Shown: positions 1 to 64,000, counted from the first letter of the stretch. The stretch is 64,000 bases of DNA from Asterias rubens (GCF_902459465.1 NC_047062.1:21948001-22012000), one strand, 5' to 3'. Made by a program: numbers and translations. The notes: generated from the letters alone by a model not told the origin.

Positions 1-120
1 CAAGCATCTGCAAAGCACGCAACTTCATGTGACAAGGGTATTTTTTAGCTCAAATTTTACACCAAGTGTGAAGACTGGTCTTTGACAATTACCAATAGTG
101 TCCAGTGTCTTTAAGCTTAC

Positions 121-1772
121 CTGCTTCGTGAACTCCCCTGTTCATACCAGCCGCCTGCAATAAAAGGTAGGCAGATGGTGGCGTTCTCATTTCGATATCA
201 TACGTTCTATCCGGCTGATGGGGATAAAATTGTGACTTATTATTGCATCATGCGAGGCACAAATACTTGGTGATAACCCATACTCAAATAATAAAGGCAG
301 TGAAGCCCCTTTTAAATCTTCCCTTCTTCATTCTGATAAGATGACGGTTCGCATTTACACCATGTGTTAAACGTTTCGGCAAGTGTGTGGTTCTGAGATG
401 AACCATAGGTTTACTCAACATTCCAAAGTGTGATGTGGCCAACCTAGGGCTAGGTAGCTCAGTTGGTAGAGCACTGGTACGTTAATCCGGAGGACGTTGG
501 TTCAATCCCGATTCAGTAAATTTGTATTTGTTCAAACCCAAACTATTTCAAACGTACCCTGTCAGTGTCCCTTGTGGTTTATTACTTGATATTTTATAAA
601 ATGTTGGTATACCTTTGAACAGAGCCCTTGCCTCCCACAGAATTGAAATCTTGAGGGGAAAATAGTAGCAAGGAATAGATTTCCACAACTTACATTTATA
701 TGGATGTAGCAGGGAAGTGGAACTCCGTCTTTGATGTGACTCGTCTTCTGATTGAAGTCTTTACAGAACTGGCCGATTGGTATTCCCCTCTGTGGAGACA
801 GAAATAATGTTACATGAATATAATAATTTAAAGCGATGAATGGTCAATCCCCGTCTTACATATGTGATCTTGTGCAGCCATATGTTCCAACACGAGAAAA
901 TCTACGCTCTGCAGACAAATTTCTCCTTGAAGAACACAGGGCACGCAACTCTTGGGGAGAGCGTTCGTTTCTAGTCGCAGCAGCAAAGATATGGAACGGT
1001 CTTCCACATTACATCCGGACAGCTGTCACAACTGATACATTCAAATCAGCACTCAAAAACACATCTGTTCAACATCCGCAAATAATCATTGCCTTGACGA
1101 GCATAATGACTATAACTTTTTTTTGAGATATTTTGGAGCTAAGCTGACTAGGGTGCAGATTTTTTGAGCAAGCGCCATGAGCGCCTGCATTGGCAGATAC
1201 CGGCGCTATATAAGACTTTGATTATTATTATTATTAAAAATATGTCTTTACATTTATTTTTTTGAGAACATTGTTACTCTTCATGTGATAAATGGCTACC
1301 ACTTCACTCCTTGAGCAGAATTTCAACAAGCCCTCTATCAAACCCCACTTCAAAGAAAATTGTTGATAACTTTCTTTGCTGACTTAAAACTGGATTCCCA
1401 AATACAGTTAATCAGAACATATTTTGTTGAATATTTATACTTATGAGTGAACAAGGAATTGCATTTTCAATTTTAAGCGTTCATCCCAAAAAGGATTCAC
1501 CAAAACTGCTTTTTTACAAAGTTTGAAAAACTATTTTGGTGAATCTTTTTGCCATTCTCTAACGGGAGAATTTCTCAACAACAAGGCTTACTAATTGTTG
1601 ATTATAATAAAAGAAAGATACGCTAAAGTGAACTCACCTGACCCAAAATGGGTCCGAGTGGGGGTCCTGGGGCAGCCCGCCCTGCCCTGATGTAAGAGCG
1701 GATTGTATTGCCATGTTCTACTTTTTTAGCTGCATCCTTTGCTGCCTTCACAGCGCGTGCAGCTTTTGACAT
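121..1772 (-). CDS. MRPL11: Mitochondrial ribosomal protein uL11m, 5' part (gene continues left of the window)
   Basis: Coding exons 1772-1638 ([45 protein letters not shown]), 789-694 ([32 protein letters not shown]) and 214-121 ([31 protein letters not shown]). All have GT-AG ends and phases 0/0/1. They match the uL11 motifs PGPPLGPxLGQ and FCKxFN. An acceptor at 1848-1846 implies a further upstream non-coding exon. Confidence 0.95.
448..595 (+). mobile_element. tRNA-derived SINE (family A)
   Basis: A-box TAGCTCAGTTGGTAGAGC and B-box GGTTCAATCCC, followed by a non-tRNA body (AGTAAATTTGTATTTGTTCAAACCCAAA) shared with the copy at ~44265. Confidence 0.75.
826..1236 (+). mobile_element. 3' fragment of an L2/CR1-group LINE in an MRPL11 intron
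   Basis: ORF 836-1126 has the typical LINE ORF2 C-terminus ([11 protein letters not shown]...[21 protein letters not shown]...FKSALK). It is followed by GCGCTATATAAGAC and an (ATT)n tail at ~1220-1236. Confidence 0.85.
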
Positions 1773-2210
1773 TATGGGATGATGCAGTCAATACTTCCCC
1801 GAGTTTGGGGGAGATTCTTCAAATGTTATCACTTCCTTTTCAACTCTGAAAATAGGTAAAAGAAACAAAACAGTTATTTCTTACAATACATTAGGGAATA
1901 TTTCTGCAGCATGCCACCAACTTTGATGTTTTTTACTTTTTCCCCCCAATAATTTATAGATAGGCCGACAAAGGCTTTGCATTGCTTGCAGGTACAAAAG
2001 GCGAAGGATTTTGTGACACCTACCACCATTTTAAGCCGTTGTTACATGTTATTTATACAGCTAGCTAGGTAGGGCTAGGTAGAACTGTACAATTCTGCCC
2101 GGTTTTCTGACACAATATAATTCGGTTAACCCTACTGTATCTGTTCTTGACACAGACAGTGCAATAAAATAATAATAATCAAAATAGACAGTGCAATAAA
2201 ATAGGGGTAA

Positions 2211-2363
2211 TCTTCCGGTCGTCGCCACCAATTTATCCGCCGTTAATTAACTCCAAAACCACTGAATTTTTTTCTTACCTTAGAAGAAGGGTTAACGCAT
2301 ATATACATCCAGAAAAAAAAGAGAGAAAAAAAAAAAAAGTGCCGGAAGTTGGTGGCGACGACG
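2211..2363. mobile_element. Short inverted-repeat element (MITE-like); related partial copy at 55559-55665
   Basis: GTCGTCGCCACCAA near 2218 pairs with TTGGTGGCGACGAC at 2349-2362. The interior is alignable by eye with 55559-55665. Confidence 0.65.
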
Positions 2364-2376
2364 TAAAATTTTTCCT

Positions 2377-2508
2377 GGATAACTTTCCGTATGGCGCCAC
2401 CACTTTTTCACTCATTTTTACAAAAAGGGATATCTCATTGAGGTAAATAAGATACTATATTATTTCATATCGATTGAAAAAGTGGTGGCGCCATACGGAA
2501 ACTTTTCC
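2377..2508. mobile_element. Hairpin MITE, copy 1
   Basis: Perfect 27-bp inverted repeat TTTCCGTATGGCGCCACCACTTTTTCA at 2384-2410 and 2475-2501. Confidence 0.85.
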
Positions 2509-3309
2509 TTTTTCCTAAAATAGACAGTGCTCTCCGTTGTTCCGGCAGACACAGCACAGTGACCTGACACTGTGCAGTGCAGTGGTGGTACTGTACTGAC
2601 TACTGGCACCTTGTTAATAAAGATTGTTCTTAGAGTCTATAAAAAATACAAACCGTGTGCAGTCTGAGCATTTTAACAATCCCAAATCAGAGAAACGGTG
2701 GCGGATTATGTCACAATTGTAAATTTTCGAGCAACACTGGAATGTTTTGTAACCAATCTGCACTGCACACACACAACTTCCAGTTGTCAACGGGCGCCGC
2801 CATGTTATTACCCTAGAGTACGATGTGCTATTATCTCCCAAGACCCTTTTCAAAGTTAGCCTAGTTAAACAAAATTGGTATTTCTTAATTGGCATAGTCA
2901 AGCCTATAAACACACATTATTTAACCAAAACAATTGCATGACTAAAGACTTGTTTCGTTCAATTAATAGATTTGTATGCGACATTTTAAACACTTTTATT
3001 TTTAAGGGAACATGCACGAACAGGGTAAACATTGGGAAAAAAAGAAAAGACCGTTAATGTGGTATTGCGCCCTCTTTCGTCTCAATTGAGACATTGTTAT
3101 TTCGTGTACGTTACAAGATGTGTTGGGCAGCTCGGCCCCTGTTATAACAAGTGTTGAATGACCGGTTGTGCCAACTCGACTGTCTGTTGAGCGCATGGCA
3201 TGCATGGCATTGCGTGTGTAGTGTGCGTCCGCTATCGTTGTGCAAACGTTGTCTGCGCGCAAGCAGTGGTATTTTTTTTTCTTCAGATGACAACAAACAA
3301 CGACAAAAT

Positions 3310-6300
3310 ATGGCCCCTTCTTTAACGGAGCTGAGGAAGCTTCGAGTGGTGGATCTTAGGGAAAGGTTGCAGCAGCTGGGCCTTGGAACTTCAGGTTTGT
3401 TACTTTATTTCCCAAACACTCTCCAGTAAAAGTTAACCGGTGTTGGTGCGTTGGTGTACTGTAAACTATACTATTTATTTCGAACTAACTCGCCTCCAAG
3501 TTTGCCTGTCGTTCAATTCGCCCCACACCAACTCGACCCTAATCTTAAGTGTGTGAGGAGAGGCCCCACTTCTGTGCGGCCAACTTGGCCAAACCATGGA
3601 GGTCTATTTCTACCTCCACAGAAGTGGGGCCAAGGATAGCCGAAAAGAGTGTCTGTGTCCTGCCACTACTTGCCTTTTTTTGTCATTCGTTTTTGGATAA
3701 CTTTCCGTATGGCGCCACCACTTTTTCACTCATTTTTACAAAAAGGGATATATCAATCAGGTAAATTAGATACTATATTATTTTATTTCGAATGAAAAAG
3801 TGGTGGCGCCATACGTAAACTTTTCCTTGTTTTTTGTTAATAAAATAAAATAGTTGATTTATAATTTATAAATATAATTTTGTTCTTCAAATGAGAGAGC
3901 CTAGCAAAAAGTGTAGGTAGCAATCATAATGTTTATGCTAAGCCTAAACAAATTAAAGCCATTCTTGAACTTGATTTTGAAAAGATTCTTTCCACTGAAA
4001 AAAAGAACCAAACATAGACGATAGCCCCAACGGCCACTCCACTTTGTGTTCTGCTCTTTGCCTGGAGTAATTTATTTATCCGCTTTCGTTCTTGCGGGTT
4101 GATAATGTCAATGAAACCATGGAAATGAAACTTACCGATCGAATGGGTGGGGGGGGGGGTCATATTCGACAAGCTTTGCTTTTTATGGGAAGGCCCACTC
4201 CATCACCTTCGTGTGTGTGCTGTATTGGTTTTTGTTTTGTTTTCCGTAATTTATAATATTTTGCCTTTGCATGTAAATGTTGTATTATTATAATAATAAT
4301 ATTGTATTACTTCATGTATTATCTTTATTCCATTTGCTTGTAAAACATTACTCTTAATTGAATGCTAATGTATTTGCAGATAGCCCAACTGCTGGAATTT
4401 GTTGCAAAAACATTTTTGTGGGAAAAATCAAATGCTTTTCGAGTTGTGAGCATTTTTCTTCGAAATTTATAACTTGCTCGAAAACCAAAATTTGTTTGCC
4501 AGGTTCTCTCAACAACTTTACTATTACTTTGAATGAACGATCAACTGCTACGATAGACTAACCTGACTGATTTACTCAGCACGCTGAGCACAATCAAGGT
4601 TTTGTGAACACTGAAATAATTTACTTGTAATGCGGTGAGCATCTCATGCTTGTCTTGTTAAACTCCAAATTGTATCAAATTTACCAAATCAGTTTCCCTT
4701 GTGGTTTAATTCTTAGAAAATAGAAAGTAAACATTACTTTTATCTGATTGAACATTATGAATTGAGCTGTTGAAAACTGCTTTACCAACCAAAACCAAAT
4801 TGATATTTTTCAAAAAGATTTTTTTTTAAATGTCAATAATTACTCCTTTTTCAATACACTAAATGGTCTAGTAGAACTTGAAAACTTGGTGGAATTCATA
4901 AGATATATATCTGCTGCTTGGCTACAACTTAAAAAAAACCAAAGTGAAGTGAAAGTGTTGTTTACACAACCCAGTGGTCAGGGAAAACCCAAAACCCTAC
5001 CTTAGCCAAGGCCTACTGTCCTGTACCACTACCTTACACAACTCCTACTTCTCTGTACAAAATGTACCCCTAACTTACCCAGCTCTTACCGTCCTGTACC
5101 ACTACCTTACCCAACTGCTACTTCTCTGTACAAAATGTACCCCTAACTTACCAGCTCTTATCGTCCTGTACCACTACCTTACACAACTCCTACTTCTCTG
5201 TACAAAATGTACCCCTAACTTACCCAGCTCTTACCGTCCTGTACCACTACTACACAACTCCTACTTCTCTGTACAAAATGTACCCCTAACTTACCAGCTC
5301 CTATCGTCCTGTATCACTACCTTACACAACTCCTACTTCTCTGTACAAAATGTACCCCTAACTTACCCAGCTCTTACCGTCCTGTACCACTACCTTACCC
5401 AACTGCTACTTCTCTGTACAAAATGTACCCCTAACTTACCAGCTCTTATCGTCCTGTACCACTACCTTACACAACTCCTACTTCTCTGTACAAAATGTAC
5501 CCCTAACTTACCCAGCTCTTACCGTCCTGTACCACTACTACACAACTCCTACTTCTCTGTACAAAATGTACCCCTAACTTACCAGCTCCTATCGTCCTGT
5601 ATCACTACCTTACACAACTCCTACTTCTCTGTACAAAATGTACCCCTAACTTACCCAGCTCTTACCGTCCTGTACCACTACCTTACACAACTCCTACTTC
5701 TCTGTACAAAATGTACCCCTAACTTACCAGCTCTTATCGTCCTGTATCACTACCTTACCCAACTCCTACTTCTCTGTACAAAATGTACCCCTAACTTACC
5801 AGCTCTTATCGTCCTGTATCACTACCTTACCCAACTCCTACTTCTCTGTACAAAATGTACCCCTAACTTACCAGCTCTTATCGTCCTGTATCACTACCTT
5901 ACCCAACTCCTACTTCTCTGTACAAAATGTACCCCTAACTTACCCAGCTCTTACCGTCCTGTACCACTACCTTACACAACTCCTACTTCTCTGTACAAAA
6001 TGTACCCCTAACTTACCAGCTCTTATCGTCCTGTATCACTACCTTACCCAACTCCTACTTCTCTGTACAAAATGTAACCCTAACTTACACAGCTCTTACC
6101 GTCCTGTATCACTACCTTACCCAACTCCTACTTCTCTGTACAAAATGTACCCCTAACTTACCAGCTCTTACCGTCCTGTATCACTACCTTACCCAACTCC
6201 TACTTCTCTGTACAAAATGTACCCCTAACTTACCAGCTCTTATCGTCCTGTACCACTACCTTACACAACTCCTACTTCTCTGTACAAAATGTACCCCTAA

Positions 6301-9300
6301 CTTACCAGCTCTTACCGTCCTGTACCACTACCTTACCCAACTCCTACTTCTCTGTACAAAATGTACCCCTAACTTACCAGCTCTTACCGTCCTGTACCAC
6401 TACCTTACACAACTCCTACTTCTCTGTACAGAATGTACCCCTAACTTACCAGCTCTTACCGTCCTGTATCACTACCTTACCCAACTCCTACTTCTCTGTA
6501 CCCCTTCCCAACCCCTTCCCCTACCCCTACATCCAAATCATATTTAATGTGTCCTCTTCGCCATCCTTATCACACAAGTCCCACCCGAAGATCTGTGTTT
6601 TTAGTCAGAGATGTCTGAATGTATCATGTCTGTTTTGTTTTGTAAATACTTGCAGGGTTGAAAAATGATCTCGTGGAAAGACTGTATAAGTTCTACCAAG
6701 ATCAAGAGCTTCAAAGTCAAGGTAAATATTTGTTTGGCTTCATAAAACACAAGAAGAAAAAAAAACAACTCGTCAAACTAGCAGTGAAGTTGTATTTTAT
6801 GTTTGTTTACAGGGAACAATTTCATCCAGCACTATTGCGTAGCAAAATCTTCAAAGAATTGGCGTATGATGAAGCTGACCCAAGTCGGTCAGACTTTCAT
6901 TGCTTCCCAAAGCTGCTATGCATGTACATTGTAAATTTAAATTACCGTATGATAATGCACATAGTATTTGCTGGCTTCAAATTAAAGTCAAGTCAATTTC
7001 AGATTTAAATTTAAACTTTAATTCATTAGGAACGTTAGCCAATTCCTACTCAGTTGAATTCAAATGTGTTTTTTTTGTAAGTCTGAAATTTGAACATTTA
7101 TTTTTTTGTTCAAGATGTTACGGCAGCTTCCTATTACTATTTGAATGTGAATAATGATCTTTGTTTTCTTCTTCTTTATTTTCCAGCTCACACTGAGCCC
7201 CAAGAGGCTCCTGGTAGTTCTCATCAAGAGGTAAGTCAAGAAATGAATCCTTACATCATTGATTCCTTCTATATATCCAAATGCCAAAGCAGTGTTCTCC
7301 ACAGACTGTTATTTAGGAGGGCGCAATGACGTAATCAAAATGGCCCCCGTCAATATGACTTATTATCAAAATGACGCCCATACATGACGTCATCGGGCAT
7401 GAAAGCAACAAATGCTTGGAAAAACATTTTCTTAAAAATAATGCTATAAATCCCGAACCCGACGACTGATTGACATCCATTTCGGTTGAAAAAATAAATC
7501 AAAACGTACAATTTGTTATGCCTATTTGTACTTTCCTGATGGGAACTATTGACTCATAGTGTCAGCAATGAACTTTCCAGTGTTTGACTTTATACTTATT
7601 ATTTAATCTTATCTTTGATTATTGTACACACATGTGCACTGAATTGCACTTTGCCTAAAGGTTCAATGTTTTCATAGATGCTTTGTGCGGTGAGATTCCA
7701 AATTACTCAAGCACATTGTTATTCATGTACATACCTGCATTTATCTGTTGTAGGGAGACAAGCTTGGTCACTATCAACTGTGTTAGTCTAACAAATTTTA
7801 AATTACACATATGTGTTCACAGGAAGAAGCCCCTTGCATGTCACCACCCCATGGGCTTCTCCAGCAACAGCAGCAGCAGCAGCTGATGTTCCAGCAGCAG
7901 CAACAACAGCAGCAGTTATTACATCAACAGCAAATCCTGGCGGAGCAGCAACGGCAGCAGCAGCTCCAAGAGCAGCACAGTATATTAGAACAACAGAAAC
8001 AGATGGTATTTGAGGAGCAACAAAGGCGGCGATTGGCGGAGCAGCCGCAGCAGCAGCAACAACAGCTTCATGAGCAGCTTCGAGTTCAACAGCTGGAAGA
8101 GCAGCAGCGACAGCAGGCCCTAGCTGACCAGGCCCATCAACAGCTGTTGCAAGAACAGCAGCAACAGCAGCTGTTGGAACAGCACCGCCTTCTGGAGCAA
8201 CAACGTCTCAAGCAGCAAGAAGAAGAAGAAAGACAGTTGATAATTGAGCAGCAGAAGGAAAAGGAGAGACACCATCAACAGCAACTTGAAGAACAGGAGC
8301 GTCAAAGGCAGATGATGGAAGATCAAATTCGCCGGCGACAGTTACAGGCCATAGAAGAGCAACGTCAACAGCAAAAGTTGCTGGAAGAGGAGAGACAAAA
8401 GGTTCTGATTGAAGAACAGCACCGACTTCTGCAGCAGCAGGAACTGGAAGAGCAGCAAAGACAGCAGCAGATGTTAGAGCACCAAAGACGACAGCAGCTT
8501 GTTGCAGAACAACAACGCATTCTTGAAGAACAGCGCCAGCAGCAGCTGATTGCAGAGCAGCACAGATTACTGGAAGAGGAACGACAGAGAGAAGAGGTGG
8601 AGAAGCAACAGCAGCTTATCATGGAGCAGCAGCGACTGATGGAGGAGCAGCGACTGATGGAGGAGCAGCGACTGAGAGAGGAGCAGCGACTGAGAGAGGA
8701 GCAGCGACTGAGAGAGGAGCAGCACCAGCAACAGGCTCTGGAACAGCAGCGATTGATGGAAGAGCAGCGACTGATGGAGGAGCAGCGACTGATAGAGGAG
8801 CAACACCAGCAACAGGCTCTGGAACAGCAGCGACGAAGGCAACAAGAAGCTGTTCAGCAGATGGAAGAGGAGAAGCGGAGGCAAGCAGTAATCCAGCAGC
8901 AAGAGGAGCAGCTACTCCGTGAAAAGCAACAGCAAGAGGCTGCAGCAAGACAAGAGGAGATCAACCGCGCAAAGCAAGCTGAGCTAGAAGCCCAACAGCT
9001 TGCAGCAGCAGCCGAGCTAGCAGCCAAGGAAAGGGAGGCTGAAGAGAGGGTCCTCGCTGAGCAGCAGGAGTTGATCGAGAGAGAGAAGCAGCGACTGCTG
9101 CAGCAGCAGCAGGAAAGAATCAGGCAGCGTCAGGAAGAGAAGTTGCGCCAAGATGAGGAAACGAGACAGAAGGTCCTTCAGCAACAGAAGATGCTTGAAG
9201 AACAGCAAAGGGCTGAGAAGCAACGCCAGGTAAGTTTTTCTCTGGTTGGATTCCTCTTGTTTTTGTCTCCGTTGTAGAAAAAATAGTTACTAAACTTATG

Positions 9301-12300
9301 CTGTTTTAAGTCTCTGATAGAGGGATCTTACTCGAAGACAAAGTCTAAAACTGTTTATGTTTTGGAAATCTTTCCAGATGATGTTGGAAAAGCAGAAGCA
9401 AGAAGAAGAGCAAGCCAAAGAGGCAGAGCTACTACGTCAGCAGCAACTCGCCGTGGAGATGCAACGGCACGAGGAGGAAAAGGTCCAACAGCAGAAGGAC
9501 ATGCTGCACCAGCATAAGAACAGATGTAAGTCATTCAGGTTAACTCAGTCTGTCACCAGGGTCCAATTTCATAAAGCTGCTCAACGCCAATTTTGTGCTT
9601 ATGGTGCGATTTCCATTTCATAGCGCTGCTATTTGTTGAAAGGGCTTGCTAACCTTCTGGTGCTTACTCCACTAAAATAAATGACGTCACAATGCAAATT
9701 CATGTTGAACGGGCAATATTGCCTCCTAGTTTTCTTGCTAACTTGTGCAACACACTTACACCTTAGCAAATATTTCTGCTTGAGTAAGCACAAAATTTGC
9801 TTACCGTTAAGCAGCTCTAAGAAATTGGGCCCAGGGCCCACAATGGGCCCCAAGGCCCGCATTGGGCCCAGGGCCCAATTTCATTAAGCCTGTAAATCAC
9901 AAAAACTTGCTGAGCACAGAAAAGTTCTGCTTTATAGAAACAAGTTATCCTCCAAAATTACTTTTAAAGTTAAAATGTACATTGTTGTGACTGGAGCAAA
10001 GAAGTATTTCAAGCAGCATTTTTGGAAAGGCAGGGACAGAAACCACTTATTTATCCCGACTACCCTTATGAAATGTAGTGTTATTATTTATTTTTCTCCA
10101 GCTCCTCTTTTGCCGACTCCTCAGAGGGGTCAAAGAAGCCCACCAGGAGGACCCCCTGGAGTAGGTCGCCATGGACCCAGTAGGGGGATGGGACCACCAG
10201 GAACATCAGATCCAGATATCGACAGCCCATCTCGACAAGACGATGACCAAGGCAAGTATACCAACTCTCTGAATGTGGGACCTTTTTTTCCCTTCAAAAG
10301 CCTCATCAGAACCGCGACAGAGATAATTCTTGTTCAATTATTGCTGGATTTTATTGATAAAAGTATCGTAACCTAGTTGCACTCGCATACATTCTCGGGA
10401 GTTACTTTCATCTAGAAGTTGAGCACAATGGTTGAAACTTTAAAGCAAGCCTTACAGAACCGACCACAGTCCTGCAGCGATTTCTTCAAGCATTTTTGCA
10501 TAGTAAATTATTTTAGACTGAACACACTTTGTGCACACTGAATGATACTGAAACATTTTGTTAGCAAACTTTTGTGTTAGGGGCAAGCTTGCTTTTCCAT
10601 CATGGGTTTACATTGTTGCATCATTCATTTTCATACAGTAAGCACCGAAAGATTAGCATGCCTTTTTGTGTGCTTGCAGTCAGCAACGCAACAAAAAGGG
10701 AATCACACAATTGGCCGTTAAGCAGCTCTATGAAATTGGGCCCAGGATGTAGTGCACTCGCTGCATTCACTGGACCTTAAAGAATTTGAGCTTTCAGTTC
10801 TTAAATGAGATCTCCTGAATGCCACCTCTATGTCCAGTTCTAGCCACTGATTTTCATTATTCTCCTTTCCCTCAGCAGATGATGAAGATGAGATGAAAGC
10901 TGATATTGAACTACCCCAAGCCTTGGAGAAAGTACTTGCCTTCAAGAACGTCCGAGCTCAGGAGCTTGGAGTTTCCAATGAAGGAGGTAAAGCATTTGTC
11001 TCTAATAGTTCTTCTCGTCAAAATGTGGGACAAATTCTATCAGAACTTAATTCAAATATCACCAAAAAAACTATCGGGCCCAATTTCAATCAATTGTGGG
11101 GTCGCTGGTTCAAATCCCTCTCTAGCTCCCGCTCGTTACAACCCCAAATCAATTTGAAATACATAGCTTTTTTTTCTCTTGATCTGAGCAAGCCACAAAA
11201 GACTGATTTGGGATACACTATGGAATAGGATTTTTTATTTGATTCTGTTTAATTTATTAACTTATAATTTATCATCTTGTAATGCGTTCTACAGACTCGT
11301 TGGAGTTTGAGGGTCGTCGAATGGAATCAGAGGAACGAGATGCAGAAGAAGAGGAGGACCTTGAACGAGAGGAAGATGACGAAGGCTTTGAGGAAGCCTC
11401 TTCTGAGGGCCCATCTCAACAGAACAAGAAACTGGTAAGGAATACCAACTTTTGACCCCTTCAATGCATTCAGTCGGGAAGCAAAGTGTAAAGTAACTAA
11501 CTTTCTTCCAACAGGGTTTGCTGAAAATTACAATTTGTTGGTTGCAATTTTTTTTACCATCCTCTTCACAATTTGAAGCAAAGTAGACGGTTAAGTTTGT
11601 TGCTCTTAACCACTTCCTGTATTTTATTTTAATCAAATCAATATTTTGTGTTTTCCTTTCAAAGACCAAAAATCAAAGACGTAAGAAGAAGAAGAAGAGA
11701 AGGAATGCCGCCAAGAGAGCTGAACAGAAGCAGTCTGCTGAGCATGGTCAGTCTGAAGCCAAGGATGTTGATAGTGACCCTGGGGTAGAGGTGGAGTACG
11801 TCCCTGAGCCAATCAACATGAGTGACCCCGCCGTCAGGCAGTTCAGCAGAATCTTTGAGGCGTTCAAGGTACAGAATTCTGTTGCTCAACTGTTGTTTTG
11901 GAAACTGGAGAGTCGAGGCTTGTTAAGGCTTGTAAATTTATTTACTAAGAAATCTGGTTGAAGGGTTATCTGATCCTGTATTTTAGTAAATTTGTTTTAT
12001 TTTGATGGATTTATTATTTTTTCCTCAGTTGTCTGAGCCAGCCAAGCCAGAGAGCAAAGTAGAAGTGAAGGTGGAGAAACAGCCAGAGAAGAAGAAAGAT
12101 GAACCTAAGAAGACGTCGGATGATGACGACTCAGATTCAGACTCCGACATGGAAAGGGTAGGAGAAGCAAAAGTGGTGGATTTCAGTGATGGAGTTAAGC
12201 CCAATTCATACTTCCCTGCGAATGCGAAGCAAATGTTTTGTAGGAGTTGAGCACAAGTCAGATGATACGTGCCAATTCATTTAATATAACTGATGCGAAT

Positions 12301-15300
12301 TATCCCTTGCGAATTTGAGACGTCAAAGTTTGTATCGCATTCACAGGAAGTATGGACCGGGCTTAAGCTATATCAGTCTATGGTTTCACTTGCAATATAC
12401 TACGTGTAGTTTGATTCAGTGGATTACTGCTCATGTTCTGTTGCTCCATTAGTTTGCTCGAATTTTGCAAAATCCAAATTGTACAGAATAAGGGTTAAAC
12501 TTGTACTTATATCTCTTCAAAGAGCAAGGTTATTTTTTTCTCAGTTGGTTGATACACTGCATTATTTCAACATCAACTGATAATAAAATATGATTTTCTT
12601 GCTAAGCAAATCTTAACGAGTTCAAAAGGGTCAAGACACAATGCCTGTGAGATACTATATTTCACAAAACCCAGTCCAACCAACTAGATAAAAAGCAAAC
12701 AAACATTTAAAAACTTTGTGCTTACTCTTGCCCACTTTAGGACAACAATGACGACGGTCCGAGGATGTCCAAGAAGAAGATGCGCAAGATGAATCGTCTG
12801 AGTGTGGCTGAGCTGAAGCAGCTTGTACACAGACCAGATGTGGTTGAGATGCACGACGTCACAGCCAGGGACCCTAAGCTTCTTGTCTATCTCAAGGTAA
12901 CCTGAATAATAATAATAATGGACACAGGGTTCTCCCCCATGCATAAAGCTAGCGTATCAGGCCAATACAATGGGAGACTTATGGACTGTCCTTTTCACAG
13001 TTCTTGCCATTAGTGCGCATGCTCAGACATACTTGTGCAATACTAGAGTGCACGCACGCTTAGAGCTGCAAAAAAGTACCGTTATGTCTGCTGCCACCAG
13101 CATCTCAAAACTCTCCAATTGCATGCCGATACGCACAAATTTCGGCCGATACGCCAACAATTTAGTTTCACAAAAATCATCATGAGAAAACCATTTAGAA
13201 TGCTCCAGATTGTACAGTAGGGTTTTTTTAGATGATCATCCCGTCAAGGGAGCTCGTCAAACTCCCACAAGGGAGTATCAAGAATATTTGAACTCACTTC
13301 TACATCCTACTGTTGTTATGTCTCTACACTTGTAACAATTGTAAATAACTGTCTTTGTTTTGTTTCTTGTTCTGTCAAAAACAAAAAATTTAATGAAACG
13401 AGGGTAGTGTTTTGGCAGTTGTAACCAATGACTGTTTTGGTTAAATTGGCCATTGGTTAATCAGTGGCCAATGACTAAAACAGCTTTTGGTTACGACCGC
13501 CAAAACACGACCCCAGATTCATGTTATCCTCAATCAACCTTGTGTTTATTTCTCACATGCTTTTATTTGACCATCTGCTATTTGCAGGCCTACAGGAACA
13601 CCGTGCCAGTGCCAAGACATTGGTGTTTCAAGCGGAAGTATCTACAGGGTAAACGAGGTATCGAGAAACCCCCCTTTGAGCTGCCAGAGTTCATCATGAG
13701 GACTGGCATCATGGAGATGAGACAAGCCCTGCAGGAAAAGGTAAACAACTAAATAAAAGACGCTTCTCATTCTAAGCCCACTTTCAAAAAGCTGTTTAGC
13801 AGAAAACACTGCTTGTAAATTTCTTTGCTATTAGCAAAAAAATTAGTGGGGCACCAGTTGCAACAAAGTAAACTTTATTGAGTTTTGGCTGGTAACTCGT
13901 TTCTGTTAAGCAAGATTTTTCTGTGCTTAGCAAGTTTTTAGCTGACGATCACCATTCTCCCCTTACAAACACCATTCTCCCTTACTTTGCAAGTGTCAAT
14001 ATTCGGTGCTAGCTGTGTAAGTGTAGTTTGCCTAGTAAGGGTTGAGAATTTAAAAAGTTTGAAATGTCTTGCATTTGGTAACATTATTTTTGTTTTTGTT
14101 TTGTTTGTATCAGGAAGAGCAGCAGACAATGAAGACTAAGATGAGACAAAAGGTCCGGCCCAAGATGGGAAAGATTGATATCGACTACCAGAAACTTCAT
14201 GACGCCTTCTTCAAGTATGTAGCATTTATCTCAATAGAGAACCCTTCACCCCATAAAAATACAAATTCTTAAGTTTTTAGGTATTAATTCAAGTGTAATT
14301 GTTGTATTTTATACCAGTTTTGCTTATCAGAATAAGTGAACCTGCTAGAGTTCTATATCACATACCCCACATGTGACTGTATCCTGCTCAACTTTGCCTT
14401 AAAGCAAACTGTTAAGCAATGTTTGTGGTCAAATTGAGAACAGATTGATGTTTTGAAGAAATGTACATGAAGTGATTAACTATGAATATGTGTTTTAAGA
14501 TGTTAAATTTGCATCAGGAATAAAGAATATTAATTTTGGTTTGACCCTTACTCTGATGTTTGTGGCATTGATACTTTCTTAGTACTTTCCCGAATTCTAT
14601 GAAACAATCACAGGCGCATTGTTTGATTGGGATTCAAGCCCACAACTCATGAATTATTATATTAATACGTGATTCTGTTTTTGAAACAGATGGCAAACCA
14701 AACCAAAGATGACCATCCATGGTGACCTGTACTATGAGGGGAAAGAGTTTGAGACAAGACTGAAAGAGAAGAAGCCAGGAGAGTTATCAGACGATCTCAA
14801 GACGGCTCTAGGGATGCCCATTGGTCCTGTAAGTCCATCTCAAATCTGACTCCTAATTAATAGTGCCCTTTCGAATTTAGCAGGATTTCCATTTAATAAT
14901 ATATCTTTTCATCTTCTCTTCGTTGTCGTCTTCATCTTTCTTTTCTAAATTATTATTTTATAATGTGTTTTTGCTTAACTCTTTCACATGCCGATCGGTC
15001 GCTAGAGACTGATTTTTAAATCCATTCCGAAAAATGGTTGTAAAAAATATATATTAGATATATAGATCGCCTGACCACATATACGGTTTCAGAAAGGGAA
15101 ACAGGACTCTTGAGGGTGCTATTTAGACTTGTTTTGGGTGGTTGTCATTTGCAAAAGCAACTAGGAAACATTTAATATGTTCATATGATCAATTTATCAC
15201 TAAAAATTAATGGTGCTAAAAAGTAATTTCTAATTAAAAAAAATTATAATTGGATGCAATTTTAACTCTTAAACTCACGACTCTATGAACAGTAGTAGCC

Positions 15301-18300
15301 ATTCAAAGGGACATTTCACTATTTGCATAATTGTGTTTATGTTTAAGTAATGAACATTTTGTTGTCATAATTTCTAGATGTTGGGGTCTGATTCCATTGT
15401 CGTGTTCATTTTTATCCCGCGTCCCAAGGCGTAATTCATACATACTATGTGCACTACTTCAAAAGTTTGCAATAAATTCTGTTACATTTTTCTTCACACA
15501 GAATTCCTTGAAGTACCCACCGCCTTGGCTGATCGCAATGCAGAGGTACGGGCCGCCACCCTCCTACCCTAATCTGAAGATTCCAGGGCTCAATGCACCC
15601 ATCCCAGAGGTAAGAAAGACCCCATAATCCTTCAAAATTATTAATGGTAGCAATACCAGAAAGCTGGAGGTCTGACTTCTCTGTGAACTGGAAACATATT
15701 TCACAGGTTAGCAAGAAAATTAAGGGGACAGCTTGCACATTCTCCATGGATTTGTATTGTTAAGTCATTCTTTGCTTACAGTAACCGCTGGAAGGTTAAC
15801 ATGCCTTTAACAGTGCTGTGAAATGGAAATAACACAGTAAGGACAAAATCAGCCGCTAAGCAACTGTTGAATTAAGGCCCACATTTAAAAGATACTATAG
15901 TTTTCTCCAAATTTTGTACCGAGTCTATTTACAGTAATTAACTGTCTGCAAAGCACTCGTAAATATAATGTGCTCAATCACTCCTATAACCATTTCTTCA
16001 TTTGATTATTCTCATTTCAGACTTGCTCCTTCGGTTATCACGCTGGAGGATGGGGTAAGCCGCCAGTTGATGAAATGGGTAAACCCTTGTATGGAGATGT
16101 CTTTGGTACCAATGCAGGAGATTTCAAGGTAAAACAAATAAAGCCATATTAAAGCTGGAAATAATTTTGGGGTGCTCGATTGGGATGTTGGATTCTTAGA
16201 TTTTGGTAGAATGCATTCAATCAAATTATTCTGAAAGCGTTTCATAATTAATCGGGTGTCATGGCTGAGTGGTTGAGAGCAACAAACTCAAAGTTCTGGT
16301 AGTTAAGTCATCAGAGTGTGGGTTTGAATCCCGGTCGTGACACTTGTGTCCTTCAGCAAGATACTTTACTAATATTGCTTCTCTTCACCCAGCGGTATAA
16401 AGATGGGTACCTGTGAGGGTAGAGGTTTAAATTGAGTATGAAAAAAAGCCTTTGGAGTGCCACGGCAGCTGAGGAATGTTATTGGCTCAATGACCAGGGC
16501 ACTACATTATTGTGAAATGTGATATATAAGAAATAGCTGTTATTATTATTAACTATATGTTACACATTTTCAATACACAACTTCTTTGTTGGACAATGGA
16601 CTTATAGACCTGTTAGTTGTGTTTCTCTTGTCCGTTCATTTTTGTTCATTTTTGTCTTCAGGAGGAAGAAGAAGAAGAAGAGGTTGACCACACCCGATGG
16701 GGTGAGCTAGAGAGCGAGTCAGAGGAATCTTCCTCCGAGGAAGAGAGCGAAGAGGAGGAGGATGGGGAGGTTGATGAGACGGGTCTTATCACGCCGGCAG
16801 ACGGGTAAGTCTCATCTCACTATAGATTCTGTATGTCCTGGGAGGAAAAGTCGTTGATAAGTGGCAACCATGTTGTAATGTCTTCTTTTTCGGTAGAGAT
16901 GAACCAGAGCACTGAAGACTTAAGAAACTAGAGCCATGATGGTATGTCTCCATTGATTGACCTCAGCGATCGGCAGCCTATGCAAGCTTACAAACTTGTG
17001 ACCACTGGTCGAAATCTGTATACTAAATAAATGAGACTTGAGACAATGATGCATGGGACAAACTCAGACAGCAGTCGGCTGGAGAAATTAAGGAGAAAAG
17101 CATTTTGTAAAGAATCATTAAATGACCACTGACTACTGAACATTAAATGAACACTTGTCACATTATTTATGAGCATCCATAGATAGGAATTTCCAGCATT
17201 TGCAGCACCACTGTGTAACTGTTTCTCTACTAAGTGGTGATAGTTCTGAGTGGTGATAGTTCTGAAAAGATAGAGTGATGATTATTTTTACTCATGCTTT
17301 TCCACTGAAGACTGTCCAAGAACATCGATCGAAACGTCAATTTCTTTCACCACAAGTCCTTTTCAAAACCACTACAACTCAACAAAGGATAATTGCAAAG
17401 TGTTCAAAACCTTGATTGTTTTCCCACCATGCAAAGATTAAAACCAAGTTAAGGGTTGTTTTATTTTTAAAACACTGATGCATCTTTAAAAGCAATTTAC
17501 TAACAACGCCTTTCTTTTTATTTCCTCACTACTAGTGGTTTGATCACTCCCAGCGGCCTGACCTCAATCCCGGCTGGCATGGAGACACCCGAGATGATCG
17601 AACTCCGCAAGAGGAAGATCGAGGACGCCATGGACCAGGGAGGCGAGACCCCGTCACTGTACACCATCCTCCCTGAGACGCGAACATCAGTGGGCGGGGC
17701 CATGATGGGATCAGCCCACGTCTACGACACATCAGCGGTGAGTAGAGTTTAGATCTCGAGCTTTGTTCTTACCACCTGTCAATGGCAAGCAAACAGTTTA
17801 GCAGTTTTGCAACCTTTCAATGAAAAATACCAAAACATGACTGGTTGCTTTGTTTCCAACAATTTCAATTTCGTGTATCATTTATTTAGGCATGATATTT
17901 TCTTTATACTTAAGTCTGATTTCTGATATTATTTGTTTCCCTTACAAAAATCAGAATAATTGTGACTAAATAGCCTAAAAAGTCTATGAAAGCCTACATT
18001 AGATGTGTACATGTAGGTCAGCCGATGTACTCAATAAAATATTCCTTCTATATCCAAGGACCAAATATCATGTCTGATAATTACAAACTATGGCTATCTG
18101 GTTTCACTTTGCATTTATGGCTTCCAACCTTGGTTGGCAAAAACTCACTGCAATAGAAAGGTTTATTGAAATTTTGATTTGTACAGTTTCTGACCATTTT
18201 GTTTAAAAACATGATTTCAAATTGAGTATATTAAAACTGGACTATTTGACCCTTTGATTACTGTAGGCCAAGAAGGTTGGAGGGACTGCCGAGGGTGTGG

Positions 18301-21300
18301 CCATCACCCTGGACCCCAGCGAGCTGGATCTGGATACAGCAGCAATGGCGGCCAAGTAAGTCAATTTCAATCTATTCAGAAATCTTATCTATTTTGCAGC
18401 TCAAACGTTTCTGGTTTTGTATATACCGACTCGTTTAAAGGCACCGGACGCTGTTGGTAATTGTAATAAGATAATTGTGAGCATAAAAACTTGGTAACGA
18501 ACCATGGAGAGCTATTGATAGCATAAAACAATGTGAGAAACGGCTCCCTCTGAAGTAATGTTGTTTTCGAGAAAGTGATTAATTCTTTTTCAAATAATAA
18601 AAGACTTCAGGACTTCACTTGATACTTGTGTTTTTGAGCAAGACACTTAATCTTCTTCTTCATAATTACTTTGCCCTTCAGATGGGACGTAAAGGTGTAG
18701 GTCCTGTGTGTTGTTTAATGTCGGTATTAAAGACACTGGACACTATTGGTAATTGTCAAAGACTATTGGTAAATGAAACCAATACAATTCCTAAATTGTC
18801 AGATGCATCTGAAGTCTCACTCTCATCTATTTCTTTCTTTGAATGTTTCAGATATGAGCAGCAAGTACGAGAGCAACAGAGTCAGCTTGAGAAGGAAGAC
18901 TTCAGTGACATGGTGGCTGAGCATGCCGCTAAGCAAAAGGTAAGCTGGTAATCTGTGTCTGTGCTAAGCTTTATTTGTTGTATTAAACAGCAGTAAAAGA
19001 TATTTGGCTCCAACGAATTTTATGGTGTCTGCTTTTTACGTTGTCCTTTTTTATGTATACTGCCCTCTTCTGGTTGATTCAAGAGATGTGGCAAATCAAT
19101 CAATGATTTGACACTAGTTGTTTGTTTTTGAAAAATCAATGGGGAAACATAACGGCTGAGAATGGCCCTAGAGGTGAAAGAAATTATTGATGTTTTATGC
19201 TGTGTTGCATTATCTAATTTGTACAACATTGATTCTATGCTAATATTGAAAATGTGATTTTACTTCATGTGATTTCGTCTGAGATTCAATGATCGTTTGC
19301 ATACACTTTCTATATTCATTTAATTTGTGGTTTGATTTACCTGCTTTAACCATTTGCATATTGTGATGTGGCTTGCAATAATTTCACATGTATTGTGTGT
19401 GCAAACCTAACGTGGACAACATTGATACTTTGTATATATTGAGAATGTGGTTTTACTTCATGTGAATTTATTCTGAGATTCAATGATCATTTGCATACAC
19501 TTTGAATACTCATATAAATGAGTGATTTGATTTACCTGCTTTAACTATTTGCATATTGTGATGAAGGCTGCAATATATTATTTGTGTGTGCAAACCTTAT
19601 AATGTTACCTTTGTGATTTTTATGTGTTTCTGACCTTGCTGTAATAATGTTATGTCACTGCTTCTGAAAGGGATTGATACACGATTGGCTTTAAGAAGAG
19701 TATATATATTCCAATTTGGTTTTTTTAGGGTGTTTATTTCTCTCCTGATACAAAGTGCTGAATTATTGATTGGTAATTAACCATCAGATAATTTTTGCAA
19801 CATTGATAACTTCTCGAATCTCAGTTTAAAACAGGAAAATACACTTTTTTAAGGCAGATCCATGATGGAACAATAAACTGTAAATGTCAGAACTGCTGAG
19901 TTGTTTTCCATTTTCAAGTCAGCTACATGTTTCAAAAATCAGTTGTGTATCTTTTCAAGTAGTTGACCTTCAGAAATAGCGCCATATAAAACCTGAACAA
20001 AACCGCACAGAGAGTTTTAAAAAAGTGGTTGATTTTCTGATTTATATTTTGCAATAATAAACCTGCATGTTTAATCAGGGAAAGGATTTGTGGTTACAAT
20101 ACCTCTTTGGCAATATCAATAGACCGTTACTTCCTTGTGGAGTAAATTGAATTTCATTTATACTTCACTTTAGAAATCCCATGTTTCTTACATGAATGCC
20201 TGTGTTTTTTTTTTTTCCCAATCTGATTAACCTCTGCGTGGGCTTTTTGTACCTTATATGCCATGGTTTTGTGGGACTCGTTTCACAAGAATTTATGGTT
20301 TATTTTAAGGGAGCGTTGAATTAGATCATTGAAAATGCACCATCTGTTGTTATTTTCATAGTTTCGTTTTGTGTTTTTTTTTTCAGTTAGGGTTTGTACA
20401 TGTAGGGCCCCTTGCTAAAAAGGACCCCTGGAAAATGTGATTACTTTATGGTGCTGTGGGTTTTTGGCGCATTTTTTTTTTTTTCATTTATTTTTCTCTC
20501 TCTCTCAATAATTACTGAATCAGGAATAGATATAAGCTATCAGTGGAAAAAACACACAATTCCTAACACCCTAAAATCAATACAATCCCTCTCTCAATCA
20601 GCACCATGAAAAGGATAATATATTGGATTTGTAATTTGTTTGTAATGGTTTTATAATTTGTTTATGTCTGTGACTCAATATTACAAATTTTACAATGAAC
20701 TTGATTGTGCGCCCTTGGTGTTCTGGCCAGATGTTGTTGTTTTGTCTATAATTTGTATTTCTATAATTGGCAATTTGTTTCGAACAAAGGGTAATTTTAC
20801 AGCTTAAAATGCATGAAATTACTCCCATTCCATCTATTCACATTTATTTTTCTAGAATGTAAATTTTCCATCAAAACTTTCTGATTATGAATGAACTGTT
20901 TAATTTTTAAATGATTTTGGGGGTTTTATTTTTTATTCATGCCATTTCTGCCCAAGTTTTTATAGGCCTAGTATTTTGTTGTAAATATGAGGGCACTGAG
21001 TGAATGATAAATTGTGCTGGATAGGTCGCCCTCGTTAAATATTGTTCAAATTGGTACGTGTATATTTCCCTCATAGTTAACGACAGAAATATGCAAGTAG
21101 GCCTATGTATGCAATTTTTGTAATGGTGATTAAACATACTTACTATGTGCACATGTGGTTTGTGGTTTTAATTTAGTGTATTCACTTCCCATTTCTCGTT
21201 CCGTCATTAATCAATAAAATTTGTTGTCTCTACTTCCTTTTTTCAGAACAAGAGAAAGAAGCAGAACCAAGACAGCGGAAAAGCAGCAAAGAAATACAAA

Positions 21301-21315
21301 GAATTTAAATTCTAG
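3310..21315 (+). CDS. SF3B2: Splicing factor 3B subunit 2 (SAP145), ~1278 aa, 21 coding exons
   Basis: Exons: 3310-3394, 6656-6721, 7187-7230, 7823-9229, 9378-9525, 10102-10251, 10879(or 10876)-10986, 11295-11434, 11665-11868, 12029-12157, 12741-12896, 13588-13740, 14114-14214, 14690-14828, 15502-15609, 16021-16128, 16662-16804, 17536-17737, 18267-18355, 18852-18939, 21247-21315. All phases are consistent (3837 nt). N-terminal SAP motif (LRVVDLRERLQQLGLGTSGLKNDLVERL). Hallmark SF3B2 sequences: RPDVVEMHDVTA, VPVPRHWCFKRKYLQGKRGIEKPPFELP, KIDIDYQKLHDAFFKWQ, PPWLIAMQRYGPPPSYPNLKIPG, EDFSDMVAEHAAKQK and C-terminal KKYKEFKF. The small exons 3 and 5-6 are less certain. Confidence 0.97.
3695..3826. 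mobile_element. Hairpin MITE, copy 2 (SF3B2 intron 1)
   Basis: Near-identical to 2377-2508, same orientation. Confidence 0.85.
5014..6502. repeat. Minisatellite, 70-73 bp unit, ~20 copies, in SF3B2 intron 1
   Basis: Unit CCGTCCTGTACCACTACCTTACACAACTCCTACTTCTCTGTACAAAATGTACCCCTAACTTACCCAGCTCTTA; strongly G-poor on the plus strand. Confidence 0.97.
9570..9960. mobile_element. Abutting MITEs of a GGGCCCAATTTCAT-terminated family
   Basis: Termini CCAGGGTCCAATTTCATAAAGCTGCT and AGCAGCTCTAAGAAATTGGGCCC. Related ends occur at ~10725, ~34450, ~37300 and ~62625. Confidence 0.55.
16254..16550 (+). mobile_element. tRNA-derived SINE with a CORE-like central domain
   Basis: Head TGGCTGAGTGGTT...GGTTTGAATCCC, then CTTGTGTCCTTCAGCAAGATACTT...CTCTTCACCCAGCGGTATAAAGATGGGTACC. 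Related pieces lie at ~18625 (+) and ~49860-49945 (-). Confidence 0.65.
19220..19610. repeat. Two-copy tandem duplication of ~195 bp in the last SF3B2 intron
   Basis: ACAACATTGAT...TTTTACTTCATGTGA...CTGAGATTCAATGATC...GATTTACCTGCTTTAAC...GTGTGTGCAAACCT appears twice. Confidence 0.85.
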
Positions 21316-21451
21316 AAACAGTCAGGGTGGTATTTTGTATTTTTGTTTTCAAAGATCGTTAGTAGAGCTGTTTGTTACCCCCCCCCCCCACCCCAAGTAA
21401 AATTCTTCTGGGTAAATAGTAAATGTTGGGCTAACAATATTTCTTTGCAAG

Positions 21452-21525
21452 CTCAGTGGTCTAGTGGTAAAACCTTTTCTCTAGAATGGCAAAGGCCGCG
21501 GGTTGGAATCCCACCTGAGTAATAA
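21452..21525 (+). pseudogene. Degenerate tRNA-like sequence (SINE head or tRNA pseudogene) in the SF3B2 3' UTR
   Basis: GCTCAG...CTGAGT acceptor-like stem, GGTCTAGTGGTA D-loop/A-box and GGGTTGGAATCCC mutated T-loop. The anticodon arm is irregular. Confidence 0.5.
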
Positions 21526-22487
21526 CAACATGGGATTTTTTTTTTACAAGGGGAAGTACAGGGGAATGTAACAAGCTTAGCACACAGCAATGTATTGTTG
21601 AAACACAAATATATGTAATATTCTTTATCCCGATGCAAAGCACTTCGAAACGGTTTGGGTTTGGGCCAGTGTTGGTGAAGGAGGGAAAATGTGTCTGTGA
21701 TTTGGTTAGATTGTTTGTTTTTTTGTGGTTTTTATTTTAGCTTAGCTGTAAATTTATCTGTGGCATCATTATACATGTTTCCTCTTCATCACCTGATACT
21801 GTACTAGGTCGTTTATACTGTATAAAGAATTAATCTTGAAGCATATTTTCCATTCCTAGAGGTACATGTAATACCCAGGGACTGGTTTTGTTTTTTTAAA
21901 TCAAGAAGTAAATTTGATTTTCCCCTGGCAGGTCAATTTTTATAAGGTTGGCTTGTGAACAATTTTGCCAAGCACAGACAAATCTAGTCTGTATATTAGG
22001 AGGAATTAGCATTCTCCCTGATTCTGCATAAAGTTTCCTGAAAATAAACCAATCTTTGCATATTCAGATGGGCAAATTTGAAAACTCACTTATTACGAAA
22101 CTTCTCCCTATTATGTTGAATGTAATTCTAAATATCTCACTGATTGTTGTCCACAGTCTTCTTGATTGCAAGATCCAAATGTTTGGCAGAGCTAAATTGG
22201 TCTTCTAGCCAGAATGTGTATTATACACCCAAGCATGATTTTCTTCCTACTTCAATCTGATTTCCTGGTTGGTGGTTTGGGTTTTTTTTTTGCCCTGAAA
22301 GAACAAATCACGGAAGTTATTAACAAATAGTCTGAAAAGCCTGTCTAAACTCGTTCTCACAATAAAAAGTGTTCTACTTTTTTTTCCAAGGGTCAGATAT
22401 CTATCTGCCTGGTACCTCAAGTACGTGGTGGTTGCATGGTGTGAATTTCCTTCTGAAGAATCTCTAGCTTGATAAAAACCAAGACCA

Positions 22488-22575
22488 GGGGTGGATTTCA
22501 CAAAGGTAGTCCTAACTTAGGGGTAGTCCTAACTTAGGACTAGTCCTAGGCAATGCTAAGAGATATGACTGGTCC
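22488..22575. mobile_element. Fragment of a GGGGTGGATTTCACAAAG-type MITE; related copy at ~54445-54540
   Basis: Shared TTTCACAAAG...TCCTAACTTAGGACTAGTCCTAG. The 54 kb copy ends in CTTTGTAAAATCCACCCC, the inverse of this start. Confidence 0.55.
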
Positions 22576-25500
22576 TAAGTCATAAACACTGGAAAATGGC
22601 AGTGTTTGAGATTATTTAGTTGGAGTTTAGAAAACGAAAACAAGTTTCGATTTAGGAAGTTTTCCTATTTGTGTCTATCATGCCAAATGCTGTACTTGGA
22701 CTATAAAAACTTTGCTTCGGAATACATAAATGAAGAAATTATGTTGTTAAAATGTACTATTAATGTACCGTCTCAATAAGCTGGTTTGAAATAAAATGGT
22801 GAAGCCACACGTACTGAACAGGAATTTTAAATAACTGTTTTTAAGCTGGTTGTCGTCCTAGTGTTTCATGATGTTGAAACTCCTATATGGTGTTTGCACG
22901 TAGTTATTTGAATAGTCTGTTTATTTTCCACGTGGAAACATACGTTGGTCATTATTTTATTTCGAAGCGTGGGAGGGAAAAACGCCCTAAACGAATAAAG
23001 TGCGTTCAGCAGAGCGTAGCTTCATATTATGCCGAGAGTGGCCTGGTGCCATTCCATGTTGAAGCCCTGCAAATACGTGGTCTTTGTGGTAGGTTTTTGT
23101 TGCTGGTGCTTGCTTGCACAGACAATCAATCATTTTTTCCATATTTTGAAAGAATTTAATGAAGTTTTCATTTGTGCATTTTTCGTATTTCTCTCTATGT
23201 CAGTGTAAAGGCACTGGACACTATTGGTAATCACATCAATTAATGTTTAGCAAAAAAAAACCTTGGTAACGAGCAATGGAGAGCTGTTGATAGTATTACA
23301 CATTGTGAGAAACGGCTTCTATGACTGTAAGGCCTTTTATTAGGCATCTGAAAGCACACACATTTGTGCAAGAAGGGTGGTTTTCTTTGATTATTCTCTT
23401 GCATCTTCGATGACCAATTGAGTCCAAATTTTTACAGATTTGTTATGTTGTGCATGGGGCCTACCTGCGAGGGTAGAGGTTGATATTGTGTTGGAAAAAA
23501 ACTTTCGAAAAAAAAACAGCATTCCTGGGATGTATAATCCCAGGGAGCTGAGAAAGATTACAGGAATATTATTGGCAAAATTACCAGGGCACTGAAAAGC
23601 GCATTGATGCATGGAATTGTTAATTTGTCCTGATTGGAACCCACTTTGTTTGAAACCTCGCCATGTGTGGGAAATTACCCACCAAAGCACTCGATTCGTA
23701 TTCGGGATTTGATAAATCGAAGTCGTCACGTAGGCCCTATTATATGAAAAGGCTCAGAATGAAGTGCAATTAAACCTTTACTGCTCAGTTTTGATGAGTT
23801 TTTCTTGTGTCTGTGGTGCGGTTTTGCGAGGCACTGGACACGTTTGGTGATTACCCAAATCAGCATAAAAACTGTCTTGGTAACGAGCAATGGAGAGATT
23901 TGATAGTAGGCCTGTTGTAACACATTGTGAGAAACGACTCCCTTCGAAGTAACGTAGTGTTTGAGAGAGAGAGTTCATTATTCTCACTATAAAAAAAAAT
24001 AATCTGAGAAAGATTTCAGGCCCGAAGCATTTTTCCGGGCATCTGACAACAGGGTTATTTTTCTTGCATTATTTTCTTGCAACTTCGATGCCTAATTTTG
24101 AACCAACTTTTTTACAGATTTGTTTTTTTTGTGTGCATAAATGTTAGGATACCCCAAGTGAGAATACTGGTCTTTGACAATTACCAAATCGTGTCCAGTG
24201 CTAATGTATAGTGCCCGTTTGATTTCAGTCGCGGTAGGCCCCTACATCAAAATAACTGCCTTGCATTATATTATATTATATTATATTATATTAGATTATA
24301 ATGTCCAATATTAATCTACCGTAATAATAAATTCCATAATTGAAACCTCATCTGGAATCACAATGTACGTTTTATTAATTATGTGAACCTATGCATGGAC
24401 GCCAAAATCCACAAAGACTTCAATTAATATGCGTCGCGTGACATTTAGTTGTTTAATCAGTGTTAACAGCTCTTGTTTGTCAATCTCCATGTTATGGACA
24501 TTATATACCGTCACCCACGATGGCATGAGATTGAGTGAAAGCAGGTCAAAGTTTTGAGCCATTGGTGTATGTAGTGGAAATTTGTTGATTTTCAGCAATT
24601 TATGGGTTTTGTTTGTTATACAACACGTCAACTAGGTGGAAAAGGTTCTGCCATAAGTAATGTGTCCAAAGACTATGTATTAATCCTATAAATGTAGATA
24701 TACAGCAACACTGATAGCAAGAGCAAAATTTAATTTTCAAAAGCGTTTTTGTCTTCTTTTTTTCTTTAGAGATATCGCCGAAAATCATCTGGAGCGAATA
24801 CTGTCCATGCTGGAAGAATAATCCATAGGAACACACAATCTGATAAGCGTTACTGTCGTGATTATTCAAACTGGTCCATAAAAACTGTTTCTTTTCCAAT
24901 AAGCCCATACGCTAATGCCCCTAACCAAAGTTGTTTTTACTGCCATTAATTTAAAGAGTGGTTACCAAACGTAAGGCATTCCTTTTAATTAAATCCAATA
25001 ATAAATGAACCAAATTGGGTAGTGATGTGTGTATTATCAATATGGATGTGGCGAAAAGAGAACCCTTATTTTAGAATTTGGAAAACACACCGAATCTGAG
25101 TTTGCTATTTTAACTAATAGCACATTATTAATCTTAATATCTGCACTTTTGGGACCCCCCCCCCCCAATTCTTCTGACGAGTTTCTGTACCATGTCGTGA
25201 CTTGCCATTGATGGTTCCAATAAAAAGCGAACCCGGAAAATCGTTTAAAAAAAATATATAGCCATTATTTTGTTATAGGTTAGCGCTGAAAAAGACTGCC
25301 TCAACCCTTTGAGGAAGTATACGTTGAACAAAGGGATGGAGGGGGTCCATCAACCAAAACAAATGATGTCATATTTGACGGGGGGGGGGGGGGGTTTCTG
25401 GAAGTTTGCCGAGTTTGTTGTCCATGGGAACATTATTTATGCGTCTCCTGAAACTACAATTGCTATTGTTGTCAACGAACCCAAACACTTTTCTACGAGC

Positions 25501-26170
25501 TCATATTTTTTTTTTTTAGACGGATGAATACAACTTATAAATACAGGATTGAAAGGATGGGGTAAGAAGGTTGGACGTGAGGTTTTTTTTTTATGGTTCA
25601 TTTTGCAGTCTGCTTGGCGGGGGGAAACGTGTGTCTAGATGCACAACAAAACCACACTACGTCAGTGCACTAACGGTAACCGTGGCACTCCCATAAATGA
25701 TGACATCAAATAATAGCACACGGCAGGTGCGATGTCTGTTCGTCCTCCCGCCGTTGTGATTAAATAGTTCAGTGTAATCAGTCATGTACAGAATTGACAA
25801 CTTTTCATGCTTCAACTGTTCAACCCCTTCGTCTAAAAATAATTTTGCAAAACATGTTTCGAGTTTCCTCCATGTTAAAAGGATCTGTATATATGTTTTG
25901 TAATGACTATGAAAATCAATGTGAATAAAAACTAACTTGGTAGAAGTACAGCTGCAACTTTGTATGAGAAACTTATCATTACTGCAGTTATGGAAAAAAA
26001 TATCACTTGTAAAATTGTTTTTCCCCAATTTGAATCTGAGAAGCGTTACTGATGGTAACGTTTCTCAGATTGTGTATTCTATTAGCAGTGTGTTTTTGGA
26101 CATTAATTGCTCCCGATTTTTGACGATATCTCGACAACGCTACCACTTTTGAAAAGAAACCTTCACATGC

Positions 26171-26473
26171 TGAAGGCAGTGGACACTATTGGTAATTACT
26201 CAAAGTAATTATTAGCATAAAACCTTACTTGGTAACGAGTAATGGGGAGAGGTTGACAGTATAAAACATTGTGAGAAACGGCTCCCTCTGAAGTAACTCA
26301 AGTTTTCGAGAAAGCAACTTCGTGTGACACGGTGTTTTTTCTTTCATTATTATCTCGCAACTTCGACTACCAATTGGGCACAAATTTTCACAGGTTTGTT
26401 ATTTGATGCATATATTGAGATACAGCAAGTGAGAAGACTGGTCTTAATTACCAATAGTATCCAGTGTCTTTAA
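26171..26473. mobile_element. Kolobok-like TTAA MITE, family 1 (internally deleted copy)
   Basis: AAGGCAGTGGACACTATTGGTAATT ... TTACCAATAGTATCCAGTGTCTTTAA. Partial copies occur at ~50-114, 18437-18610, 23209-23420 and 23830-24200. Confidence 0.8.
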
Positions 26474-27729
26474 GGGTATCTCTACAATTACATTATGATT
26501 GATACGAACAGTATGCTCCAAAAACCGAACGTACACAATCTCTCACTGAATACAGGGCCGATGAAGAACAACAAGGGGTTATGCTGTTTAGGCTAAACAC
26601 AAAACAAGAAAAATAGACAACTCGAGCGAAGGTTTAACTTCTTGGTTATTTTTTTCGTAACAACATACATTGTTCGTCACAATGTCACTTTCTCTTTAGT
26701 ACAAAACAAGTAATATACAAATAACAGATCACAGAGGAGACTTATTATTATGAAAGACAGAAAATGTTACGTGAGTTCGTTTTTCAGTGCCTCGTTTGAG
26801 CTAAATGCATTTTTTTAAAGTAATTTAGCAAACACTTTTTTGACAGTATTTTGAATTATTTTAGGCCTACAAATAATGCGATGCGTTATCATAAAAGTCT
26901 GTAATACTCACTCAAATTATTATTAATGTAAGGGTTTGTTCTTCTCTAGACTAAGGAAATGAAATTGAACTTTAAAAAATACTCTGCTAAGAATGCTGAA
27001 CAGGTTGAGGAATGCAGAGCATCACAAAACAATAGTTTTCTGTGATTCGAACGGGGTTGGGACTTGAGTCAAGTCTAGGTCAGTGAGACCAGCATAGCAT
27101 GTTGTTTATCGCCAGAGACTGGATGTGGCAAAATGCTTTTGACCTACAAAGAACCCATGGTGATTTTTTTTCAAGTGTTTTATTTCTATTTTCTAGATTC
27201 TTGGTCCATAAAGCAGTTTGCCACAGCCAAACTCTCACTTTAAAGATAACTTGTAGGCGCCTATAAAAAAAAGGTGACAATCGGAACAGTGTTTTTTATT
27301 TTATATAGAATAAAAGTTACATCTATCTTAAGTCTACTTGCAATTCGTTGAGCTGTGTCATACAGCTCGAAATCTGCGTGGATGCTTCTACTGCCATAAA
27401 CGAAAAATATAGTCTCACTATGCCCGATCAGATTTATGTTTCTGTATTTGAGAGTTAACGTCGAAAAATCAACGTATCGTTAGTTCAAAGCGCTTAAACT
27501 ACCACCAACAATAGTCTCATTTTTTCCAACAAGTACAGTTCAAACAATCTGGTTACATACGTGGCTTATTTTTCTTCAAAGCAAATTAGTGATAATGATG
27601 ATAATAAAAATGCAAAAGATGGTTAGTCTTATCTCTGAAAACTGAGTTCGCGGTAAAAAAGAACTTCTGTCATCACGTGACAGTTATCAACTATCCGATT
27701 CTTCAAAATCCTAAAATATTGAGGGACTT

Positions 27730-27856
27730 TTGGGGACACTAAGAGGCGGCAGACTCACCGGGGGGAAACCATTGTTCTCGGTGATGTGCGCATGCTCAGA
27801 ACTACGAAAACAATGGAAATTACCTGGTAAGTCTGCTGCCACCTAGCGTTCCAAAG
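27730..27856. mobile_element. Hairpin MITE-like element
   Basis: TTGGGGACACTAAGAGGCGGCAGACTCACC pairs imperfectly with GGTAAGTCTGCTGCCACCTAGCGTTCCAAA. There is an inner inverted repeat CCATTGTTCTCG / CGAAAACAATGG. Confidence 0.7.
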
Positions 27857-28005
27857 TCTCACATTCATCCGCTTTTTCTCAGCCTCAATCTGATAGTCTG
27901 ATTTCATAGTTGGAAAGCAAGATTACTGCATCGTGATTTTTTTTAAAGAATCTTTACACTTTTCTAAAGGAACCCAGCTGCAGATCGCTCTCCGTCAAAT
28001 GCTGG

Positions 28006-31000
28006 CTACGGCCTGACGATGGACGCCAGGACACCAGACGCAACGATTACACAGGCTGAATAAACAACGTGGGCGGCTCCACCTGTCGAGAAGAACGCAA
28101 AAAAATACAAAAACTTCAAGATTGTGGGATGTGGAGCTCCATATGGTCTGAGTTTTTACCTAGAAGTTTATGAGTAGGATACCGTGGCGTAATTTCTCAC
28201 TCATATATTAAAAGACCTTTAGGTCTAAAGCCCTTTTGAGGCATCTGCCAGCACATGTACATTTTGTGCACCAATGTTTCGTCTTTCATTATTCTCTTGC
28301 AACTTCGATGACCACTTGAATTACAAATTATCACAGGTTGCTATGTATGCATTATTATATTGAAATAAATCTGAAACCTCCATTCATGTATCAGAGATCG
28401 ATCCAAGTGATCATGCTGCTATTGCCAATGCTATCAACAATCATCTGGCCAGTTTTTCCCAAGTGTAACAACCAATCAGATTAGATGAGCTACCGGCCTA
28501 TCTGCCAAGTAGCAGGCCACCTCCCCAGTTTCAACCGTGGGACATTTATGAGGATTTGAAGAGGGTGTCTGTTTCCAAAGCCGGGGGGCCTGACAATGTT
28601 CCTCAGAAGGTGTTAAAGGAATTCGCATACGAGCTCAGTTCCCCTGTGACTGACATCATTAACACCTCTCTCGTACAGGGCAGTGTTCCTAATCAATGGA
28701 AAATTGCAAATGTCATCCCTGTACCCAAACAGACACCCCCTTCAATTGAGAAACTTAGGCCAATTTCATTGACATCAACTCTAGCAAAAATTGCTGAAGG
28801 TCGTGTAGCCAACCATGTGCTAAAGTCAATCCAACCCCATGTTGATGACAGACAGTATGGTAACCGTAAGGGTATGTCAACCACACATTGCCTAATTGAT
28901 GTCTACCACCAATTGGTGTCAAAAGCTGAGAAACCTGGCAACATCAGTACTCTTGTACTAACTGATTTCTCTAAAGCTTTCGATGTTATTGATCACAACA
29001 TTGCTTTTTCTAGTCTTTTGAGCATGGGTGTGGCGCCCAATATTGTGCAGTGGGTGGTTGACTTCATTTCTGGTAGACAACGAAGAGTTAAATATAAACA
29101 AACCCTCTCCGATTGCATTACTTTAATGGGTGGTGTCCCACAGGGAACAATTATTTTTCTTTGTATCATCAACAGTGCCCAGGAGGAAGTCAGGGATACG
29201 GACGTCCATGCATGGAAGTATGTCGATGACCTGACATTGAGTGAGAGTAGAAGTTACGGCAGTCCAGGTACCATCCCAGACAGTTTGGACTCCTTGTATC
29301 AATGGACCATTGATACCAAACTGAAACTCCACCCATCAAAATGTCAGGTCATGCAGGTGTACTTCGGACGAAAACTCATCCCCGACGTGGATGTCCGTAT
29401 CTCTGACCAGAAACTCGCCATCGTGGACAAGGTCAAACTACTGGGGGTAATTATTGAACAAAATCTAAAATGGGAGGGCCAAGTAGACTCGATGTATAGT
29501 AAGGCCAACAGAAAGCTGTTCATGCTAAGGAAGTTGAAGGATGCTGGACTAGACGCCGAAGAACTCCTCACAGTATACAAAGGCTATATTCGCCCAGTCC
29601 TTGAATACGCAGCCCCTGTTTGGAATGCTGGCCTTACCCAGAAGCAGGTGAACCACCTCGAGAAGATCCAGAAGCGTGTATGTCACTACATCCTCTCTAA
29701 GGACTACACAACATACCACGATGCTTTGTCTATTCTTCAATTGGACTCCCTCCAGTCTCGAAGAAACAAACTCTGCCACCAATTTGCAGAGAAGGCAAGC
29801 ACTTCTGTGAGATTTTCGAGGTGGTTCCCTGCTTCTGTAAACAACTCATCTATGCAACTCCGCCAACGAGCACGGTTTGGTATGTTTCACTGCAACACCA
29901 AAAGATTCCAAAACAGCCCCTTACCCTACCTCACCAAGCTCCTGAACTCCTAAAACCATGTTAATATAATTGCTTAATTGTCTGGTCTTAAATGTATACA
30001 AATGTAGTGAACTGTAATGTTTGTACATATCTGGCAGGCCATTGCTTTTGTGATTTTTGTGATTTTATTTTTTTTATCAAATGTTCACTATGTATTTTCT
30101 ATTGTAAAGCTTTTTAATAACTAATGTTATATTTTTTAATTATTGTAAATTATGCCGCAATTCAGCGGTATGCTGCGATGGCATTTTTGAATAAATAAAC
30201 CAATAATTTAATACACACCAAGTGATAATTCAGGTCTTTGACAATTACCAAAAGGTATCCCACAGTGCCTTTAAGACTCGTCTAATCACATGCAGTATAT
30301 AGTCGAACTATAACAGTGTTAAAATTGTAGACCTACTTTCTGGGGTTGTGGTGTTCGAGGCGGCGGCCGTCGTCTGGGCGTCGGTAACTGGTGAGGTGTT
30401 GGCAGCGGCTTCGGTGGTTGCGGTGGTCGTTTCTTGACTAAGGACGCCTTGAATAAACACAATGCAGAACATCGCCACGATGAACACAATTACCTATTGT
30501 ACCGAACACACATCAAATAAAATCGGTTTCAATTGAAACACTTTGATAACACTTTGATTTTACTTTCTGTTTTTTTGTCTCACCCATCACCCAAAGTGTT
30601 TTTCTGCATTCAGCAGCAATACACCTGGTTGGCATTGCCGGGGGAAAAAAACAAGTTTGCCTCGATTGACGTCACGAACAGCGCCCTCTCGGGTCGGGGT
30701 CTACTCTTAAATTTGTAAATAACTGATTTTTTAAAACCTTAGCTAACTGTTTATTCACATTCCACTCATCAAAACACATATAGTAGTGACAAAAGCTTTA
30801 TTTTGAAAAAAATACCACTTCCAGGTGACTTTACAAACAGAAGTTCATGAGCTATTCAGTGAGCAACCACGTTTGTTTGAAATGTTCGGGTTCTACTTTT
30901 GCAAGCAAATAAAATTAATTTCAACCGATGCGCGTAAGTATACATGCTGGTGTAAAAGGAACACGTTGCCTTGGATCGGTCGAGTTGGTCTTTGAAAAGC

Positions 31001-32371
31001 GTTTGTAACCGTTTGTTATAAAATGCATATGGTTAGAAAGATGTTGTATTAAAAGTAGAATACAATGATCCACACAAACATGGCTCGAAATTGCACGGTT
31101 TTCCTTTTACCTCGTCGACTAACACAGTCGGCCATTTATGGTAGTAAAATGTTTGACTCCTATAAATGGCTGGCCGTGTTTGTTCGCAAAGTAAAATGAA
31201 AACCGTGCATTTTTAGGCAAATTTGTGTGGATCATTGTATTCTACTTTTAAAATATCTTTTTAAACCATATGCATTTCATAACAAACGGCTACACTATAA
31301 CGTCTATAACGCTTTTTGTAGACCAACTCGTCCGATCCAAGGCAACGTCTTCCTTTAATACTTTGGATGCGGACAGTTTTGACATTTTGAGGTTTTTATC
31401 CCAGCGAACGCAACTAAATAAATTAATTTGAATTTATCAAACAAACACGACCTTAAACATTTTCCTGAAGACGAGCGGAGTATACTGTTCGAAACGTCGA
31501 GACCACACCCGGCTCTTTTCAGAGCCAACACTCCCAAACAAAAGGTATTCAATACATGGTTGTTATACCCGCAAGTTTACTAGTATGGTTAATTATTTGA
31601 TGCTATATATTTTTTATTTATTGGTATACTTTCATAAAAATAAAAGAAACCCGTTAAAACAAATGTACAGTAAGCCAACCGATAGGTTGAATTGCAATGG
31701 TAAAATTCATTAACATTTCTTTAAAAGTAGCTTAACACAAACACAACTGTTTTATAAGATGTTATCATTCATAACAAACATTGGAAGGTTAATATTGAAC
31801 GCCCAAAATAATCGACAGGTGTTTATTTTCAATCTGAAAGCCTTCAAGTCTTTGGACACTTTTACATTGAAACCATGCTCATTATACTGTACATTAAAAC
31901 ATGCCAGTGTAAGCATCAATCATTTGGTTTATCGCTACAGCGGGACGGTTTGAATTAAGGTTGTCGTCAACAAATCAAGGGCAAAATTAGATAACATAGC
32001 ATTCAAAACAAAACACTAAAAAGATGTGCGCCAATCATAATTTGGTTGTTGTAGTTCTTGTTGTCGGGTTTTTGGTTTTGGTTTTGTTTTTTGGTTTTTT
32101 TTGGGGGGGTGGGGTGGGGGGTGAAGGAAAATTTACATATATGCACCTTACAGTTGTACCGACTTGAATTACAAATAAAGTTACATTTTGCAAATTACAG
32201 GTAACTAAGGCGATTTGGAAAACAATACAAATAAGGTGATCCATCACACTACAACACAATAACACAAACCGATAGAAAACCCACTAATCCGCTCCTGTAT
32301 ATGGTTAAAAAAAAATTGGTGCTTTTTGTGGGGAAAAATAAAATACAAACAAAAATACGTACCGTCTTCAT
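28006..32371 (-). CDS. Unnamed 80-aa secreted, Thr/Ala-rich, predicted GPI-anchored glycopeptide (CD24/CD52-like architecture)
   Basis: Exons 32371-32363 (ATG AAG ACG|GTACGT), 30493-30337 (AATAG|...GAA A|GTAGGT) and 28082-28006 (TTCTCGACAG|GT...TAG); phases 0 and 1 fit, 243 nt total. Protein: MKTVIVFIVAMFCIVFIQGVLSQETTTATTEAAANTSPVTDAQTTAAASNTTTPESGAAHVVYSACVIVASGVLASIVRP. Confidence 0.85.
28368..30213 (+). mobile_element. 5'-truncated non-LTR retrotransposon (CR1/L2 group, Rex1/Babar-like) with reverse transcriptase ORF 28556-29953
   Basis: RT motifs GPDNVP, RPISLTS, QYGNRKGMST, LTDFSKAFDVIDH, GVPQG and KYVDD; LINE C-terminus (YIRPVLEYAAPVW). 3' UTR with AATAAA at 30190. No endonuclease domain. 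In-frame TAA at 28466. Confidence 0.93.
30956..31358. mobile_element. Kolobok-like TTAA MITE, family 2
   Basis: ~35-bp TIR AAGGAACACGTTGCCTTGGATCGGTCGAGTTGGTCT / AGACCAACTCGTCCGATCCAAGGCAACGTCTTCCTT, ending in TTAA. Confidence 0.85.
31461..31502 (+). ncRNA. Minimal type I hammerhead ribozyme motif (Penelope-like, dimer type), intact core
   Basis: TTTC-CTGAAGA-C-GAGCGG-AGTATA-CTGTTC-GAAAC-GTC-GAGA: CUGANGA and GAAA core, 6-bp stem II, 4-bp stem I, palindromic ACGU in place of stem III. Activity is untested. Confidence 0.75.
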
Positions 32372-33521
32372 GATGATGATGATGTGTGGGTGTACTTTTT
32401 CCTATTTATGTCGACAAAAAAGGTTGTATTTCCTCGTAGCTAGGAGATCCTGATTATGGTTGTTAGTTAATATTGCCAGAAGTATAAATGACCCCCAATG
32501 CTTCAGACCCAGCGTTTTATTCAAACAGCCAGTTATTCTACCGTCATTCCTCCCTCTGTAGGTCGAAGCTATATTGATATTTTGTTGTGATTGGATACTG
32601 TCATAAAACATTTTAATACACGTAGTCTAGTAGGCTACGCAACATTGAAGTAATGTTAACGGAGAGCATTGACATAATTTCAAGTTTATGCATTTTATGG
32701 GCGATTCCCGTTAATGTGTGTGTACTCGAAACAGCAAACTCAATTACGACAACACCGCAGTTATTTGATTCTTATGCTCGTCCTTTCTGCCCTTCTAAAT
32801 GTATGTGGATTCTTCTCTCCTTTCATAAACAATAATTAATGCCCTGACGTTTCGACATTTGCAAAGTCTTTCTCGAAGGCTTTTAATGGAAATGGTATCG
32901 AATTCGTTTTGTTTTCATAAAGTAAAATGGGCCCAACTAGGTTGGGCATGTTCTGATTTTAGAAGTCATTATTTTCTAAAACATGAAAAGTTGGAAAGTT
33001 GGCCATTGTTAACACTTTCAGACGTATACGGTCAACATACAACTTCATTGCTAAAACAATGGGCCAAACATTTCTTTGGTCAGAGGAAAATACACGTTTG
33101 ATCCAATTCCACTGACGTCATCACCAGAAACAAAAATTGTTTGCGCCATTTTTTGAGAGTCAGTTTCACCACTCGGTGGTCGGTACGCATTTGAGGCGGT
33201 ACCTGTTGTGGGGTGCAAGTGGCACATGGCGAATGCGCTTGGTAAATGAGGAGGAACATCGCGCCTTTTTTTTTGGGGGGGGGGCTTTGTTCTTGCTTTG
33301 TGACAGAAACCCCAGATGACAGAAACCCTTCTTCCATGATAAGTGTTTTGGGTTCGTGTACATGCACTATCAATCCCAGTACACGGGACCTACGGCATAA
33401 TGTCCCATCCGAAGGAAAAGTCAATTACCTTGCTCAACTTAAACAACTAGCCTTTTGATCAGAGAAACACCCGAGTTTGGGGCTCCAGCTAAGCAAAGCA
33501 GATTTTCCGGCTTCACACAAT

Positions 33522-33890
33522 TTAAAGGCAGTGGACACTATTGGTAATTGTCAAAGACTAGCCTTCACAGTTGGTGTATCTCAACATATGCATAAAATAA
33601 CAAACCTGTGAAAATTTGCGAGATCATCAAAGTTGCGAGATAATAATGAAAGAAAATACCCTTGTCACAAGAAGTTGTGTGCGTTTAGATGGTTGATTTC
33701 GAGACCTCAAGTTCTAAACTTGAGGTCTCGAAATCAAATTCGTGGAAAACTACTTCTTTCTCCAAAACTATGGCACTTCAGAGGGAGCGGTTTCTCACAA
33801 TGTTTTATACCACCAACCTCACCCCATTACTTGTCACCAAGAAAGGTTTTTATATGCAAATAATTATTTTGAGTAATTACCAATAGTGTC
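33522..33890. mobile_element. Kolobok-like MITE family 1 (right TIR truncated)
   Basis: TTAA|AGGCAGTGGACACTATTGGTAATTGTC...TTACCAATAGTGTC. Confidence 0.85.
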
Positions 33891-34611
33891 AAAAGCGCGT
33901 ATTGTTGGCGAAAAGTAGTTCGCTCCAAAACTCGCTTTGGCAGGAATTTGGAACCAGGCTTCCCCTCAGTTAAATTGAGATACATGTTCAGACAGTATAT
34001 CATACTGTCTTGAAGTACACTAACAGCCTTACGTTTCAAAAGTATTCGGCTTTATTTGTAAAAATATAATTCAAATGATGAATGGTTTTTCTCTTTTCAA
34101 TTTTTTATGTTTACACTTGCCTCGCACGGCTGGTAAAAATGTTAATCAGCTTGTTTGCATGTCACATGGAGTTCCCACAGACATTTCCATAATAACTCCA
34201 GCTCTCATGTATCTTATTCTCTGGAAATACAAGGCCCCTTTTTGAGATGTCTATTTCACATCCGTTTAATTCCCAGGCTATATCGGATAACCATGTATAT
34301 GAATGCCCAACTGCCCACACCGTGGCCTGATTTCGTCAAACGCTTTGAAATGCAATCAGTCTTTTCCCCTCTAGCACATCTTTATCTATATCCAAATCAC
34401 AGATCGCAGTGAAGATGCGCCATTATTTATACAAGTCATTCTGATCGCACCAGGGCTCAATTTCACAGAGCTGCTTAAACACAAAAAGTATAGCTAAGCA
34501 CAACTAAAATTATGCTATACAGCCAAACTATTAGGTTACATGTACAATGTGTGACTTGTATCCTGCTCATTTCTGCTAAGAAACAAATTATTGAGTAATA
34601 TTATGTTCTGC

Positions 34612-34969
34612 TTAAAGGCAGTGGACACTAATGGTAATTGTCAAAGACTAGCCTTCACAGTTGGTGTATCTCAACATATGCATAAAATAACAACCTGTGA
34701 AAATTTGAGCTCAATCGGTCATCAAAGTTGCAAGATAATAATGAAAGAAGAAAACACCCTTGTCACACGAAGTTGTGTGCGTTTAGATGGTTGATTTCGA
34801 GGAAATCAAATTCGTGGAAAATTACTTTTCTCCAAAACTATGGCACTTCAGAGGGAGCGGTTTCTCACAGTGTTTTATACCACCAACCTCTCCCCATTAC
34901 TTGTCACCAAGAAAGGTTTTATGCGAATAATTATTTTGAGTAATTACCAATAGTGTCCACTGCCTTTAA
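34612..34969. mobile_element. Kolobok-like MITE family 1, both TIRs, TTAA on both sides
   Basis: TTAA at 34612-34615 and 34966-34969 flank the AGGCAGTGGACAC / GTGTCCACTGCCT termini. Confidence 0.9.
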
Positions 34970-36504
34970 GTACCTCTATGAAATTGAACTCAGAGTATTT
35001 CAAGAGAGGTTTTTTTCTTTCAGACTCATATAAGTAATGAGATGCAATTTGGAGGGGGGGGGGGGTTGGATTTTATAGGACAGCTCTTTTCTCACGAGCA
35101 AGAATGGCAGGGGTCCAAAGTCCTGATAAAGAGCGACTGTTCAGGTTGGTTGTCTGTTTCGTCTTGCTTTCATTTACTCATTTTGTTGCGAGTTATATAA
35201 CATAAAATATGTTCTGTTTGTTTTTCCATCTTTGTATGTGGTTTTTTGTTTCAGTACGAGGTTAACCACACCATTTTTTAACAAGAAAGATTAAAGAAAT
35301 GGGAATCAAATGGGGAAAGCCAACAATGTATGTATGTCTGTCTGTCTAACAATTTGTCAGAACCGCACAAGTATTACTTGTGCGGCTGACAAATTGTTAG
35401 ATTACATACTGTACATACATTGTTGGCTTTCCTTATTTCAAGTCAACTCAACAGATTCACATAATTTAGACAGACAAATAAATAATCTCTCTAATGATCT
35501 TTTAATATACAGAAATCTATATTCCTCACTCAATTTACAAAAAGAACACACGGTATTTGTGTACAAACAAATATTTTATGCAATATACAAAAATTATGGA
35601 ATGCAAGAGAAGTATTAGAGTTATCAAAATTAACTTCATAGTTTCTTCAAAAGGGAATGTTTTTAAAATAGATTTTAATAAGGTTAGCTCTAAACTAAGG
35701 GGCAGCTCTGACATCAAGGTTTGATAAACCAGATTGGACTGCCGGTCCAAGGTTGAGCAAGTTTAAGTTTAGGTGCTGTAAAATCACAACCAAACAAATT
35801 GCACAGTTATGGTGGATATGTTTTAGATTTAAGTTGTAATAGAAGGTTTGCACACAGGACATTTTGAGATACACAAATATTCTCAGTCATTTAATGCCAA
35901 TAAAACCAGATAGACATCATGGCTCAAGGCAGACTTTACTTCTTCTAATTCTTTTTTTTTTTTTGCATCAGACTTGCATCAGAGTAACTATGCTTGCTCC
36001 TTTGCTGATTAATGGCAAAGGACTTTTTCAGCATTACAAAAATGAATGAATAACCTCCTGTCTTTGTGTAACCTCCGCTGCTGTGTATGTTCTTGCTGCA
36101 TTTATCTGAATAAATTCAAATCAAATCAAATCAACATGATAAATATAACCCCAGGAAAATCCCAGGGAACTCAAACCCCTAAACTTCCTTGGAAACTTGA
36201 ACCCCCCCCCCCCCTAACGTCTTAGGGAACTTTACGACAGGAATTTCCTGGGGAATTTTCCAGGAATTCCCTTGAAACACGTGCAGTGTGAAAGTTTTTT
36301 TTTAAAGCAAGGTGGTCAACATTCAAATTATGATTGAAGCTAAATCTCTACAGTAGGCCTAACAGTGCTAAGCAATGATTCCGTCTTCACATCTGAAGTT
36401 CATGATGCATTGAGTTCAATTAAGAAACTCACAGACTACACAAAGTTGAAATGTTAAGACTAGCATTTCCCTGGGTCGACCCAGGGAAGCTAAACGAATG
36501 CACC

Positions 36505-37180
36505 CTATCTTGGCTTTCTTCACCTCTTCCTACAAGGTTAGCTGGTAGTCAGTTGGCTGGTAAACTGTCACCTAGCACTTGGTGGATTACTCTTATCTCT
36601 TGGCTTTCTTCACCTCTTCCTTCCAGTTAGCTGGTAGTCAGTTGGCTGGTAATCTGTCACCTTGCACTTGGTGGATTACTCTTATCTCTGTTGGTTTTCT
36701 TCAGCCCTTCCTCCCAGTTAGCTGGTAGTCAGTTGGCTGGTAATCTGTCACCTTGCACTTGGTGGGTTACTCTTATCTCTCTTGGCTTTCTTCACCTCTT
36801 CCTACCCGGTTAGCTGGTAGTCAGTTGGTTGGTAATCTGTCACCTAGCACTTGGTGGATTTTTCTTATCTATCTTGGCTTTCTTCACCTCTTCCTACCCA
36901 GTTAGCTGGTAGTCAGTTGGTTGGTAATCTGTCACCTAGCACTTGGTGGATTTTTCTTATCTATCTTGGCTTTCTTCACCTCTTCCTACCCAGTTAGCTG
37001 GTAGTCAGTTGGTTGGTAATCTGTCACCTAGCACTTGGTGGATTTTTCTTATCTATCTTGGCTTTCTTCACCTCTTCCTACCCAGTTAGCTGGTAGTCAG
37101 TTGGTTGGTAATCTGTCACCTAGCACTTGGTGGATTAATCTTATCTCTCTTGGCTTTCTTTACCTCTTCCTTCCACTTGG
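36505..37180. repeat. Tandem repeat, 89-92 bp unit, 7 copies, derived from the last exon of CEP15
   Basis: GTTAGCTGGTAGTCAGTTGG recurs at 36537, 36626, 36717, 36809, 36901, 36993 and 37085. Confidence 0.95.
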
Positions 37181-40100
37181 GTGTTTCTTTTTCCACCATC
37201 TCCCAATATCGCTCCTGTGTACACAAACAGCAAATAAAACCATCATTGGAGTGTTGTTACCCAACAAAAGCAATCGTTGAATTACCAGTGTGTTCTGTCA
37301 GGGCCTGATTTCATGGAGCTGCTCAGCAGAAAATAATGCTAAAGCAAACAACAAATGAGTGGGGCTGCCACCGTGGTCAAGTGGTTAGTTTGCAGGACTT
37401 GCAATCACAAGGTTGTGGGTTCGAATCCCCCAGCTAACCACTGATTTCACAATGACTTGAATAAATATTGTCGTCTAGTTAATGAATCACAATTTCTTGA
37501 TTTTTGTAATTCATAATCATAGACGTTAAACCAATGTTTGTGAGAGAGAGATTGGCTGTTGCCAGCTTGGTGTTTATATCCCTTGTGAGAGTTTGCGGAG
37601 TTCCCTCGATGGGAAGATCATTTAAACAAACAAACAAACAATGTAAACTTTATGTAATTTTGGCTGGTAACTAATTTCTGTTAAGCAAGATTTGTCTGTG
37701 CTCGGAAATTATTTATGCCTACAGGCAAAAGACCAGTAACATTTTCCCATAACCTTACCACACAAACTATGAGTACTAAATCAAAAAGTTACAGATATAA
37801 ACACAATGAATTGGGCGTAAAAAAAAAATCTTCTCTCTTTTCTTTTTCAATCACATCTAAAACTATGTTGTTAAACCTCAATCAGGTTGCTGTAACCAAA
37901 CCAAAACTGCGAAGAAAATTTAGTCTGGCCCCTTTTCAACTTATGAGAATCAACCTTCATATTTGCTTTAGCGTGCAGGGAATATGACATCTGCAAAATA
38001 CTAAGGCGATCCCTAATAATACAAAAAACAGGTGATCCCTAATAGTAACAACAAAAAAAATTTGGCACATCTGTCATCTCGGTTTTCAGCTAGTCCATAA
38101 AATAAATTTGTTTTGAACAAAAATTCTCTTGACAGTGACATGCAGCCTTTATGTAGATTTCATAACAGTGTTTTTGTCCCCAGACCCTCAGACCAACAAA
38201 GCAGCATCTGCCTATGGTTTCACAGTAGTAATGACACACACGAAAAGGATGTAAGCAAACAAGTTTACCAATGCATTCGATTAATGAGTAACAGAATAAA
38301 GGGTCAAGCAATCCAAATTCGTACCAGGCAGGGGCAGGTCTGAGGATTCCTTTCACTGTGAGGGCAAGGCGGGGCTACTTTATAATGAGGCTACTGTTAA
38401 TTTGTACTGGAGCGTTTCGAGGGGCAACAAGGCAATGACCAGAGCCTAATTTTGAAGAGCTGCTTAAAGGCAGTGGACACTATTGGTAATTGTCAAAAAC
38501 TAGCCTTCACAGTTGGTGTATCTCAACATATGCATAAAATAAGAAACCTGTGAAAATTTGAGCTCAATCGGTCATCGAAGTTGCGAGATAATAATGAAAG
38601 AAAAACTACCCTTGTCACACGAAGGTGTGTGCGTTTAGATGGTTGATTTCGATACCTCAAGTTCTAAACCTGAAGTCTCGAAATCAAATTCGTGGAAAAT
38701 TACTTCTTTCTCGAAAACTATGGCACTTCAGAGGGAGCCGTTTCTCACAATGTTTTATACCATCAACCTCTCCCCATTACTCGTCACCAAGAAAGGTTTT
38801 ATACCAATAATTATTTTGAGTATTTACCATTAGTGTCCACTGCCTTTAAGCAGAAAATACTGCATAAAAGTAATCTGCTTATCTAAAATAAGCAGGATAC
38901 CCACACAGTAACTGCAACACAGTATTTTTAGTTTGTATTTTGTATGTATCATTATAATTATTGTTTTTCCTCGGTGTTCCATGTTTTTGTTGTAGATCTT
39001 TTATGGCCTTTTGTGCCCTTCATATTTATATTTATATTTTTAACATATTTATTGTATTATGATTGTATTTCAAATTCAATCTCTTGCTGTGACTTTTGAA
39101 ATGTTTTCAATTAATTAAAAAAAAAAAAAATCCATTTCCCCCCGGCTTCTCCCCTTGAAATGGAACAGTCCAGCCTTGGCCTTTGCCGTGTGATTATATT
39201 CAACAACAATGCACTTAAAATCGTCCAATACTCTTTGGAAAGTTTTTTATAACAACAACTATACAGATCTACCCGTGCAGCTGTTGCATATATTGATGTT
39301 TTTATTCAACTGTCTCTGATTATTTTACTTCCAACAGAAAAAATAATAAAACCAAAAATAATGGCTGATGAAAACAAGGAAACGAATGGACAACGATGTT
39401 TCAGATAAGAGCTCCATGCATGTAAAACAATACGAGTTGGAGATTTGTAAAACAAAGATTCTGGTCTGAAATAATCCTTACTATCTTAGAGACTATCTTA
39501 GAAGACAAATATAAATTCTTCTTTTTTTTGGGGGGGGGGGGGGTCAAAAATTTAAAATAGTATGGGTTTGTTAGGGAATGTCACTGTCTTTAAGAAATAT
39601 TACAACTTAGTAATTTACAACCGACTTATGTTCTGCCACCCCTTCTCTAAAAAATGCTTTTCTTGTACAGTAATTAGCACTATTCAAAATATAACAGTAG
39701 TGAAGAGCAATTTGAATTAAACTATTCACAGACATGCATATTGATTCTATAGACAATAAGTGCGCAATTTATTGGGGAAATTTGTTGCATAAATTGGACA
39801 GTTTCACTCGACAGTATCAATCCATGAGTAAGTTGCAACCGTTTTTTTTGTTTTCATGACATTGTGCACTGAGAATACAACAAAACTGAAAGCAATTTGT
39901 TTTAACAATACATTTAATGACTTGTAGTTTCTGTACTTGGGACTGTTATTCTGCTGGGACAAAAGCTTGAAGAGCAAGGGATATATCAAATTCTGTTGTG
40001 TGACTTTCCTGATACTGCTAATAGAACGAGTACTAATGTGAGTGGGGACAAAATTACAATCCTCTAACCTCGCATCAAAATTGTGTAAAAAGCCATAGTA

Positions 40101-43100
40101 TTCGATACCCTTAAGGGGCAAAATGTCAACATAAAAATATCCTAGGAAATCTTTTTAAGAAAAAATGGTCTGTATGGAACGTTTTGGCTCATTCCTCAAA
40201 AGGGACATGAACTTGACATTTTGTATGTCGACAAAGAATTTTTCCTTGGAATGTAGAGACCCATTTAATTAGTTGTTGAAATCCAATGACGTCATGTTTT
40301 AAACACCGCTCTGAGAAAGTTGGGAATATGAACCGAAACATACCCGTATAGGCCCATTTTCCACTGGCTAGTCCATACACATGTTAAAGGCTTTTTACTC
40401 TACTTCATTTATTGTATCTTTCTGGTAATAAAACCCAAGATCCTAAGAAACAAAATTCTGGTTAGTGCCAAATCATGACCTATTTTGTGTGTAGGGCCCC
40501 CTCTTGACAGTAGCAGTTCCAGGGTGCCGAGACAGTGGTGAAAATACAGTTTTTTCAATCTCTCCCTTAGATTGGTACATCTTTAGTCATTTTCGTAAGG
40601 TAAATCATAAAGTTCTTTGTTTTAAAGTAGCATGGTGACAGTAACAGGCAAGGCATCATTTGAAGTTAATAATAAGGATCTTAAATCACCAGAAACTGTG
40701 ACTCAATTATTGAAATGAAACCAGGAAAATGGGACTAAAATAGGTTGCAAGACTGTGATCTGGGATCCTAACCAAGGTCCTACATGTATGTGTCCAAGGT
40801 TTTAGACAAGGAAGCATTCCACTCTGCCAACTTGATCCACTGCCATTTGCATCAATTACTATTATTTTGAAACTTTGCATGGTGGAAATAAGATATAGAA
40901 GGGTTTGCGGTAACACCATGTAATGACTATCTCTAAATGAGTTGGGGTGGTTCTGAAAAGAACCGTTGGTTAACTCGACGTTTCGATCAGTATGCTCTGA
41001 TCGTCTTCTGGAGAAAGAAGACAATCAGAGCATACTGATCGAAACGTCGAGTTAACCAACGGTTCTTTTCAGAACCACCCCAACTCATTTAGATATAGTT
41101 ATTAAACCATTCTATATTTTGAAATGTTTGTTCATATTCAGATAATGTGCCGTTGTACAAAGAGACACTAACAGCTGTATACTTGTACATAGACTTTGAA
41201 CCTACTTCTCTCCACGTGGCACACAACAAAGACACGCTGCCTTTTGTTTTATTATAGATGACTAAGGGTTGACACACAGAAATAACAATGCTATTTATCA
41301 TCCTAAGAGGGTGGGGTTGTCATTTACAACAGAGGGGGTGAGAACAGTACATGGAATAGAAGGAGGCTACTTAGGTTTTCAATGTGAACTCATGAGAGTA
41401 GATGGGTAATTTGAAAGGATTTTGAAAACGTTGTTTTGGTTTTGCTTTACTTTTTATATTAAAAAATTAAAAAGAAAGAAAAGAAAACAAGAAAGAAAAT
41501 AATGTACATGTATTTGTAAAAAAAATTGTTTTTAAATAATTTAAGAATTAATAAAGTTAATACATAAAATTTCTGAATTTTGAATCTTTAGTATTTTTGG
41601 CCTAGTATCAAATGCTACTCGCTGGAATTGTGAATACTACAATTTGAATCTAGCATCCCTCCCTGGATATCTCTTAAATCAAAGCTGGCCCCTTTGAGTT
41701 TATTTGGAAGTAGATAAATACAATTTTATGTCCAAAAGAAGAAACAACTGATGGAACAGATGAACCCCTCTGTTGTGTAGTTGTACCAGCCTTTTTTTTA
41801 TTGTCCCTATTATTATTTGACAGGTTGTAATAAATGTACGTATTCATCGGAAGTGTGTTCCACTTGGCCATGACCCAATGAGAGTAATAAACACCCATTG
41901 AGAGAGCAAGGTGTGATCAAGGACTTGCATAGTCTGGTGAAAGAAATTGTTTAAAGGCAGAGGACACTATTGGTAATTACTTAAAATAATTATTAGCATA
42001 AAACCTTACTTGGTAATGATTAAAGGCAGTGGACACTATTGGTTATTACTCAAAATAATTTGTAGCATAAAACCTTTCTTGGTGACGAGTAATGGGGAGA
42101 GGTTGATAGTATAAAACACTGTGAGAAACAGCTCCCTCTGAAGTGCCATAGTTTTTGAGAAAGAAGTAATTTTCCACGAATTTGATTTCGAGACCTCAGA
42201 TTTAGAATTTGAGGTCTCGAAATCAACCATCTAAACGCACACAACTTCGTGTGACAAGGGTGTTTTTTCTTTTATTATTATCTCGCAACTTCGATGACCG
42301 ATTGAGCTCAAATTTTCACAGGTTTGTTATTTTATGCATATATATGTTGAGATACACCAACTGTGAAGGCTAGTCTTTGACAATTACCAAAAGTGTCCAC
42401 TGCCTTTAATGGGGAGTGGTTGATAGTATAAAACATAGTGAGAAACGGCTCCCTATAAAGTGACGTAGTTTACGAGAAAGAAGTAATTTTCCACGAATTT
42501 GATTTTGAGACCTCAAGTTTAGAATTTGAGGTCTCGAAATCAAGCATCTGAAAGCACACAGCTCCATGTGACAAGGGTGTTTTTTCTTTCATTGTTACCT
42601 CACAACTTCAACGACCAATTGAGCTAAAATTTTCACAGGTCTGTTCTTTTATGCATCCACCCAGTGAGAGGATGTGTCTTTTAAAATTACCAAACGTGTC
42701 CATTTGTCTTTAACTCTTTGGTGCGCTAGAACACATTCAAATTGGACGCTGATAAACGGTCTTAAAACCTACAACACCTATTCTATATACTGCCCTCATT
42801 CTCATGCCCTCATTCTGTTGTTCAGAGCGATGTCAATAGGGGGCCCTAATTAAATTTTGAGAAAAACATGGATGAACGAGATTTGTTTAAAACAATAAAA
42901 TTAATCTGTGCACCAAAGGGTTAAGACAACCGACAGGGTCGGTTGTGACAGGGTCGGTAAACATTCATGAAATAAAGTGATTAAATGAACTGTATTTCTG
43001 AATGAGTTTCAATGTAAATCAAACAACCAAGAGCACGTTTATTTTTGTTGGATGAGACAAATAGCCCCCTCTTGTGGAAGGCAGGCACAATAGAATTAAC

Positions 43101-46100
43101 CATTAATTCACAAATGTTGTGTCTCTGTGTCTTTTGTGTGGTCTTGCTGTTGATCAACGTGCACTGATCGAACAGTAAGGCCTGTAGATGGCAAAACTCC
43201 GAAGATTTACTAATTTCCTCTAATTTGATCCACACTAAAGAGAAGGTTTACCTGCCGAGCAGATTGTGTATTCTTGTTACAGATTCTTCCATTGGTCATT
43301 GTTTCTCAAACTTTCATTTGCAATTTCACACAAAAAGTAGCTATAGTTTACATTTTACAATGAATAGCGGTACATATTACATACTGGGCACTGCTATAGT
43401 CAACCTCCAAGTTTTATCCTTTTTTACTGAAAAATGACCAATCCTGTACTTTGTGAATTAAAGGCACTGTACACGTTTGGTAATTACTCAAAATATATAT
43501 TAGCATAAAACCTTACTTTGTATTAACAAGCAACGGAGAGCTGTTGATAGTATAAAACATTGTGAGAAACGACTCCCTCTGAAGTAACGTAGTTTTTGCA
43601 AAAGAGGTAATTTCTCACTAAATTAATAAACGACTTCTGGCCAGAAGTCTTTTATTCCTATATGAAAGCACACTATTTTGTACAACAAGGGTGCTTTTTC
43701 TTTCACCATTTCTTGCAACTTCAATGACAAATTGAGTCCAAATTTTCACAGGCTTGTTATTTTATGCATATGTTGGGATACACCAAGTGAACATACTGGT
43801 CTTCTTTGACAATTACCGAACCTGTTCAGTGCCTTTAACAGTCTGATCATTGTGGCAATAGTATTGAACTCTGCACCAATTTTTTTTTAGGTCAAACGTA
43901 TTTAAGGTCAAATGGTTGAAGAACTTACCTTAAGTGCAGTCAGTTGAAATGATGACGGTCTCGCTGACTGGATGCGTGCCTCTGTCTGACACTGAACTAT
44001 CTCCTATTCAAAGATCAAAATAATCAATATATGATCAGAAATCATGAGTGTAGTTTAAATTTCAAGTTCAAGTAATAAACCACAAGGGAAACATGACTTA
44101 CCAAGTCAGTTTCCCTTGTGACTTGTTAGGCTACTTGATACAATATTAAAAGGTTGCATTCCCTTAAGGTGATCCCCTGGCCACTGCTTTCCAGGTTGTG
44201 ATGAAAACTTGGGTGTGATCCCTGGCTACCCCGAACAAGGCATAATGGGGAGACCACCAACATAGGGTTGAATAATGGATACCTCAGTTGGTAGAGTGCC
44301 GGTACGTTGATCCGGAGATCATTGGTTCAGGTCCCGCTCCAGTAAATTTGTCTTTGTTCAAACCCAAATATAAGTTAAAGTTGAAGTTGATACATGTATG
44401 TTTGAGATGAATATGACACCACTAGTATACAAAAATATGTAGGCCTAGCAAGAATTCAGCTTGGAAGATTTTAAATGTGTTATATATGATAAGTCTAGCA
44501 TCCTGACCCTCACCTGAATTAGTTCTTGGTTCCTCTGTTTAGCCTGGCCCCAATGATGAGCCACCGATGCACTAAGCTCCTGAGTATCTCCAAGACGTAA
44601 CTCTGTCTGCTTCAATAACGCCTCACGTCGTACTAATCTACATTCATTGAGATTCAATTGGAAAACAACAAAAATATAAATGAGGCTGAATCATTCAAAC
44701 ACTGATAAAAAAAGGGCACTTGTGTTTGTGGGGTGATGGGGTACTCCTACTCCTAGAACTATACGAGGTTCGTTCTGCTATTTATTGTCTCCACGAACTA
44801 GTGATACGAACCTCATAGTTCCAGGAGTAGAAATGATAGCGACACATTCCTCATAGTTCCAGGAGTAGAAATGATAGCGACACATTCCTCATAGTTCCAG
44901 GAGTAGAAATGATAGCGACACATTCCTCATAGTTCCAGGAGTAGAAATGATAGCGACACATTCCTCATAGTTCCAGGAGTAGAAATGATAGCGACACATT
45001 CCTCATAGTTCCAGGAGTAGAAATGATAGCGACACATTCCTCATAGTTCCAGGAGTAGAAATGATAGCGACACATTCCTCATAGTTCCAGGAGTAGAAAT
45101 GATAGCGACACATTCCTCATAGTTCCAGGAGTAGAAATGATAGCGACACATTCCTCATAGTTCCAGGAGTAGAAATGATAGCGACACATTCCTCATAGTT
45201 CCAGGAGTAGAAATGATAGCGACACATTCCTCATAGTTCTAGGAGTAGAAATGATAGCGACACATTCCTCATAGTTCCAGGAGTAGAAATGATAGCGACA
45301 CATTCCTCATAGTTCCAGGAGTAGAAATGATAGCGACACATTCCTCATAGTTCCAGGAGTAGAAATGATAGCGACACATTCCTCATAGTTCCAGGAGTAG
45401 AAATGATAGCGACACATTCCTCATAGTTCTAGGAGTAGAAATGATAGCGACACATTCCTCATAGTTCTAGGAGTAGAAATGATAGCGACACATTCCTCAT
45501 AGTTCTAGGAGTAGGGTACTCCTCCTAGAACTTTTGAGTATTATGAGGTTGAGCAGAATCATCGCACATTTTTGTGAGAGTATTGTAAACTTGTTGTTTT
45601 GTTGGGGTTGTAGTGAATTCCATTGACAGCTGCCAAGCATGTGTTAGTTTTTAGTGCTTGCACTCAGAGACTTTTACCATTCCCCTATTGTATGTGACCA
45701 TCTGGGAATGTCAGCTGTAAATGGTGAACAATCAGCTCCAAAACCCCCAGTGTAGTATAAAAGGCTATTGTAAGTTCCTTTGTGCACGCCCATTGAGCAG
45801 GCCCTAATCTTTTTCCTTAGCCATATAAAAGTGAATGCAGACAATTGGTCGCCCTCACTCTTCTCCAGATTTTGGTACAGAAAGGTTGTATCTCTCTAAC
45901 TTATATACATGTAGTCGTAGTATTTGTTAAGGTTCATTTATTGTGGTTGTCCAAGGGCTGACTGGAAACTGAATTGGTAGTACACTACTCCTATACAGCA
46001 ACCTTTCAGCTGGAGGACACCATTAGGGTATAAAGAAATATCTCTTAATAATTAAATATAAATAGTAGCTAGTAATTGTATTTGGGAGATCTTAAATAAT

Positions 46101-46797
46101 TTGAATGAAGCCAAAGCTGACCAGCGCCGCCAAATGAAGCTTAATTCTGCCCAGACTCAGAAATAGGGTAAGTGTATATTATTGTAAAGTTATACCCTAC
46201 AGGGTTATCGACCCGTCAGAGTCAGACTTTCTTTAAAATTGTCGAGTTGTCTTGAGTTAGTTGATAATGATTGGTAAATGCAGCTATGATAACAAGCGAA
46301 ATGAGTCCTGGTGGATCAGAGTTCTCCATGGATACATCAAAATATGGAAGATATTGAGTGAACAATCAACAAGTGGCAAAGAGACGTTGATCTGTAACAT
46401 TCTTATTCGTCAATTTGTAATAGTTCTAACTAATTCATGATGTCATCACGTCATAAAAATAAAATCAATTCAACTATCTTTTTAGAGGTAACAAGAAACA
46501 GGTATCTTTCTCGTTTGTTTACTTGTCACCGCTCACCAGTGATTTGAGTGACATACTTGTAATTTATACTATAAACTATAGATAAAGTTACACTACAGTT
46601 TTGAGTTTAGTAAAACATCAATTTCCATAAACATTCAATTCATGATGACTCTGCCACCTCTGGTCTGGGCTTGCATCACATTCAATATCACATCATGGAT
46701 AGCTCCATGATCACAACTACATACTCGTCGTATTTTGAACTCACATTTCTTCATGCTTCTGATTCAGCTCAATTTCCTTTTGTAGCCATCGGTCCAT
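37116..46797 (-). CDS. CEP15: Centrosomal protein 15 (C3orf14) homolog, 116 aa, 4 coding exons
   Basis: Exons 46797-46745, 44637-44514, 44003-43929 and 37214-37116, all GT-AG and phase-consistent (351 nt). Protein: MDRWLQKEIELNQKHEEILVRREALLKQTELRLGDTQELSASVAHHWGQAKQRNQELIQEIVQCQTEARIQSARPSSFQLTALKERYWEMVEKETPKWKEEVKKAKRDKINPPSAR. It matches the recalled vertebrate C3orf14 pattern (QEIxLxxxHEEI, LLxQxExxLGD, RNxxL, RYWxxVExxxPKW). Confidence 0.85.
37365..37640 (+). mobile_element. Full-length tRNA-derived SINE (family B) with (CAAA)n tail; headless copy at ~58885-59032
   Basis: Head TGGTCAAGTGGTTAG...GGGTTCGAATCCC. The body (TTTGTAATTCATAAT...GAGAGATTGGCTGTTGCCAGCTTGGTG...GGGAAGATCAT) is shared with the 58.9 kb copy and ends AAACAAACAAACAAAC. 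Confidence 0.75.
38464..38849. mobile_element. Kolobok-like MITE family 1, complete (378 bp between TTAA sites)
   Basis: TTAA at 38464-38467 and 38846-38849, with both TIRs. Confidence 0.9.
40921..41104. repeat. Near-perfect 184-bp palindrome built from two hammerhead-bearing arms
   Basis: Arms 40921-41009 and 41016-41104, 6-nt loop GGAGAA, about 3 mismatches by eye. Confidence 0.92.
41951..42713. mobile_element. Kolobok-like MITE family 1 with a second copy (42024-42405) nested inside it
   Basis: The inner element is flanked by TTAA at 42020-42023 and 42406-42409. Removing it and one TTAA restores the family consensus GGTAA.GA.TAATGGGGAG. Confidence 0.9.
43458..43838. mobile_element. Kolobok-like MITE family 1, diverged complete copy
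   Basis: TTAA|AGGCACTGTACAC ... GTTCAGTGCCT|TTAA. Confidence 0.85.
44265..44370 (+). mobile_element. tRNA-derived SINE (family A), second copy
   Basis: CTCAGTTGGTAGAGTGCCGGTACGTTGATCCGGAG...GGTTCAGGTCCCG...AGTAAATTTGTCTTTGTTCAAACCCAAA, aligning with 448-545. Confidence 0.7.
44811..45514. repeat. 38-bp minisatellite, 18 full units plus a 20-bp partial, almost homogeneous
   Basis: Unit CCTCATAGTTCCAGGAGTAGAAATGATAGCGACACATT; the only visible variant is CCAGG to CTAGG in a few right-hand units. Confidence 0.97.
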
Positions 46798-47927
46798 CTT
46801 TAGCAATAACTTCTTAATTGCGAACACAATTTAGACAGATAAGAGGGATCGGAATGTCTTGAAAATTAACACAACACTGCACGGAATTTGTTTACAAACT
46901 AAAAGGCGCATTACTCTTGAGGGCGCAATTTTTTTTGTTATTTGTATTTTCCTAGAGAGAATCGGGTACAGTTGGCTTGCATGTTAATGTTATTTATCGC
47001 TAAAAGTATGAATCTATCAAACAGCAACGGGAGTACAAAGTGTCACAGTTAACTTCTCTTTACAATTTTACACAGGTGTCATTCGTAATTTACAACTTTT
47101 ACCAACTTTTTTGATGACGAAAAGCCACCGCTAAAGAGAAATAGCGCCGCCACGCGTTCATTTTTAGCCAACCTACTTATAACAAAAGCCTGCGGCTGTT
47201 GCATGCATGTTAAGATGCGCGCAAGTTACGATCTATGGGGGCGGGGGGGGGGGGGGTGCTGAAAGATAACTTTTCCAAAATAAAATTTTGAGCATAATGA
47301 CCATCCAAAATGAAACACCCAAAAAGTGGCCCAATTATTTTTTTTTTTTTAAAAGGGCCCCACAAACCTTAGCAAAATAGGTCCCCTTTTTGATCGGGCC
47401 CCACAGGTATACCCAAAATGTTGCAGAATAACAGTCAACAACCTCAGGAAACAATACTGGACTATTTTTTCAACAATCCTTGAGAGCCATAACCTTAAAA
47501 ACCTAGATTTACAGAAAGTACTCGGTTTGTCCTTGCTTTGTGATTTTACACTTAATTTGTAAAATTTAGAGCACGGTTTTCTCACTATTTAGGATGTTTC
47601 CCCTTCTGACTCAAACCAAACAGACTTTACATACTAGACAAACATAACATAATGTGGCAAATTGACCATTTACAATAAATATTACAAGACAAAGACCTAA
47701 AAAATGTTGAATATAGCATTACGTTATTTATTTCTTCACATAAAAATTGTCACCAAGTTGATATATGCTCATTTGGTAATTTGTAATTCATAAGATGAAA
47801 ATCATTCAAACAAATTATTTTCTTTGAAAATTACTTTGATTATGGATCATCTGTTGTCTCAAGTGATTGCAATATGTTCATAAATGTCTTATTAAATGGT
47901 GTTTGAAGCTTTGCATGGTGTAGAGAA

Positions 47928-48277
47928 TAAGAGCAACTATAAATATAAATATTGAGAGGGAACTTGCCGGTACAACCATGAGTAAAAAAACTCTTTTCAA
48001 GGAGTGGTGGCTCTGAAAAGAGACGGTTAGGTCTCGACGTTTCGAACAGTATACTCTGCTCCTCTCCTTCCCGCCCAAAAGTGCATCCCTCCAGTCATAC
48101 ATAAGCTCCACCACCTCCAGTAGTCCAGCATTCTCCTGAAGACGAGCAGAGTATACGATTCGAAACGTCGAGACCAAACCGGCTCTTTTCAGAGCCACCA
48201 CTCCTTCAAAAGAGTTTTTTGACCCATGGTTGTACCCGCAAGTTCACTATTAACATTTATATTTATAGTTGCTCTTA
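47928..48277. repeat. Long inverted repeat (~133-bp arms, ~83-nt spacer) with a hammerhead motif at 48132-48173, downstream of the ESF1 stop codon
   Basis: TAAGAGCAACTATAAATATAAAT...CTCGACGTTTCGAACAGTATACTCTGCTC pairs with GAGCAGAGTATACGATTCGAAACGTCGAG...ATTTATATTTATAGTTGCTCTTA. Confidence 0.9.
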
Positions 48278-48398
48278 ATGTCGGATTACTCTGCAAAATC
48301 ATCCTGGGTGTGGCTCTAAGGTGTGGTTCCAGGGTGTGGCCCTCGGGTGTGGCTTGAGCATGGTAACTTAAATACCATCTGTTTGTATAGTTCAATTT

Positions 48399-51300
48399 TC
48401 AGTGGACTTTCTGACGTTTTAACTTCTGTGCCTTGAACTGGTTTGTTTTGTTCTTAACAGACTTGACAAGCATTGAAAGTTCCGCCCCTCTGCTACTCTG
48501 TTTTGAGACATCACTCTGGGATGAAGCCTTGGGTGTGGCATCGGGCACTGTCTTTGATGTGACGGTAGAGACCTTTCTTGCAGTGTCCAATCTTCTCTGA
48601 TCTTCCTTCTTTCGTTGAACCTGTCGCTCGGCCTGGAGAGCCTCTGTCGCTTTGGTCTTCTTAAACTGGGGATCGGACGGATCCATTGCATACAGGTGAG
48701 ATGAGAACATCGCCTGAAAGCGTTGATCCTTCACGTCGATTTCAAAGTCGTCCTCAAACTTGGCTGTCTCCTCCTGTTGGAGTTTCCTCTTTTTCTTCCT
48801 CGACATCTTCTTGCCTTGGTTCTGCTCGTTCTCCATGATGGCCTTCAGGTTGAAATGTTTCTTGCCGTCTTCGTCGTCCATAAACAGTAGTTCAAGCTCC
48901 AACTAAAAAGATTTCAACAAGAGTAGAACACCCAACCATTATTTTAAAAAGATATTCTCAGGTGAATTTGTTTCCAATAAGAGACATTCAAGTGAGCCGT
49001 TTGTGGTTAAGCCCGGTTCATACTTCCTGCAAATGCGCAATGATTTTTTACTTCACAGGGCTGTTTTCACTACGAATGTTAATTTATTCCTTGCGAATTA
49101 TTCCTTGCAAGACTGTGAAGTCAATGTATCGGTGTCAATGATACAGAATTTCAAACCATCTCCTACCTGCTTCTGTTTGATCCTTTCTCGTTCTTCATCA
49201 TCGATCTCTGCCTCTTGTTTCTTGCCTTTTGTCTTCTTACTTTTCTTCTTGATACCTTTAAAGAAATAAGCAGCTTGTGATTAGAATCCGAGCTGCAAGC
49301 AATCTATCAAGAGTTCTTCTCATTCATGGAAGAAATACCAAAGGTCCGAGATGTTGTAATGGTTGAGAGACCCAAGGAATTAAAAAACTCATTATAACTC
49401 ATTGAGAAAACAGTTCACAAACAAGGAAACATGATGCAAGTAGCTAAGTTTTAATGTTATTCGTCTCGCACAGTTAGTGGCTCAAGGAAGATGTAAAGGA
49501 CTTTGGGGAGGAATGTGACTGGAACTTACCTTCAACCCCATCTTCTCTCAGAGCATCTTTGAAGAACGGATCATTGAGGTCTACTCCGGTAGGAAGTTCA
49601 TCGTCACTAAAGGCGCCATCGGAGTGCTCCTTTGCTTCGTTCAATTGCTGAAAAAAAAACAAGTAAATAAGTTGAGCATCACCATATAACAATAATCGTG
49701 GCTTCTTATAAAGCGCTCGAATCCGTCACTTAGTGACGCTCAGGTGAAACCAGGAACCAGGAAACACTCTGGCAAACCCCTTCTCTTTATGATATTAGTG
49801 CACTGGATTCTTTTACGTGTATTACACAACATACAGAACTTACACCTAACGTCCTATCAGATAACGGAAGGTGTCTTGCTTAAGGACACAAGTGCCACAA
49901 CCGGCACTTGAATCGAAACACCAGCACTTGAGTCTGCCGCTCTTATCCACATGTCTTCATTGGAGTTTCTTCCTTTTGCAAAGGACCTGATTATATTCTT
50001 GTTTTGTTTTGGGTTTTTCTCTCAACAAAATGCACAGCTTTTCTTACCTGTTTCTTCAGCCCCTTTAGTTTCTTTTTCTTGTCCTTCTTCTTCTCAAGGA
50101 AATTCTCCCAAGGCGTGGACTCCGAAGACTTTTCAGATTTCTTCTTGACAAGTTCCTCAGTTGCATCTTTCAAGCCTGTCATTGCAAAAAAAGATAATAA
50201 TTATAATTCCAATAACGTTTACATTTTGTGAAATACCATAACAAATTCATTTGTCTGTCTAAAAGACACTCCGGGCGCAGAAGAGATGCAGAAGTAAGTG
50301 TGTCTACAATGAGTTACATCAATGAAACTCTATAGCACAAAAATACGTTTTCAGATGAGTTTTGAAGCTGGTATATATGTAGTGACTTATCGAAGTACAT
50401 TCCATAGTGCATGGCCAGAATGTGAGGAGGATCAGGTTCTTTTGTAACATCAACTTGCAGAAATATGTATTCTTACATCTCACATGGTTCCACATCCTTT
50501 GCAGGGCTATGCTAATCACGTAAACAGGTTCAGTCTGGTCAGCACCTAATTTGCATGGATATGCTAATTACCTAAAAAGGTTCAGTCTGGTGTGCACCTA
50601 ATTTGCATGGATATGCTAATTACCTAAAAAGGTTCAGTCTGGTGTGCACCTAATTTGCATGGATATGCTAACAATCTTACCCGGTTCCCAAGTGATCTCC
50701 ATCTCCATTTGTTTATCCCTGTCCGTCTGCTGCTGACCCTTGTCTACATCTTTCAGGAGGGCTCGGTATTTAGCAATCTGCTGATCTTCACTTAAGGGCT
50801 TTTTGACGTGCTCTTTCGTCTCCCGATTTTGTTCTGGTTCTTTCTTTTCCTCAAAATCGAACTCCCAATTATCTGCGAGGTTAAATTGAAAGGGAAAAAA
50901 GAGATTTGGGGATTATTAAATCCGGTTCCAGCTCCAAGAAAACAAAGTCACCGGTCATCGCCCCCATCATGTCACTTCCACTCTCTTTATCTTCTTCTAT
51001 TTCGAGTGGTGTCCTTGATCAATGATGTTACAATAGAGGTGTTCCCAGATCCCTCTGTCCCATAGCATGTAGATATTTCATCTGCTGTCACAAGCCCAGT
51101 GTCTGCTGGCGCAATATAGTAAAATTCAATCTGAATGGATTGAAGGCTTGTGTCACTGATGACTGATTGTTTTTCATTAGTAAATTATGTTGCCATGAAT
51201 AGTCGTGAGTGACACAATTGGTTCACCTAGCAGGTAGTCGCGACTATTATTGTAGTAGTTGTGGCTAGTAGCTGAAAAACGATAGTCGACTAAGCAATCA

Positions 51301-54300
51301 GGTCGCAACTTCGCCACTAGTTAGGTGCTAACTAATTGGGTCTCAGAATTCATCACTGCATTAACCTATCTTTCTGAAAGTTTGTATATACTCAACGCCT
51401 TGAGTACCTTATTTGGTAGATACGTGCGCTATATAAGACTTCAATATTGTTAGTAGCACTAGTCGCCCGGGCTTACTCCTGACACCAAGTAACTCTTACC
51501 ACCCTCTTCTTCGTTGTCATCGCTAGAGGACGCCAAGAAGGCGCTGACGTCCATCTCCTCGATGCTCTTCTTCTTGAAGGCCTCGGCCGTCTTGACCGTC
51601 CGATGATGGTTCGTCTCATCCCACGTCAACTCCACCCTGGACTGATGCAGCGCTGAGGTGCGGAACTCAATGGGTTTGTACAGGGAGGCATCCGGCATGT
51701 CGGTAGCAACATCCTTTGGCTCCTTCTCAAAGGTCACGCTGTCTGGAATAAATCTTCAGTCCGAGACAACAACATTCAGAAATGGATTTTAGTGCAAGGA
51801 AATTAAAACACGGCTGCATCTCCTTGTCACTTGGGCAAGTCTTACAGTCAACTTGGAGGCAACAAACCACAGGGCTTGCTGAAGGACCACTTTGGTAGCA
51901 CATGAGTAATGAGCATACGAGTCTTACAATCCACAAGAAAAATAGGTGAACATTGAAACAAGAATGGCTTTTCTTTATGGAGATTGCCTGGAACTGGTTG
52001 CCTGTAAATTGACTCTTGTGACATGGTCATAACTGTTCTCAATGTCATTGCAACGGACACAAAATTGTCAGCCAAACCATGGTATTGGGTTTACTTCTCT
52101 GGTATGGCAAAGTAATATACCCTAACTCCCCCCCCCCCCACCCAACAAAAGAACCCATGATAAAAAAATGGTTCCTTGATTATGGATGGTAGTATAATCA
52201 TATAAGCAAACAGGGGCTCCAGACAATTATGGCCATGCAATGATTGCTTACCGGAGGTCTAGTCTGGTTGAGCTACTCAGGTACTCCATTCCATCGCAGT
52301 GCCCGTACACTGTAGAGGCCGTTGCCACACTGTCACACTCGATCACTGCAAAGTAGTACTTTAGCCTGAGAAATAAACAATGCATTCATAAGAACAGCTT
52401 AAGGATTGAAAATAGGGTACATCCACACTTGTTTCCTCAACAGTCGCTTCTATGTTGTGCTTGAGGGACCTCACAAGAAACAAGGTGAAATTTAAGACCC
52501 AAGTTTGTAAACATGGTTTAATTTCACAAGGCACAACATTTTTGCTTAAAAATAAGTTGGCAATATTGCCATAGTGATTTGTATTGTCACACTTTGCCGA
52601 GCAACAAAAATTGATGCACAACTTAAGATCAATCTTTGCTCTTTATGAAACTGAACCCAGCATCCAAAAGAGCTCCTTAAGTTCAGAAGACCTCCAGAGT
52701 TTATAAAACAAACACTTTGTAATTAATCCCAGGCTTATCAAGACCATTTCATTTCAATCCAAGCCTCAAATTTGGTGGGGAAAAAAAAAAAACACAAAAT
52801 GCACACAAACATGTAACATGATTGTGCAACCAGTGATGACAAGCACCAAGCAGATCACATGAACATGCAAAAACACAAGACAGCCACACTTGTTCAGTAG
52901 AATGTTTACTAGAGTGATGTTAAAAACCCTGGCCTTGGACCCGCAGTCCAGTGTAGGGCCCGCAGTCAAGCGTGAATGTTTGGCTCTGCAACCCATTCTC
53001 ACCTCTGCAGCTGATATTTCCTGAGCTTCATTTGCAGCTTATGATCTTCCTCTGTGGTGGGATTCATTTCTCCGTTGTCTGCGTCTGTGAACTCCAACGG
53101 ACCCTTCGCATCCTCTTCTCTCATCTTCTCCAAACCGAAGTCAGATGGACATATCTTGAGGGGAGAAAAAAGATTAAATGCATTCTCAAAATTTCATTCT
53201 TAAATGTGTAAACCGCCCTTTTTGTCAAGTAAAAAGGGCTCTGAGAGTTTTGAGGTTCATATCCAATCATGGCAAAATGAGCAGTGGCATAACCAGAGGC
53301 CGGCCACCCCCTGCAGAGAAACTTGCACCCCCTCATAAAAAAAACCATCAATGAATGGTTTGATATATAAGTTAGCCCCCCTAATCATGTTTTTTTTTCC
53401 TTGGCTTGCAAACCCTCCCCCTCCTCAAGAAATTAAAATGTCTCGCTAAGCCACTGACAATAAGGGTTAATAAAGTCACTTTTCTGTTGTTACAGGCAAT
53501 CACTTATCGGGTACGTACTCGATAAGTCAAAACCTAAATATCATGTGCATAAATGATAAGCTGGAAATTACCGTGTACGTACACGAAATCCTTTGCCACT
53601 AACAAAACGGTTAACCATCGTACCTTGACTGAGTGCACCACACCCCCGGTAGGCTTAAAAGAATTAAATAACACAAGCAGATCACTGGCTGTCACTCGAT
53701 CCCAATCCATGTTACACAGGGCAAGGCGCGAAGACTCATCGCTACTCCGTGGGGCTTCTTTGTCCAGCTCTCCCCACTTGACTTCCGCCTCGCTGCCCTC
53801 CCCGTCGCTGTCACTGCCTCCGTAGTCCGAGTCGGAGTCGGAGTCTGAGGAACTGTCTTGGTTGCCTTGACCTCTGGCAAGATCCATGGCTTGGGGGATT
53901 GAGTGAGCTTTCCGATTGCTTGGAAGGGGTGCAGAGGGACCATTGATGTCCAAATCGCTAGTATCTTGGTCATGATCACTGCTATCATCTGAAAGTACAA
54001 AATTGTAATTTTCTTATCTATGCAACAAATCAGACAAACCCTTTTTATAATAACCTTTTAACTATAAATTTTCAGCATGAATGTGTGAGATAATGCTTCA
54101 ATAGGATTTAAAACTTTGCATGGTGGCATTATAAAACTAAGAGAGGTGTGCGATTAAACATCATGTGAATATCTCTTTTGAGCAGTGTTGGTTCGAAAAA
54201 AGAACTGGTGGTCAGGCTTACTGATCAAAACGTTGAGTCGTTAACCACCGGTTCTTTTCAGGACCAACACTACTCAGTTGGATATTCACATCTCTTAGAG

Positions 54301-55030
54301 ATAATGCTTGGCAACGATGTCACATCTGAAGTCCACTTTTGCATTCATCATTACCAAAATCATCATCAGATCGCCATCAGGGTAAATCAGATACCACTTT
54401 CAGTCATAATGAATAAAAAAGTGGCAGAATTTATCATTGTTTTCTAGAGTCAATTTCACAAAGATACTCCTAACTTAGGACTAGTCCTAGTTTATTAAAC
54501 ACTTAAGATAGTCTTAACTCTTTGTAAAATCCACCCCAGCCTGTGTACTTGTTCCTATAGTCACAGCGAAGCATACCTTCAGAATCATCTGCAGCAGGTT
54601 GTCTTAGAGAAAGTGTCTTCCTTTCCTTAGGAGTCGCTCCTTCATTGTTTCTCTTCTTCTCCTTCCTCTTTATAAGTTCCTCCTTAAGTCTTTGTTTTCC
54701 GGAGAGTCTCTTCTTTTTTTTCTGCAAACTCGTTTGGACTTCAGGTTCATCTTCCGATGATGGATCCGCATCTTTACCATCTTCTCCGTCCTTCTCATCC
54801 TCAGAGTCTGATGAGCTTGACAAATCATAAAACCTCCGCAAGTTCTCGTCCGATGTCAGTCGAACGGGTCGCCCTCTCTTGTCCACGCTGTATTTGAGTT
54901 TGAAGCTTTTGTCCTTGAACATGCCTTGGAAGCGCTTGTCAATTTTGACCTTGCGGCTGTTCTGGGAGATCTTTCTAAATCGAGGGTCGTGCGTAATCAC
55001 GGAGAAGCGATCATCTGTTTCTGCATCCAT
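48399..55030 (-). CDS. ESF1: ESF1 nucleolar pre-rRNA processing protein, ~789 aa, 10 coding exons
   Basis: Exons 55030-54577, 53988-53624, 53154-53003, 52365-52252, 51753-51500, 50872-50681, 50175-50048, 49647-49530, 49255-49167 and 48902-48399; phases are consistent (2370 nt). Motifs: [70 protein letters not shown] and NUC153-type [25 protein letters not shown]. Confidence 0.96.
50510..50670. repeat. 52-bp tandem repeat x3, each unit with a perfect octamer ATTTGCAT
   Basis: Octamers at 50549, 50601 and 50653; the array abuts the donor of ESF1 coding exon 6. Confidence 0.9.
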
Positions 55031-56241
55031 TGTTGGTTCCTCCGCCCTATAAAGTGTAATCAAATATGATGGTAAAATAACATCAATCGTATTACTTATC
55101 GCTTCTTCTCCTTCTTTTTGAGTGCAGCTAAATCATGACTGAATTGAAATGCCAGACAAATAAATCCAAAGATAGAATCATACTAGTTAACCAACCAACA
55201 CATTACCGTTTATTAATTTAAATAACTCAAAATATTGAGTGCCAGTGGTGGCAGATCAAGAGGAGTCTGCCGAGCTACCAGCTCTACTGACGGCTTCGGT
55301 TTCCGGTTGGCCGAATACATGTGGCGCCGTCAGAATGCCCTGGTCGACCACTTCGACCAACTCCTCAGTGACATCTTGCTGTTGTATAAACCACCGAAAC
55401 GTTTTTGAATTGGACCGTCCCCGACAACTCTCACAACTACCCTAGTTTTATTATTATTATTATTATTATTAGCGATAAGTGTGTACTGGGGGTCTTACCA
55501 GATTACTCTTTTGATAAATTCGAGTGCATCGACATCTAGAAATAGTTTTATTAATGGATAATCTTCCGCACGTCGCCACCAATTTATCCGCCGTTAATAA
55601 ACTCCAAAACCACAGAATGTTTTTCTTACCTGAGAAGAAGGGTTTACCGCATAATATACATTCAAAACTGTTACTGTTTTTAGTGGTATGTATGTACTCA
55701 AACAAACATGGTACAATCAACTAACACAGACAGTTGAGTAAATCAAATACAACCAGTGGTTTTATACACGTGCCACCCCTGTAAACAACTGACGTCCGTG
55801 TCCACAGTCAATCTGTATCAACAACCCTTTTTTATCAGTGATCCAATAGATCAACATAACCAACAAAACAATCTAATTATAATGTACTTACATGTTTTGA
55901 AATAGTTTTTTCAACGATAAATTATCAGATATAATACACGATTTTTTTAAACTCAACAGTCTCGACGGTGTTGTGTGGCATGGAAAACGTGCCAATATTC
56001 GACACCATTAATTGTAAACAGCGCCCTCTTTTGAAATAAATGAATCAACTGGGTATTTAAATAGACTGGCAAAAGTCGATTAAGGTGAAGTAATTGCAAA
56101 AGTTAGGTGGATATCGCCATTGCGTCGAAAAGGCGACTTAAGTTTCTAAATATATTTTTTCCCCTCCTGAACTGAAATAACCCCTTGAAATTTGTCAACG
56201 TATTTCAATAGTTCGCTGAAAAACGTGCCAATATTCGACAC

Positions 56242-57310
56242 TCCCGACACCGTATCTGGAGTAGCTTGCCAACCGCCGTTAAGAACTCGGTCATTCTTGA
56301 CTCTTGGAGGGGTTTTAACAACCAACTGTCTAGTTATTTCAATAATGATGTTTAATGCTAATCCTTTTTATTGTATTGGATTGTATTTGATTTTATCTGT
56401 TTTGACTTGATTTGATCTGTATTGACTTTTTTTCCCACTTAATGGTTATTTATTTATCTATTTTTGAAATTATCTTTTGTTTGTTTGATTGATTAATTTA
56501 TTATTTTATATTTTTTATTTATTTATCTGTTTGTTCATTTAGCTACTTATTAATTAATTTATTTATTCATTCGTTCGTTCGTTCTTTTGTTTATTATTCA
56601 TCATTTATTTATTTATTTATTTAATTATTCCTTTATTTATTTATTGATTTACTAAATTACTTTTTCATTTATTTATTTATTTATTTACTTATCTCATTCT
56701 TTCTTTAATTAATTAATTCTTTCTTTCTCTCCCCCTCTCCCTCCCTCCCTCCTTCCTCCCTTCCTTCCTCCCTTCCTTTATTTCTTTATCTACCTATCTA
56801 TCTATCTATCTATTCATTTATTCATGTATTAATGTAAGTATTTATTATTTTATCTATTCTGTTTTTCTTTTTAAATAACTTGTTTAAATAGCTTCAATTG
56901 TTGTCAAGTTTGTTAGCAGCTCTTAATCTATCAAATATCTATCTAGTGCTTCAAATTTTTTATTAGTTTTACTCAAAGTATATATTTATATTTGTTTATT
57001 TTATAGTATCTAAGTGTTTATCATAGTGATTTTTTTTATTTATACTCTATTCGAGGATTGGATAAGCAGGCTTTTGAGTCATAGTGTAGTAGTACGCTTT
57101 TGTTTATCCTGGCCGTCTTAGAATGGATTGTTGTCCCTTCCTCTTCCTTCCTCCACATCCCGTACCTGTCCTGTACCCTTTTGTCTAATCCCGCTCCTCT
57201 AGTTACTCTGTATTTAAGTTACCTTTTTTGAAGTCTTATTATCCTTTGTTTTACTTGTATGTATTTGTTTTTGACACTGGCCGAATAAATAATAATAATA
57301 ATAATAATAA
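56242..57310 (+). mobile_element. 5'-truncated LINE 3' end with a microsatellite-expanded 3' UTR
   Basis: 56242-56355 reads SRHRIWSSLPTAVKNS...FNNQLSSYFNNDV*, resembling a LINE ORF2 C-terminus. It is followed by (TTTA)n/(CCTT)n/(TATC)n tracts and ends AATAAA(TAA)n at ~57285-57310. Confidence 0.65.
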
Positions 57311-60300
57311 CCATTAGTTGTAAACAACGCCCTCTTTTGAAATAAATGAATCTATTGGGTCATTAAATAGACTAGCAAAGGTCGATTAATGCGAAGTTAT
57401 TGCAAACTAAATTAATACGGCTGATATAGTTTCTTAAACTACCCCCCCCCCCCCCCTGAAATAACCAGTAAAAATTGTTCAAAGTATTTCAACAGTTTTT
57501 GACTTGTCCTTATTTTGAAAAAAAGTCTCTCTTATTTGTGCGTACACATAACTTATTTATGAATTAATAAGAGATATAGGCGGTGCTTAGACTTTACAAT
57601 TATGATGGGGCAGTGAGAGATAGAGGGTATTTAAAGTTTGGAACTTTGTACTTGTGTACGTACACGAAGTTATGTGTACGCACAAATAAGAGAGACTTTT
57701 TTTCATTGGCGGCAAAACGCTTCCCTGAATTGTCCGTATTAAGATGGACTGACTTATTTGATGAAGTTATTGTACTGTTAAAAATCATATTTTTTTAGTG
57801 TATTTTTGATCTTTTTTTTCGTTCTTTCGACTTTTTATAAAAGTTGACTGGTTGGTCAACAAAAGAAATTCCGCCATCTCATTAACAAAAATTCATACAA
57901 AATTAATAATTCACATTGTGTAACATATTATTCCATCCAGGTGCTCCAACTTCTGAGAAAAACAATCAATTGCATTTTACGCTCACTGACCGGAAATTTT
58001 TGAACATAACAAAAGGGGATTAAAAAAACCATATCAAAAAATTATAAGTAAGGAAATGAAAACATATCGGCACAATGCAAGAACTGCCCCAACAATAGTG
58101 AATGCGCCCTCTTGCTGAAATGGATTAACCAAGCCACTAAAAGCGGTCAGCCGACTGTGGCGACAGAACGGCGCTCCATTATGTTTTTTTCCCCGGCCCA
58201 GTTTAGTTTACAACACACACACACACAACAATCCAAAATGGCCACAGTGTGCACGTAACCTGGAACTCAGTACATGAGGAAGTTGCTTGGATTTTTACTC
58301 AATTTGTTCGCCGCTGCGGCGATGTTAGTCGAAAATTGGAACGGAATTGGAACGGTGAAACCCCCCTGACTCAATTCGCATGCTGTAACCGACTGGTTAG
58401 AGCTTTGACGATGCCGCAACCAAAGGAAAAACGGTATGTACTTTTTTTTAGTAAGGGGCTGCGAGTAGCGGACATTCTTGCATCCCAGCCAACCGCACAC
58501 GGGTAGACATGCACAAACCCACGGTGTGTGTTTACATCACGTATATAACTTCAAACAGTACGGACCTGCACACTCTCTCCCTCGCGGGCGGTGCAGTTGG
58601 TCTTACGAAATAATCTTACGCAGCATAATAAAGGTTACGTAATACTGTCTGGGATGTGCTGTAATCGTGTCTGTAGTGTCTGGCACTTATATTGTAGGAA
58701 TGTTGTAATATAACTGTATATATTAGAATATAACTGTAAATTTCCTCACACAGGACAGAGGTGAGAGGGAGGGATGCTCAGTTCCTTCTGTGACTGAGAT
58801 TGAGAATACTACTAAAGTACTACAATTCCCTTTCTTACAATTACAACATTGAATGTTTTTTATGTATCAACCATGCAACCACTTGATTTGTGTAATTCAT
58901 AATAATAGACATTAAACCAATGTTTGTATCAGAGAGATTGGCTGTTGCCAGCTTGGTGTTTATATCCCCTTGAAGTTGTGGGAGTTTGCCGAGTTCCCTT
59001 GTTGGGAAGATCATCTAAACAAACAAACAAACTCACTTTATGACTCTCTGTTACACTATCCTTCTGCAAAGACTGGCTCATACTTAATGCAAAAGCTAAA
59101 TAACAAAGTTTTTTTTTTGATAGAAAATTGCAAACAATCAGCTTGCATTCTTTTTGCATAGGCCTACATGATTAATAAATTTGCTTTTCTCTCCAACTTA
59201 CATAAAGTGTTAACTGGGCTTGTTTGTGCAAGTTGACACATACATGAATGAGAATGTATTAATTTTATGTGGTGTTCATTGATCAACTTGTCCAACTCTC
59301 CAACTTAAAACTCTTGGTGCACCTACAATATAGTTTTAAAAGCAACATGAGTTTTAAGATAAATCAGACATTTTCAGTTAACAAATTCCCATACATGAGA
59401 TTTGGTATTAAAGTTATCCTTGTTTTGTACTACTAATGTTCGCTGTATAACAGCAACAAATAATAGAAAGAGTCATAAAAGAAGGCACTTTCAAAAGGCC
59501 AAATATTTCAGAGAGAGGCCATTCTCTAATTCAGTGTTTTCAGAGGTGGGATTACAGTCCAACCCCAGTTTTATCTACAAACCTCTATGATAGTAAGTCC
59601 CACTCTTCTGCCAAAGCCTCACTTCTCCCGCCCCACCACCACCCAACCCTTCTCACTGATGCCCAGCCCCTTCCTTTGCACATCACTGTACAGTAATCTC
59701 ACTTCCATATCCGGCAAATTTGGTGGCCAGTGAACTTCACAAAGTCATTATTTGTATCACAGTATTATAATATGGCAATGCTTGAGGTCACACTGTGTCA
59801 GGAATGTCATTACTACTCCCCACATGTTTTATTAACAGAGGGTAGGCTCCGAAGAAAACATGTTAAGCTCCACAAGTAATTTCCAAAATGAAAACTCATA
59901 TTGTAAATTCTTTTCAGGTGGAGCGAGGTAGTGTTACATTAGCTGGATGTCGTTTTGTTGTGGAAAAATTGGAATAAGTTAGGGGACACACACATTCTAA
60001 GTATAGGCCTAGATCAAGTTTGTGACTGTGGTCATAATCAACCATGTACTTTCAGTTTGACTTTTAAAAAAAGGCTGATTTTGTGGAGGGCTTATTTTAG
60101 GCTATTTGATGTTCATGTAGATGATACAGTCTGTTTTGCATCATCAGTTTTTCTTAGACCATAACTAAACAGATAGGTTTAGATGTACAATGTAATGGAA
60201 AACATCGGGCCATAAATATCAATAAGATTCTTAAAATAATAGTGTTCGTTTATAGACCTTCTATAGATAACAATATAATTCTGGACCATGTCCACTAATA

Positions 60301-60350
60301 CCATTTTCAGGACAAAATAAGATACATGGGAATGGGTCCCATTTAAATCA

Positions 60351-60707
60351 TTGAAGGGACACGTTGCCTTGGGTCGGCGCGAGTGGGTCTTTGAAAAGTG
60401 TTTGAAACCGTTTGTTATAAAATGCATGTGGTTAGAAAGATGTGTTAAAAGTAGAAATGCGTGGTTTTCCTTTTACTTTGGGAACTAACACCCCTCGGCC
60501 ATTTTGTAGAGTCAAAAAACAAAATAGCGTGCTGTGTTAGTTCATGACGTATTTAAGGAACAGTGTGCAATTCCAAGGCATATTTGTGTGGATCTTTATA
60601 AATGCTACTTTTAAAACATCTTTCTAAACCATATGCAATTATAACAAATGGCTTCAGACACTTTTCAAAGACCAATTCGCCCGATCGAAGGCGAAGTGTC
60701 CCTTTAA
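60351..60707. mobile_element. Kolobok-like MITE family 2, second copy
   Basis: AGGGACACGTTGCCTTGGGTCGG ... CCGATCGAAGGCGAAGTGTCCCT|TTAA; alignable with 30956-31358. Confidence 0.8.
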
Positions 60708-63700
60708 TATTCATCATTCAGTATTATTGATGAGACTCATAGATCCCTAACAATGTGCTCACATAGCTGAACCTTTTTGAAAGACATTTTCCAAAGGAAA
60801 TTTGCATTTGCCTTAATTTATTGCCATGTCCATTACTTACATGAATGACACACAATATATCCTTGATATGGATGTTATAAATGAGTTTCTATGGAGTTTT
60901 ATCAATATTTTATGTGTACATGAGTGGTTTTTGTGCACAGAATTCTTTTTATTAAATTTGTATCATTCAGCAGACCAAGCTTAAAACAATGTTTCCTAGA
61001 CTGCACATAAATGTATTGCTTCCACTTTCTTTCTTTGTCCTTCTCATGTAAAACAAAGCAGATATTAATATTTTTGTTTCTGTTCAATCACTTGGTCAAC
61101 AATAAGCTAGAAAATACGTAAAAAATAATGGATTCAGATAGTCAATAAGCAATCGCCAAACAAACAAACAAAACAAAATTATTTTGATCAATAAAAGCTT
61201 CTAAGCCAAAATTTTCTGAATTTAAATACAAAAATTAAACTATTTGAATTTCTGGAAAAACAAATTTGTGTAAAAAAGTAAAAGTAATAAGAGATTGGGG
61301 GGGGGGGGTTAAAATGTGCACAGAGACCAGATACAATAACTTTAGCCTATGTAAGTATTAAAGACATGGTCCTCAATTTAATCTTATTTGCAAGAAACAT
61401 TTTGTAAAAGTAACCAACTTTAAAACTGAAGATGTCATAAAACACTGTCATGAATTGTAGTTTGTTGTTTGTCACTTAATTTCCAAGAAAAAGCCATTTA
61501 ATTTCAATTTAAACTTTAATAATTGTTTTTTAAAAACCATCCCTACTGCAGTTGTTTATGGTGGGTTCATGTTTCACCCACATTGCACCTGTGCCAACAT
61601 GTCTTGTGATTTATATCAGTCTAGGAATAGTTTTGCAAACATTGATAAAATGTTTTCATCTGGCTCGGATGGTGTAAATCAGTAATGTTTGATTACAAAT
61701 ATATCTAGGCACTTCAGTTAATATTTTCTTGCTTTGAACTGCTTCATTATTTAGATAGGAGCAGGGTCAATCTTGTGATGTGTGTCATTTGATTGAAATG
61801 TGATAAACTCTACCAGGGCCTAGTGACCTTTGTGCCATTTACCATCAAGTGGGGGTACAGTGACCTTAATGAACTCGCGTGCACACTGTAGAATACCTTG
61901 CTTTTTGCAGATGTATATTTGTTGGATTTTTTGTTGTCCGCATATAAAATAAACAACCCACTAACACATCATGTGTACAAATAATAAGCAGGGTTCTCCC
62001 TATATAAGCTCTAGTAAGCGTTTCGGGCAAATATGCGCGAATGGGGTGCCGAATCGCACAAAGTGTAGCCCATGATGTTGCATGTGTTTTGGGCATTGTC
62101 AGTGGCATACGTTAAAATTTGTTTTATGTTTTTAATTTTGAAACACGTCATCTTTTCTTCAACTTTCAGCAAAAATGCTACAATGCAACTTTGAATTTAG
62201 GCCTGCATTGTGTAAGCGTTCACCCCAAATCAAGAAATTTAAAAAGCTGGAACTCTACAGACTGAGTGACATTTCACAGTGAAAAGGTTGTCAACCTGTA
62301 TGTCCTAAGAAGATTTTGTGCACATGGGATGTCTGATTTTACTGGGGGAAAAAATTGAAAAGGTTTTTCACCTGCAATGTGTCACATGTAAAATCAATTG
62401 TCCATTCTTACACAGAGGAGTTAACTTTTTCATTTTCCAGGGTTTATGCTGCTCACATGATTTAATTCCCCATCGTATTCCATAGTGTAAAATATAGAAA
62501 ATATATAACATGGATGGATACTGTTGCCTGGCATCCCTAGGCTCTACTCGCAGGATGACACTTGGAATTAATCAATGTTTATTATTATGCATTGCATCTG
62601 TTTATGGTAGTGTACCACAGGTCTGGGCCCAATTTCAGAAGTTCTGCTTTAAACAATGCTTTGAATTTTGGCCCTGTTACATGTAAGCGTTTGAATAAGG
62701 TTTATCGCAATTCAGAAACGCAATGCATTGTGGGAAGGAATATGGGGCGGTTTCTATGCAGTTCCTACGACTCGCGCACGCAACACCTATACCTTTGTGC
62801 GGGTTCAACAGCGCCCTCTCTTGATATTTTGCTATTCGCGATAAACCTTATTCTACATAGTCATGGACTTGTAGTGCCTCATCAGGAAATGAAAAACTCC
62901 AACTTTGTGCAGCAACAAAATTGGGAATTTCATTAAACTTAATAAATTAGAAAAACAAAAACAAAATCAGAGAGACCCAACACAAACAAAACACAGAAAA
63001 CAATAGAGACAAAACAACACGTTGCTTACATGATAATCAAAATCATTGATAAATAGTAATTATACAAATTTGAAATAAAGCCCTAGAAAAAATTATTTTA
63101 AATTTTTAGTTATTTCTTATGACCTACCCACCCACAATTACAAAAATCTGATTTTTGTAACATATCTGAATGGCCTCCTAGACGATCTTAAACATTTTAA
63201 TCAAAGCACCTACATGTAAGTTTATATTTTATCAGTGTTCATCAGGCCCTTATACATTTCTGAAACCAACGCAACTCCTTATGAGTATGCAGCATTGGTA
63301 ATCAAATGGGCGCAGCGGTTGCACCATTAACTAAAACCATTCTCATTTGTCAGGCTGTCACCATCTTTGTAATATCCCTGCGGGCAAAAGAGGAACCTGT
63401 TGTCAGATTTGTTTTGGAACCAAGCAAATTGTTTTTCCAGCCTCAGTTTCTAACCATAAATACTAAATTCATATATACCTCAGACAGTTTCGCTATTCCT
63501 ATTGGTGGAGAGCACGTCACGTGGGTGTGTATAAACCTTTGTTTATGACCGGTAAAAAGTGTTAATTTATGGGCGTGACACGCGACCTTGCACCTGTTCT
63601 TATAGTTTCTTCATTCCTATTGGTTGAGAGCAACGGCTGAAACAGTTGTGCCACATCACGCGATACGCACGCCGTGCACAGCATTCCCTTATAAGGAGTT

Positions 63701-63872
63701 GTTTACCCGATGGCGGCGGAGGGCTTTACCATTTCATAGCTGGAGGGGTGTTGTGTTGAAAGAAATCATTTAACAATTAAAAATGTTGCATTTATTTTAC
63801 TTTTTGACCAAAAAGTGATGATGTTTTTGACTGAAAAGGTATTTTTGAATGGGAATCAAAGTGTGTTGAATC

Positions 63873-63992
63873 GGTTTTCAACTAGTGGTTTAAACCCGCC
63901 GAGGCCTGGTTCTTTATAATTTACCTCGACTTCGTCTCGGTAAAATTATCAAGAACCAGGCCTCGTTGGGATTAAACCACTAGTTAAAAACC
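63873..63992. mobile_element. Hairpin (MITE-like) inverted repeat at the window end
   Basis: TTTTCAACTAGTGGTTTAAACCCGCCGAGGCCTGGTTCTTTATAATTTACC pairs with GGTAAAATTATCAAGAACCAGGCCTCGTTGGGATTAAACCACTAGTTAAAAA. Confidence 0.75.
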
Positions 63993-64000
63993 TCTTCACC

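What the first reader, a model, noticed from the sequence alone, without database searches (positions are those of the whole stretch)
28006..32371. Hidden three-exon gene for an 80-aa GPI-anchored glycopeptide (CD24/CD52-like design)
Seen: no exon appears in the ORF track, yet three phase-compatible exons with strong splice sites give a signal peptide (MKTVIVFIVAMFCIVFIQGVLS). A ~34-aa Thr/Ala-rich stalk with two N-glycosylation sequons (NTS, NTT) follows, then a small-residue omega region (S-G-A) and a hydrophobic tail ending at the stop. Known: this architecture is that of vertebrate CD24 and CD52, tiny heavily glycosylated GPI-linked surface antigens; I do not claim homology. Inference: an undescribed cell-surface glycan-display peptide, possibly immune, gamete or mucosal. 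Its introns hold a LINE, MITEs and the intact hammerhead.
Basis: partly seen in the sequence, partly recalled or inferred. Interest (0 to 1): 0.75.

Follow-up and report, generated by a model that had tools for sequence, protein, structure and literature searches.

The report
Starfish CD24-like mini surface glycopeptide gene
A real, spliced and strongly transcribed three-exon starfish gene encodes an 80-residue precursor laid out like vertebrate CD24 (secretion signal, about 34 sugar-bearing residues, lipid-anchor-type tail); it has one detectable relative, in another sea star, and no match to any named family.

Summary
The minus-strand exons 32371-32363, 30493-30337 and 28082-28006 join into an 80-codon reading frame with GT..AG introns. 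Both junctions are present in RNA-derived contigs: one in all four runs laid, the other in three plus a loose end in the fourth. One contig crosses all three exons.

The only homologue in two very large protein searches is a 78-aa ORF on an intronless cDNA contig from Pisaster ochraceus body wall. The two hydrophobic ends are under strong purifying selection: tail dN/dS about 0.03, with 20 of 21 residues identical. The Thr/Ala-rich middle diverges fast and is polymorphic.

There is no Pfam match, including to the CD24 model. A protein language model nevertheless puts the full-length homologue nearest the CD24 cluster, and only when the tail is included.

Best reading, at about 0.6: a lineage-restricted, GPI-anchored, mucin-type glycopeptide that is convergent with CD24/CD52. 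The main rival is a type I membrane micro-protein with a two-residue cytoplasmic tail. GPI attachment, glycosylation and tissue of expression are untested.

The "intact hammerhead" in intron 1 gets no Rfam support. The scan's own notes hold no earlier finding of this gene on other DNA.

The parts
32363..32471 (-). Exon 1: at least 100 nt of 5'UTR plus the first three codons (ATG at 32371-32369; CDS 32371-32363)
   Evidence: A contig of run X8 reaches 32471 and joins 32363 to 30493. Depth is zero in 32516-32712. There is no upstream ATG and an in-frame TAG lies upstream. The 5'UTR aligns to the Pisaster cDNA from 32441.
30494..32362 (-). Intron 1 (1869 nt, GT..AG, phase 0). It holds a MITE-like palindrome, the claimed hammerhead and a histone-stem-loop-like repeat.
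   Evidence: Joint 30490->32360 (cut +3), skipping 1869 nt with ends CT..AC on the + strand, is seen in X2, X8 and X11. In X1 a loose end at 30494 reads into exon 1.
30337..30493 (-). Exon 2 (157 nt): the rest of the signal peptide and the whole Thr/Ala-rich stalk, residues 4-55 plus the first base of codon 56
   Evidence: About 0.37 of the sampled words of a 401-nt stretch around it are held by RNA runs, which matches the exon's share of that stretch. A divergent allele lies at 30408-30431.
28083..30336 (-). Intron 2 (2254 nt, GT..AG, phase 1). It is a high-copy repeat interrupted by an antisense LINE fragment.
   Evidence: Joint 28080->30335 (cut +2), skipping 2254 nt, is seen in all four runs.
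28006..28082 (-). Coding part of exon 3: codon 56 (bases 2-3) to the stop. It encodes the small-residue region (S)GAA and the hydrophobic tail ending in RP.
   Evidence: The last 21 residues are 20/21 identical to Pisaster despite 10 synonymous differences.
27013..28005 (-). 3'UTR, the part covered by reads (about 1 kb)
   Evidence: Contigs 27845-28080 (joined to exon 2), 27217-27813 and 27013-27836 have depths of the same order as the exons. The stretch is 72% identical to the Pisaster cDNA over 27201-27712.
25052..27012 (-). Probable further 3'UTR, or a longer isoform, inferred only from colinearity with the 2.7-kb Pisaster cDNA contig. It includes a 46-nt block at 26664-26709 with 45 of 49 aligned positions identical.
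   Evidence: Colinear blastn blocks 26942-26813, 26709-26664, 25872-25614, 25242-25193 and 25117-25052. No reads were laid here.
28556..29953 (+). LINE fragment in intron 2, antisense to the gene: a 465-aa ORF with a reverse-transcriptase domain. The insertion spans roughly 28315-30232.
   Evidence: Pfam RVT_1 E=4e-23. Joints 28314->30215/30233/30234 in high-copy contigs show other copies of the flanking repeat that lack the LINE.
30950..31361 (.). MITE-like nested palindromic repeat in intron 1
   Evidence: Inverted repeats I1-I4, 77-89% complementary. Word depth is very high in RNA runs, so there are many copies elsewhere.
31461..31548 (+). The claimed hammerhead (31461-31502) followed by a histone-3'-stem-loop-like hairpin (31506-31548). 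Both sit in a high-copy repeat and are not part of the gene's function.
   Evidence: No hammerhead family at E<=1. RF00032 scores 29.8 bits, below its gathering score of 34.

Best explanation
This is a genuine, strongly transcribed protein-coding gene of a sea star. Earlier agents of the scan call the genome Asterias rubens. Its mRNA is mostly 3'UTR, and its 243-nt ORF makes an 80-residue pre-pro-peptide.

Inferred pathway:
1. The N-terminal hydrophobic signal takes the short chain into the ER and is cut after Ser22 (V-L-S | Q).
2. The C-terminal 23-24 residues act as a GPI-attachment signal. They are replaced by a GPI anchor at Gly57 or Ser56 (S-G-A-A).
3. The remaining peptide of about 34-35 residues is acidic and has no Lys or Arg in the reference allele. 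It is 35% Thr and 24% Ala. It would be N-glycosylated at the conserved N50-T-T (and at N35-T-S in this species) and densely O-glycosylated on up to 15 Ser/Thr.
4. The product would be a tiny lipid-anchored sialomucin-like molecule whose function lies in its glycans and charge: glycocalyx or anti-adhesive coat, a self marker or lectin ligand.

This would explain why only composition and one sequon are conserved in the middle, while the two targeting signals are conserved.

Shown: exons, splicing, transcription, coding constraint, the layout, and the lack of any family match. Inferred: the cleavage sites, the GPI anchor, glycosylation, surface location and role.
For: - Splicing and transcription: both junctions, and a contig that spans all three exons. 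Exon 3 is held by 13 runs of at least 7 studies.
- Coding constraint against the Pisaster orthologue: whole CDS dN 0.24 / dS 1.13; signal 0.11/1.05; tail 0.023/0.80; middle 0.49/1.79. The start codon is the same, with no upstream ATG in either species.
- GPI rules from PMC7125958: the omega residue is small, omega+2 is small, and the signal runs 20-30 aa from omega+1, with a spacer followed by a hydrophobic stretch reaching the C-terminus. Here S56-G-A or G57-A-A fits, 23-24 residues follow, the spacer is AHVVYSA and the hydrophobic run is CVIVASGVLASIV plus RP. G-A-A is conserved in Pisaster.
- The tail is only marginally hydrophobic. The best 19-residue window sums to +2.4 to +2.6 kcal/mol on the Hessa translocon scale, against -2.0 for the N-terminal signal (scale values from memory). 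That is typical of GPI signals and unusual for stable membrane anchors.
- A language-model search puts the full-length homologue nearest CD24 (0.90, 167 of 256 features) and then plant arabinogalactan peptides, which I recall as GPI-anchored glycopeptides. Without the tail the CD24 score falls to 0.52.
- Dimensions match CD24.
Against: - No GPI predictor (NetGPI, PredGPI, big-PI) or experiment could be run.
- The spacer is short and not very hydrophilic.
- The tail ends in Arg-Pro. A 21-residue span followed by a basic residue is also what a stop-transfer anchor looks like.
- 20 of 21 tail residues are identical although synonymous sites differ in 10 of 21 codons. That is tighter than a signal that is simply thrown away would seem to need.
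Ser56 itself is therefore not essential, and Gly57 is then the candidate.
- Only one of the two sequons is conserved.
Confidence: 0.6

Rival explanations
1. A type I single-pass membrane micro-protein. The signal is cleaved, the glycosylated stalk faces outward, and residues 58-78 stay as a transmembrane helix with a two-residue cytoplasmic end (Arg-Pro). The helix itself would be functional, for example packing against a partner through its small-residue faces (S71-G72-x-x-A75-S76).
For: - The tail is the most conserved part of the protein: dN/dS about 0.03, 20/21 identical, only Cys66/Phe differs.
- It is 21 residues long with mean Kyte-Doolittle hydropathy about 2.0 (my sum over residues 58-78; 9-residue windows).
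- It is followed by a conserved basic residue.
- Small-xxx-small motifs are present in the sequence.
Against: - Summed translocon-scale free energy is positive, +2.4 to +2.8 kcal/mol for 19-21 residues.
- A cytoplasmic part of only two residues is very unusual for type I proteins, and is the hallmark used to recognise GPI signals (own knowledge).
- A conserved small-residue G-A-A lies just before the tail.
- The language model groups the full-length protein with GPI-anchored glycopeptides.
- From memory, the CD24 and CD52 signals are also better conserved than their mature peptides.
Confidence: 0.25
2. A secreted, unanchored small mucin- or glue-type peptide. The hydrophobic C-terminus would be a pro-segment or aggregation motif, and the product would be released into mucus, cuticle or adhesive secretions.
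For: - Weak sub-threshold similarity to the Drosophila New_glue family: 18-21 bits against a cut-off of 31.
- Exon 2 alone groups with secreted mucin-like glycoproteins.
- The Pisaster cDNA comes from body-wall and epidermal samples.
Against: - A hydrophobic stretch reaching the C-terminus cannot stay soluble unless it is removed, and the known removal route is GPI transamidation.
- The New_glue match covers only the signal and the Thr-rich part, and it is below threshold.
Confidence: 0.08
3. The transcript works mainly as RNA, through its long conserved 3'UTR, and the small ORF is incidental or only weakly translated.
For: - The CDS is less than 10% of a transcript of about 2.7 kb or more.
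- The 3'UTR is 72% identical between the two sea stars over about 500 nt, while synonymous sites are near saturation (dS about 1). It also holds a 46-nt block with 45 of 49 aligned positions identical.
Against: - The ORF shows clear protein-level constraint, dN/dS 0.03-0.11 at the ends.
- It starts at the first AUG with A at -3, has no upstream AUG in either species, and keeps the same start, stop and layout in both species.
- UTR conservation fits regulation of a coding mRNA equally well.
Confidence: 0.04

Closest known systems
CD24 (vertebrate heat-stable antigen; Pfam PF14984)
   Same: The precursor length is the same (80 aa). The layout is the same: ER signal, a mature peptide of about 33-35 residues rich in Ser/Thr, and a C-terminal signal of about 21-24 residues. 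Two N-glycosylation sequons sit at nearly the same positions (N35/N50 here, N36/N52 in CD24). The mRNA is dominated by a long 3'UTR (for CD24, from memory). CD24 is the nearest cluster in the language-model search.
   Different: Neither orthologue matches the Pfam CD24 model. The atlas score shares 167 features, just under the 170 that most true family members reach, and it drops to 0.52 when the tail is left out. There are three coding exons here, against two in human CD24 (from memory). The stalk is Thr/Ala-rich and acidic. GPI anchoring and Siglec-type ligands are untested. No intermediate relatives were found in any other animal.
CD52 (CAMPATH-1 / epididymal HE5)
   Same: A very small GPI-anchored glycopeptide whose function lies in its glycan and anchor (PMC7125958). 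From memory, its signal sequences are better conserved between species than its mature peptide, which is the pattern seen here.
   Different: The CD52 mature peptide is only 12 residues with a single N-glycan. There is no sequence similarity, and it did not appear among the atlas neighbours.
Plant arabinogalactan peptides (AG peptides, e.g. Pfam AGP40)
   Same: Short precursors of about 60-80 aa with a signal peptide, a short heavily O-glycosylated Ala/Ser/Thr/Pro-rich core and a GPI signal (layout from memory). They are the second named group in the atlas search: 16 hits, score 0.78.
   Different: They come from a different kingdom and use a different glycosylation chemistry (hydroxyproline arabinogalactan). 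There is no homology.
Trypanosomatid small surface mucins (e.g. T. cruzi TSSA / TcMUC group)
   Same: Small Thr-rich GPI-anchored mucins with conserved N- and C-terminal signals and a variable, polymorphic central region (PMC2193624 and PMC2691823, abstracts listed). The same pattern of conserved ends and variable middle is seen here.
   Different: Those are large multigene families of a protist. Here a single copy is seen in the window, and there is no sequence relationship.

Membership tests
CD24 family (Pfam PF14984) | Significant match to the family profile | tested here: not met
   hmmscan of the window peptide (E<=0.1) and of the Pisaster orthologue (E<=10) lists no PF14984 hit.
CD24 family (Pfam PF14984) | Precursor of about 80 aa: ER signal, mature Ser/Thr-rich peptide of about 30-35 aa with N-glycosylation sequons, C-terminal GPI signal | tested here: met
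   against PMC8347636. This is a feature of design and not proof of descent.
CD24 family (Pfam PF14984) | Grouping with CD24 by sequence-derived features | tested here: inconclusive
   The top atlas cluster is CD24 (0.90) but with 167 shared features, below 170, and a low recognition value of 1806. With exon 2 alone CD24 falls to rank 15 at 0.52.
CD24 family (Pfam PF14984) | Orthology shown by intermediate relatives or conserved gene neighbourhood | tested here: not met
   An exhaustive HMMER search of 1.84 billion representatives finds only the query itself plus low-complexity hits. Other features seen in the window (histone stem-loops, a NUC153-domain ORF, a scan note naming CEP15) give no link to the CD24 locus. 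Synteny was not analysed formally.
GPI-anchored proteins (general class) | Cleavable N-terminal ER signal peptide | tested here: met
   The n-region is MK, the h-region is 15 hydrophobic residues, and the c-region is Q-G-V-L-S with small or uncharged residues at -3 and -1. In Pisaster the c-region is A-N-G | T. This rests on rules only; SignalP was not available.
GPI-anchored proteins (general class) | Small omega and omega+2 residues, with a C-terminal signal of 20-30 residues from omega+1 | tested here: met
   S56-G-A or G57-A-A, followed by 24 or 23 residues. G-A-A is conserved in both species. Rule from PMC7125958.
GPI-anchored proteins (general class) | Hydrophilic spacer (about 10 residues) then a hydrophobic stretch (about 20) that ends the protein | tested here: inconclusive
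   The spacer is 7-9 residues and only moderately polar (H, Y, S). The hydrophobic run is 13-15 residues and is followed by Arg-Pro.
GPI-anchored proteins (general class) | Positive call by a trained predictor, and PI-PLC release | not testable with these tools
   No NetGPI, PredGPI or big-PI, and no bench work.
Mucin-type O-glycosylated domains | Ser/Thr-rich, Pro/Ala-containing disordered stretch in a secretory-pathway protein | tested here: met
   The stalk has 12 Thr, 3 Ser, 8 Ala and 2 Pro in 34 residues. Actual glycosylation cannot be tested here.

The most novel reading that the evidence does not exclude
The gene is a true, highly diverged orthologue of vertebrate CD24. In that case the 80-residue GPI-glycopeptide 'self' marker would date back to the deuterostome ancestor, and echinoderms would have a CD24-lectin recognition axis. 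The matching precursor length, segment lengths and sequon positions (N35/N50 against N36/N52) would then be inherited and not convergent.
Probability: 0.07. Interest if true: 0.8.

Novelty: new member of a known kind. Interest (0 to 1): 0.45.

Why it matters
Tiny GPI-linked glycopeptides such as CD24 and CD52 are major surface antigens and lectin ligands in vertebrates. They are almost invisible to standard annotation and proteomics. ORF finders miss the split reading frame, and homology searches fail on low-complexity cores. A mature peptide without Lys or Arg also gives no tryptic peptides.

This locus shows that an echinoderm has an abundant transcript of exactly that design. It appears to be missing from public protein sets: the exact sequence is not among about 15 billion proteins.

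If the anchor and glycans are confirmed, the gene would provide three things:
- a candidate cell-surface marker for starfish tissues, which the field lacks (PMC13409769 abstract);
- an independent example of convergent evolution of the minimal glycan-display scaffold;
- a test case for why the targeting signals, and not the displayed peptide, are the conserved parts.

Its divergent alleles in the mature region are worth a population-level look.

Tried and rejected
1. **Search with the spliced peptide.** I used the Pisaster orthologue P0001 instead. I did not send the spliced peptide to any other remote tool afterwards; structure prediction was skipped for that reason and because the protein is mostly disordered.
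2. **More homologues.** A profile search of 5.8 billion proteins and exhaustive HMMER over 1.84 billion representatives gave nothing beyond P0001. The two other hits are low-complexity stretches of proteins of 778 and 987 aa.
3. **Paralogues in the window.** Local tblastn found only compositional matches to an Ala/Thr-rich region at 7.8-9.1 kb. Read in the frame of that match, the region is full of stops.
4. **Pfam.** Only sub-threshold matches appeared: New_glue, DUF1459 and Dpy19 for the window peptide and New_glue and Trp_oprn_chp for P0001. I rejected them as signal plus low complexity.
5. **Rfam.** Nothing relevant at the gathering scores across the window, nor at E<=1 over 24300-33000. 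There is no hammerhead, and the MIR859 hit is just the MITE palindrome.
6. **Literature.** Searches for an echinoderm CD24-like or GPI mucin found none. The accession search only identified the Pisaster virome study.
7. **Positive selection on the stalk.** Not supported by the two-sequence estimate (dN/dS 0.27, with saturated dS and an uncertain alignment).
8. **Extra exons or a larger protein.** Rejected on the contig evidence and the in-frame upstream stop.
9. **Human or mouse CD24 typed from memory.** I did not use such sequences for a pairwise or profile comparison.
Full report

Yes. On the minus strand the sequence reads ATG AAG ACG | GTACGT at 32371-32363. The next acceptor is ...acaatag | GTA at 30493. 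The next donor is ...CCA GAA A | GTAGGT at 30337, and the last acceptor is ...ctcgacag | GT GGA at 28082. The stop TAG is at 28008-28006. Joined, the three pieces give 243 nt in frame and an 80-residue product.

I laid Logan contigs of four public runs on 27000-32900.
- The joint 28080->30335 (ambiguous by two bases, so 28082/30337) is present in all four runs.
- The joint 30490->32360 (so 30493/32363) is present in three runs. In the fourth it appears as a loose end at 30494 whose letters are the reverse complement of exon 1.
- Both skipped pieces end CT..AC on the + strand, which is GT..AG on the minus strand. That fixes the direction of the gene.
- One 294-nt contig covers 32471-32360, 30490-30335 and 28080-28055. 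A 421-nt contig joins exon 2 to 27845-28080.

No other well-formed joint enters or leaves these exons. The 28314->30215/30233/30234 joints belong to a high-copy repeat whose other copies lack the LINE.

The 5'UTR has no ATG and has an in-frame TAG upstream of the start. The stop lies inside a continuous exon. The refuting case "extra exons make a larger protein" is therefore not met.

Word depth of the exon contigs is high, about 800-1200 in X2 and X11, against 3-15 for the LINE in the intron. Exon 3 is held by 13 runs from at least 7 studies. These include a second, related organism label with a partial share of the words. Exon 2 lies in a 59-aa ORF, which is why a 60-aa ORF track shows nothing.

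**2. Relatives and origin**

A search of 5.8 billion proteins found one homologue, P0001. It is 78 aa, E=4e-14, and 58% identical by BLASTP or 67% in the MAFFT alignment. A profile of the pair and an exhaustive HMMER search of 1.84 billion representatives with P0001 added nothing.

P0001 sits uninterrupted on two contigs, L001 and L002. One is from SRR11931172, an RNA-virome library of a Pisaster ochraceus body-wall lesion margin (PMC7699681). These contigs lack both introns, so they are cDNA.

They are colinear with the window from 32441 to about 25052, at 69-75% identity in most blocks. This includes about 500 nt of 3'UTR at 72% and a 46-nt block at 26664-26709 with 45 of 49 aligned positions identical.

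Earlier agents of this scan call the genome Asterias rubens. I did not verify that, but a Pisaster orthologue is consistent with it.

The exact 80-aa sequence is absent from a collection of about 15 billion proteins. The gene therefore appears not to be annotated as coding anywhere public.

**3. Is it coding?**

Codon-level comparison with Pisaster gives these estimates:

| Region | dN | dS |
|---|---|---|
| Whole CDS | 0.24 | 1.13 |
| First 18 codons | 0.11 | 1.05 |
| Last 21 codons | 0.023 | 0.80 |
| Stalk (middle) | 0.49 | 1.79 |

In the last 21 codons there are 10 synonymous differences and 1 replacement, Cys66/Phe. For the stalk the alignment is uncertain and dS is saturated.

Start, stop, layout, the NTTTP sequon and G-A-A are all shared. 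This rules out an incidental ORF. The 3'UTR is more conserved than synonymous sites, so it probably carries regulatory elements. Rfam finds no known element there.

**4. Anatomy of the product**

- **Residues 1-22:** a classical signal (MK, 15 hydrophobic residues, Q-G-V-L-S).
- **Residues 23-56:** 12 Thr, 8 Ala, 3 Ser, 3 Glu, 1 Asp and no basic residue. Sequons sit at N35 (this species only) and N50 (both species).
- **Residues 56-59:** S-G-A-A.
- **Residues 60-78:** H-V-V-Y-S-A-C-V-I-V-A-S-G-V-L-A-S-I-V, followed by R-P and the stop.
- **Exon structure:** intron 2 splits codon 56, so exon 3 encodes exactly the small-residue site plus the tail.

**5. Mechanism**

The layout meets the published GPI-signal rules: small omega and omega+2 residues, and 20-30 residues from omega+1 made of a spacer then a hydrophobic stretch reaching the C-terminus (PMC7125958). 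Omega would be S56 or G57.

In run X1 the contigs across the exon 2/3 joint carry T or C in place of A at 28081. That turns codon 56 from AGT (Ser) into AGA or AGG (Arg) (my reading of the joint table). If these are alleles, Gly57 is the better omega candidate.

On the Hessa translocon scale (values from memory, simple sum) the best 19-residue C-terminal window is +2.4 to +2.6 kcal/mol in both species. The N-terminal signal of the window protein scores -2.0. The tail is therefore marginal as a stable membrane span, as GPI signals usually are.

A protein language-model search with P0001 returns the CD24 cluster first (0.90, 167 of 256 features). Plant arabinogalactan peptides follow. With exon 2 alone, lacking the tail, CD24 drops to 0.52 and generic secreted mucin-like proteins lead. 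The resemblance is therefore one of whole architecture, and the tail is read as part of it.

CD24 itself is an 80-aa precursor with signal 1-26, a 33-aa mature peptide, sequons N36 and N52, and GPI signal 60-80 (PMC8347636). I therefore commit to a GPI-anchored, heavily glycosylated mini-mucin, with probability about 0.6.

Because the precursor is only 80 residues, ER entry is probably post-translational (Sec62/63-dependent). This follows from established knowledge about short secretory precursors and is an inference.

**6. The main doubt**

The tail is conserved at 20 of 21 residues, ends in Arg-Pro, is 21 residues long from A58, and carries small-xxx-small motifs. A retained transmembrane helix with a function of its own is a serious rival, at about 0.25. 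From memory, the CD24 and CD52 signals are also better conserved than their mature peptides. I could not confirm this in the papers available.

**7. Variation**

In run X2 a second 100-nt contig over 30362-30461 differs at 8 positions. Seven of these are listed, all within 30408-30431, at about 40% of the depth. The seven listed changes turn QETTTATTEA into QDPPAATTEN. These are either divergent alleles or a close paralogue. Together with the fast interspecies divergence, this shows that the displayed peptide is free to change, or is driven to change, while composition is kept.

**8. Membership**

The Pfam CD24 model does not match either orthologue. No intermediates exist in the databases searched. 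I file this as a new, lineage-restricted family of a known kind, the minimal GPI-type glycopeptide. It is not a CD24 family member. True orthology remains possible at about 0.07.

**9. The intron contents**

- **LINE:** confirmed (RVT_1, 4e-23; antisense). It is nested in a high-copy repeat.
- **MITE-like palindrome:** confirmed at 30950-31361.
- **Hammerhead at 31461-31502:** no Rfam hammerhead family matches at E<=1. By eye the CUGAAGA...GAAAC core has a C-C mismatch at the base of stem II and no convincing stem I. Directly next to it lies a histone-3'-stem-loop-like hairpin (31506-31548, 29.8 bits).

**10. Limits**

- There is no tissue information, because the runs are coded.
- Contigs carry no strand.
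- No reads were laid below 27000.
- No GPI, signal or O-glycosylation predictors were available.
- Only two orthologues are known.

Noticed in passing
window 40925-40969 (-), 41056-41102 (+), 48176-48220 (+): Rfam finds three histone 3'UTR stem-loops at or above the gathering score. The first two face each other. They coincide with the stretch (40921-41104) that another first-stage note reads as a 'perfect palindrome of two hammerhead arms'. Two convergent histone 3' ends look like the simpler reading.
   Followed up: partly
window 31461-31548 (+): The claimed minimal hammerhead is not matched by any Rfam hammerhead model at E<=1. It abuts a histone-stem-loop-like hairpin (GGCTCTTTTCAGAGCC; 29.8 bits, gathering 34). 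The whole piece belongs to a repeat with very high word depth in RNA runs.
   Followed up: partly
window 26664-26709 (-): A 46-nt block in the probable 3'UTR has 45 of 49 aligned positions identical to the Pisaster cDNA, while the surrounding UTR is about 70-75% identical. It is a candidate regulatory element. In the Pisaster Logan contig, the contig ends about 38 nt after it. No Rfam match.
   Followed up: partly
window 28182-28378 and 30152-30348: The two flanks of the LINE fragment are halves of one high-copy element. Contigs in all four runs join 28314 to 30215-30234 directly. The LINE therefore inserted into an older repeat inside intron 2.
   Followed up: partly
window 7811-9277 (+): A 488-aa ORF lies in a locally GC-rich (0.49), strongly AT-skewed stretch. 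It has an Ala/Thr/Gly-rich repetitive translation and no convincing Pfam match. It may be an exon of a low-complexity protein or a simple-repeat region.
   Followed up: no
window 27769-27866: A short stretch inside the 3'UTR shows 'opposite strands' joints and very high depth in three runs. It is a small inverted or high-copy repeat, and it breaks the assembled transcript contigs there.
   Followed up: no
window 453-514 (+): A tRNA-like match (RF00005, 32.6 bits, model positions 6-65 of 71). It could be a tRNA-derived SINE head or a truncated tRNA gene.
   Followed up: no
window 48399-48902 (-) and 54503-55063 (-): ORFs with a NUC153 domain (E=4.5e-11) and a weak PB1 match. They are probably exons of neighbouring genes.
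   Followed up: no
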